Below, piece after piece: positions 1-64,000 of a DNA stretch of 64,000 nt (positions within the stretch are counted from its first letter, which is position 1; each line of letters begins with the position of its first letter). The notes under the pieces are model-generated. The model did no database searches. It was not told the DNA's origin and saw nothing but the letters and a program-made list of their open reading frames with translations. The translations under genes were made by a program, and so were the position numbers. The stretch is from NCBI GenBank assembly GCA_973895155.1, contig OZ316894.1, positions 10,154,379 to 10,218,378 of the forward strand, given 5' to 3'. The DNA is from Marsupella aquatica. Its lineage: Eukaryota; Plantae; Marchantiophyta.

Positions 1-3000
1 GTCCATAACAACTTAGCTTACATAGTTAGATTCTACCTATAATCTCCTCGAATGATGGCAGTACCAATCTGTCGTAAAGAACTTTTGCTTAGTTTCCTTT
101 TAGCCCTTAGAACTCCTGTATTGATTACCACCGATAGATCTCGTACGAGTCACCTGCAGGACCCCAATGGGCATATAATTGGTGAAATTGAAAATATGCT
201 TAAACTATTAACAGGAAGGGTCATTGATAAGCTCCCCGGGCACCCTACGCAAGGTGTGTGACTCTCCGTCCGTAGTTCGGGTTTCAGATCCGATCCTGTT
301 ACAGTGGATGACTAAACAGTTTGAGGATGCTGAATACCAATCTTATTTCACGACGAGGAAAATAGATGAACAATGTAAAATAGCCACCCAGTAAGAGACA
401 ATCTCTAGCTGCTCAAATTATGTGTAAATTGCCCGTCTGCCTCGAGGGCAGACACTGAGTTAGAAGGGCCGTCTACTCTGCTTCCTTACCAAATGATTAT
501 TCAGTTTTCAGGTATGTAGCATGCAAATAATGTAAAAAGATTTTTGTTGACCCCTTGCGAATATATCGCAGTAGGTAACATAGATGCTGCAGATCCAGAA
601 AAGGGAAGAGAGCACTAACAAACCAGAGTCTGCAATGAACTTATCCCGGAGGAAAGCAACCTAAGACGGAAGAACCATGTAGAATTGAGTTGAGTTTATT
701 AATCAAGTCCGATCGTATAAAGACACGAGATTCCACTGCCATATCACGAAGCACCCTTGATTGATGCCCCACAAAGAGTTGCCTTTGTATGATGAAAATT
801 CTCGTTACAATGATGGTTATCTCAACCTTCGGAATTTTGAAGCAGCAGTAGAAGCAACAACCGATGGCAGCGACGGATTTCGCTTAAGCGTTCGAACAAG
901 TGTTGTTCTAACTCAGCTTAAGGCACCTCTGTCTGCGCTCAATGCTCGAGAGAAGGGGGGAAATTAGAATTCATACATTCGCAATTGCCTTTGTCAGAAC
1001 TCACCCGCAGCAATTACAGTGAAGTAAGGTACAGTAGTATAAACCCAAACTCGAGAAGCGAGCAAGCCCGCTTGACTGGCCCCAGGTAACAATGGGAACT
1101 TGGAGAATGCGGAGGTGACCGAATCAAGGACAGCTGCGTTTAAATTGTTTCACACATAACAAAGTAAGTGATAATTGGGGAATGCACATATAATCTCATT
1201 GGTGCCACGACGAATGGAAAAGATTACCATGAAAGAATAGACTGGTTAACTCTTACCCTGTGGACCATGATGACCTATGAGAATGAATGAACGACGACAC
1301 TGAGGGAGAGCTCTTCCAACATGGCCACTTCTAATCCCGTCAACAAACTTGCTCCAAAATAACCAACAGTTAGGGTCAACACCTCCTCTAACAACAAAGA
1401 ATACATCGTCTGACCTAAAAGCCTCTATTATTAGCACAACTTTCAAGTCAGACCCCTAGATGCATGAAAATACGGCATACTACAAAAGCATCTCTAAAAA
1501 ACGAGTGGGCAAAAGTGCATCCATAAAGGCTTCAACGACTCACACAGATCCTTTAATCAATATAGTGGGTTCAGCTCAGTAACCAGCTTTGGACCAGCAG
1601 ATCAAACTCCCCACAATACATACCATCGAACCCGTAACACTACCGCCTCCATTCCTCACTAGGATGAATTCATTTCTACAAAGAGGGTCGAATGAATTGC
1701 GGCTATCAGTATTGTTATAGATCCTGACTAAACAGAGAGGCATTTCCCGGCATAAGTTAATGTTCTTGTAATTCAGGAGATCGATGCGTCTGGGTTTCGT
1801 AAGGGTCTGTACTAACATGGATAAGGGCCTGGACATGCTTTGGGTGTCCCACTGCTCACTGAGATGTTGCTATTAGCGACACCTTCCTCGACCCAACCTC
1901 TTCGGAAACTCGGCATGCTCCTCGTCATCGACTCAATCCTCGACTTCTGTACGTAATAGGTGATGAAAATGACTAGTTACATCCTCGACTACTGTACTCT
2001 CCCTCTCTCTCTTTTGATTGGTTGGAATACGAATCCTCCGGTCTTGACACAAAGATCTTTATTGTCACTTTCTCTCACACACACATTTAAGAATATACCT
2101 CCTCCGTTCGTACTTTCCAATTCATCACTGAATTGAAGATCTAAGTCTTCATCATTCTTGAGACCCTATCTTACAGATTTGCGACAGTTAATACAGTAAC
2201 CCTGTTGCGGTATCGTGCCTGATGAATTGGAGATCTACGTCTTCATCACTCTCATTCTTGAGACCTTGCCTTACGGATTTGCGACAGTCAGTACAGTAGC
2301 CCTATTCGGGTATCGTGTCTCTTTCCACCGTAGCTTCAGCCAACAACCTTCGTCATCTATGCTGCTTCGGCTCTACATCGGCCTCCAATCCAATCTCTTT
2401 TAGACAACCGTCGTTGGAATGTGCCTTGCAGAGTGGATGCACCTACTCTGCGAGGCTCACCTCAACAAGGTTGCCTTCCCTTGAAGCTAACAGCAGCAGC
2501 CTCTTTCGAAAGAAATCATCGAAACATTCAGAAGGCTGCCTTCCCTTCAAGCTCACAGCAGCAGCCTCTCTCGAAAGAAAGCATCGAAACATTCAGAACA
2601 GCAGGCTAGGCTTTGTCACCCTCGATCTATGAATGTGCGCAAAACAACATCATTCGAAGTCATCTCGCACGGTAGTCACCTTCGGACAACTAGGACCCTC
2701 CTTGAAACGCCATGGACATCCATCTCGCGAGGTTTTCAGGAGGATCAGTGCCTTTCTCGAGCTTCCGTTTCCATCTTTCTCCCACTATCAATAAGACTTG
2801 TGAACACAGTGGAACCTATGAACTCAATAGGGTGTCTCAAAGCTGACACACAATTTGATGTACCTTAACTCCCTAGTTATGGTTATGAACACAAAAAGAT
2901 ATGCATTACATGGGTTTTTGTTCCCTCCTAGTTATGGATTACTGAATTCATGTTTTTGTTCCCTCCTAGTTATGGATTATGTACACAAAAAGTGATAGAT

Positions 3001-4119
3001 TACAGAATTCATAGTCCATAATTTTTTGCCATAAGGATCAGTCTATGCCTTAACCATTAGCCACTGGAGAGGCTCGTGAAAGAAAAAACAAATAAAACTT
3101 TTACATAGTCTTGTGAAAAAGTTATGACCTATTCTTTATGACCGAATGTCATCATCCATAATTTCCAAGTTTTAAGACGCCCTAATGGGATCCCTACTCT
3201 CTATCCCTAGCCCAATGCCATTGCACAAAAGATGTCAAAGGAGGCAAACATATCCCTGCCATACATGTGTGTAAGACAAGAAATGTGTGTAAAACAAAGA
3301 TGTCAAGGCGAGAGAAAGTAATGCAGGTGGGGCAATGAAGTTGTTGAGGCATCTTATGTGTCGTACCCAGCCACACACTTGTTGGAGCCATTGTGGTTGC
3401 AAGAGAGAGACATAAACTGAATGCCCCAAGTATGCCAACAAAATGGGAGAACCAGTTGGGTGCCAACCCAATGCAATCTTTTCCTCAACTCAACATCTTT
3501 TGTGCAACGCACATGCATCAGTCATGTGCATCAGTCGACTAGTTTACTATAAAAGGCCTTTCAAGGCAACAGAAAAGTGTTTGGTCCATTGGATTCCTGG
3601 CGCAAAGTGGGAGGTGGCCAACTTGTGTTTTGCCAGCCAGACTAAATATCCCCACTCCCAAAAGAAACTCCACACCTCCAAAATAATTGCAAGGTGGAAG
3701 GGCCCAAGATGAATAGAGAATAATCAACAGCCCTAAGACACTATCCTTTTACAGACCCCCATGAGAGGTCTCTTGCAAATTCCCTGCCACGAGGTTGCAC
3801 CACATCACCACAACCAGCCACAAAATAGGAATGATCCTACTTTTAGCAATAACAAATGTGCACATTCATGTTTGTGGCAAAAGCAACGTAACTTTTGGGG
3901 CACCATGCCGTAAGACATTAAACGTAGAAAAAACCAAAATACGAAGGAAGAGGTGTCATTTATTAAAATAAAGTTACTATTCTAATGTTTGTCAAAGATA
4001 TATCAAAGGTTTATATCAAAATGCTTGTATTTTTTAATTGTTTGCAAGTTCAAAAAAACCAATCGATAGAAATGTACATAGTTAGAAGCCCTTTGGGTCC
4101 ACATTGTAAAATTAAATAA

Positions 4120-4331
4120 TCAATCTCCTTAGTACTTGATAAAATATGTCAATGTTTGATTCATTGGAAACTCAAGATCAAGATTTAGAAACTCATGACC
4201 TCTTTAGTAGTGTCTTGATACAATCTCTCAATGTCACACTCATTGGAAAGCTAGAGTAAAATTAGAAACTCATATTAATCTCCTTAATACTTTTTTTTGC
4301 CCCAAAAAAACCAATTGAATTCCATTCAAAA
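4120..4331. repeat. Degenerate tandem repeat, unit roughly 75-85 bp (host target sequence; continues at 20887-20972 and 58468-58760)
   Basis: Recurrent motif ATCTCCTTAGTACTTGA...TCAATGT...CATTGGAAA...GAAACTCATGA appears in all three segments. The segments join once the insertions are removed. Confidence 0.6.
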
Positions 4332-4619
4332 TGTTAAGGATTGCTCTTAGTCTTGTGACTCAAAGGTTACGACAATTAGGTTAACCTCAGTTAGGGACTT
4401 AGCTGAGGTTAGGTTAGTCATGTGTGACCTTGCATATACCAGGGCTAGTGTAAGCCGCTGGTATATGGTGTTTGCTCATTGTAATAGGAGCAACTTGAGG
4501 AAGAGAGAGAGCTTGTGTGTTCAACGACTCTTGAAATAAAGTTGTTGTGTTCGTGTGGACGTAGCCTTGGAGAAGAGATGAACTATGTATGGATTGTGTC
4601 AACTACGTGAGCATGGTAT

Positions 4620-4963
4620 TGTTAGATATTGCTCTAGTCTTGTGACTCATGAGCTAACCATAGTTAGGCTAACTCGAGTTAAGACTTAGCTAATGTTAGC
4701 AGTAGTGCTGTTGTGTATATTTCCAGGGCTGGTGCCAGCCCCTGGTGGAACTTAGGCTCATTGTTATGGAGCTAGTTGAGAGATAGGGAGAGCTTGCGCT
4801 GTGGATGCTTGGTATGGCCAGTCGGCCTAGAGTGCAGTAAAGCTCTTGTGTGTTCCCGTGGACATAGCCTCATGTGGAGGTGAACCACGTATCTCTTTGT
4901 GTCGACTCTTGTGCGTTGGATAGTTCATGGGCTTGCCATTGAAAATTTCGTCTATGCTCAACA
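4620..4963 (+). repeat. Copia 5' LTR
   Basis: TGTTAG...TCAACA, followed by the PBS; colinear with 20493-20836. Confidence 0.95.
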
Positions 4964-4965
4964 AG

Positions 4966-4977
4966 TGGTATCAGAGC
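4966..4977 (+). promoter_or_regulatory. Primer-binding site (initiator Met tRNA)
   Basis: TGGTATCAGAGC, 2 nt after the LTR end. Confidence 0.95.
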
Positions 4978-5666
4978 ATGTTTGGGAGTGACTAGGTTTT
5001 TTCGTGACAGGTTTTTCCAGCGTTCATTGTCGGTGGCACATTCAGAGTTTTGTCACATGAAACTCGAATGTGTGTGGCTCAACGGATAGTTAGTGAGAGG
5101 GCATTCTAACGGTGGTTAGAACTCGTTGATCGGTATTCGTGGTGCGGAGGAATTGATGTTTGCGTCGTTCAGGGTTTATTCATGTTCGATGACTTTTTTG
5201 GGGGAGAGACCAGAGTTCGCATTTTTTGACGGTATGAGTTGTGCGGTGCGGGAGGTGTTGCATGTTGTAACTCAAGTTGAAGGTTGAAGCGAGTTGGTCA
5301 TTTTGGTAGCTGAGTTGCTGCCGAGTTGTTACCAAGTGCATCGTGACAAGAGAAGGGGGAGTTCAGGTTTTTTTTTAACAAGCTATGGAGCTTGTTCCCA
5401 TCTGAACCGGGTTTCTCTTTGTGACGTCCGACTCAATGGAAGAAATGCGAAGTGCTACGGCTCAACGGTTTGATCGCGGTGAGGCGGTCATTTTGAGCCC
5501 GAGATTGGCACTTGACACAGAGTGAAGGCAACGTGACGGAAAGTTTTTCCTCTGCTGGAGTTGCAAACTTTGCCGGTGCAATTTGGCAACATTTCCCGTC
5601 GGCAGCGTTCACTTTTCTCGTTTAAATCAATGGCGATTAGGTTTGTAACAAGGCTTGAGTTGTGTT

Positions 5667-6010
5667 TGTTAGATATTGCTCTAGTCTTGTGACTCATGAG
5701 CTAACCATAGTTAGTCTAACTCGGGTTAGGACTTAGCTAATGTTAGGGGTTGTGCTGTTGTGCATATAGCCAAGCTGATGCCAGACCCTGGGTGGAACTT
5801 AGGCTCATTGTTATGGAGCTAGTTGAGAGATAGGGAGAGCTTGTGCTGTGGATGCTTGGTATGGCCGGTCGGTCTAGAGTGCAATAAAGCTCTTGTGTGT
5901 TCCCGTGGACATAGCCTCATATGGAGGTGAACCACGTATCTCTCTGTGTCGACTCTTGTGCGTTGGATGGTTCATGGGCTTGCCGTTGCGAATGTCGTCT
6001 ATGCTCAACA
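5667..6010 (+). mobile_element. Solo LTR of the same Copia family inside the element's own leader
   Basis: 344 bp, TG...CA, with no PBS after it and no PPT before it. It has diagnostic differences from both flanking LTRs (GGGGTTGTGCTGTTGTGCATATAGCC vs GC[A/G]GTAGTGCTGTTGTGTATATTTCC). Flanks GTGTT/ATGTC are only an imperfect TSD. Confidence 0.85.
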
Positions 6011-7226
6011 ATGTCTACTTTGGCATGTTTTTTAAGTTACTTTAGTGATAAATTTTCTTGTGTATACCCCATACCTCGTCTTTACCCCGTCTTTACCCCC
6101 ATACCTAGTATTTTCAATTCCAGCCCCTCGGCTCTCGCAGCCATTTTCGCAGCGTCGGCCGGCGCAAAAATTGCCACTTTGATCCCCGGGCCGGCTCGCA
6201 CAGTTCACGGCTGCACACCAGCCGTCCAAATTTTTTTACCTCATGCACCCCTCGCCTTAGGCTGCCGGCGCCAGCAGCGACCACAGCACCCCTGCGCCCT
6301 GCCCACCGGCTCACGCCCTGCCGGCCCTACCACCTCCTTGCGCCCTACCCTGTCTCCTGCCTGCACCCCTCCCCGGACAGGGCATTTTTTTGCCCCCGAC
6401 CCCGTATCCGACTGTGCATGCAGCCGTAGCTGCTCCGCCGCCACCTCCTTTATGCCCCCTTACGCTCATCTTGCGTACGCCCGACCCCATACAGGATGTA
6501 TTTTTTATTTAAGATGCGTTTGGACCCCCTTTAGGGCCCTCTTTTTTAGCCATTTTTTCTTCCCTCTTGTTTCCTCTATGTGTCGGGACCTCCTGCCCTC
6601 CATTTTAACCGCTTTGCTAGGGGGAACGGACCCCTGTGAGACCTATCAGACTGTGCAAGAATATTCCCAAAAAACATTGAGTCATTTTGTGGCCATCCGA
6701 CAAAGATTTTGTCCGCCAAACGGTAACTTTTTTGGTTCTTTTTTGGCGAGGTCGTAGCCACTGGAGTTAGCAATGCGACGCACCAATCACATCGTAATTC
6801 CAATGACGGGTTGTACTTGGTATTTTGGTTATTCCCTGAGGTGGTCAAAACGAGGGAGTTTCCCAAGGTTTTACCCACCCCAACCAAAATTTGAATAATT
6901 TTTCCGTCAAATTTTGATTTTGATTTTGGCTTTCAATATTGGACTCCTAGCTTCATGGGCTACGCGGCGGTGTTGAGTTTTGATTTTTATGAGAAGTCTC
7001 AAAAAAAAATGTTTCTTTGTGATTGTTTCATACGAGTGACTCGGAGAATATTGGAAGAATTGGCGTCGGTGGAGCTTCAGGATCGCGATGATCAGACAAA
7101 GAGTCTGAGGAGGAGCTACTTTCGTTTGAGGAGGAACTAGTATTACCGGAACAATCACCGGTGTGGCGTGTATTAGAGGAAGCTGTTCTACTACCAGAGC
7201 TGTCGGTAGTGGGAAAGAATAGGGAG

Positions 7227-9921
7227 ATGGCAAGATCAGGAGTGAAGTTTGAGGTGAAGAAGTACAATGGACGTACTGACTACTTGCTGTGGGAGAATCA
7301 AGTGAAGGGTGTTCTTCAAGCCATGGGCTTAGCTCATCTGCTTTCTTTACGAGAGCAGTATGATGAAGAGGAGGAGATTTTTGTGAAGCAGTGGAGACAA
7401 GAGCAGATGATTGTTGTCAATGCAGTGATGCTATACCTCAAGCCGTATATCATCAAGAAGTTGGATGATTATGACGACTATGCATCACTCTTCAAGGCCC
7501 ATAGAGAGAAGTACTACTAGGAAGATGCGTCAGACCGGCTGTACAAGAAGTCTCTCTTGATGAGCCTCAGGCTCAAGGAAGGGAGTAAGCTGTAGGATAA
7601 CCTGGATGAGTTTGATAGTCTACCAGTGGATCTGTGAAATCTGGGAAAGGGAGTTGAAGATGAGGATAAGGCCTTGCTTCTGCTAAGCTCCTTACCGCCG
7701 TCTTATGAGGGCTTGAAATAGGTACTCTTGTATAGAGATCTGAAGTCCATTTTGTATAATGAGCTGATGAGTTCATTACTGTCAGATGATGCTCAAAAGA
7801 AGTTGGGTCAAGCACAGACAACATCTTCTTCTGGCACTACATTAAACGTGAACCGGGGAAGACCAGCGCAGCGCACGAATGGGCAGAACAGGTGTAGATC
7901 TACATCACGGGGGAGATCTAAATCCAAAGGGAAATTGCAAGAGAGGAAGCCTCTTGCATGTTGGAGATGTGACAAGCCTAGCCACATGAAAAGGGATTGT
8001 CGAGTAAAGGACTCTACTGCATCAGCTAATGCGGCATCGAGCTTGCATGAGGTAGATTTACTCGATGATGATGACATATTGTGATGTCAAGGTTATGCTC
8101 TCAACGTAGTGTCAAATCCAAGTAGTGATAACTGCGGAGATGACTGGATTCTAGATAGTGCATGTACTTTTCACATTTGCTCTAGAAAAGATTTTTTCAG
8201 TTCTTACATAGTTTCCAACGGGTCAGTGTTGATGGGAAATGGAATCCCATGTCAAATAGTTGGACTTGGATCTGTTAGATTTTAGATGTTTGATGGTGCT
8301 TTGAGAACGTTGAGGAATGTGAGACATATTCCCAGCATGATGAAAAATCTCATTTCACTTGGAGTTTTAGGAGCAAATGGCCATCGGTGGAGTTTTGGTA
8401 ATGGTGTCCTTCAGGTTTCAACTGGTATTAAAGTTGTATTGAAGGAAAAGAGACATAAAAATCTATACGTTTTGGAGGGCAATGTAGTCTGTAATGAAGC
8501 CAATGTAACCTTATCTCATGAGGAGATGGCCCGGCTGTGGCACTTCTGTTTGGGCCACATGAGTGAAAAAGGTTTGGTTATTCTTCAGAAGAAAGGATTA
8601 CCTTCTAATTTGCAATCTTGTAAGTTGGAATTTTGAGCACTGTGTGCTTGGGAAGTAGCATAGGAAACCCTTCGGAGTTGGAACTCACACCAGCAAGGAG
8701 GTACTTGAGTATGTACATAGTGATGTGTGGGGTCCAGCCCTTACTCCCTCACATTCTGGACGGTTATACTATGTCACGTTCATAGACGATTACTCAAGGT
8801 ATATGTGGATATACTTTCTACACAATAAGTCTGATATTTTTGCCACTTTTAAGGAGTGGAAAGCCCAAGTTGAGAATCAGACTAGTAATAAGTGAGATAT
8901 CTTCGATCAGATAATGGCGGTGAATACAGTTCTCTATGGCGATGAATACGATTATCTATGTGGATGATATGCTGATTGTGGCTAAAGATCAATCTGAGGT
9001 TGACAAGCTCAAGGCAAAATTGAGCTCTGAATTCAGGATGAAGGATCTTGGTATGGCCAAGAGAATCTTAGGGATGAAGATTTTTAGGAACTCTGATACT
9101 GGACAACTGTGCTTGAGTTAAGGCCAGTATGCAGGGAAAGTACTTGCACGATTCAACATGGAAAATTGTAAGCCAATGAGTATTCCTTTAGCTTCACATT
9201 TCATCATCAGCTTTCTCTCCTACGGATGTTGTGGAAAAAGGTCTGGTGGTTAAGATTCCTTATGAGCAGACAATAGGCAGTTTGATGTATTTGATGACTT
9301 GTACTAGGCCTGACTTGGCCCTAGCGATGGGCAAGGTTAGCAGATTCATGTCAAATCTAGGGAAGGTACATTGGGAAGCTGTTAAATGGATTCTCAGGTA
9401 TCTGAATGGAACACAGGACTATGGTTTACTATTTGATGCCAGATCAAATAGAACGTTAGTTAGCTATGTAGATTCTAACTATGGAGGCTGTCTGGATACA
9501 AGGAGGTCTACAACTGGGTTTTGTATTTACTCTTGAAGAAGGATGTATCAGTTGGAAATCTACCTTGTAAAAGTATATATCTCAGTCTACTACAGAAGCA
9601 AAGTATGTTGCAGCAGTAGAAGCGACAAAGGAAGCAATTTGGTTGGACAAGTTCATCGCGGAGATGGATTTAGAGCATGGCAAAATGACTCTAAACTGTG
9701 ATAGTCAGAGTGCTCTTTACTTGGCTGCTAACCAGGTGATGGATAGCAGGGTGAAGCACATTGATATCAGGTACCATTTTATCAGGCAAGCAGTGTCTGA
9801 TAAAACTTTTGAGCTAGTCAAGATTGATGGAAAGCTCAATCCCGCTGATGCCTTTACCAAAGTGATTCCTTTGGAGAGTTTCTCAAGCTATCATGCTACT
9901 TTGCAGGTTTTGCAGTTGTAG
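7227..9921 (+). pseudogene. Copia gag-pol, multiple stops/frameshifts, internal deletion near 8935
   Basis: Gag KFEVKKYNGRTDYLLW, zinc knuckle CWRCDKPSHMKRDC, protease WILDSACTFH, LWH..LGHMSEK, integrase YVHSDVWGP, then a jump straight to RT IYVDDMLI and RNase H KHIDIRYHFIR. Confidence 0.93.
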
Positions 9922-10129
9922 CACAAGTAGAGTTATTTAGCAATGTGTGACTATTTGTAAATGGATTACTCATTCTAGTTCAATGGCTACGGCTTAGTTC
10001 TAGTTAACCCTTAGTTAACCCTTATGGTTTTTAGGGGGAGACCTGTTTAGGTGATTGTCTAGAACTTCCCACTGAGGATTCCATATGGTAGCATTTAGTC
10101 GAGTCCCCAAGACAAGAGTCACACTAGTA

Positions 10130-10670
10130 CATTTTCGGGCCTTTATTCGATAGGATTTACATCGGATCACTTCAGGAAAATTGACGCAAAAATTTCTATC
10201 ATCCGATGCAATTCCCAACGCACTTTGCGATGCGCAAACCATTGCATATCGACCATCGGACTTCCATCGGACTTCCATCGGACTTTCCGATATTTTTGAC
10301 GACGGACGTTCCGTTGTAACGTGTTACGGATATTTTATGTCCATTGTAAAATGAATCGGATAACTAACACGCGACGGCACACGACGATTTCCTATGTCCG
10401 ATATATTTGACATGGCAATTTGCGAAGTAATTTGTATCGGTATGTCCGATATATTTGACATGGCAATTTGCGAAAGAATTTGTATCGGACATTGCGTTAT
10501 TTATAATAACGGAAAGTGTGTTACTTTTTGTATCGGACTATCCGATATATTTAAGATGGGAACCTTGAAGGAGGGGTCTGATGCGTTGGGGATGGGAAAG
10601 TTTGAAGGCAGCAGCATCGGACACTGCTATATTACCAATACGGATGGTAACGGACTTGCAACGGATTATC
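10130..10670. repeat. CACTA left subterminal repeats (ATCGGA/TCCGAT)
   Basis: Many dispersed ATCGGA/TCCGAT motifs in both orientations; tandem duplication at about 10392-10490. Confidence 0.8.
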
Positions 10671-11006
10671 AAATGTTCTGGGGGTGGAATACAGGGTTTC
10701 ATGGGTGGTTTTTTGGGGGTTTGGGTATTGGTTTAGGGTTGAAGGTGACATACACCAATTAGGAACCAAAGATAATGCTATAAACACGAGGTCAAAATAT
10801 CATATTCAAAAAGGGGATCACCCCAATATGTACAAAATGGATTAGGCCTACTGGGTAGACCCATCCTGGTCGTGATGGCACGATAGAAGATGTAAAGAGA
10901 GCTTTGACTAGAGACTACACTGAGCTATATACAAGGTACCTCCGAGTGAGTGTCTAATCAAAGCTGTCTAGCACTAGATACCCGACCACCTAAATGCAAC
11001 TAACCT

Positions 11007-13360
11007 CTAAAAAGGTGTGTTGCGTCCCTTCTTCTTCTTTGGGCGAGAACGAAGGGTGGGTACAGGTCTAGCATCATGAGAGCCCTCCTCCCTCTGGCTG
11101 CCCACAACCGTGGCAGCCACCTGCTCACCAGATGGCATGGGTTGGCCTGATGCAGGCCTAGACCCTGACCCACTAGATGCACCGCTAGGGTGGTCAGGCA
11201 AGGTAGATGTCCCACCAACCCCCGACACGGCAGAGTGAAAGGACGCCTCAGCTCCTCCCGCAGACCTGCTAGAGTGATGGGATGGTGCGCCGACAAATCC
11301 TGTGGGTGGCCCATGTCGTGCTGTACTCCCACCAGACTCACGAGATGGTGCGCGCCCTCTAGATCCACCATCCGGCACGTCGCCACTACCTCGTCGGGAA
11401 GGGCCACCTGCACCAGATACTCCTACGCGATCGCCTCGTCCCATGCCATCACCTCTACTACCCCCTGAGTGCCTGGGCCCCGCACCCCGTGATGCTCCAG
11501 AGCGATGGGAGCCCACACCATCAGCAGCATGTGACCCACCCCTCCCTGCTGATGGGGCAACGGCACCAGATGGGGCAACAACACCTCGGACCTGAGGAGT
11601 AGGGGTGACTGTGGGCACCCTCCCCAACCCTGCCTCAGCATCCTGCTCAGAATCTGAGTCCAGCTCCTCCGACCCAGACCCCTCCTCATCCTGCGCAATA
11701 GGGTTTAATTGCAGTTAGAATGAATGGTCCCGACCATAACTCTAACAAATTCATGACAACCTTAAACATTATATATCACCCTAGGGTGAACACTTACCTC
11801 TCCCAACTCATCCTCAAGGTGGCGCTTTAGAGCGCGGGGTCCATCCGTCTTTGCCAAATTCCTCTCCAACGGCGCAATAGGGCGACCATACTCCCGCTCC
11901 TGAAAATTAAAGATCCAACCCATAGAGGCCAGGTTAATATCAAATCTAGTATTAGCGTGCCCTACCCTAAACCAAGCCACCCTACATAACCCTAATGTAA
12001 CCTTAAACCATAGTTCACCCTAACTTATACTCTACCCTAGTAAAAAATTAACGTTAAGTACGTTCATTCAAAAATTTAAATGTTTTGCCGAGGGGTCCGA
12101 TTCAGAGTCCGATACAGCCTGCATTGGACGTCTATCGGATGCGTAACAAGAAAAATGGCATGACACGGTGTCCGATGCTGCTTCCGATGCAAAACCTATC
12201 GGATGAGTATCGGAAAGAACAGGCCCGAGAGCAAAAATGAGTTTTGCAAAGGGTTTAAACAAAAGACATAAGGCACAACCAACTCATTCTTCGTGCGAGG
12301 AGTCAGGTGATCAGGGAGTCGAGGTGGGGAGGAGAGGGAGGGCACTTACAAACTCAGCCTTCAATCGATTGGAGCCGCCTTGCCCCATCCAGTGAGTGAT
12401 GGTTGGCCTCCCCTGCACTCTCTCCAATGCTGCTATGATGTGCCTTGGTGGTTTGGGGAGTCTTGCTGCCTGAGCTGCCCATTGTTGCAGGTTCTGTTGA
12501 AGGGGGAGGATATCAACATTCTCCCCAGCCTTTCGCTTCTCCTCTGCCAGCCTAATTTCGTTGTCCCAATGTCTTCTTTTCAGCCAGGCATGGACTGAGA
12601 GTTCCTCCTCAAGCCAAGCTGCCCACTCATCCGGGGAAACATCGTCTGGACAACCCTCCTCCCTGATCACCTCTGCATCCACTGCCATATCTCCAAGGTA
12701 CTTTCTGAATTTCTCTCGCCGATGATTGCGCATGTCTGAGAGTGATGCTGAAATTCGTTTGTTTAGGAACCTGTCATCAATGTAGGCCCCGTTCCTGAAC
12801 CGTTCCTTCACCTGCTCTCTGATTCTCAATCTCTCTTCCTCCTTCTTCTTGCCCTAGTAATCCAGTGGCCCCAATTTGGCCCTCAGCACCTGCTTGAATT
12901 GGCTTCGGAATAGATGGTAGCTCTTAGGCAATGGACCACCACCCGAATTGAGAGCTAGCTCAGGCCTGAGAGCTCTCTCTGCCTCCTTTCGCCTCTGCTC
13001 CTCCAATCGCACCTTCTCAATTGCCCTAGCTTCTTTTCGAAGCTTTTTCTCTCGTTTTCTTGGAGACAGTGTCTCCTCTGCATCCCCCTTGCCTCTCTTT
13101 GCCTCTTTCTTCCTCTTCTTTGCCTCCTTCTCACTTGCAATGCTTGCAGCAGCAGTCTTCTCTGCCTCACGCCGAGAGGCATCAATCAGCGTTTGGAGGA
13201 GTGGGACTACTCTCTCTGCGTCCTCCACACTCAGCCCTGCCTTGGCCACAAAAATGTCCCTCATAACTTCATTGTATGGCTGGGACGGTCCCCCTTGCTC
13301 TCCACCACCACCTGATCCCCCTTCGTCTCCCCCACCACCTGATCCCCCGCCCCCCTCCAT
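11007..13360 (-). pseudogene. CACTA second gene (TnpA-like), multi-exon, opposite strand to the transposase, with an in-frame stop at 12854
   Basis: ORFs 12854-13543 and 12311-12829 are consecutive and include a charged region, CPDDVSPDEWAAW and HWMGQGG, resembling Ptta/En/Spm TnpA. Splice-like signals occur near 12347, 11797 and 11692. The exon model is approximate. Confidence 0.55.
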
Positions 13361-14016
13361 CTCTCCTCCTTCAAGCTCTCCTCCTTGATCCAGCTTCAAA
13401 AAATTTGAAAAACACCAAGTGCGAAACGGGGCCCGACGCGCGGGTCTTCGCACCTGCATCGGTTTTTTTTTCCAAAACAAAACCTGCTGCTTCCGATTCT
13501 TTCTATTTCGGACTTTGCGAAACCAAAGGTATCGGACACGCAATCGGACTTTCCGAAACTATCTGCTTTGGACCCCTCGTCCTTTTCTTGTGGCCGTGTA
13601 TTTACCAAGTGTGGCCCGTTTCCTATTGCATCGGACCCCTCATGAATTTATATCGGATACCTCTTTGCTTTCCCAAAGGGGGTCCAATATAATGTTTTGA
13701 ATTTGGGTTGGGTATAATGGGATTGGAGGGTTTAGAGTATAATTTAGGATATTTAGGTTTTGTATGGGGTAAGGGCACATGGTTGGAGTTATTATTTGCT
13801 TTCATATTTGAATCCGCGTTTTGTAGGGCTCTACATATGTGAACGGGACAGTGAACGTGTCATGCATGTAGAGGGACCTCTTGCAAGTTTCTTTGTTGCG
13901 GAGAACAAAGTTTGGGGTTTGTACCGGACTATGTAATTTTTTTGATAAGCTATGGTCTTGCATGCTTAATATATTGGGCTCTAATTAATGATGCAATTGT
14001 GTATAGAGTCTTGGTG

Positions 14017-14720
14017 TTTTAGGGGTGGTTGTGGTGATGGGAACTCAATACTATGATATGTAATATAGGATCAAGAAAATACTACAAGAAGTTTTTGTAT
14101 GAACCATTTTCGGGTGAAAGCCTTTTGTTTCATTTCTTTATAGGGGATTATGGGTGTACGTAGAGGTTTTATTAGTATAACATTATACCTTTTGTTAGGA
14201 TAATATTAAACCCCTTCATTAGGCTAATCTTTGTGTTTGGATTTGATGTGTAGTACCTTGCTTTTGGAGGGGTGGTTAACTTTTTTTGAGGGGGTAGGGA
14301 GGTTTCGATTTTGGACAATGCACTATGCATGAAACCGTGCATCCAGGAGGTATGATGTCCTCTTGCAAGTTTAGGGATGGTTGTGGTGATGAGAACTCAA
14401 TACTATGATATATGATAGACAAAATACTACAAGAAGTTTTTGTACGAACCATTTCTTGGTGAAAGCTATTTGGATCATTTCTTTGGAGGGGTTTATGGGC
14501 TTAGGGTTATGGGGTTTTACTAGGATAAGGTTACACCTTTTCTTAGGATAAGGTTCAACCTCCATATATTAGCTAGGCTAATGGTTGTGTTGGATTTGAT
14601 GCACAGTACCTTGCGTTTGGAGGGGTGGTTCAATGTTTGTGAGGGGGTAGATAGGTTTTGTTTTGGACAATGCACTATGCATAGTGTGAGACCGCGCATC
14701 CAGGAGGTATGATGTCCCCG
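14017..14720. repeat. Diverged ~350-bp tandem duplication between the two divergent CACTA genes
   Basis: TTTAGGG..GGTTGTGGTGATG.GAACTCAATACTATGATATG ... GCATCCAGGAGGTATGATGTCC occurs twice (about 14017-14370 and 14371-14720). Confidence 0.8.
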
Positions 14721-15006
14721 CTTCACGAGCCGCATCATTTACACTTAATTTGTATGTTGGAAATTTTTTATATGTGGTGTGTTCTTCCTACACCCTTTCG
14801 CACTTACAGATTATGTATGCTCATTAGCAAAATGCTCACCCATATATGCAGAGATTTTGGATGTCCCACACCTTGTGTGTAGAAAATACGACACAATAGG
14901 CTGGCAAAGCGCGGGTATCATTGAGGTACAATAGGACTTTTGTATCTCATGCATTAATTAATTCTATTTTGATACTCCAACACTTGTCTTCTTTTATGCA
15001 GCTTAC

Positions 15007-15267
15007 ATGAATTCAGAGTGTACTTCATGCATGCAGATGTCTACTTCTGATAGTTCCACGTCAAATTCAGACTCAGACACAAGCTCGTCTGAGGGGGAGG
15101 TTCCTCCACCCCCTCCTCCAGATCGTCCTCGTGCTCCACTAGGACCCATACCTTGCTGGTGTGTGAGATGTAAGGGACTTGTGGTTCGACATGCGTGGGA
15201 GACTTGTGAGCACATCGAGAACTATGGCCGCCACGAGGGTGATATGCCAGGGTATTTGCCTAGCCAG
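15007..15267 (+). CDS. First coding exon of CACTA transposase (transposase-associated Cys/His domain)
   Basis: IPCWCVRCKG...CEHIENYG resembles the N-terminal CxCxxC...H...G motif of CACTA transposases. Phase-0 donor CAG|GTATAT at 15267/15268. Confidence 0.7.
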
Positions 15268-15405
15268 GTATATATATGTTTATGTCCCCTATTCATTCCA
15301 TATATGCATTCCAATTTAGGGTATTGCTTAATTATCTTGCATTTACATCCTGGCACTACTTAATTTATTGATTTGTGTAAAACCATTGTACGTGTGTTGA
15401 CATAG

Positions 15406-16361
15406 GTGCCTCGTAGGCCCCCACCTCCTTTGGTTCCTGAAGCTGTGTGGTTGGAAGGGTTTCTAGCAAGGGCCAGGAGTTGCTTGCAGTTCCTCCTGCC
15501 CAGATGCCTCTTAGCCCACCTGCTCCTATCCCCACTCCCGTGCCCACACATGAGCATGTAGAGGGGGAACCGGTCTCTCGGCCCGAGGTTGTGACTACTA
15601 GGGTCCTACGTACACGACCACGATCTGGTAGACGTAGACGGCAGTATGGACCACTGGACCAGGTAGACAGACGAGAGGAGGTGTTAGGTACTAGTGATCG
15701 ACCAGCCAGTAACGTAGATTATATTTGCGTTGAGGGCAGGTTTGGACTATCCTATCTCACTGGTAGGGCTGCCGAAGTTTTGAAGGACTTTTCTCCAAGT
15801 CTCTTCAAATTTCCAGATTTTATTCCTACAGATGAACCAGTTCAGATATGGGGTCGCCCTTGGATAGTGAAGGCATCCTCTATTGGTCATGATATAGGAT
15901 ATGGTCTTTTTGCTTTGGAGGATATTGTGGTCCCTCCAAAGCCATGGAGACGTGGTTATGATGGAGAGCATCTCTTTCCTTACATTGGGGCTGTATATAA
16001 CTCCAAGAGTTGGAATATTTTGTTGCGTCAACACCCAAGTTGGGGGGTGTATGCATTGAGGATGGACTCAGACCCGGATGAGGTCTTCACTAGGCCGTGG
16101 CATTGCTGGATGATTGATGGTGACCCTATTCGGAACGGTAATTTAGCAGGGTACATCAATAGTACCACAGGTAGAGATAGAGGTTTGGAGGCTAATGTAG
16201 AGTGGATTCAAATGTTTGGTCCACCTAGACATCCATATTTTGTGAAACATATGGACGACCATATCATGACAGTAGCTGTTAGGACCATTAGAGCTGGTGA
16301 GGAGTTATTGTGTGAGTATGAGTGGGATGCACCAAAATTGTCCTTGCGTTGTCGTCCATGA
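15406..16361 (+). CDS. SET-domain (lysine methyltransferase-like) exon within the CACTA element
   Basis: ORF 15447-16361 has VKASSIGHDIGYGLFALEDI, GNLAGYINST, ANVEW and VAVRTIRAGEELLCEY, matching SET motifs. Acceptor ATAG at 15405; an apparent 2-nt TG slip at about 15445. Confidence 0.8.
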
Positions 16362-16484
16362 TAGTTTCTTGGACTTACATACATGTATATATATATGTCA
16401 ATTTATTTTACATGTTTACATGAGAATGATGTTGTTCAGCAGTGCATGTGTTGATGAGATTAATTAATTGATGTTGTATGATAG

Positions 16485-19400
16485 AATCAATATGTAACGC
16501 CTGATATTGGGGTAATATCACGAGCTATGCGACAACACCTTGTTGAGGCCATGGTGGCCAACCGTGGGCATGAACCACAAAGGCAAGAGGATGGGGTACG
16601 ACATGATGGTGATGATCCTATCCAAGACCATCTTGATGAGGAGAGGGCCATGGATGAGCTCATGGACCAATTCTATGATGATCACGATGACATTGGTTTG
16701 GAGGACATTGGTTCAACCCATGAAAGGACTAGTCATCCACATCCTTCTAGGGGGTCCCAAGACAAGCAATGGGAGGAGGCGCAACGTCATGCCCGTACTC
16801 GCATATTCGAGGGGAGTAGGTTATCTCGGCTCTCATCAATAATGTTGTTGCTCAACTTGCAGCAAAGACATGGGGCAAGCAATCTACTTTTGGATGATGT
16901 TTTCCGTACCTTGCATGATCATATTTTGCCAGTAGGCAATGCATTGCCAGCCTCTTGGAAAGAGGCTAAACAGGTGTTGAGGTCCATTGGCCTGAAGTAT
17001 GAGGTGATACATGCATGTGTGGATGATTGCATTCTTTTTAGGGGTGAGCATGAAAATGCCACTACATGTCCTAAATGTCAGAAGCCACGGTACCGTGATG
17101 ACATGTTGAAGGGGAAGGTACCGCAAAAGGTTATGAGGTACTTTCCTCTTATCCCTCGATTGCGACATCAATTCCGATGTGCAGAGTTGGCTGAGATGAT
17201 GGTATGGCACTCACAAAATCGTTCTGATATGGCTGTACCCTCTAGTGCCATGCGGATGATGGTTGACTCTCCTGCCAATCGATTTGTAGAGGATAGATGG
17301 GGAGAGTTCAAAATTGACCCACGACATGTTCGACTAGGCTTGGCAGCAGACGGTATCAGCCCTTTTGCTTTGACAGGAAAAGCCAAACCATATTCAGTGT
17401 GGCCAGTAGTGTTGACAAACTACAACATCCCTCCTTGGATGGCCATGAAGAAAGGTCACCTACTACTCTCCATGATTATTCCGGGTCCTAAGCAAGTTAA
17501 AAAGATTGATGTGTACTTGCAGCCATTGATTGATGAGTTGATACAACTGTGGAGAGGAGTGGATTGTTATGATGGACGTCACAACACAGGAGGTTTATCC
17601 CGCGTATTTACTCTAAAGGCCATCCTTATGTGGACCATGCATGATTTACCAGGTATGGTAAACCCTTATTTCCTCTAGTACCTAAACCTTGTATTTAATT
17701 GCAATTATGCAGATTTTTGCCTTGATGAACCTTATTTTATGAATGTGTTTTCTATGCACTGGGCAGGGTTTGGATATGTTTCTGGATTGCAAACATCAGG
17801 CTATCGAGCTTGCTCTACATGTGGACCCGATTTGGAGGGGGTGGCCAGGCCCAAGTCAAGTACTCTGCAAAAAATTGTTTACATTGGTCATACTAAATAT
17901 CTTCCACCAGACCATCCTTGGAGGAGTGATCCATTCCTTTATGATACTGATGAGGGCCAACCTGATATTCGTCCTCAACCTCAGCGGAAGGATCCAGCAT
18001 ATTGGAGAGAGGTATGGGGGAGAGTTCAGGATCCGAGTGATCCATTACCATTATTCAGATGTGGCATGACCCGTTTGTCTGCATTGTCACAATTGCCATA
18101 TTGGTCAGATATGCCCATTAATCACTTGTTAGACCCTATGCACATTGAGGGGAATGTGGGGAAATCATTGATTCGCCATCTATATGGGGAGAAAAATAAC
18201 AATTGGAGAGAAAGTTGTGAGGAGATGGGGATGCATGGTCTTTTGGGTTTTTGGCCATCTTTGGACCCCCCTGGTGCTCCCCCTAGCATCCATCCTCCTT
18301 GGGTTTTGACAAGGGCAGAGCGCATTGAGTTTCGCAGACGTATTGGGTTGATGAGGTTTCCCACAGGTTATGGTACCAATCTTCGGAAGGCATTTGGGGG
18401 GGAGGATTCTCCAAAATGGCCATCTTTCTTGAAGACACATGATTATCATCGGTTGCTTGAACATGTTCTTCCAGTTGCTATTATTGGATTGGGTAGTGAG
18501 GAACTTTGTGATGCCCTTTGGTCATTGGGTAAGCTCTTAAGATGGGTATGTCAAAAGGAGGTACAGGAGTCCGATGACATTGCTGCTATGGAGATATTTG
18601 GAGTAGAGGTTGTCTGCAAGTTGGAGAAGGCACTCCCTCCCTCATTCTTTGATGGTCAGGTTCATTTCCTCATACATTTAGTGCACGAGGTTGCAATTGC
18701 AGGCCCAGTATATTGTCGATGGATGTATTGGGTAGAGCGTTATATGGGGGTGATGAAGTCATATGTCTTTAATCGCGCTAGGGTGGAAGGTAGCATTGCG
18801 GAGCGTCATCTTGGAGCAGAGAGTATGTTTTACTGTACAAACATAGTTGCCACACTAGATCCTAGTGCTCCTAGGGGATGGATAGATGAGGCAGCACGAG
18901 AGGCTGACTACGAGGATGATAGACTCACTGGGGCATCTGGAGAGCGTCTCATAGGCTCAGCAGAGCGTTTACAGCTCACAACATTTATGTTGTATAACTC
19001 ACCCGAGGTTGTCGGGGAGTGGACAACATTTTATGAGGAGGAGAAGCAAAACAGTCGACGCCCACGGTTATTTCCCAAGTTTCACCCATACATGAAGGAG
19101 AAGTTGTTAGAAGTGGATGCCCTAGTGGGTACCGGGGAGAGTGTATTACACTACCCAAACATGACAGATAAACTTCGTACCTTGGTTCATGGTCCACTAC
19201 TTATAGTCACGACTCGGACTGCCATGTGGTCAAAGGGGAGACATTTTCGTGTGGAACGACTTGATGAGAAAAGGGCAGCTACACAGGATTGTGGGGTGAT
19301 GGGTTGGTTCACCCAAGATTCCCAGAGTAGCATGTCAGACATGAATCCCATTCGCTCCACCGTGGCCCATTATGGGAAGATTGAGGAGATCCTAACAGTG

Positions 19401-19730
19401 AAGTACCATGCACATACTACTTTGGAGGAAGTGGTATTCAAGTGCAAATGGTTCAAGATGAATCTTGTAGGCCACAATCGTACTTGTGAAGATGATGCAT
19501 GCGGTTTTACTCGTTTGAAGACATCCGCAAATAGTGTCATCAGTTCCAACTGGAGGTCCTCAGATCCCTTTGCCTTCCCACATCACCTTGAGCAATGCTT
19601 TTACCTACCCTATCCCAATGACCCCGAGTGGTCCATTGTCATGCCGTATATTCCCAGATCACGGTCCATAGTCCAAGAGAGACCCAACGTAGTTGTAGTG
19701 GAAGATAGAGACATACCCCCCACGAGTTAG
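16485..19730 (+). CDS. CACTA TnpD/Tnp2-type transposase (exons 16485-17652 and 17767-19730)
   Basis: IHACVDDCILFRG, CPKCQKPRY, RYFPLIPRL, RHVRLGLAADG, YSVWPV, YNIPPW, TMHDLPG|FGYVSG, DPMHIEGNV, LKTHDYH, RWMYWVERYM. GT-AG intron 17653-17766 restores the frame. ORFs are open. Confidence 0.93.
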
Positions 19731-19779
19731 TATAAATTGTAGACCCCACCATCTTCATGTATATTTTTACCGACACTAT

Positions 19780-20460
19780 CTTTTTATCGGCATTCTACGA
19801 TTTTTCTCATTGTCCACAATTTCATGCAGTATACATATCTATTGCTTAAAGTATGCCTCATATCTGAATCCATTAATTCCATGCAACCTATACATTGTAA
19901 AACACTAAAGTCCCATATGTCCCATTCAAATACCATCGGAAATATATCGGACACACATCAGTACTGCCAAAGCCAAAAACCCCTTCCCATCCTCAAAGTA
20001 TCGGATTTTCCGATACTATAACAATCGGAAGCCACTATCCGATACTCCACAGATCGAACACTTAAGCCCGAGGCCGAGGAGGGGTCCGATAGAAATTTCA
20101 ACGGATAATAACCGATACCTCAGCCTTCGCAAATGATTTCCGTTGTAACTAGTATCGCAAAAATATGTCCGATAACACTTGTATCGGTAAATGTCCGAAA
20201 CCAAACCTATCAGAATTAGCTTTCGATACTATTCTTATTGGACGTCTGAAAAACATGTCGGCTCTCAATTTGCGATACAGGATGTTTTGGACATTGTCCG
20301 ATATGATGGGGATTGGATAAGGTTTTCGATACAAAAACTATCGGATAGTAATGTCCGATTTTGGTAGTATCGGAAGTTCCGTAGCTGAGAGTATCGGAAC
20401 TTTTCCGTTGTGTTTAGTATCGGGCGCGTTGAGAAACGCGTGTTTTTAGTATCAGAAAAG
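19780..20460. repeat. CACTA right subterminal repeats (ATCGGA/TCCGAT)
   Basis: Dense ATCGGA/TCCGAT/TATCGG motifs running up to the TIR. Confidence 0.8.
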
Positions 20461-20492
20461 TGCCTAAAATATACTAGTGTCAAGGGGGAGTT

Positions 20493-20836
20493 TGTTAGAT
20501 ATTGCTCTAGTCTTGTGACTCGTGAGCTAACCACAGTTAGGCTAACTCGGGTTAAGACTTAGCTAATGTTAGCGGTAGTGCTGTTGTGTATATTTCCAGG
20601 GCTGGTGCCAGCCCCTGGTGGAACTTAGGCTCATTGTTACGGAGCTAGTTGAGATATAGGGAGAGCTTGCACTGTGGATGCTTGGTATGGCCAGTCGGCC
20701 TAGAGTGCAGTAAAGCTCTTGTGTGTTCCCGTGGACATAGTCTCATGTGGAGGTGAACCACATATCTCTCTGTGTTGACTCTTGTGCGTTGGATAGTTCA
20801 TGGGCTTGCCGTTGCGAATGTCGTCTATGCTCAATA
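20493..20836 (+). repeat. Copia 3' LTR
   Basis: Follows the PPT; terminal CA mutated to TA; followed by TSD GGTAT. Confidence 0.95.
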
Positions 20837-20972
20837 GGTATGAGTCATGACTGTATCGTCATGAAGGAAGACGTCATACTTCAACACAAAAAGACAGTCA
20901 TCTCCTTAATACTTGACAAAATCTATCAATGTTAGGTTCAGTGGAAAGCTAGAGAAATTCAGATACTCATGA

Positions 20973-21302
20973 TGTCACACCATTTAGAGTGGTAGTAAAG
21001 TATATCATACTATCTAGGTATAGAGGTTTTGTATGTGTGCTACATGAGCACTATGTTTAGTTTGAGTTGGTGTGAGGGATAGTTATCCCCTTGTGTTGGC
21101 TCAAAGGCCTCATCTTTCAATGTTGAGCCTTTGAGCATGAGCTTGGTGGCTATGGTGTGGCTGACCAGGTTGTGTGCATGTAACGTGGATTCCTTGAAGC
21201 ACAAGGTGCGTTGGGCTTGACATACATGTGTGATCGCGTCGGATGGGATCGTTGTTAGATTAGCACCGATCGTTGTTCGATTTGCACTATTAAAGAAGAT
21301 TA
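20973..21302 (+). repeat. Terminal repeat segment A1 (330 bp)
   Basis: Near-identical to 58001-58330. Confidence 0.95.
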
Positions 21303-21949
21303 CATTGAAAGATCAGCTTTGAATTCTGATGTACGGATTGTGCAAACAGAAGTTTGATCTTGTTATGGTTTTGTTGTTGACGATTCGTGGTATCTCGAAT
21401 CGGGTTTTATTGTTGAACGGATCACTGGTATCTCGATCTGTTACAAGTTGGTGTTGAGAAAGCTTGAGTGAATGCGGAGCTTTGAGTTGTTGAGTTGCGC
21501 GTTTGGAGTTGCGGTTTGCATCGATCGACATTGCAGCATTTTTGAGGACTGAGTGTGCGGTCGATGACCGGAAGTTGCCATCAATTGTTATGCACGGATT
21601 GCTGAGAGTATTCGTTGTGAAGGCAAGTCGGTCGAACTTGTGATGTTTGCGATTCTGGTTGGGGGATGGTTCCAATCATGAGTCGATAGTTGAAGTAGTA
21701 CGTTGCGGATTTGAGATTCGTCAAGTTGATGTTGACGGACAGTGCATTCCTTCGAAGAAAGTGACGTTGAATGTTGGCGAATTGCATTGCCTGCGATGAC
21801 GTAGCACACCGCGGAGAGGCGATGTAGCGCACCGCGGAGAGGTGAGGTGTGGCGGCAACCTACAGCACAAGGAAAATGACAAAGTTAGTGAATAGTGCTT
21901 TATTCGGGAATTGCGACGGGGTTTTCGCAGCAACAAGGTTGTGAAGGTC

Positions 21950-24900
21950 TTCCACGGAACACTGTTCCGTTGAAAGGGCATATTGGAGATTGGTTGACTG
22001 TGGAACACCGTTCCGTCATGGCAGTTTTGGGAAGATTGGTCTTCCACGGAACACTGTTCCGTCGTGAGTGCATATTGGAGAATGATCGGGTACATATTAC
22101 CATTTTGTCGTGGTAATTGTGGGAAGATTGGTCTTCCATGGAACACTGTTTCGTCGTGGGTGCATATTGAAGATTGGTCTGTGTGGACCGGCTCAATATA
22201 GGGTATGTAAGGAACTTGTCAATTTTTTTGTTGTTTGTACAAGGAATAGTAAGAAAGTTGTTGTAGTGTTAGCAAAGTACTTAGGGTTTGCAACCCTAAG
22301 TCACTAGGGAAGGCTAGTAGGAAATCATGGAAGGGAGAAAATGTGTTGTTCTAAGCAAATGTAAAGGGATAAGTAATGTGATTTTGGTAGGCAGCAAATG
22401 TTCCACCCTTAGTTAGGATAGGCGACTAAGTCGGGACCGGAAAATGACCCGACACCTGACATATTATTTTTGGCTGATATTTCTCCCATGGGTGTTGGGA
22501 GGTCCCTAGGAAACCCTGAAAAAGTATGAAGTCAAGTGGGGTCTCAACCTAGGAGTTGTGAGTATTTTGACAGAAATTAAAATAACCAACTAGCGGGCCC
22601 CACAGAAAATAGCCAAGGGGTAAATTTTGTGGGTTCAAGGTTAGAATTGAGTTTAGTATAGACCATAATATCCCTGGATTGTCTCAGAAATAATTTGTCA
22701 CCTTTTGTTACTTTTTGGGAACACCTCAAAGATTGGGAATAGTAATGCGCTTTAATAGATATGATCAAACTTATGTATTTTTAGAAAAGTCGTTATGGAG
22801 TGTTTAGAGAGTTTGATAAATACAGGAGTGAGTCCTATGTCCAAGGATTCCAGAAATGTGCTCAAAAGTACATTTGGACATTTGAGTGAATTATGGCATG
22901 GCCTTCAAGAGGGGCCAGTATAACTATTTCTCCTGAGAGGAAAACGAAATTTTTCCAAGTGTCAAAACACGTCGACGCGGCTGCGACCAGACTAGCACGA
23001 GGTCAGGCAAGCACGACATGGGCAGAAATGCACGAGGTGGGCTAATTGAAGGGCTGGTGCTCATCAAAATAGGCCACTCTTGATCTGAATAGACAGGTGC
23101 GGGATTGAATTGAGCTAGCTGCTGCTGAGAAGGACTTGACCCAGTTGCTACTGTGAAATTGAATTGTGAGCTATGGCTGCTGATTGGAATAGGGAGGCTA
23201 GCTTTTAATTGGGAAGGTTGCTTGCTGCTATGGCAGTGGCACAATAGATTAGAGGTGCTGCTATTAATTAGGCATGAGATGCTCACGAGAATTGGCTGGC
23301 TGCTGCCTTGATGCTGCTGAATTGATGGATGCTACTGCTAGTTGTGAAATTGCAGAGGTGGGCAGCTACGAAATTGAGAAGAGAGACCTGCTTGGCTAAG
23401 TGATTGGAATAGAGCTAGTTGTTGAGAAGGAATCAAGCTATGGCTGCTGCTGCTGTGCTTTGAATCAGTTGCTATGCTTCGAATCTGCTGCTGTGCTGCA
23501 AGCTGCGAATTGGTGGGCTATGGCTGCTGCAAAATTCTGCTGCGATTTTGAATCACTTGCAAGGCTGGATGGCTATGGAGGTGGACTGAGAAGGGTGCTG
23601 TAGACCTGGCTGAGCTATCAATTGACCTGCTGTCATTCGATCCAATAGAGAATGCTGCCGTTTCAGATTGAATTCAAGAGAGGGGAAAATGCTGCAAAAA
23701 TTGGTGTCCTTATCAATCTTTTTCATAAGAAACGTGAGTATAATGAGAGTACTCTCCCCTCATGACACGTGGAATCCCCATAAGGGGCGTGTAAGGTTCA
23801 AGTGTAATCGGGTCGCTGCTTACACCCGCTTTATACCAAAAACAGGCCTTGGGAGAATGAACATAACTTTGGCTAGGGGTATCCGTTGGGGCCCAAATGT
23901 TTTTGTGCTGAGTTGGGGGAAGGTAAGGCACCCCTTGGTGAAGGTGGAAACCCAGAAAAATAATCACTCAAATATATTTTTAGTGGAGGCCACGAGGGGG
24001 TCCCCATAGCTTGCAAACGGGAGTCGGCATGGAGGAAGTAAGACCAGGTTTTTAGGCCGACACTTCTTGCACCCGTGTCACCCAAGTTAGGATACATGGA
24101 GAAGAGAGTACCTCAGGGTAAAGGTGCAAGGCCGTTAGGGTAAGGAAAGTAAGTTGATAGGTCGGGGTAGTAAATAAGAACTAGTAAATAAGGAGCCAAC
24201 TTTGACATGACACAACTTGAGACTCACTCACTCTTTTTGCGAGCTTTCAAGTGGGTTGGGAAGCTGGTGAGGAGGACCATAAGTGAGAGCAGGTTTGGAG
24301 GTCAAAGCATGCAACTCATGTGTGGCATATTCCAGGGCTTGGAAGGAGTCAAGCAATAGGTTGTAGAGTGAGCTACAAACTATAGAGTTGGACTTTGTGT
24401 GTTAGGAGGACTTGGGGGAGGAGTAGTTGGACCCCAGGTCAAGCTTGGTATGGTGTGGAAGGAGAATAGTATATATGGAGAAAGTTTTCCTTTGTTAGGG
24501 ACCGGGAGTCTCATCTCTTAAGTGGAATCTCTACCTTGCCAAGGTAGGGCTAAGCTTGAGAAGGGAGAGGTGGTCCATGCTTAGTGTGGAGAATGTGTAG
24601 TGAACTTTTGTTGTAAAGGTGATACAATAAAAGGGGACTTGTCAATCTTCATTGTGACCATTAAGTGTGAGTGCATTTAAAGTATATGAGAACAAGAGAA
24701 GAATCCATGCTATGATGTAATCTTGGTCTAAGCTCAAAGGGGATGTGCTAGTACAAAACCAAGGCCAAGGAGACAAGGTTAAGGTAGAGCACTACTTTGA
24801 GACTTAGAAAGGATTATAGCTTGAGGCTAGAAAGTATTTTGCTTGGTGTGTGGTGTTAACAAGAAGTAAGAACAAGAGGAAGAGTCCTTAGATAGAGGCG

Positions 24901-25570
24901 CATTCTCTAGAGCTCAAAGGGGATGTGTGGACCCAAACCAAGGCCAGGGGGGCAAGGTTAAGGGGTAACACTACTTTGAGGGTCTTGAGGAGACTTAAGC
25001 TAGAAGAGGAAAGTACTTTGGGTTCTTGGGTGTTTGTGTGAGAATCTACTCTAAGGTGACAGCTTGGAGCGGAGATCCCCCTTGCTGATCTTTGGAGTAG
25101 AGGAGAGGGGAAGGGTGTGAGTACAAAAGTAGTCAAGGGGACTACCTCTCTAGAAGTGGAGAGTTGAAACTACTTATGTATGGACTGATTAGACATTGTA
25201 GACACATTTCAGAAGTTTTGTCAATCCTTTGTGACCCTGGTATGATATGGAGCAGGTATTAGGTAGTCTTTTGGGGAGAAAAGCCGCTTAAGCTCCTTGA
25301 CAAGTGTTTGACAGTCTGCCCCAGCACACGTCTCGTCTGCGTTGTGAACAAGGGTTGGTTGCGGAACACTGTCCCGCAACTAGACAGCTCACGGAACACT
25401 GTTCCGCCAATTAGCTTGGCTATTGATGATGGAGGGTTGCAGAACACTGTCCCGCAACTAAGTAGTTTATGGAACACCATTCCGTCAATTGTCTTGGAGA
25501 TTGGTGGTGGTGCATTACGGAACACCATTCCGCAATTGAGTGATGGGTATCCGCGAAATACCGTTCCACC
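21950..25570. repeat. Dispersed palindromic motif CGGAACA-C-TGTTCCG, about 10 copies in the DNMT-Gypsy leader (21950-22155 and 25360-25570)
   Basis: Perfect and variant copies on both sides of the 22206-25302 insertion. Confidence 0.8.
22206..25302 (+). mobile_element. Probable ~3.1-kb solo/truncated LTR of another family
   Basis: Starts TGTAAGGA and ends TCCTTGACA (imperfect inverted termini). Non-coding, with an internal duplication at about 24730-25030. It interrupts the palindrome array. No TSD (GGGTA vs AGTGT). Confidence 0.6.
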
Positions 25571-25805
25571 AATCGGTTGATTATTGATAGTGGTGAGTTG
25601 ATGGTGACCATTTAGGGAAAATTGGTCATCACGGAGTCCTCTGGTAATACATGGGGCTACCCGAGGGACGACGGTCTGGTTTCACTCGGAGTGGAGTGCA
25701 ATTTTGGCCGACGATATTGTTAGTGATCACAAGTAGGGTTTTAGATAGTGATTCTGACGAGGACTTAGTAGCCACTTCTCCTCGACATCAAGTGACTGTT
25801 CCATT

Positions 25806-27430
25806 GTTGTGGGATATGGAGGAGATGTATGGGGCCACGAAAGGGCCGAGGAGATACTCTGGTGCAGTTGGCACGATTGATTTGGATGATTTCATCCAAG
25901 AGTTTGATACGTGGTGTGATATGCAGACAATGCGTAATGTCACATTGTTCACACCTTTCATGGCTTGGAAAGGGTTGTTTCAGCATTTGGAGGGGCCACC
26001 CATGGATGACTACCATGAGTTTCGAAAGGCTCATTTAGTGGATATTAAAGCATGGAGACAGCATTGGTCACCAAACTATGTGTCCATCACTTATGGCACA
26101 AGTGCGGTTGCCCAACCCATTGCTACAGTTGCAGTTTCTTCTAGCAGCACTAGCCAGAGTGGCACTCCATCAGCATCCACCCTCGGGGGTTTCACTTCCA
26201 CAAAAATGGCATATCACGTGCGACAAAGGATAGGGTCATTTTATTGATTGTAAGGGAAGACTTAAGAATTTTTGTAGAAGAACAATAGGGTCTTTTAAAT
26301 TCAATTTTGAGACTTATAAGAACATTAGGGCCTTTTTAATCCAATTTTTGGAATATTCCAAGAATATTCCAACTTTATAGGGGTTAAAAAATAATATTTT
26401 TTTCTTACATTTAGGGGGTCCAAGGCCTAAAAACGTCGCAGGTGATGGGGAGGTCCCCATGTAGTGAGACCCCCGAGCATCCACCGCTACTCCTACCTAT
26501 GTGATTGTGGCTGGGAGTGGAGTTGCACCAACATTTAACCCTTTGATGAAGTTCTTTGAAGTATTGAAGCAGAACTACCAGGGTGTGAGAACCGATAAGT
26601 TGAAGGGTCTTAAGGAGTTCCAGCACAAGACTGGAGAGAGCCTACGTGAGGCATACACTCGTATGCAAAGATTGATTACGGTCACACAAGGAGTGACAGA
26701 GGCCCAAGCGGTCCAATTTTGGTATGCAATTCTAGATAGGGGTTGCGTCGTAGAGTGAGAGATGCCACTCTATTGAGGGATTCACATCCCACATTGGCTA
26801 TAGTTTTTGCACTTGCTGAGCGCATTGAGCTCAATATGGTGAATGAGAAGGTGGTGACTTCCGGATTTTCCAAGGAAGCACCAAAGGTTGCATCGATGCC
26901 CACACTGCAACCTACTGCACGTAAGAGCCAGAGAGAGAAGCCTACAACACGGGAATCTACTAGTCAGAGACCTGTGCCTTCTTATGCTGGACAACAATCA
27001 AGATGTTGGACTTGTGGTGGGGATCATGCACAAAGATATTGCCCAGATAATAGGGGGCAAGGAGGGGCATCTACACCCGATCAACGACAATGTGATCATT
27101 GTGGAGTTGCTGGACACACCAAAGATAGGTGTTTTGTCCTTCATCCTGAACTACGACGGGGAGGACCACGTGCGTATGATCAGGGAAGAGGAGGTAGAGG
27201 TGGTGGACGTGGTCGAGGCATGCCACATGCAGGAAGATAGAGAGGTGATGTTGCTCCTACCGTTACCACAGATCCTAAGGATGCAAAGATTGCTCAATTG
27301 GAGCAACAACTAGCTGCAATGGCTAGTTCTCAAGTTAGACCTACTGCTAGTGATGGGGCTTCTACATCCTATGGAGCTTCAACCTCTTATGGAGCTGATG
27401 GAGATCTGCCACCATGGGATTTATGTGTGG
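25806..27430 (+). pseudogene. gag of the DNMT-Gypsy (interrupted by a MITE, frameshifts and stops)
   Basis: YSGAVGTIDLDDFIQEFDTW, FQHKTGESLREAYTRM, and two zinc knuckles CWTCGGDHAQRYC and CDHCGVAGHTKDRC. Confidence 0.8.
26182..26477. mobile_element. 296-bp MITE with 15-bp TIRs and 8-bp TSD (hAT- or P-type)
   Basis: CTCGGGGGTTTCACT ... AGTGAGACCCCCGAG (14/15 match). TSD CATCCACC at 26174-26181 and 26478-26485. Removing it restores the gag frame. Confidence 0.92.
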
Positions 27431-27949
27431 CACTGCGCATGTTGATGCATCAGTAGCTTTGACTCGAGGAGCAGTTAAAGCCCTTGAGCCACGAGGAGCA
27501 ATGGTAGAATTGGATCCGTAGAGAGGGAATCTTTGTCGTCAAACGAAGCTTCCCCAATCGTTTACATTGTTAGAGGCAGTTCAAACTACCTCTATGAACC
27601 CGATTCGGACTAACCTAGGTGGGGGTAAGTTGGCGGATTCAAGTGATGTTGTGACACGGATGACAAGTACCCTGTTGGGGGCGGCCACTAGTATAGTGCG
27701 CACGCCATTATTTTCAGCTACGGATATGTTGACATTGGGAGTTAGTCCAGTAGAGGTATTCAGGTTGGCGGCCACATTATGCGAGAACACTCCAGCAGTT
27801 GCTTCGCGTGTAGAAGCAATGCCCAATTCTGAAGCAGCGGAGTTGAATCCACCTATTGCCAGTAATGAAACATGGCATGCAGCAGCATCGAGGTTGATAG
27901 ATTTACCAGCGCGCCCTGCTTATGAGAGGACTAGGTTTAAACCTAGCGT

Positions 27950-28350
27950 CATATCATTGGATAATCGGAGTGGTATCTTCCGATTAGTTGGGCCTTCTAG
28001 AGCAATATACCAGCCAGAGCGAGTGTTACTGGATACTGGTGCTCAGCCCTTGATGTTGGGTAAGTCTACGATAAGAGGATTGGGATTGCGTCCTGATGAT
28101 TTGGAGGAGTGTCCCTTTCCCATTCAGACTTCATTGGGAGGACCTACACCCACACAGCATATCACTCGACGAGTGTCTTGAACTTAGGATTCAAGAGGAT
28201 CATTCAAAGGATAACTCACGGATCCAGGCTTGAGCTATTTTGACTAAGGTTGAGTCATATGATGTCTTGGTGGGATGTACAGTTCTCTATCCTATGGGAT
28301 GTGTTCTTGATTTTTGGAATGAATCGGTGTCGTACCGACCCGATTGGCAA
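27950..28350 (+). pseudogene. Aspartic protease of the DNMT-Gypsy
   Basis: RVLLDTGAQPLMLG and YDVLVG motifs. Confidence 0.8.
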
Positions 28351-28734
28351 TCTGGAGATGCTCGATTGAGCCAATTGCCAGTGCAATTTAGTGGACCTGT
28401 TGGAGGCCCCAAATTTGCACCATTGTCTTTGGCAGCATTCAGTAGTTTGATTATTGGAGCTGATGATTTGATTGAGGGTAACGCACATGCAGCAGATGTT
28501 CCTACAGTGGAGGAGACACATGAGGAACACTTGATGCATGGATTTCCCGTTGATAGTGTTGTGACACCAGTATGGGGTACTGGACAGGCCTTGCCACAAA
28601 GTGCAGCCCGATTGATACATGATGCATGGCGTCATGCTTTTACACCGCAATCAGGAGTAGAGCAGTCAACTGCAAATGGACCAGTGACTCTTTCACCACT
28701 GGATACTACTCCTATTGCATGGCAATATCCACAT

Positions 28735-29700
28735 GAGGTTATTTGTTTGTTGGATTTATTTGGTGGAATTAGCACTGGATTGGCTGTCGTTCTTCAAGCC
28801 GGCATTCCTGTGCGCCGTTATTTGTATGTGGAGACTGATGAGACAGCACGTAGAGTCTCATTACATCATTGTTGGTCGAACGTTACCCACAGTTGTTACC
28901 AGTGGATGCCGTTCGTGGTTATCAGCATGCATTGCCAGCTGATATTTCATTGTTGGGGGTGGATCATTTGGATCGCGTTGGCCCCATTGATTTGGTGATT
29001 GCACATTGGCCATGTCAGGGTCAATCTAGAGCTGGAGTTGGACATGGACTTCATGATCCAAGATCTGCATTGTTTTGGGAGATGTTACGGGTGTTGCGTC
29101 ATCTTCAGTTGCATCAGACACATTCCCCTGCCTACATTTTGGAGAATATACCATTATTGGGTGATGATCGTCATCGACTTGTTGCCAACGTTCATCAGGT
29201 TAAGTCTTGGATTGGACCTACTGTGTTATTGGATGCTGCACGTGTGGGTTCTCGTGCACATCGTCCACGCTTGTGATGGACTAATTTGTTACCTTGTGAG
29301 GTGTTGAAGCGAGCATTTGATAGCATTCCTCGCTCAGCAGCCTTGGTGGTGGATGATATTTTGGATCCAGGGCGTCGTGCACAAGGTGTGACCCAGCCTG
29401 ACAGACCTCCATTGGCAGTGGTCAATGTAGTTGGTCGCCCACGTTGTGCATTACCCACTTTTGTAAGTCATTCTGCTTCATATGCATTCAAAGCAGGTGG
29501 GTCTGGACTTGTCTGGGATACAACTTTACAGCAGTTAGTGGAACCTACTGCTGATGAAAGAGAGCGTGCTATGGGATTTTTGACTGGCACTACTGCGGTT
29601 GCCTCTGTGTCAGAGAGTTCACGCCGCCAAGTCCTTGGTCAAGCCATGGATTTGAATTGCTTGACTTGGATTATCAGCTTGGGATTAGCTGAACAATTGC
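28735..29700 (+). pseudogene. C5-cytosine DNA methyltransferase domain, DNMT3-like, within pol
   Basis: Motif I LLDLFGGI, II YVETD, III DI, IV DLVIAHWPCQ, VI ILENI, VIII AHRPRL*WTNL, IX ERERAMGF, X LGQAM. Frameshift at about 28870 and TGA at 29274. Confidence 0.9.
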
Positions 29701-29899
29701 GGATGCGCTCTTTTGGTGTTACTGATCGTCCATTGGTGAGCTTGCGGTCTACTGAGACAGTAGCGACCATAGCTAGGGGCGAGCAGATAATCCATGGACC
29801 TATGGCAGGATTGGCCAAGGCAGGTGAGATTGTTGAGCAGGTTGGGACTGCTCAAATTGTTGCTAAATAGCAACCACCGACTATCTTTTCAACCCTGAA

Positions 29900-30380
29900 G
29901 GAAGACATCACAGCTTTGATGGAGAGTTGGGAGCCACAAATTGGCCCTAAGTTGATAGGGGGTGAGAGACGTCGAATGCATCAATTCTTGAAGAGTTACT
30001 GGAATTGTTTTGCATTTAGCATGAATGATTTGGGAACATTGAAGGGCCTTGGTATTGAAGGGCCTTGGCTAGTGATGCGCCAATCTTTCGACGACCATAT
30101 CGATATAGTGATATGGAGAGGGCATTGATCCAGAGTAGAACTCAAGATTTGTTGGAAGCTGATTTGGTGGAGATTTCATACGGAGAGTATGCATCTGCCA
30201 CAGTGATGCCAACCAAGAAGGATGTGCATGGCAATTACATGGATAGGCGAATGTGAGGTGATTATCGGCCTATTAATCATCAGAAAAAATCTGATCGATA
30301 TGCCATGCCCACACCGGAGGAGATCTTTGATGCAGTGGGGCATGCAAGGATTTTTAGTTTGTTGGACCTCAGGGCGGGGT
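29900..30380 (+). pseudogene. RT N-terminal part of the DNMT-Gypsy
   Basis: PIFRRPYRYS, YASATVMPTKKD, RM*GDYRPIN, DRYAMPTPEEIFD, FSLLDLRAG. Confidence 0.9.
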
Positions 30381-31289
30381 CCCTGGGCCCCCAGCCTTTG
30401 TATTGATAAGGGGTATACGTGCGTACAACCCCTTACCACATACCCCTTATTATTTTTGGTCACTGATAGATATAGCTCTTGTTATTCTTAAAAACTTAAT
30501 TTTAGAGAATTTAAAAGTCCCTTGCAAAAATTATAAATGTATCATTAATCGCATTTAAAAAGGTCTTAAAATATAATAAATTTGAGAAAAATATTGAAAA
30601 ATATACAAAACTCATTAAAGGTATACCATAGAAAAATAGGTATCTCTATATAAAATAGTGTTGGAATGGAGAAGAAGACTCAACTTTAACACATATAAGA
30701 GTGTCTTCTTATGTTCTAGCACATGTAAGAGTGCTTCACTATCACATGCAACAGTGATTACAAATCTATCTATTGTCTATAAGAGCATATATGTAAAAGT
30801 ACTTATACAACTATTTTCTAATAATTTTATAAAAGCACTATTTCTAGAAAACATTTTGCTGTAAACATGTAAGAGTGTTTGCAGAAGTTCTCAACTAAGA
30901 GGCCGGGCACACATGTAAGTTTAGTGCATACAGAACAAGTTTAGTGTATACAGAACTCCTATCAGAACTAAGAGAACACTCTGAAATTTATATGTCCTCC
31001 TCTTGTCTTCCATCTTCAAAAGATCTTGTCTTCCTTCTTCAAAAGATCCTGAGTGAACACAATCAAAAAAATTTACATTAAAAACAGTAATGATTTGTCC
31101 AAATTAAACTACTATGTGGAGTAGTATGTAAGCCCCTAATGAGCATATGTTTTAATGTGTCATATCAAATGGGATATCAAATTGTTCACAAAAGCAAACA
31201 AGATCTTAAGCACTTGCCTTAGAAAAAATCTTGTCTTCTTGCATGGCTGAATTCTCAAAATATCACCATTTACCCCTCTGTTGTACCAA

Positions 31290-34200
31290 TCACGTATGGG
31301 CTTTAGCAAAATCATCCAGCAAATTTGCATCAGCAGGATGCAAATGAAAAACATTTGGAGTTGTGGGATTCACTGATAGTGTCACGTTTGATATCACACA
31401 ATCCAAATCGATCCACTGAGGATCACAAACATTGTAAGCAAATCTGTGCTTACTATTTCCAATCCTTGAAAACCATTCAAAACGAACTCTTACAGCTTCT
31501 TCATCGCCAGGCCTATCAAGTAAATCCACTGATTGTCTTGTTCTACCCATCACCCGACCCTGATATTTTTGTTGGATGCATTGTACCCTCCCTATCCACC
31601 AAGTGTACTTAAGGGTATCAGGTACTGTGGTAACGTTCACAGGTTCTCCCCTTGGCTTTTTTGGATTGGGAGCAGAAGATCCATTTGTTGTCCCACATTC
31701 TTTCCTTGCTCTTTTCCCTTTCATGGCAGTATAGCCTCAGTGGCTCTTGTGGCCCGAGTCTGTACTGTTGTATCAGCAAAGAGAACTCCACAATCACTAC
31801 CCACAGTCATGAACATGGTGACTGCTCCTGCTCGATCTGTGGGTGCATCAACTAAATTGTTGAAGTACAAGCTCTGTTTCACTCGAGTCAAACGATCTTT
31901 ACTTACATTGGGGTTACCAACTAGTTGACTTACCAATGTGCTCTTGTATATGGTCCGACCGTCATAACTCACAGTTGGTCTGATGTCAAGAACAGGTTGT
32001 CCATACACCAAGTCTGAATGCATTTCAGACATAACAGCAGAACAGTGATCTCCTACTATTGCAATGCTTGGCCTTTCACTATCTTCAATGATCTCACTAC
32101 CTTTTGCCATTGCAATATCAGCTGGAAGTGCTGGGATGGTTACATTAGCTGCAATTTGCCTGATCTCCCCGCCTGATTCTTCATCATCACTATCAACAGG
32201 TGCAAGATCCTCCACCTTAACATCACACCATCCTCCAAACTTGGACCCTTTTTTTCAGTAATCCAAGGTGATTCCCACCATACTTTATCCCTACAAGATG
32301 TAGATGGATTCATCTGCAACTCGATTCCTACAGTCTGGGCTAATAATAACCCTTCTTTCAGGGCCATCACAACTTCCTCATTGGTTTCAATACTTGTGTA
32401 GTCTACAGGATTAACAGAAGTACCAACTTGTACCGGTACCAGATGCAATTTCATCCAAATATTGCAATGCTTCTTGTGACTTTTTCTAGCCCCTCTGATC
32501 CCTTTGCTGAGATCCATTGCAGCCAACCTATTCAGAGATGTTGCACAGTCAATCAACTCAGAGAAATCGTAACTACGCTCATTCCCTTTCATTCCTCCTA
32601 CTTTGGAGAAAAACTTTTCACATGCATCAGATCCTGTCAAATGCAATGGCACATTTGGCAAATGTCTGAAATTATCCCTAAATTGGATAATTAGAAGTAC
32701 TATAAAGTGCACAGACATCTGAATGTCAAGAAACGTCTGCATAGGGACACAACTCACAGTAAAGTTGATTGTTGTTGTGTTACCTCCAACACCATGATTT
32801 CCATGAAAACACCATAGTCGCCAAAGGCGGAAAAAGAAACTAACTTTGGCACAGAGCACAACTCGCTCTCTCAAGGTGAGACAAGGATTCATAAAGATAT
32901 CCAAGTAATCACCACATATTGTGAGATACATCTCAGTCCCCAGAGTTCGCTCAACTCTTGCATCTTTCCTTTCACGAAGCATTCTTAGTGCCTTCACAAC
33001 TTTTCTACTACATAGTCGTTGTGCACTAGCCCAATTCTGTCTATCATTCCGTGTAACATCACCTTTGTTCAACCCATGATCCAAGTTGCTATATAAACGT
33101 TGGAGAGTGTCCAAGTTACTGATTCCAGCCACCTCTGTTCCGAGCTTCAAAGTTCTGGCAGCAGAATCAAGTGGGTTTATTAACTTCTTTCCATTGTGAA
33201 TGTTATCCTGATCATGTAACCCAACAGCATGTGTATGACGTCCATTGGTAGTGAATGAGTGGCTCAATAGCCAACCTTCCCATCTCAGATTTTGTCTTGG
33301 CCCTTGATATGAGCTTTGACCAGTGTAGTCTTCCAGCATCAGCTTCCTCCTTCGTGCATCTCCATCACTAGCATGACCCAAGAGAGGACCAACTGAGTCT
33401 AGACAATATTTAGCCCACAGTGTGTCTGTGGACTTCCATTGTTGATTGACAAAATCTGCAGTAAACTTACCGCATGTACTCATAGCTACCATGCAAAATT
33501 TAGGAAATCTTTCTGCAAGAGGATTTACTACTATACATCTGGCCTGGTTTCCAATTTTGTAATTCTCAAAGGTATCAGTGATTTTGCTGAAACCTTCCTC
33601 TCCTGCTCCAACCTTTATTGTCAAGCCAACCACACATTGATGATCCTCTTTCAACCCACAAAACCCCAATAATGTGTCATGTTTTGGTTGCCATCTGCAA
33701 CACAGCCATCCACAATAGTGGTCAGCCACAAACCTACTGGGGAGAGGGATAATAGACAAAAATTTGCTACAGTTTAGGGTATTGTCAGGGAAATGAAATC
33801 ACCTGACTGTCCGCTTAAGACATGTCTCATCTTCTGCCAAATAGCATGGCACAGGACCTGTGATCCCCATCCTCTGCTTTAGTTGAGAGTATACAGCAGC
33901 AACAAACTTGAACTGGTCAGCATGTAAACCAGGCCTAAATACAGCCATGGCCCTCCTGTCTCGTTGAAGGGTGTTCAGGCTAGGGCCTAATGCATTACTT
34001 TGCAAGCAGTCCACTACACGCCTGCCACCGTGCTGGAACAATATCTGGGAAAGAAGTTTAGTGCCAGGCCGAAAGGTGTTTCCTTCTTTCTTCCTATTAA
34101 GGTTTGCAGCTACATCTCACAACAAGTCCCATAGGGCCTCTCTCCCACCAAATGCACCACGCTGGTGAGCCAAGACTATGTCATTGCAGAACTTGTATAG

Positions 34201-34670
34201 GTCTTTCCTATTTCCAGACTCTTTGCAAAGATCTCTCAAAGTGGGGACTCGGGCTCCCAGCATGCACAGGCGGTGCTGCTGAGCTCTGAGACGTTTTTTG
34301 AGAGATGAAATGTTTCTCTTGTAAGTTTTGGCTTGTTCTTGGATCTCAGGAATTGTGAGATATGCCAACCGTCTACCCCTACCGGTTCCTCGAGTACCTC
34401 TTTTCTCTACTGCAATGTCCTCTCTAAAGGCTCTTAAACGAAAATCACCCATCCTTGCAATACTGTAACATTCTTCACAAGTCAGATCCTGAAAACCACC
34501 AAGAAGTCGTGATGCTCTACTACAGTTCACATGCCTGAATAGTCCTTCTACCAAACAAGATTCTTGGCCTAGAAGACACCACACCTCTGCCTTTACCCCT
34601 GGCTCTGAGTACCATGCTCCGTCAACCTTTGGCTGATCTAATAGGATATCCTTGATAGGCCTGATTACTG
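31290..34670 (-). pseudogene. P-like DDE transposase, 3' part, with BAH-like C-terminal domain
   Basis: YLAEDET, GHASDGD, DNIHNGKK, DRQN..SAQRL and GSDACEKFFSKV follow the D..D..H..E pattern of P-type transposases. Intron at about 33694-33802, in-frame TGA at 34117, frameshifts near 32215 and 31722. Tail WWIGRVQ...VRFEWFSR...WIDLDCVISNVTL. Confidence 0.7.
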
Positions 34671-36387
34671 TGTGGAAAGGAGACTTTTGCTGAAACACGA
34701 CCATAAGAGAAAAATCTGAATCGTTTCAAACTTTTTGAGCAAAAACGACGCTTTCTGAAGCGTCTACTTTCAATTTGGCGGTTAACTCACTTCAGTCTAA
34801 CTAAGGACGCTTTCTGAAGCGTCCCCAGTTACAAAGCCAATAAACCTCAAGACAGCTGAGGCGTCCATGTGTGCTGCCAACCAGATGCGACCCCCTTAAC
34901 CACGACGCTTTTTGAGCCGTCCTTCACCGATACCACGGAACAGAAGACGCTTCGTGAAACGTCTATTCGAACCAGACACCGGACGCTTTAAGACGCTTTC
35001 TGAAGCGTCCGCTAACCCCAAAGTCCGATGAGACGCTTTCTGAAGCGTCCACATGAGAAGTGACGCCTCGACTGTTCGGCCGTGTTCGAAGACAAAGCAG
35101 AATCGACGCTTTCTGAAGCGTCCGCCAAGACAGACTTCGCCGCTTTCTGAAGCGTCCCACCTGAAGGCCGGAAGACGGACGCCGCGACCAAACCCTCAAA
35201 ATTCAGCCGACGCTTTCTGAAGCGTCCATAAAAGTCCTTTGTAGTTTTGGACGCTTTCTGAAGCGTCCACTATGTTCCCAACACTTAGAAAAAGTTTCAG
35301 TTTTCGCACTTTTATAACACCGTGCCACTTTTACCGATTTATTTGAGGCACTTAGAGACCTCAGAAAAGTCTGAAACTTTACCAGCATAGAGATTATATG
35401 TAGTAGAGTACTCTAGAAAAGTCTCAGCTCATTCCGACTTTTAGTTTAGAAGTTAAAATTATATTAACACCACTGTTTATTAGTTTTACCGGAAAGCACC
35501 GACGCTCTACAAAGCGTCCACTAAGTCTCCAATGCATTTCTTTATTTCTTTTAGGATTGTCTTTTAGATATTTGAGGTTTGAAAAGTCATGCCTTTTCAG
35601 TTAAGGGAACCTTTACTTATAAAACCTCATGTTTTTTCCATTCGAAAGGAGGGGGGGACAATTCCAATCAGACTTCTGTTAGTTTCCCTCCTTCCATTTT
35701 AACAAGAGAAGTCTTGTATGGAAGTAAAACTTATGTTTGAATTTATGAATTCAAGAAATTTCTTGATACTTGAATTCAGTTACAAACTTCTGTGACTTAC
35801 ATTGAATTCACTGCTAGGCTTGCTTGAAGGGTCAAGATTCGCTAGCTAATTCAAGAGTTGTTGTTTGATATGTGAGAAGTAAAGTTTGGTTCTCAGAGTA
35901 TTCAGTACCGTTACTTTGTTTATGGAATATGATTTAGTGTTTGACGGAATTGCGTATCGCTGATGTCAAACCATGTTGCCGGCATCTTAAGTCATATCAT
36001 TACATTTGTAACCAGAGCAGTACTTGTTTAGCAAATTGGAAATTCCTTATCATGCAATTTTATTTAGTCAGGAGAGAAATTAGTGAGTTATGAGACTTGT
36101 TTTATGTCTATTCTAAGACCATAGTCCTTTTTGAAGGAGTGGCAATAGCTAATCAGAGTTTTCAGACCATAATTGACTCTCTCTTGACTCATAAGACAGA
36201 AGTTTATTTACTTTGGTGTTTTGTTTATTTGATCTTTTAGTGAGAAACAAGAAATCTATGTGCTGAGAGCTTTAGATTACTCAGAGAGATAAATTCATTC
36301 AATTCTTTCCAAATCTGTTCTTAAAGGGATCGTATTCCGAGTCTTTATGTAAAAAGTGTTCCTTTTTGTTCTTTTGGCTATACGACA
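34671..36387 (+). repeat. Athila-like 5' LTR
   Basis: TGTGGAAAGG...TACGACA. Confidence 0.96.
34747..35520. repeat. Array of palindromes GACGCTT-TCTG-AAGCGTC (about 11 copies incl. variants; repeated in the 3' LTR at about 46878-47650 and at 43887-44075)
   Basis: 18-bp motif with 7-bp inverted arms and irregular unique spacers. Confidence 0.9.
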
Positions 36388-36396
36388 TATGATTTT

Positions 36397-36414
36397 TGGC
36401 GCCGCTGCCGGGGA
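36397..36414 (+). promoter_or_regulatory. Primer-binding site, Athila type
   Basis: TGGCGCCGCTGCCGGGGA, close to the Athila PBS TGGCGCCGTTGCCGGGGA. Confidence 0.85.
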
Positions 36415-37345
36415 ACAGTATGGAATGGATTGATATCAAGGCAGTGAATGCCAACCGAGGAGGTTGAATTGGTCAGAAGGAGTTACTTAATGGAAGATTC
36501 AGGACAATGGCCAATTCAGGTGCTGGAGGTTCGACCCTTCACCCTAGCAAATGCCCCGGAAGCTTTCCGGGAGATGATGAGGGAGGAAGCTCCTTAATAG
36601 GAGAAGGAGAAGGAAGGAAATTAAGGCCAAAAAGGATAGCCTCAAGGGTGCTTGATTTCCATGTGAAGAAAGAGATTTCTGTGTGTAGGAATCGAGATTA
36701 AGATAATCAGTGGATTATAGGCGAAGTTTGGAAAGAGTTTTACCCTTTTTATTGAAGAGATCAATTTGTTTAGGATAAGTGTTAGAGCCAATGCTAAAAA
36801 TTATTGAGATACTTAGGCTATAAGCCAACCTTAGGGGTGGAGGATTCTTGAAGAATGCCCCCACCCATTAGATCATTAGGCTCCCTACGAGTTAGGAATT
36901 TGCATAATCAATATGTGCAAACATGGGTGTTAAGTGTGAGGGGTAGAAGGGGAGTTCATTGGCTGTCCATAATATGGTGGGAAGGTTTGAATTTGCATTT
37001 GGTAATGCTGAGATTAAATGGTAGGATTACTCAGGAGAGATATACTGTAATTTCTATTTCGGAATTGGCTAGTACAATGCTTCAAGGTGAAATGGGGCCC
37101 AATAGGAGGATGAGATAGGAAGTGCTGCGGTAAACCTAGCCAAAGAAGGATATGAAGAGGGGTCAGGAGAAGATCTCCAAGGCATTGAATGGGTTTCCAG
37201 ACACTTTGGATTCCCAAGAGTTGAATGGACATACCTGTTCGAATCCCTCGACACAAGGTGCAAGAGGCATGCCCCTTGGGAAAAGCCAAGGTGACCGCTT
37301 CCATCTGTAGTGGGTGTTTTCTCAAAATTTGAGTGGCATTGAAAG

Positions 37346-37699
37346 ATGCTTGTAATCAAAGCTACCATGCATCCCTCCAATGTGTTCACAAGAGCCATCC
37401 AAAGTTCTTTTGAATCTCAGGTGAGATTGGCGGGATACCTGATTAAGGAAGTTTCAATAGACAGGGGCTCTCGAATTAATTTGCTTTCTATTCGTTTGGC
37501 TCAGAATCTGGCTCTCGCACCAATTTTACCAACTTACACACAGTTCTGGATCAATGGCCAATTGATTAAACCTGTGGGGGAGATGAGGGTAGTACCTATT
37601 CAAATTGGTGATCGCCTGTACCACCTGGATTTCTTCATAATGGGGCCTCATGAATCACATCTTCCTTCAATACTTCTGAGTACGACCTGGATTCAGTAA
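37346..37699 (+). pseudogene. Extra retropepsin-like ORF upstream of gag
   Basis: EVSIDRGSRINLL...IKPVGEMRVVPIQIG...LDFFIM...SILLSTTWI parallels the element's own protease (VPVDGGSSVNLM...VLLGRPWL). Confidence 0.6.
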
Positions 37700-37753
37700 T
37701 GTAGCAAGACAATTAACTGGGGAGAGAAGTTTTACTATTGCTAAGAATGAGGT

Positions 37754-40027
37754 ATGTCGGAGGAAGCTCGCCAAATCAAAAAGAAATGGAGGAAAGCTTC
37801 TTATAAATCAGAATCCTCGAGCAAGGCAGTGGAGCCTCGAGACCTCCTGTCTGAGTTTCAAGCATCAGAATTCCCTTTACCGGGAAGTGTGACAAGGAAG
37901 GTAACCTCCATTCAGACTAGGGTAACCCAAGGGACTCTGGAAAATCCTGCACCCAGTAGACCCTTATATGTGAATTTGCAATCCGGACCCAAGTTGATTG
38001 GTCCACCACAGCATTCAAGGAAACCATCAGATGTCGAAGGGATTTTACAACAGAATCCAACTCTAGAAGAACTTGAAGGCTTCACAGCATTTAATTCATC
38101 AGAAGGGTCGTCTTCAGGCGAGAAGAGCTCCGGCAGTAGTTCAGAATCTAGTAGTTCTATTGTATTAAGTCCTCAAACTTGGACTAATCCGTTTGCCATC
38201 CGATCTGCCTTACCCATCCCTAATCTAAGTCCTACTATAATGGCTCGTAACAATGTGAGATATGATAGATTCTTTGGATCATCTAAAGAGGATGCAGAAG
38301 TCTATTTGAAGGAATTTGAAGCTGCTGCAGCTTCAAATGGACAAAGCCAAGATGCGGAAAAGGCTAATTTATTTGGTGGACTGATGAAGAAGAGAGCTCA
38401 AAAGTGGTATGATCGCTTTCCAGATAAACATGACTGGGGTAAGTTGAAGGCTGCCTTCTTGGCTAAGTACAAAGAGGAGGGGTCTGCCGCTCGAGCTTTT
38501 GCTAGGATCTCTCATTTACACATGAAGAAACATGGGTCTGTGAGGAAATATGCGGATAAACTGTTGGATTTGGTGGACCAATATAATCCAGCCACATCTA
38601 AGTCTACTGTGAAGGATTGGTTTATCAACGGATTGCCGTCACGAATTGCTCGATATGTCAGGCGTGAAGGTGGTACTACTTTGGAGGAAGTTCAGGAATC
38701 AGCACAGAAGTATGTGGATTCTGAAATTTCTGAGAAAAAGCGAGTGAGGAAAGACTTGAAGAAAGATAAGAGGAAAAAGAAGAAAAAATCAAAGTCTAAA
38801 TCTGATTCGGAGAAGGACGATAGTGACAGCAGCAGTAGTGAAGACGATGAGAGTACGGATTCAAGCACTAGTGCGAGCGCTAGCTCTAGTTCTAGTTCAG
38901 ATTCGGAACAGTCCGCCTCCAAAAAGAAGAAGTCAACCTCGAAGGTAGAGCCTAAGACTTCTACTCAGAAAAAAATGGATCGCATGATGGAGGAAATAAC
39001 CGGGAAGCTATCTAAGCTGAATGTACATATTGCTGCGGTGAAACCTGTGCGAAGATTACCACCAACCATGAGGACAAACGTGTGGTGTACCCATTGTAAT
39101 CAGCAAGGGCACTATCCGACGGAGTGCCCAAATTGGCGTATGGCAGTAAATTACTTGGAAGGACCGGAGGAGGTAGAAGATTACGAATACGAGCTGGCAT
39201 ATGCAGTTCAGGCAACACCAGGAGGTCAGTATTTCCCACCTGCCCCTCCACCAATGAATAATTGGGTACCGCCAAAACCTGCCTTCAACAGACCTGTTCC
39301 CAGGCCGCCTATGGGACCTCCAGGAGGATACCCCCCTAGAGGAGCTCCACGGCAGAAAGGATCCTGTTGGAATTGCGGTCAGCCGGACCACTACTCACCG
39401 CAATGTCCGTATCCGAAGAGAGAAGAGGGATACACCCCTATATGTGGAAATTGTGGCAAGGAAGGGCACTTGCCTGTGGAATGTCCAAATCCGCCTAAAA
39501 CAAAAATGATGGTTCGCTTTGCTCAAGAGCCTGTCAAGGAGACAATCAGACCAGAGGCTAAAGTGAGGATGGTGTACTCTGAAGAGGTTGAGCATTGTGG
39601 AATGATCCACCATGGGGATGTGAACAGAGTGGAAGTGACAGGCCACTCCACGTTTGCTCAACCACTGGCCAGAATTGTTCCTGATGTGTTAGTGGATCAC
39701 TTGGTGAAGCCAGGGGTGGTGGGCATGCCTAATGCTCGAGTTCAGGATCGGGATAAAGTTCTAACGGATACCTATGCAACTACTCGTTCCAAGCGGAAAG
39801 AGGAGAAACGAGCAGTAGCGAAGCACCAAAAGAAGGGACCTAAGCCGAAGGAACGAGCTCCATTTGAGGAAGGCCTACCCAAGGATCAGGACCCAGCTTA
39901 TGATCGCTATGATCCCAAATATTTTTTACCTGACATTTCTTCAGAAGTAAAAGCTCAATTAGAGGAACTAGTTAAAGATCACACCTCGCATTCAATTCAG
40001 AAGCCAGTGGTGAAGGAGCCCGAATGA
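37754..40027 (+). CDS. Gag
   Basis: YDRFFGSSKEDAEVYLKEFE, WFINGLP, and three CCHC knuckles (CTHCNQQGHYPTEC, CWNCGQPDHYSPQC, CGNCGKEGHLPVEC). Confidence 0.9.
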   Translation: MSEEARQIKKKWRKASYKSESSSKAVEPRDLLSEFQASEFPLPGSVTRKVTSIQTRVTQGTLENPAPSRPLYVNLQSGPKLIGPPQHSRKPSDVEGILQQNPTLEELEGFTAFNSSEGSSSGEKSSGSSSESSSSIVLSPQTWTNPFAIRSALPIPNLSPTIMARNNVRYDRFFGSSKEDAEVYLKEFEAAAASNGQSQDAEKANLFGGLMKKRAQKWYDRFPDKHDWGKLKAAFLAKYKEEGSAARAFARISHLHMKKHGSVRKYADKLLDLVDQYNPATSKSTVKDWFINGLPSRIARYVRREGGTTLEEVQESAQKYVDSEISEKKRVRKDLKKDKRKKKKKSKSKSDSEKDDSDSSSSEDDESTDSSTSASASSSSSSDSEQSASKKKKSTSKVEPKTSTQKKMDRMMEEITGKLSKLNVHIAAVKPVRRLPPTMRTNVWCTHCNQQGHYPTECPNWRMAVNYLEGPEEVEDYEYELAYAVQATPGGQYFPPAPPPMNNWVPPKPAFNRPVPRPPMGPPGGYPPRGAPRQKGSCWNCGQPDHYSPQCPYPKREEGYTPICGNCGKEGHLPVECPNPPKTKMMVRFAQEPVKETIRPEAKVRMVYSEEVEHCGMIHHGDVNRVEVTGHSTFAQPLARIVPDVLVDHLVKPGVVGMPNARVQDRDKVLTDTYATTRSKRKEEKRAVAKHQKKGPKPKERAPFEEGLPKDQDPAYDRYDPKYFLPDISSEVKAQLEELVKDHTSHSIQKPVVKEPE

Positions 40028-40030
40028 CCT

Positions 40031-40762
40031 GTGTTAAAGCAACAGGGATATGATATTGTAGAAGACGTGAAGGGCCATCTTGCTCATATCACCATTGGTG
40101 AGTTGTTGCAAGACAACCCGGTTTATAGACGCCAATTGAGAGGATTGTTGGCAGGAAAGCGAAGGCGGCGTAAGTTGCCAGAGGTGGATGTATTACGTTT
40201 GGAATGGGAGGATAAGGGACCACCAGAGCTGGACGTACAAATTCAAGGATGTGTTGTGAGGAGAGTACCAGTGGATGGTGGTTCCAGCGTCAACCTCATG
40301 ACTCAGCAAACTGCATTTAATCTTGGATTTACTAAGTTTGAACCAACACCCAAGATCCTGCGGATGGCGGACCAATCTCGAGTTGTTCCCGCGGGAAAAT
40401 TAAGTAAGGTAGATACTCTGATTGCTGGTGTTCCATTTACTTTGGAATATGTGATAATAAGTCCAGAGGTACCTTCCAGCTTTCCAGTCTTGTTAGGCCG
40501 CCCCTGGTTGTATAAAGCCCAAGTGCAGGTAAATTGGAAAGCTCAAGAGATGTCTTTTGGTAAACCCAAGGTGGTGGTGAGTTGGGCTACTGAGGATCAT
40601 AAGGGCGAGACGCAAACTGACGACGGGTATACGTCAGACTTTTCGGATTCCAACCTGATTCTGGAGCCATTGGAGTTTGAGTTGGAGGAGGTACGCTATT
40701 TGGAGGTTTACCTATCTGATCCAGTTGTGGAGACTGGATTAGCTTCTGAGGACCCTTTTTGA
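40031..40762 (+). CDS. Aspartic protease region (same frame as gag and pol, bounded by single TGA codons)
   Basis: VDGGSSVNLM, LRMADQS, VLLGRPWL. Confidence 0.88.
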   Translation: MLKQQGYDIVEDVKGHLAHITIGELLQDNPVYRRQLRGLLAGKRRRRKLPEVDVLRLEWEDKGPPELDVQIQGCVVRRVPVDGGSSVNLMTQQTAFNLGFTKFEPTPKILRMADQSRVVPAGKLSKVDTLIAGVPFTLEYVIISPEVPSSFPVLLGRPWLYKAQVQVNWKAQEMSFGKPKVVVSWATEDHKGETQTDDGYTSDFSDSNLILEPLEFELEEVRYLEVYLSDPVVETGLASEDPF

Positions 40763-40840
40763 CAATTTCCACCGGAAGGGGAGAAAGCAAACTTACAAGG
40801 AGTCGGCCATGATACAGGGAAACAATTCTCAGATCAGCAA

Positions 40841-43771
40841 ATGCATGGCGTATCCTCCGGTAATGGAAAACACCCTCCCTCTCCGGAAATCAGTGAGTCT
40901 GATGTTGGTGATTTGGAGCTTAGGCCAGCAGGCCTAACGGATGGTATAGTGGACCCTAAGGCTTGTCAAAAAATTGAGATTGAACCTGGCAAGTTCCTTA
41001 ATATAGGAAAGCATATCCAGGGTGAGTTGCGGGACTTGTACATTAAGTTGTTGACCCAGTACAAGGATGTTTTTGCATGGAGTCATTCAGATTTGAAGGG
41101 CATCCACCCTCATCTGGGAGAGCATCGGATAGACTTGATGGAAGGGGCAGTGCCAGTCCGTCAAAGGCAGTACCGTTTGAACCCCAAGTACTCTATCCTT
41201 GTGAAGGAGGAGTTGGATAAGTTGACTGCTGCTGGTTTCATCTACCCCGTCTTGAGTAGTGAATGGGTATCCCCCATTGTCATTGTACCCAAGAAGGCGG
41301 GACCTGATGGAAAGACAAAAATCCGCGTGTGTCAGGACTATCGGAAATTGAATGCAGCCACCAGGAAGGACCATTATCCCTTACCCTTCATAGATCTAGT
41401 GCTTGATCAGGTCGCATTGCATGAGTTGTATACTTTTTTGGATGGATACTCTGGGTACAACCAGGTTTCCATTCGAAAGGAGGATCGGGACAAGACCACG
41501 TTCACAACGGATTGGGGTACATATGCGTATGCAATGATGCCATTTGGGTTGTGTAATGCCCTAGGCACTTTTCAGCGTATCATGATGATTATTTTTCAGG
41601 AGTACCTTCGGCACTTCATGGAGATCTTCATCGATGATTTCTGTGTGTATGGATCGGCGGCTGACCATTTAATGCACCTCGATAAGACTTTCCAGAAGTG
41701 TCGGGAAGCTCAATTGTGCTTACACCCCGAGAAGTGCTTCATCAGAATGCAGGAAGGTATCTTGCTCGGCCATGTCATTTCTCAGCGTGGCATAGAGGTG
41801 GACAAAGAAAAGGTCCGGGTGATCGTGGAACTTCAACCTCCGACGGATTTGAAGCAACTCCGTGCCTTCTTAGGGCATGTCGGGTATTATCGCAGATTCA
41901 TTCATAAACATGCCGATATTGCTATGCCTCTGACCAAATTGCTCAAACAAAATGAACCTTATGTTTGGAATGAAGAAAGACAACAAGCTTTTCAAACACT
42001 AAAGGACCGCCTTGTGACTGCGCCCATTCTCTCCCCACCAGATTGGAGTAGGAAGTTTCATGTTTTCATTGACTCATCTGCCTTCTGCATCGGAGCTAAC
42101 TTGAGTCAAAAGGATGATGACAATAGGGATCATCCCATTTATTATGCCAGTAGGCAGATGAGTGCTGCTGAGAAAAACTATACAGTTACCGAAAGAGAAG
42201 CCTTAGCCATTGTTTTTGCCTGCAAAAAGTTTCGTCATTATCTTCTTGGATATCAGATCATCTTTCACACGGACCATCATTCTTTGAAATACCTGGTTAA
42301 TCAAGTTGACCTGTCGGGGAGGGTGGCTAGATGGGTCCTCCTGCTTCAGGAATTTGATTACGAGGTGCAAGTCCGTCCAGGGAAACACCATGAGAATGCC
42401 GACTTCTTGTCTAGACTTCCAGGTACAGAGAATGACCACAACCTGTCTGACGACTTTCCGGATGAGCACCTTTGGCACATTGAAGGCGAGTCCTCGAAAT
42501 ATTTTGATATTGTGAAGATGTTGCTGTATGGGGTCTTTCCAGAAGGACTTAATGCTGAGGAGAGGGCTGTTTTTGCACATAAGGTAGGTCCTTATACAAT
42601 TATCAAAGGCACCTTATTTAAGCAAGGCCCTGATCAAAGGTTACGGCGTTGCCTTGAGATGAGAGAAATTCCACAGGTAATTGCAGCCTTACATTCTGGT
42701 GAGACAGGCAGACACTATGCAGTTACCACCACTGTTAAGAAAATTCAAGATGCCGGATATTGGTGGCCCACAATGCACAAGGACACCTACAATTTTATTA
42801 AAACCTGTGATCCATGCCAACGAGTAGGCAAACCCACTGCATCTTCTAAATGGCCACTCACTCCCATCCTTCCTTTGGCCCCCTTTGAGAAATGGGGTAT
42901 TGATTTTGTAGGCCCAATTTCACCAGCCGCTAGGAAAAGTCATAGCAAATACATTATTCTGGCCACTGATTATGCCACTAAATGGGTGGAGGCTAAAGCC
43001 ACTCGCAAGAATGATGCTACAACAGTGGCTGCATTTCTCTTTGAGCATATTATTACTCGGTTCGGGTGTCCTTTGGAGTTGGTCAACGATAGGGGTCTAC
43101 ATTTTCTTAACTCAACTATTGAGTTAATTACTGACATATATCTTATCAAGCATCGCAAAACTACTCCTTACAACCCCCGAGCTAATGGCTTAACGGAGAG
43201 AGCTAATGGCATTATGGGCAAGATTCTGAATAAGATGGTGGAATCTCACAAGACTGACTGGGATGTAAAATTGCACTCTGCGCTTTGGGCTTACCGTACT
43301 GCTGAAAAGATTACCACCCTTAGAACCCCATTTTATTTAACTTATGGGGTTGATAGTATTATCCCTATTGAGTTTTCCATTCCTACTGAGCGCTTACTTA
43401 TTCCTGAGAGATTCACCCCTGAAGCAAGTATCGAGAGTCGGTTTGTTGATATTATGAAATTAGAAGAAAATAGACTTTTAGCCTTAGAACATACTGCTGT
43501 AGTCCAAGCAAACCGGAAACACTCTTATGATAAAAAGCTTAAACAGGTTAAGCTAGCTAATAATGATTTAGTTTTAGTTTTTGATTCCCGCTACATGCTT
43601 TTTCCGGGTAAATTACATACCCATTGGATCGGCCCTTATCGAATTGAGAACATATGGCCTAATGGTTCTGTATCCTTAACCACTTTAGATGGATCCCCCT
43701 TAGACACTAGAATTAATGGCTTTAGATTAAAGCCCTATCACTTCTATTCCGCGCATGAGGACATGTCGTAG
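40841..43771 (+). CDS. Pol: RT - RNase H - integrase
   Basis: RVCQDYRKLN, FLDGYSGYNQ, FIDDF, DSSAFCIGA, TDHHSL, HHCC (H..GRH...CDPCQ), WGIDFVGP, DRGLHF, NGLTER. Confidence 0.97.
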   Translation: MHGVSSGNGKHPPSPEISESDVGDLELRPAGLTDGIVDPKACQKIEIEPGKFLNIGKHIQGELRDLYIKLLTQYKDVFAWSHSDLKGIHPHLGEHRIDLMEGAVPVRQRQYRLNPKYSILVKEELDKLTAAGFIYPVLSSEWVSPIVIVPKKAGPDGKTKIRVCQDYRKLNAATRKDHYPLPFIDLVLDQVALHELYTFLDGYSGYNQVSIRKEDRDKTTFTTDWGTYAYAMMPFGLCNALGTFQRIMMIIFQEYLRHFMEIFIDDFCVYGSAADHLMHLDKTFQKCREAQLCLHPEKCFIRMQEGILLGHVISQRGIEVDKEKVRVIVELQPPTDLKQLRAFLGHVGYYRRFIHKHADIAMPLTKLLKQNEPYVWNEERQQAFQTLKDRLVTAPILSPPDWSRKFHVFIDSSAFCIGANLSQKDDDNRDHPIYYASRQMSAAEKNYTVTEREALAIVFACKKFRHYLLGYQIIFHTDHHSLKYLVNQVDLSGRVARWVLLLQEFDYEVQVRPGKHHENADFLSRLPGTENDHNLSDDFPDEHLWHIEGESSKYFDIVKMLLYGVFPEGLNAEERAVFAHKVGPYTIIKGTLFKQGPDQRLRRCLEMREIPQVIAALHSGETGRHYAVTTTVKKIQDAGYWWPTMHKDTYNFIKTCDPCQRVGKPTASSKWPLTPILPLAPFEKWGIDFVGPISPAARKSHSKYIILATDYATKWVEAKATRKNDATTVAAFLFEHIITRFGCPLELVNDRGLHFLNSTIELITDIYLIKHRKTTPYNPRANGLTERANGIMGKILNKMVESHKTDWDVKLHSALWAYRTAEKITTLRTPFYLTYGVDSIIPIEFSIPTERLLIPERFTPEASIESRFVDIMKLEENRLLALEHTAVVQANRKHSYDKKLKQVKLANNDLVLVFDSRYMLFPGKLHTHWIGPYRIENIWPNGSVSLTTLDGSPLDTRINGFRLKPYHFYSAHEDMS

Positions 43772-44270
43772 TTTGAGTGGAGGGCTGGGATAGGTATATT
43801 TCATATCTGTAAGAAATACTAGTATGGAAGGGCTTAGAATAGTAGATTAAAAGATTATGTTTGGAAAATTTTTAAAAAAAAATTGAGACGCTTTCTGAAG
43901 CGTCCAGCATTGTGGACTGATTTCGTGAAGCGGGACCGATGGGACGCTTTCTGAGGCGTCCGCTCCACGACCAGTAGACGACGCTTTCTAAAGCGTCCAG
44001 GAGATGCACTTCGAAGGCGTCAACTTGCTGACTCAGGATTTCCGTCCGGATTTGGGCCGCTTTCTGAAGCGTCCAGCACAAGTTGAAATTTTGGAATGAT
44101 CTCAAGTACGGCGAGGGATTGTGACGTCTAATGGGTCGAAGAAGAGAAACGACGAGTGGTTTTTGAAACCAAGTTTAGTAGCGCTCATTACCGATGATTG
44201 ATATAGAGGAGGTGGCGACCCTGATTGAGGGAAGAGTGGAGATGCGCCAGAAGAGATTGCAGACTGAGCG

Positions 44271-46700
44271 ATGGCGGAATCGGAGCTAGAAGTCACTGCG
44301 CGTCCGATAGTTGTTGTGATTCCATTAGGAATAGATGATCGAAGGCGACTACGAGAGGATTTGACGACTATGGGCTTGAAGAATCTCCTAAAGTTTCCTT
44401 GGAGTATTTGTGAATTCAGCTTGATCGATCGGGGCGAATGGGACGGAGAGGAAGGACCGGAGATACGCGCGAGGCCAAGCAATTGGAATGAGGAGCTCAT
44501 CTCATCAGTTTATTTGACTCCAAGCGTAGGCGAAGGATTACAAAAAGTAGAAGGCGAACCTAGGGCTTACGTTGAATCTATGTTTTATCCGGGAACATTC
44601 AAGAGGCGGAATGGCTGGGTGGCGGCAGATTGCATAGAAGCGCGATTGCAGCATTTATTTCGGTTCCTCTCCCCTATTTTTCATCCTGAGAGTCAAACGC
44701 GTATTACCTTGTCGTTTGCGGCCACTGTGATTTTTTCTGTGGAACAGAGGAAGACCATCAATTGGACTCAAATCCTACATAGAGTGATCCATGCGCAGGT
44801 GAAGAATTTTCGAAGTCGAGTCAGAGCAAGGAAGCTGAGGAGGGTGCAAATGACACCCTACTTCGCGCATATTTATTACAAGAAGCGATGCCTGTTACCG
44901 ACAGAGAAAAGGATTTATCAAAATTTGAGGACTAAGGTGCGAATGGACGTGAGTTGTCGATCGGATGAGCCACTCAACAATCCTCAGGATACTCTGATTG
45001 CATTGTGTACTTTATTAGACTGCGAAGAGGCTGAGTTGTTACCAAATGTCCAAAATTTGGTTGAAGCACATGAGCAGGCCACTCAAATTCCAGAGGACAC
45101 TCCTACAGTTGACGAGGAGCTAGCTGACCGACTTTCGCATGATATTGAAGCCGAATTGATGCACGAGGCCCAGCTCAGTTCACAATGTGGGAGTCCCATC
45201 CCTCTGCGTAACCCGGAAGAAGCTATTCAGGAACCAGAGACAGCTGCGGAATCACCAGGTGAAGGTTCAGTTTTACCTTCTTTTGCAGAAAATGTAGTTT
45301 TGAATGAGTTACCAAGTTTATCCCCATCTCTAGCTGCAGAAGGACCGGACGCTTTGGCTTCATTACAGGACTACCAATCGGATGAATACTCCAATGGGAG
45401 TCCACAGCCACCCTTACAGGATGTCCTTGGTTTTCCCCAAGACATTCAACCTTTAGGAATACCAGGTTTTGATGTTTCAAGAAGTGATGGTGAGAATGCA
45501 ATTGTAGAGATTGATGATGAGGAGGATGTCTCCTTTTTGCGAAGATCTGAACGAGATGATTCAAGTCAGCAGGAAGGTAGTAGTATGGTGGCGGTACCAT
45601 TGGACATTTCGGAAGACTTAGCTGAGAGATTAAGTCAAATCTCCCGGTTACCCACAATACCAATGGGCTATGATAGTTCGGAACAGAGTCCTGGGGCATC
45701 ACCTCAGCACATATCAGCTCCAAATGATTTTGAGAGATATGCTTCTCTGGACGCTCCACTTACAGCTTCTCCACCTCGAGCCCGAGATGAGTATCCAGTT
45801 ACTTATAGGCGTCGACCATGGAAAAGGTTACGGAAAGCTCGAGATTCGGTGGAATTACATGCTGCTACAGATTTTGTGGAGGCTCAGATTGAGGTACAAG
45901 AGTAGTATGCCCATGAGCAGGAACCATATAACGATTCGGAGCAGGTAGCTACCTACTCAGAGGAGTTACGGCTAGAAAACGAACCACCCAGTGCAGGTCG
46001 AGGAGATAGGGCAATTCCAGAACTAGTACAGCCTACTATTGCACCTTTGTCTCCTGAGACTTCACCTTGTCCTCCTGCTAAGGAATCTGTGATTCCTTCC
46101 AATACTCCAGGGGTTATTTTTCGATGGATAGGTGCGCCAAGTGATGGCAGTGAGGATGAGGCAGATCCTCGAATTATTCGAATTCCACCAAAATTAGGGA
46201 GATCGGTTGAGTTACCACCTCCTATTCCTATCCCCAATCTTACTTCTATTAATTCTTGGACCAAGAAAGACTACCATATGGCTTTCAGGCATTTGGAAGT
46301 AGAGAGTATCAGACAGCAACAACAGGTTTTGCCAGGATTATGTCCTCCAGGCATTCGTACTTTGATTCCTACGTATAAATTTCCTAAAGTTGTTCCACCT
46401 ATAGATAAGGACAAGAGACATAAATTCTCTGAGTATGAAATATGGTGTTGGGTGTATACCCTTCGAAGAACCCTTTGTCCTTTTCCTCCTATACCTCCAG
46501 AACATCCATGGCCTTATCGTTACTATGTCTGGGTTGCTCATGACGGATATGCAATTCAGTATAAGTATGAGAAGGATCTGCTTAAACTCAGAGAACAGCT
46601 ACAGAGACTCCAACTACATTCCTCTTCTCGCACTCAAGGCTCCCACGCTATCAGAGGACTTGCTCGATTGCCTCTACTCGACCCTTGGCCTCCAATGTAA
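44271..46700 (+). CDS. Additional 3' ORF (env-like position) of unknown function; 44271-45905 continues in frame to 46700 across one TAG
   Basis: 544-aa ORF plus an in-frame 217-aa ORF between pol/PPT1 and PPT2; acidic, proline-rich middle. Confidence 0.7.
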
Positions 46701-46801
46701 TTTTACAACTCCACATCATTAAAGAGCCACTTCAGAAGTGCCTGATCAAGTATATTATTTCACTTCTTGTGCGGACACAGCAAAATTTGAGTGGAGGGCT
46801 A

Positions 46802-48518
46802 TGTGGAAAGGAGACTTTTGCTGAAACACGACCATAAGAGAAAAATCTGAATCGTTTCAAACTTTTTGAGCAAAAACGACGCTTTCTGAAGCGTCTACTT
46901 TCAATTTGGCGGTTAACTCACTTCAGTCTAACTAAGGACGCTTTCTGAAGCGTCCCCAGTTACAAAGCCAATAAACCTCAAGACAGCTGAGGCGTCCATG
47001 TGTGCTGCCAACCAGATGCGACCCCCTTAACCACGACGCTTTTTGAGCCGTCCTTCACCGATACCACGGAACAGAAGACGCTTCGTGAAACGTCTATTCG
47101 AACCAGACACCGGACGCTTTAAGACGCTTTCTGAAGCGTCCGCTAACCCCAAAGTCCGATGAGACGCTTTCTGAAGCGTCCACATGAGAAGTGACGCCTC
47201 GACTGTTCGGCCGTGTTCGAAGACAAAGCAGAATCGACGCTTTCTGAAGCGTCCGCCAAGACAGACTTCGCCGCTTTCTGAAGCGTCCCACCTGAAGGCC
47301 GGAAGACGGACGCCGCGACCAAACCCTCAAAATTCAGCCGACGCTTTCTGAAGCGTCCATAAAAGTCCTTTGTAGTTTTGGACGCTTTCTGAAGCGTCCA
47401 CTATGTTCCCAACACTTAGAAAAAGTTTCAGTTTTCGCACTTTTATAACACCGTGCCACTTTTACCGATTTATTTGAGGCACTTAGAGACCTCAGAAAAG
47501 TCTGAAACTTTACCAGCATAGAGATTATATGTAGTAGAGTACTCTAGAAAAGTCTCAGCTCATTCCGACTTTTAGTTTAGAAGTTAAAATTATATTAACA
47601 CCACTGTTTATTAGTTTTACCGGAAAGCACCGACGCTCTACAAAGCGTCCACTAAGTCTCCAATGCATTTCTTTATTTCTTTTAGGATTGTCTTTTAGAT
47701 ATTTGAGGTTTGAAAAGTCATGCCTTTTCAGTTAAGGGAACCTTTACTTATAAAACCTCATGTTTTTTCCATTCGAAAGGAGGGGGGGACAATTCCAATC
47801 AGACTTCTGTTAGTTTCCCTCCTTCCATTTTAACAAGAGAAGTCTTGTATGGAAGTAAAACTTATGTTTGAATTTATGAATTCAAGAAATTTCTTGATAC
47901 TTGAATTCAGTTACAAACTTCTGTGACTTACATTGAATTCACTGCTAGGCTTGCTTGAAGGGTCAAGATTCGCTAGCTAATTCAAGAGTTGTTGTTTGAT
48001 ATGTGAGAAGTAAAGTTTGGTTCTCAGAGTATTCAGTACCGTTACTTTGTTTATGGAATATGATTTAGTGTTTGACGGAATTGCGTATCGCTGATGTCAA
48101 ACCATGTTGCCGGCATCTTAAGTCATATCATTACATTTGTAACCAGAGCAGTACTTGTTTAGCAAATTGGAAATTCCTTATCATGCAATTTTATTTAGTC
48201 AGGAGAGAAATTAGTGAGTTATGAGACTTGTTTTATGTCTATTCTAAGACCATAGTCCTTTTTGAAGGAGTGGCAATAGCTAATCAGAGTTTTCAGACCA
48301 TAATTGACTCTCTCTTGACTCATAAGACAGAAGTTTATTTACTTTGGTGTTTTGTTTATTTGATCTTTTAGTGAGAAACAAGAAATCTATGTGCTGAGAG
48401 CTTTAGATTACTTAGAGAGATAAATTCATTCAATTCTTTCCAAATCTGTTCTTAAAGGGATCGTATTCCGAGTCTTTATGTAAAAAGTGTTCCTTTTTGT
48501 TCTTTTGGCTATACGACA
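46802..48518 (+). repeat. Athila-like 3' LTR
   Basis: Preceded by PPT GAGTGGAGGG and followed by TSD TACTG. Confidence 0.96.
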
Positions 48519-48523
48519 TACTG

Positions 48524-50660
48524 CACCATACTGAACTGAGTTCCGCCACAATCCCCAACACAACAACGACCAATGGTGGGGTTTACCTGCATCTCCTGTC
48601 ATATCTCCTGAATTGCCTGAAACTCCACTGCAACCACTACCTCGAACTGTCCCTCCTGACCGGCTATTGGAAGCAATATCTCTAGCCTGCCGGGTTAAGA
48701 ACCCATTAATCGTCCTTTGGCGAACATCCCTCTTATCATCCTTAGGAGGTCTGCCTGACCTTCCTGACAGTACTGGTGCACCAGGCGGTGGCTTCAAACT
48801 CCTAGCCACTGTTGATAGATGATTTGTAGAGATGCAATGGGATTTCAGATTCACCTCCAGATTACGTTGCTTGGGTACCAAAGTGAACACATCGGAGCAG
48901 AAATGACACGCTACTCTGAACCGCTCTAACTTCTCCACAGGCTCCTTCTGAACATCACCTATAATGTAGAAGGTAGGGTTGGACACAGGCTCAGATTCAT
49001 TGAGCCTTTCAACAATCTGAACGTGCATGTCAAGAGTTGCACGATCATTCAAGGAAGAAGCTGCAGCCCTACGACTGATTTCAGTAGAGTCTACTCTCTG
49101 CCCCCTGTTATGTGCCACATTTTTGGCATGCTTTGGGGTGATCAAATGCTTCTGCTTGAAATTTGTGAAACAATTAGTGACAGACACCCTATCCATAACA
49201 TACTTAGATGATCCAGAAATATTAGTGTTGCACTCACAACACTCTATCTTACCACATGGAACACCACTAGTGTCCCAAGTTTTGACTTTCCACTTGTGGT
49301 CCTCACACTTTATGAAGACCATATGCTCCTTCAACTTGTCAACACTAGACACCCAGAGCTTGGCCAGGTCGTTTGACATAGTTGTTGACTGGAAACTCAC
49401 ATGTGGATCATCATCCACAGGTACATGCGGATGCTCATTAGGTATAGGTGAAACTGGGGGTGAAACAGGCAGAGGCAAGTCCTCCTGCCCCCATTGAAAC
49501 TCAGGCTCCACCCTAACTTCAGTGTGCCACTCTCCATCACTAATGCTCTTACTCAGAGCCTCAGCATTGGAAGCATTGCTGCTTCCAACATCAACCCCCA
49601 CTTTTTGGACAGGCATAGACTGTATTTTTGGGATGATGACAATCTTTCCATCACAATCATCAATGAGATTGCCTTTTTCCCAAGCAGCACGCAATCTACA
49701 ACCTCCCACGCTATCAATAAAATCAAAATCAAAGTCCCAAAGTCCCAAAGTTCCAAATCCACCATTTTTTGCCTAGCATCCGCCAAGGTCCATCCAGGGA
49801 GACAGCTAATAGTCCCAGAGTGTTTTCTGGTCCCTGACTCATGGTCAACGAGAAATACAGGCACAGGCGGCATGCAAAAATCACAGATTCAGACCTGCAA
49901 ACAATACATCGGACAGGTCACATACAAGCATTTCCCCACAATATACACAAGTCAATTACACAATCAACACTACCAAAACTTTTCTCCAAACATTTAATTT
50001 TGGCCAATGTGGAACAGTCTTCATGGTGTGGGGAATAAGCCCACAACCAATGGAATTCCACTTGGTTCATCTCAGGATGAACCATTGCCACTGAAACCCT
50101 GTGTGATGGAATGTCACAACAGGCTAACATGCAACATTCACGCAAGCTTCCATCTGCCATTTTAGCAGTCAGTAGACCACAGACATTTACTGTAGGCAAA
50201 TATGTACAGAGAGGTCAAGGAGGGAGTTGTCTATTTTGGTAGGGATATAGTTTCCCACCTACGTCAACCAAAAAGTCTGTGGCCAGAGGATTTTCCAGAC
50301 GTCCTGGATTTCATCAAAACATTCCTTTCTATTTTCCTTGTAGAAGTTTTCTTCATACAACAGAAGCCCCTTCACCACATGACAAAAGTGAAGAATGAAG
50401 GTCTTCACTGCACCGGATTTAATGAGGAGAAATATAACATTTCTATTGTACTTGACATATTTGTCCCATCTAATGTAAATCATTCTATCGCCTTGATCCA
50501 CAAAGAAATGATGCACGTTCAAGTAATATTCTTTGCAGAGAAGCTCTGCAATATGTATAATTAATTTTGAATTCAACCTCTTCAACTGTAACAGAAGATC
50601 CCCTCTGCCATAATCAGGCTCGGGTAATATCCACTTCATGTATGGATAAATCTCCAACAT
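48524..50660 (-). pseudogene. 5' part of the P-like transposase gene (zinc-finger-like N-terminus); upstream exons uncertain
   Basis: ORF 48426-49748 joins 34670 in frame (VQYGAV|IRPIKD) when the Gypsy and one TSD are removed. CCEC...H...H and CHFC...H....H motifs. Further ORF pieces at 49918-50660. Confidence 0.65.
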
Positions 50661-53600
50661 TGCCTGCTAAAACCAGGCAGAAGGCAATGAGTTATTAAAT
50701 CTAAACTGTGACCTCCCCAATCAAATACCCTAGTACAAAACACCTACAACAGCCCACTGCTTGGGAGACCACATCCATTGGACCAACCCCCAAGAGAGCC
50801 TTGCCCCATCCCGGCTGTTGCTCTTGGTGATTGGCTTCTACAGATCCAAGTCAGTTTTCTCCGAGACATCTCGGGTGGGAAGGGCGGACCCTTTGCTGAG
50901 AAGGACTCCAATGTCAATGTAAGCACTAGAGGGATTGGGGTCTGTAACATGCTCATGTGTGCTTAGCATGTACAGTCGGGTTTCCCACACTCCAATTCCC
51001 TCCACTCAAACACAGTGGGCTTGGACTCAGTCCCTATCAACCCTAAGTGCCCCAAGAAATTGGATTCCTTGACAATCCCGGACCAACCAAACCCTAACAC
51101 TTTGGGCTCTAATCAGGAATGCCATTGGCAATCAACTCCAAGGCCCCCCCCTCCCAGGCAACCTGCTCTCTCATTCAAGGGGCGCTAGACTGTTGGGTCA
51201 TCACTTCCAGCAAGTCTCCACCAGGGGCATTAGTTCCCTGGGGTCCCAGTGAACTTGAGGAACCTGCAGACCCACACTTGCAATAGCAGGAAGGGACAAT
51301 GCAAAAAAGACATGCAAAATTGAAACCTGTGACTTACCTCAGCAACACACAATGCCTGTCAGTTAGCGTCTGTGGAAACATTAGAGATACAGTAATCTAG
51401 AAGGAAATAGTACAAAAATCAAAATTGATTTGATACCTTGTGATGGTGGAACCCAACACTTGGGGGCGTCTGTCCTTCTTGACTCCCTTCCTGTGACTTC
51501 AGAGGAGTGTATGAATATCTGTGTAATGACACCAAAAAATGAGTTGAAGGAATATCTTTAAAAATAGAAAATAACCTGTTTGCTTGCAATTCCCTCCAAC
51601 AGCAGAGCTTCTCACAGACAAGCAACAACTGGATGATTCCCTTCAAATATAGCAAGACCTTGGGTGCACTACCGACAGGAGCAATCTAACCTCCCAGACT
51701 GCAATCGCCTTGCGTGCAACTAACCTCCTAGACTGCAATCGCCTGCAGTCTTTTGAGGTGGCATGGACAGCGCTGACCCAAACAAAAAACTCTGCAATCA
51801 CAAAAAAAAAATCAGCTAAAGAAAAATAGCACTCCACAACTCCACAGGCATCGACACCCACATTAAACAGGAAGCCCTAGATCGACATTAAATTGAATGC
51901 AAATAGAGACAATGAATGCAACAAAAGAGAGCAAGTGAACACAAGCACATTGATCGAGCACATTGGCAAAAGTAAGGTTGTAACCGGGGTCGCAACAAAT
52001 TGCAGCTCGATCAGTCGCAGCAAACTGTAGCTTAGTTCGATCAGTCGCAGCAACACCCAACGTTGTGAATTTGGGACCCTTGAAGGTTGGATTGTCTGCA
52101 GAAGCAGGCGCATGGAGGTCTGCTGCACCTTCCTTCCAAGGAAAGTGGCAATTCACCAAAAAACTCTGCACACAATGAGACAACAAATGATCCAAGAGCA
52201 ATTAATTCAAAAGCTGAGTAGGAAGTGGAGATTGGTTTAGAAAATGTTCATAGAGCACCCGCATTGCCTATTATCAAATGTGGTGGGCTTCATACCTTGG
52301 AAATCAATTTACTGAGTGGACGTCGACCGGGTAGGTCAACTAAGCGCAACCGCTCCCTCCACACTGCATAATCATTTCACTCAGCAGACCTGGACCAGGT
52401 AGGTGAACCCAAGCACAACAGGTCCCTCCACTACACCTGAAAAAAACAAAATTAGTAGGGAAATAATTAGTGAAGATATAACTACAAGGAAGTGGACCTG
52501 ACAGTAGTTCAGAGAGCAAAATGGTCTGAAAACAAAGTGAAGGCAAATCAGTGTGAAAGCAACTAACTAAGGCCAGACAGAATTTTCTCTCAGATCTTTT
52601 AGAATGGACTTCACACAGCATAATGGATCCTAAATTGGGCCTTACTCACACCGGTCACAATTGCAAAGTGGACAGAGCCTTACTCACTAACCAAAATAGT
52701 CCTCAGAAGTTTGTGCTTGATCATGATCCAAACCGGGGCAAAATCTGCACAACAAGAGTATCCGCCAGTGAGCTTTGTAGAATAAATGGCAGGAAACATA
52801 AAAGTAACTGGAAAGAGATAGGAAAACTGCATTACAACAATAGTATAACAGGCAAACTCAGAAAGCAACTCGCCATTCATGCAGACTCAAATGATGTACA
52901 GGAGAGTAGGCAATGGTGGGCGAATTGGAAGGTCTTGAGTCAACTGAGAAACGTAAACACCAGGCGGAAGGAGAGAAACTATAGGAGAAGGGAGGGCAAG
53001 GCGATGAAAGGAAAGAAATCTTACCTTTATGCAATGAAATCTACTAAGATACCTGCAGACGGCCTTATGCAGACAACTTCTGCCGCACAGCAGCACCAGC
53101 AGCGTTGCAACTTCAGCGGCACCTTCCACAGGCAGAAAGCCGGGCAGCAAGAGCGACAACCTCTGCACATGTTTGAGCCCTCACATTAGATGTAGTGGAC
53201 TGGCTATGGTTGTTATGCAGACGCAGAGGAACAACGGAGGAACATGCACAAGGCAGAGACTCAGAGCTGGCAACTAATGCGAAATCGCAAAGGGAGAGGG
53301 AAAGGCAAACACAGAAGCAAATGCATCCTCAATAGCAATGGTCGCAATGCCAACAATATCTACAATTCCAGCGTGACCTAGATAGCAAGGTGGTGAGAAG
53401 GATTACAATGTAGGGAAAACAAACCTGCTCGACAATGTCTCAACCCTGGGCTCAGCAATAGCTTTCACAATTGGGCTTTCTTGAACAACAGCGCACTGCA
53501 ACAACGCCAGCATGAAACCACAACAATGCCAGCAACCACAACAATGCCTTCGGCCAGCTTTGGGCTTTCTTGAACGCCAGCAACAAACCTCCCTACAAGC

Positions 53601-55073
53601 ACCAAACAATGCCCGACATTTACTAAACGGAATGCATCAAAGACAGGGAGCCGAAGGATAGTACCACATTGTCTAACAAAGTCATCAAATACACCATGAA
53701 ACTAAGTGTTTATAAAATCCCAGTCCAGACTTCAATGTAGGGTAGCAAATCCCGGGAGCAGATCAACGCAAGCACATCATGCAGCTCAAGTAAGGTGGTG
53801 GAAAAGTAACAAACCTGCTCGACACAGAATTCCCGACACAATAAGTGACACAATGTCTCAAACACGGGCTTAGCAAGAGCGAGAGCGACAGGTCTGGGCT
53901 TTTGTTGCTAAAACGTCCCTTCCTCCTTTGCGACGCAGTCTCTACAAGAGTGTCCAGCTTCACACAGCCCCGCACAGTGCTTTACCAAACAAAGTATACA
54001 GTAACTCACCACTCAATCGCCCTAATGCAGAATGTACTTAGGCCACAATCGTAGCATTCTTGTCACTCGCCAAGCTCATAAACTCCATAGCCAGATTGAT
54101 GTGGCGGCTACTTTGAAAGCGCGCCCTACGTACATAGAATATGTGCCAATCAATATCAGCTAAAGAAAACCAGCACTCCACAGACACCCGCATAGACATT
54201 GGCAGCCACATTTAGGTGCAACCAAATAGAGGCAATGCGCGTAGAGAAACATTAAGCAAAGCTCTGATTGGCAAGTTCAAATGATAGGAAGAAACCAAAC
54301 CTCTCGCACGTCGATAGCTTCCCGCAAATAGCACCTTCAGTAATGCTTGTCCTCAACCTGGTCTCGCCACTGTATTCCTTGATCAGCCTCGACGAAGCTT
54401 GCCTTTGTCCCAAAACCTACTTGTTGCCTTCATTGCCTAAGGGAACCTACGGAGATCCAGCACCCATTGACGACCTCCACTGCAGCATTTCATTCAAGGC
54501 TCCATAGCTCACAAGCTCAGTGCAGCATTGCCAAGCGGCAAGCTTCCAACTTCTCTCAAGCTTGCCCGTGGAATGCGCGGCAAGTCCCTAGTGTGTCCAA
54601 AAACCCTAAAGGACTTGGGCCCTCACTCCCGCCCTCACTACCCCGCGCTCACGTCCAAAAAAGCCTGGCAAAAGAGGATGGGCTTTAGGGTCTAGCACTA
54701 TACCCACTACTAACCAAAACCCCGCCCATAACCTTTCCCTTTGAACTATCCGGCAAACTATCCCCCAAACCAAAAAAAATTCCAAAATCCTTAGTCCTAG
54801 GTAGTACTAGTGCCATTTACACAAGCTTCAATAAGGACAAGCCACGTGGACCAATGATGTAATGACGCGTGGCCTCGGGTATTACAACCCCCCTTCAAGC
54901 AAATTAAATTGGCCCTGGATTTACATTACCCTGCACTAGTTATAACGTATGCTACACATACAACACACCCTTGTTGGTTATAACCCAATTATAAATATTA
55001 GTCGGAGTTTGGATTAAAAGCACCCTTCGGCCGTTCGCACGTCCGGCTCGTTATTAGTCGCTGGGGGCGGGGT

Positions 55074-57688
55074 ACCATCAGTTGCCAATTAGGCATTCTG
55101 ACAGGTCCAAGATAACATTCTGGGGGATTGATTCCTATGGCAAAGATCGTTTGTATCAGTGGTTGTTCTTACCATTTGGGTTGAAGAATGCACCAGCTGA
55201 GTTCCAAAGAGTCATGGATTGGATCCTTGCGGGTTTGGACTTTGTCAGATGTTATATTGATGATATTTTGGTTTATTCTTCTACTGTGGAAGAACATCAG
55301 AGACACTTGCAAATTGTGTTTGAGAGATTGAGGGAACATGGATTGAAGCTCCATCCTGGCAAGTGTAAGTTCTTTCAAGAGAAGATTGAGTATTTGGGTC
55401 ACACTATCTACCTAGGAGGATTGGGTGTGCAACAGACTAAGGTGGAGGCCATTACACAGATTCCTCGTCCTACTGATGTGAGCAGAGTTCGTGCATTCTT
55501 GGGATTGGCGAGCTACTATAGGAGGTATGTTAAAGGACTTAGCCAGCTTGCTAAACCTTTAACTGTACTCACTAAGTTGGATCAGGAGTGGATTTGGGGA
55601 GACAACCAGGAGCATGCTTTCCAAGAGTTGAAGGAAAGACTGGCGTCAACACCTATTTTGAGAAGACCCATTTCAGGGCGACCATTTTAGCTTCACACTG
55701 GTTGGAGTGGAGTAGGGCTTGGAGCAGTGCTAACTCATAAGGATGATGAGGGGAATGAGTTTGTTGTGGCGTATGCCAGTAGATCAAACAATTCAGCAGA
55801 GGCTAAGTATAGCTCTTATGAGGGAGAGTGTTTGGCAGCAATGTGGGCTGTGGCACATTTTCGTTGCTATTTGTTTGGTAATTTGTTCACCTTGATCACT
55901 GATCATCAACCTCTCAAGTGGTTAATGGAGTCTGACAAGCTTAGAGGGAAGCTTGCACGATGGGCATTGTTGTTGCAAGAGTATGATTTTCAGGTTGTGC
56001 ATAGACCTGGAAAAATGAATTTGGATGCAGATGGGTTGAGCCGCAATCCATGTACCAGTAAAGAGGATGAGACTGGAGCCCGATGGCATGATGAGACAAA
56101 TAAGGAGATGGTGCCAGGATGACATGCATCTGCTTTCCTTTGTTGGGTGCCAACATGCAGTGGATCTATAGACTCTACTTCATTGGATGGAGTAGATGAT
56201 GAGTCTTTAGATATGGATGTTGGTGATGTAGTTTTTGGACAGCAAGATATTCACAACGATGTGAGAGTGTTGGAATATTTGCATGGTGGCTCCATTGGTG
56301 GCAATGTTGATGCTAAGGAGCGTGATAGGGTCCTACAATGAGCCAAGAGATTTTGATGGGAAGGAAACCATCTTTTGAGGGTACTGCGTGATGGGAAGGT
56401 GTTGGTTGTACCAAAACCGTCACAACGAGTATATTTGGTGTGACATGCGCACGAAGAGTTAGGGCACTTTGGTGTGAAGCGCACTTATAGCTTGCTGCAG
56501 ACACAATATTGGTGGCGTGGTATGCACATTGATGTCCAGCAATTGATAGCTAAGTGTGTGGTTTGTGATCGAGTGCGAGCATCGTTCAATGCTCCCACTC
56601 CCCAGTTGCATCCGCTGCCGATCATGGGTTTGGGATATCGATGGAGTTTGGACTTTGCTGGTCCATTGCCTCTTACCCAACGTCACAACCGGTATGTTTT
56701 GGTTATAGTGGAGCACTTCTCCAAGTGGATTGAACTAGTGGCGTTGCCAGATAAAGCTAGTGGAGGAGTGGCTATCACATTTTTGGATCGAGTACTCAGT
56801 CACTTTGGAGCACCAGCTGAGGTGTTGACTGATCAGGGCACGGAATTTCGTGGAGATTTTGAGGGTTTGTGTGAGCGAGCTCTGATTGATCATCGTACTA
56901 CTTCTCGCGATCATCTTGAGGCAGATGGATTGGCAGAGAGAGTTGTACAAACTGTGAAGAGAGGATTGCGTAAGTATGGCTTGCAGGTTGGTCATTTGGG
57001 AGATTGGGATCTCCAACTACCTTGGTTAGCTATGGGCTATCGTTTCAGTCGACAAGCATCACTTGCATCCTTCTCACCTTATTTCTTGCTCTATGGTAGA
57101 GAACCAGATTTGCCAGCGGCTATTCATCGTGATGTTGCAACTATTGTGGATTTGGATGATCCAGATGTTTGGGTCAAGGTTTGTTCAGAGAGGGCATGAG
57201 TTTTTGACAGAGTCATGCCCATGGCCTTTGACAACCTTGCTATTGCCCAACATCGTGATACTTTGCGGTGTGCTACTATTTGTGGAGGAGGTTATCGCAC
57301 GAGGATTAGAAGATTTCATCTTGGCGATTATGTTTATTTGCAGCAGACAGCACCAACGATGCTTGATGTGACCGCAGGGCGGACAATCTTACGTGTGCGT
57401 GAAGTGTTGCCTTCTGGAGTCCTTATGTTGGAAGGACGTGATGGTATGGTTTGGAAGGATCATGTGCGTAATTGTGCACCATGTCATCTTCCAAACATTG
57501 ATGGTACTGTGGATCCAAGCTTGGCACATGTTCATGCTGGCTTGAAGTGTATGTTGTGTGGGTCTGCTCTGGGAGCAGCTACTATGTTGATTTATGATCG
57601 GTGTTCTAGAGGATGGCACATGTCGTGTTTGACACCACCCTTGCACATGATTCCTAGTGGATCATGGTTGTGTCCTCAATGTCGGTGA
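55074..57688 (+). pseudogene. Rest of the DNMT-Gypsy pol: RT, RNase H, integrase, PHD finger
   Basis: YHQL, LPFGLKNAP, YIDDIL, VAYASR, TDHQPL, HEELGHFG..CVVC, WSLDFAGP, TDQGTEF, DGLAER; several stops. Confidence 0.93.
57548..57688 (+). other. PHD finger at the integrase C-terminus
   Basis: CMLC...MLIYDRCSRGWHMSCLTPPLHMIPSGSWLCPQC is a C4HC3 pattern with the third Cys mutated to Tyr. Confidence 0.9.
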
Positions 57689-57851
57689 TGCCGACTAGTT
57701 ATCATTTGTGTTCTCATGGAAGATATAGATTGCAGGTAGGTGATTGATGGGCTCACTTGCACCCGACCTCCTGATCTTCACACCTAAAAAGGTGTATATC
57801 AACCTTGTAGAACTCATGGCTAGCTAGAGTTAGGGGACCTCACTCCTAGCT

Positions 57852-57861
57852 AGGGGGGCGA
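57852..57861 (+). promoter_or_regulatory. Polypurine tract of the DNMT-Gypsy
   Basis: AGGGGGGCGA immediately before the TG start of repeat B1. Confidence 0.75.
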
Positions 57862-57862
57862 T

Positions 57863-58467
57863 TGTGGGTTTTGGGCATGTATGGACATGGGTTCCATTTG
57901 TAGATCATTCTCTTAGGTTTGTGTCGTTAGATTGTGACTATGCTTGGATATGTGTGACAAACGATGTATGTTGTGTAGCGATGTGTATGCACACGACAGC
58001 CGTCACACCATTTAGAGTGGTAGTAAAGTATATCATACTATCTAGGTATAGAGGTTTTGTATGTGTGCTACATGAGCACTATGTTTAGTTTGAGTTGGTG
58101 TGAGGGATAGTTATCCCCTTGTGTTGGCTCAAAGGCCTCATCTTTCAATGTTGAGCCTTTGAGCATGAGCTTGGTGGCTATGGTGTGGCTGACCAGGTTG
58201 TGTGCATGTAACGTGGATTCCTTGAAGCACAAGGTGCGTTGGGCTTGACATACATGTGTGATCGCGTCGGATGGGATCGTTGTTAGATTAGCACCGATCG
58301 TTGTTCGATTTGCACTATTGAAGAAGATTATTGTGGGTTTTGGGCATGTATGGACATGGGTTCCATTTGTAGATCATTCTCTTAGGTTTGTGTCGTTAGA
58401 TTGTGACTATGCTTGGATATGTGTGACAAGCGATGTATGTTGTGTAGCGATGTGTATGCGCACAACA
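57863..58467 (+). repeat. 3' terminal repeat block B1 (57863-57998) - A2 (58001-58330) - B2 (58332-58467)
   Basis: B1 and B2 are 136 bp with 3 differences seen; A2 matches A1. Confidence 0.95.
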
Positions 58468-59753
58468 ATGATCTCTCAAATTCTTGACGAATAATCTCAA
58501 TGTCACACATTAGAAAGCTAGAAAGATTGGAAAAAACCTCATCTTTTTAGTACCGTGACAAAATCTGACATGGAATTTGTCAATGTCCGACTCAATGTTG
58601 GAAAAGCTAAACAAATTCATGAACTCATGATCAAAATTTCTTATACTCACACTCATTGGAAAGGCAAAGAAATTCAAAAACTCGTTTGGAACTTGACAAA
58701 ATTTGTCAATTTGATGCTCATTGGAAACCTTTCTTGATTAAGAGACATCACAATCTTGTCATCGTCACAAACTTAGCCGTTACAAATTGATTTCTTTGAT
58801 TACGTCGCCATCGCTTGTCCACAATGCTTGCTTCCCGGCTTGAATTGTCTCAATGTCAAAGAAACAATTGTTGGTCTCCCCCTCACACCATAGCTTTCTT
58901 AAATTAAAAAACTACAAATCCTTCATGTGAAGTGATGGCTCGTTCATTTTGTGCGTTCTTCCTGTCAAATTGACAAGCGCTCTTTTGCCAATAGTTGAGT
59001 GTTGTCCTCCAGTCTATCTTGTGGCTGTAATGCTCAATGTAAGTCACAAACAATCAATTAAGAATGGTACAAACATGATTTCTCCAATGTATAAGCAAAA
59101 ACCGTCCAAAAACTCAATTCCTCCATCTTCAACCTTTCGTTCGATAAATCTCCTCTATCTTTTGAGCGTTCTCTTTAATACGAGCACACACCAAGACCAT
59201 TGGGAGACTCAAAACCGTCGGTTACCGCCTTGCTAAAAATTGATTTCACTTCATCACACACACATTCATTGGATGAACATGGGGGTCCATGGATTAATTC
59301 CATTGTAACCATTCACCTGTCTTAAGAAAGAAAACTGTCTTTTGTTGGAGAGTTTGGCCACCTGCCTCCCATTAAGAGAATTAGAAGAAGTGTAAGAAAA
59401 GAGGAAAAAGAAAAACAGCCACACAAATAAGCAAAGCCTGATGTAGACTAAGTGGGCAAAGATGGAATTGTCCTTGCAAGGGCTGCATCAGCTGCAAAGT
59501 GAGGAAATGGTGGGGAGGTCAACTTTGGATGATCCAAAGGTCAGGAAGGGGGGCCACGGGCACCATTTATAATTATAATTGGAGAATTACAACCTAACAA
59601 TGAAGTCCTCGAACTAACACTCCTGTGAAATTGGCCCCTTTGGTGGACTTCCCGCCCATTGTATGTTGTTGGAGCATTCTCAACAATAACGTCCAACACG
59701 AGGTCAAAAAGTCTCCACTCTTTTCTCAAGTAATTGCCTTGGAGCGCAACGCT

Positions 59754-60094
59754 TGTTAGACATTTACTCTTACACCTAGAATTACTATTAGTTAAGTTAT
59801 AGTCAAGTGCTTGGTTACAGATAGATATACAACTACTACTTACACTAGTAGTACTTAGTTTGTGAGTGGAACTTAGGCTCATTATTACGAAGCCAGTTGG
59901 GAGATACAAAGAGCTTAGTTTGTGGAGATTCAATATGACCAATGAGTTTAGAGTTCAATAAAGCTCTCTTGTGTGTTGACATTACCTCAAGTGAGATGAA
60001 ACATGTATCGTCTATGTCAACTACTTGTATTTTTGGTGGATGGTGTGGACACATGTGCATGTTGTCTTATGAGTGATATTTGCTATACTCAACA
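59754..60094 (+). mobile_element. Degenerate solo LTR related to the Copia LTRs
   Basis: TGTTAG...CTCAACA; shares GTGGAACTTAGGCTCATT and CAATAAAGCTCT with the 344-bp LTRs. No clean TSD. Confidence 0.7.
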
Positions 60095-60237
60095 ATCGTC
60101 AAAGCTATGCAATGGAGTGGACCATACCCACCTATCCCGATCAAAATCCCAGTTAAGTTGGACAAGGTTCACATTACAGCCCAATTTGCTCACAAAATAG
60201 GTTGCACAGCCGGCAGAAGAAAAAACATGCTAAAGAA

Positions 60238-60607
60238 TGTTAGGTTATGCCTCTAGTATAACCTATATACTTCCATAGTACTAGCTATACTTTAGTAGAC
60301 TAGGATAGCAAGTGCTAGTTTGAGTTCCAAGGTCCCATAGACCATGGGAGGGGTTGTACCCATGGGGAACACAAACTTGTGCTCACACTTGAAGGTTCAC
60401 CCCTAGAGGAGAGAGAATGAGAAAGTGAGAGGAGGAGCTCTAGCACGTTAACTATGGCGGGTGTAATCATTTTGCAGTATTGGATTTCTCTCATGGCCGT
60501 GGGCGTAGCCTAGATGAGGTGAACCACATACTTTCAGTGTCAGAGTCTATCTATGGATATTCACACATGTTGATGTTGTCTCGTTTGGTCTACATCATAT
60601 CCCAGCA
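60238..60607 (+). mobile_element. Degenerate solo LTR
   Basis: TGTTAG...CAGCA with flanks AAGAA/AAGAG; shares the CGTGG.C.TAGCC...GAGGTGAACCAC motif. Confidence 0.65.
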
Positions 60608-62498
60608 AAGAGCATTGACAAGTTTGAAAGCATTCTAAACTTTGCCATTGATTGCGTTGCGCATCACAATTCTTCAAACCCCAAGGAGCAACTTAGCTAG
60701 TTCAACCCTTGCTTCAAGAAGTTCTGCCCACAAGATTTGTGTGCATTTTCCATTCTGCCTCCAATTGCACAATGAGAATGTGAGAACTACAGCGCAAATA
60801 GAAGGATTGCAAAGAAGCACCAGATTTGCACAAGGATTGCACAACACTAGACTACATAATGGAGAGGCAAGACATTGCATACAACCTTTTGATCAACGGT
60901 GGAGAGAGTTCCATTTGTGTTGAGATTGCAACACTCTAGTGGCGGTAGATGGAATTCTACAGGCCTTGGTGGGCACGACTCCCACCAGCCTTTTGAGTGC
61001 AAAAGTCGCCATAGAGTCCGTTTTGGCAGTAGGGAGTATTGCTAGGGATTCAGAAAATTCTGACCAGCTGCCAATTACTTGCTAGAACATCTCAGCTGGT
61101 CCTCTTCGACAGACTGGTGGCAATGTTCTTCCACTTGATAAATTTTGTGTAATTTATCAAAAGGACTTGGGACTGACTGCGGGTCAAAGGACAGGACCAA
61201 CAAAACACATAGACAAAGAAAAAATGATTTAAAAAGTGTTGTCAAACTTGAAAACAAGAAAATACTTAACTAGGCCCCTTGAGAATCTTATGGACTTGAT
61301 GGACCACAAGGATGGATGAGTACTTGATGAGACCCTACAGATGGTTGGCCGTCAAAAATCCAAAAGGTGCATGAAGTTCACCGCTGTGGTGGAGGCGGAC
61401 TGGACGGAAATTCAAAAAGTCCCTAAACTTTCTTCATTAGGTAGCTTGGAATTTAAAGACCACACCAAACAATTTAAGCTCAAACATAATTCAATTTAAA
61501 CTGAATCAACACTTTGTAGGTTTTGTGGCACCCTAAGTCAAGTAGTGGCCTGTGTAGTGGAGGTGGACCAGACGACAACTCTTGACAAAATTAATACATT
61601 TCTGGATTTCACTTGTCCGTCTGAAGGGTCTGGTCAAGTCTTGAATTGAGCTTAGTTTGTGGTCCATGAAGTGCATAAGATGCAAGAGGGGCCTGTTAAG
61701 TCATCAATTTCATAGAATGCAAGAAGGGCCTGGCTTTCCTGACTTGATAATCTATTCTCAATTATTAGGGTATCTAAAAGATGGGTCAGTAGTGAAAGTT
61801 ACGGATTTGTGGTATATCCCATAACTCCGGATGTGGGACCCAGTTATGGAATTTTAAAAACGGCTGGAGGTAGCACTGACCCGCCCTATAAGACAGGAGT
61901 TACGGCCTCACCTCTCCTAGCCTATGTTCTCTTTTCCTCCATTCTTGATCAGCCGCCACCTCAAATGCAACAACTATCACCCTGTCACACGCAAAACCCA
62001 CATGCCTTCCGTTGCAGCTTTCCGGAATTCCGGTCCTGGATTTCCACCTAAAGTTGCAGGAAAGTTACGGGTTAAATGTTGAGTCCGTAGGCTTCCCTTA
62101 TGGTAGCTGAAGATTGCCTCCCATAACTTTTAGGGGAGTGCTGGTAACCCTGGACTTATGGGGGTGGCTTATCTTGTTAGAGCCAGGCTTTGAGAGGCCC
62201 AATTGGAAAAGAAAGGAGAGTAGACAAATGTAAGCCTACCATGGCATCTCTCAATCAGGTGCAAAGGAGGTAGATGAAGAACCAGAGACGATTACGAAGA
62301 CCTTGGAAGGTGCTTTGAGTGCTTCTTTCGTTCTCGTCTACAGTACTGTATCCTTGCTCCCAGTTCCCTACATCGTTCCATCAGTCCTGTACCCACTACT
62401 ACTGTCCCAGCCCAATTGAGACACTACTCACTCCTGATCCAAGGATCACCGTCACAGCAAGAGCTACAAATCTCTTTCTTCTTCTATCGTTCTCTCTC

Positions 62499-62840
62499 AT
62501 GGCAAGTGCACGATCCCTCCTTGCTCTCGTTCCAGCGGCGGCAGCAGTCCCAGTAATTACTGCTTCATTATCACAGCGGCAGAGAACCGCTGCTGGGCTC
62601 AGCCAAGCGCTATCATCGTCGGTTGGTTGTGGATCTGCTGCTGCAGGCGAGAAGCTCACTCTACAGCACAGAAGTAGAGGATTGCTGGGGTGCTCGGCAG
62701 CATCGTCGTCGTTGTCGGGAGGAGGAGGAGGAGGAGGAGCAGGAACAGGACGAGCATCGCTGTTGTTGCTGGTGGCTTCGTCGGCTGCCAATTCAGCGAT
62801 GGCTGTGGCGGAGGAGGAGAAGGAGAAGATTGTGACGGAG
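62499..62840 (+). CDS. First exon of a host gene, probably plastid-targeted; product unknown
   Basis: MASARSLLALVPAAAA..., Ser/Ala/Arg-rich and acid-poor like a transit peptide. CT-rich 5' UTR. Phase-0 donor GAG|GTATGG at 62840/62841, followed by intron-like sequence. Confidence 0.7.
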
Positions 62841-64000
62841 GTATGGTATTTAGCCGTCGTCGCGGGTGATGTTTGGTGCTCTTTCCTTGCAATTGGATTT
62901 GTGTGCTCTGCCTCCTTTGTGAGTGCATGATCGAGGGACAGTGTTGTGCTTCCGCCGAATCCAATGCCGAATCCAATCAGTGTATGTTATGTTGGCCATG
63001 ACGTTATCTTTAACGTAATATTCTCGGTCCTTTGATTTGCTACAATTCTCAGTGTAATGTACAACTGATACCTCTTTTGATGGAGCTCTCTGTAATCGAT
63101 ACAAATATAGGCTTTGTCGTAGAGGATGATCAGTTTGGCAACCATTATTTTGAGACATCCCGCATGTCGGTGACTGTTGTTGACAGCGCTCCCGCTAATT
63201 TGGGTCCCCGTCAGCTCAGCATTGACAGAGCGTAGCCCATGTCCCAGTACTCTGGTTCCTGACAACTTCTGGAGCTGAATTGTTCAAACGGGAATAGGAG
63301 AACACTGATTCAGTAGTTTGGGTTTCCCGCGACGGTAGATGATGACCCAATTCGAGTTTCGGAATTTTACCTATCCTGTTCGTTTCTGTTGCCAGTCAGA
63401 CTTCAGGTCGTTTGGCTCGAGCTTGTGCTGACCTCTCATGTAATCCTAATCAGAAAAAATTCAGCACATTCGAGTTTGTTGTGAATTGTCACCATGAAGG
63501 TTTCGTCGGATGGCCGTTTTCCTTGTGCTGCACCTCCCACCGCGGCTCGCTTTCTCGAACAACGGCAAGAATGGTTCATGATTATTTTGTATCTTGAACG
63601 TGAAGAACAACAGGTCCTTGATACCTATAGATTGGGAAACTACTATACTTATGGATAGAGTGGCTTATTGATGTTTCTGTGATGCAGAGTAATGGATCAA
63701 CAGTTCCTGATCTTCTGGTGAGTATATTGAAAGTTATTTGTCGGCTAATTAAGAGATGCTATGTTGTTCAGCTATTATATGCAGAGTTCACTAGGCCAAG
63801 TGGCAGTCTCTGCATTTGACATTTGACTATCGTCTGTGAATCTGCTGACAATTATAGTTGTATTAAGAATTCCCAGACGCCATTTAGGAACATTCGTGAA
63901 GATAAATAGGAATAGCTGTTCAAGTTTATCGATTCGTTTCGTTCTGAATATATGTCTTGACGGTCTGGATTGGTCGTGGTCGACAGACAGAGTTCATGGT

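Follow-up and report, generated by a model that had tools for sequence, protein, structure and literature searches.

De Mendoza et al. (2018; PMC5890265) described KnitGypsy-Dnmt3, a retrotransposon of the alga Klebsormidium nitens that has DIRS-like repeats and carries a DNA methyltransferase (DNMT) in its Pol. In yeast, the KnitGypsy-Dnmt3 domain left the DNA unmethylated, a result that the authors deem inconclusive; DIRS-borne DNMT3 domains in the same paper methylated CG. What a retrotransposon does with its DNMT was left open there. A 2025 paper (PMC12344493) and a 2026 preprint from the de Mendoza group mention "streptophyte" elements as having been reported before. In a full-text literature search, with most subscription journals, Repbase, figures and supplements outside its scope, we found no published bryophyte or chlorophyte members, and no published account of a PHD finger, stop or priming site in such elements.

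Here we analyze a window (the whole stretch of 64,000 nucleotides studied) that contains a decayed element with a DNMT3-like domain. Judged by its sequence, the window's clade belongs to the KnitGypsy-Dnmt3 lineage; what sets it apart from KnitGypsy-Dnmt3 itself is its host range and a stop that would shift the DNMT to the Gag side. Both elements have Gypsy domains, DIRS-like repeats and an intronless, unrearranged DNMT3-like domain under purifying selection. The K. nitens protein GAQ93235.1, which we assume to be a KnitGypsy-Dnmt3 copy, indicates that the two DNMTs are homologous and lie behind the protease. The authors place DNMT and reverse transcriptase (RT) in the same ORF, whereas the window's clade has a stop between them. 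The main text of PMC5890265 never uses the terms PHD, protease or readthrough, and the parts of it covered here do not describe self-priming or 4-bp duplications. The host of KnitGypsy-Dnmt3 is an alga, whereas that of the window element is likely a bryophyte.

Three further systems resemble the element in part. SymbioDIRS-Dnmt3 (PMC5890265) also combines a retrotransposon-borne C5 methyltransferase, in its case with proven CG activity, with an A-coding-B-A-B repeat layout, but it relies on a DIRS tyrosine recombinase, in contrast to the rve integrase and 4-bp duplications of the window element. EpiLTRs (bioRxiv 10.64898/2026.05.21.726589) likewise pair a C5 methyltransferase in a retrotransposon with a chromatin reader; their domain is DNMT4-related and occurs with DAM and a chromodomain, not DNMT3 with a PHD finger. 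The Tcn1/Tf1-sushi chromoviruses of mosses (Neumann et al. 2019; PMC6317226) are, like the window element, Ty3/Gypsy elements of non-seed plants that have no tRNA primer site, are predicted to self-prime and carry a histone reader at the integrase end. Their reader is a chromodomain, whereas the window element has a PHD finger, a DNMT and split repeats. PHD and methyltransferase have no occurrences in the main text of that survey, and because it required two LTRs with TG/CA ends (LTR-FINDER), it is likely to have missed a split-repeat layout.

A decayed Ty3/Gypsy element with a DNMT3-like domain and a PHD finger

The features of the element, in window coordinates, are as follows.

20973..58467, plus strand: whole DNMT3/PHD Ty3/Gypsy element, with TG start and CA end
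20973..21302, plus strand: repeat A, 5' copy, 99.7% identical to 58002-58330 over 329 nt
21302..21313, plus strand: position of the primer site; lacks a tRNA-type TGG; its 12 nt are complementary to 21112-21123 in repeat A
22078..25313, no strand assigned: ~3.2-kb insertion in the 5' leader; bridged by contigs in all 4 runs (two studies)
25816..27411, plus strand: gag with zinc knuckles, placed by tblastn to Marchantia Mp4g09160 and by joints
27960..28330, plus strand: aspartic protease (LLDTGAQP), frameshifted; PF13650 E 0.0017, under the curated cut-off
28735..29700, plus strand: DNMT3-like C5 cytosine methyltransferase, motifs I-X (translation, Pfam, PDB, fold)
29868..29876, plus strand: ORF1 stop TAG, then CAA CCA, in frame with ORF2; conserved, in CAR-YYA context
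29889..30380, plus strand: beginning of ORF2 with the 5' part of RT, interrupted by one frameshift and one stop
30381..55064, no strand assigned: 24.7-kb nested insertion, with 8-9 bp duplication
55073..57544, plus strand: 3' part of RT, RNase H (RH) and integrase (INT) (PF00078, PF17917, PF17921, PF00665); six premature stops
57545..57688, plus strand: PHD finger, end of ORF2 (PF00628 E 1.2e-8)
57851..57860, plus strand: purine-rich tract (G run) directly before the first B; same place in the window and 12 loci
57861..58467, plus strand: B (57861-57998), 2-nt spacer, A (58001-58330), B (58330-58467)

The RT breaks off at 30380 and picks up at 55073, and 8-9 bp are duplicated on either side of the intervening insertion; DNMT and PHD therefore belong to one element. 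This continuity, with the PF00628 match, upholds the first-pass annotation (made from the letters of the window alone) in placing a PHD finger at the end of the integrase. The same annotation put the DNMT in Pol between protease and RT. The order stands, but the domain does not share one ORF with the RT, from which the conserved stop at 29868-29870 separates it. Without its three nested insertions the element would measure ~9.3 kb, comparable to L025 (9315 bp) and L051 (9210 bp). The smallest insertion, of ~300 bp (~26172-26475), disrupts gag together with frameshifts and a stop; contigs from 3 of 4 runs join across it.

Across the copy we counted 11 premature stops and 5 frameshifts, in agreement with the earlier call that it is dead. 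The DNMT itself has one frameshift (~28870) and one premature stop (29274-29276), and the stop at 29274 is absent from other contigs of the window's family. Its repeats nevertheless mismatch at just 4-5 of about 467 sites. Given such near-identical repeats around a heavily decayed coding part, most of the damage is probably older than the last copying, and the copy was probably mobilized in trans by proteins from relatives.

In the window 25 kb separate the DNMT from the PHD, as might be expected had a host DNMT3 exon been captured once or two elements been fused in assembly. To this reading we give next to no probability. The insertion carries a duplication and the RT continues beyond it, which rules out an assembly chimera; DNMT and PHD are both enclosed by the matching A repeats and the 4-bp duplication; and the same order occurs in intact natural elements such as L005, alongside hundreds of homologs.

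The methyltransferase domain is closest to DNMT3

Translation of 28735-29700 reveals C5-methyltransferase motifs I-X in canonical, unrearranged order: motif I (LLDLFGGISTG, from 28750), then II, III, IV (WPCQ) and VI (ILENIP), and downstream VIII (GSRAHRPRLxWTNL), IX (ERERAMGF) and X (RQVLGQAMDL). The first-pass annotation had recognized this order, including the catalytic PC and EN, had called the domain DNMT3-like, and had suggested an HMM search for DNMT and PHD. PF00145 matches 28854-29273 (E 2.5e-9; 37.4 bits, where the cut-off is 22) and PF00628 the PHD finger (above), which bears out the motif assignment.

The DNMT3-like identity was supported by three comparisons. A read-through piece of the window DNMT matched 26 PDB sequences, 26 of 26 being DNMT3A, DNMT3B or DNMT3C. 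A profile of 70 homologs ranked DNMT3A (E 3e-29) ahead of DRM (4e-15), M.HhaI (1e-9) and DNMT2 (2e-7); none of its 57 matches is a DNMT1-type chain. Folded as a single sequence the window piece reached a pLDDT of 30.5, and the model used, with 70 rows, was that of P0002, an intact homolog with 83% identity across the domain; this AlphaFold model is confident over the DNMT, and Foldseek matches it to DNMT3A/B with TM ~0.8 over the target. An Atlas look-up for the domain returned generic C5-methylase clusters only. With Pfam, the PDB profile and the fold all placing DNMT3A first, the region 28735-29700 is a DNMT3-like C5-methyltransferase domain. Its unrearranged DNMT3-type catalytic domain is shared with the DNMT3 of bryophyte hosts (Yaari et al. 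2019; PMC6453930), which differ in being encoded by cellular genes with an N-terminal domain of their own (PMC12344493).

Split repeats and a candidate self-priming site

The element is bounded by split direct repeats in the layout A-coding-B-A-B. The window and 7 loci have this layout in full, and 5 further loci have part of it; two complete flanking LTRs with a tRNA primer site were looked for and not found. Its ends read TGTCA and ACA, and the internal B/A junction carries both, with a 2-nt spacer. The target duplication is ATGA in the window (20969-20972 and 58468-58471), and among eight elements the 4-bp duplication is exact in five, has one mismatch in two and is absent in one. Duplications of 4 bp fit insertion of the integrase type. 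A DIRS/Ngaro identity was rejected on the basis of the rve integrase and 4-bp duplication, found in place of a tyrosine recombinase. The order gag-PR-RT-RH-INT (PR, protease), the rve integrase, the TG..CA ends and the short duplication are those of Ty3/Gypsy elements; Pfam detected no chromodomain at the integrase end, where the PHD lies in its place.

TGG does not directly follow A in any of eight elements. In six of nine elements the primer position is complementary over 11-15 nt to a site in repeat A, with 0 of 60 control windows matching in each; the match was not found in the other three of the nine. The L025 family has a self-priming-like site ~30 nt behind a TATAAAA box. The complementarity at the primer site is consistent with self-priming as predicted for Tcn1 elements.

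The lineage extends from chlorophytes to bryophytes

An exhaustive homolog search returned 617 clusters at E<=1e-10. Annotated homologs with 56-70% identity belong to Marchantia, Calypogeia and Sphagnum, and to Closterium too; the nearest named relatives of the window DNMT are Marchantia, Calypogeia and Sphagnum-like loci (66-70% identity). Compared with the Sphagnum-like family, the window family shows 67-71% DNMT identity and saturated dS. Also named among the clusters are Scenedesmus and Cymbomonas proteins and K. nitens GAQ93235.1 (41% identity, E 1.8e-42; order zinc knuckle-protease-DNMT). The latter is a direct match of the search. The kinship to DNMT3-bearing Gypsy elements of a charophyte alga, to which the first-pass annotation had pointed, is supported; these are the elements that de Mendoza et al. 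described in 2018. Among the named matches, a minority of all hits in homolog searches that scored ~8000 candidates, there were none from ferns, lycophytes or seed plants.

In metagenomes, an alignment scan confirmed 329 of 600 stretches, and 80 loci were kept; a scan using one protein alone gave no matches. Fifty-five of the 80 loci have a complete DNMT end and room downstream, and pol domains follow in 53 of them. Together with the 617 clusters, this makes the DNMT a feature of the family and not the one-off capture that had been considered at the outset.

Two layouts were found: protease and DNMT before the RT (PR-DNMT), and RT-RH-DNMT-INT-PHD, the latter seen in full in 21 of 199 proteins of one set and found in 38 of 120 of another. 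They divide the DNMT tree (119 domains, left from 159 when thinned at 80% identity) with one change, at support 97. Among named members the PR-DNMT layout is that of streptophytes and the RT-RH-DNMT-INT-PHD layout that of chlorophytes. GAQ93235.1 lies on the streptophyte side of this split, as does the window. In a further DNMT tree of 40 hand-picked rows the window falls in an 8-row clade (support 100) with Marchantia, Calypogeia and Sphagnum. In the integrase tree (63 of 83 integrases), 11 of 12 rows with the PR-DNMT layout group with support 99. DNMT and integrase trees agree partly, sharing 17 of 59 splits (Mantel rho 0.45, a value reached by none of 999 permutations). All of these trees, the 40-row one included, are unrooted or weakly rooted, and the DNMT trees hold no host DNMT3 or DRM sequences.

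The DNMT is under purifying selection across the family. We obtained dN/dS values of 0.12 (L005/L006) and 0.09 (L025/L031), and of 0.12-0.13, with dS near saturation, for the window against three loci. Most pairs fall between 0.09 and 0.25, and two pairs of decayed copies reach 0.29 and 0.45.

Several relatives merit separate mention. L025, L031, L056, L062, L073 and their kin form a distant second family in the same metagenome set that has split repeats and a PHD, has no DNMT/RT stop, and replaces P-C by E-C in motif IV. P0095, P0173, P0349, P0417 and ~70 clusters place the DNMT between RNase H and integrase; our literature search found no published description of these chlorophyte relatives. 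P0426 (CAA9586175.1), an ORF2 protein of the lineage, is labeled uncultured cyanobacterium at NCBI, and P0412 is filed under a spirochaete bin; both are likely plant or algal DNA in metagenome bins.

A conserved stop separates the methyltransferase from the reverse transcriptase

The window frame terminates at TAG 29868-29870, the same point as in homologs P0002 and P0200. ORF1 encodes Gag-PR-DNMT and ORF2 RT-RH-INT-PHD, with an in-frame stop between them that is conserved in three families. The intact natural element L005 has ORFs of 1369 and 1047 aa separated by one in-frame TAG CAG TTA. In a second stop-bearing family, all 21 loci covering the junction keep the stop (16 TAG, 5 TAA; 3 further alignments that do not reach the junction are excluded), which is followed by CAA CCY. 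Over the stop and the next six bases, the sole variant listed in four runs with the window's family is C/T at the first Y. The CAR-YYA context after UAG is exact in the window, L005 and L006 and agrees at 5 of 6 consensus letters in the second stop-bearing family; in the window background, CARYY follows 2 of 922 TAG triplets.

In the 40-row tree, all 14 rows of a clade with support 98 come from families whose ORF1 ends behind the DNMT, and the stop seems to be characteristic of this clade. L025-type elements, P0218 and P0217 have no stop between DNMT and RT (one ORF); since such families exist, a high dose of DNMT would not be needed everywhere.

In plants CAR YYA is the readthrough signal of TMV, which is abolished by a change of the base after the stop (PMC2754532). 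As in the stop suppression of TMV, SIRE1 and MuLV (PMC2754532, PMC2194720), an in-frame stop with CAR-YYA lies between two open frames; the difference is that the stop here follows Gag-protease-DNMT, which would put protease and DNMT on the abundant side. A search for shared RNA structure downstream of the stop found none (z -1.0, -2.1 and -0.3). From its conservation and context, the stop is likely leaky and of the readthrough type.

ORF2 might instead come from an RNA that is spliced or has a start of its own, or be translated by re-initiation, and any role of the DNMT could be combined with such expression. The second stop-bearing family has an ATG three codons past the stop, which is compatible with re-initiation; a Coleochaete transcript yields a complete called ORF2 protein; and in Tca2 an in-frame stop need not be read through via its local context (PMC2194720). 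However, the intact L005 has no Met within 60 codons past the stop, ORF1 and ORF2 are held in frame in three families whose ORF1 tails measure 61, 83 and 115 aa, and the CAR-YY context is kept while the flanks vary. We regard expression without readthrough as quite unlikely.

The PHD finger and possible roles of the methyltransferase

PF00628 matches 57548-57682, with one of the eight zinc ligands substituted in the window copy; across the family, 64 of 66 PHD hits parsed with eight ligands. Two residues before the zinc His, 62 of the 64 have Gly, a position at which H3K4me3 readers have Trp. The best PDB matches of the PHD are CHD4, KDM5B PHD1, ATXR5, PHF21A, KDM5A and DPF3, several of which read unmethylated H3K4. 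The family PHD is thus predicted to be of the cage-less type, with the aromatic cage residue missing. It is also present in relatives without a DNMT (P0372, P0375), which suggests that it has a job of its own. In Chlamydomonas transposons PHD fingers are common accessories (PMC8557442).

The first-pass annotation had suggested that the element could methylate its own cDNA or target site and read H3 tails with the PHD. We lean, by no great degree, towards reading the locus as the decayed remains of one member of an old Ty3/Gypsy lineage of green plants in which the DNMT would be made at capsid level, packaged and used to methylate cDNA, with readthrough supplying RT-RNase H-integrase-PHD. Most ribosomes would stop after the DNMT and a minority would read through TAG-CAR-YYA, giving more DNMT than RT and integrase; the protease would then release the domains inside the particle. 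Reverse transcription would be self-primed, following the Tf1/Tcn1 group, with the internal B/A junction serving as template for the two integration ends. The DNMT, abundant in the particle, would mark cytosines of the new cDNA. The PHD, lacking the aromatic cage residue, may bind H3 tails unmethylated at K4 and so steer integration away from active promoters.

CpG observed/expected ratios gave no trace of self-methylation (0.51 and 0.44 in the element against 0.55 and 0.53 in the DNMT-less Ty3 nested in it), a comparison blunted by host methylation, which hits both elements. The CHG content of the element gave no signal.

A different timing is conceivable, with the DNMT acting mainly at or after integration, in the readthrough polyprotein or bound to integrase-PHD, so that the new insertion and its flanks would be methylated on chromatin and the PHD would stand in for an ADD domain. 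The chlorophyte relatives, whose DNMT adjoins integrase-PHD, fit such a role, as does a PHD of cage-less type. In the window's clade, however, the stop parts the DNMT from integrase-PHD, and the PHD occurs also where there is no DNMT; on balance we hold this to be unlikely, though it deserves some weight.

The DNMT fold could also have been kept for nucleic-acid binding, for action on RNA or as a decoy, and not for DNA methylation. Such a role would agree with the inactivity of the K. nitens domain in yeast (PMC5890265), with the lack of additional CpG loss and with motif IV, in which about half of the family has E-C instead of P-C (64 GWEC versus 61 GWPC). The catalytic Cys and the Glu of ENV, by contrast, are invariant across 70 aligned rows, motifs VI and VIII are found in 166 and 161 of 176 near-complete family domains, and the related DIRS-borne DNMT3 domains were active on CG. 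We judge a nonmethylating role very unlikely.

In animal DNMT3, an ADD domain gives guidance towards unmethylated H3K4 comparable to that proposed here for the PHD. Extending the packaged-DNMT reading, the lineage, overlooked across green plants, may have rebuilt the animal DNMT3 module, a de novo methyltransferase with an unmethylated-H3K4 reader, out of captured parts; in the bryophyte clade the leaky stop would load DNMT into every particle in the proportions of capsid protein, and copies would arrive premethylated in chromatin lacking K4 methylation, their large number forming a hidden source of de novo methylation in mosses and liverworts. This extension is tentative, and we are inclined to doubt it.

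Other elements in the window

The insertion at 30381-55064 contains a long broken ORF in pieces, all on the minus strand (32140-33798, 33802-34116, 34120-34665 and 48522-49772), itself split by a nested Ty3. Its pieces had no match in Pfam or the PDB; by eye, some stretches resemble P-element/THAP9 transposase motifs, and the insertion is possibly an unclassified DNA transposon. The nested Ty3 (34668-48520) is young and DNMT-less, with 1722-bp LTRs that are 99.9% identical and a TGG-type primer site. It has two ORFs past the integrase, 44268-45905 (545 aa) and 45906-46700 (264 aa), neither with a Pfam match.

A SET-domain ORF (15441-16358; PF00856, E 3e-6) is followed immediately, on the same strand, by a CACTA-type transposase (16485-19727; PF02992, DUF4218, DUF4216). 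The pair is perhaps a second transposon with a chromatin-writing domain; the ends of such an element were looked for and not found. A 345-bp repeat of another high-copy element occurs at 4619-4964, 5666-6011, 20492-20834 and 59863-60028 (72-96% alike).

Implications

The lineage spans chlorophytes and bryophytes and has its DNMT at either of two polyprotein positions, which makes the capture of the methyltransferase far older and wider than the report from a single alga suggested. Its split repeats would conceal it from LTR finders, and counts of DNA methyltransferase genes in bryophytes are likely inflated by such elements. The conserved stop predicts a measurable dose, with DNMT made along with Gag and integrase-PHD at a fraction of that level. 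Marchantia polymorpha has intact Gag-PR-DNMT proteins annotated as hypothetical genes (for example Mp4g09160 and Mp8g17980); as a genetic model for which methylation mutants exist, it would allow tests of what a retrotransposon does with a DNMT.
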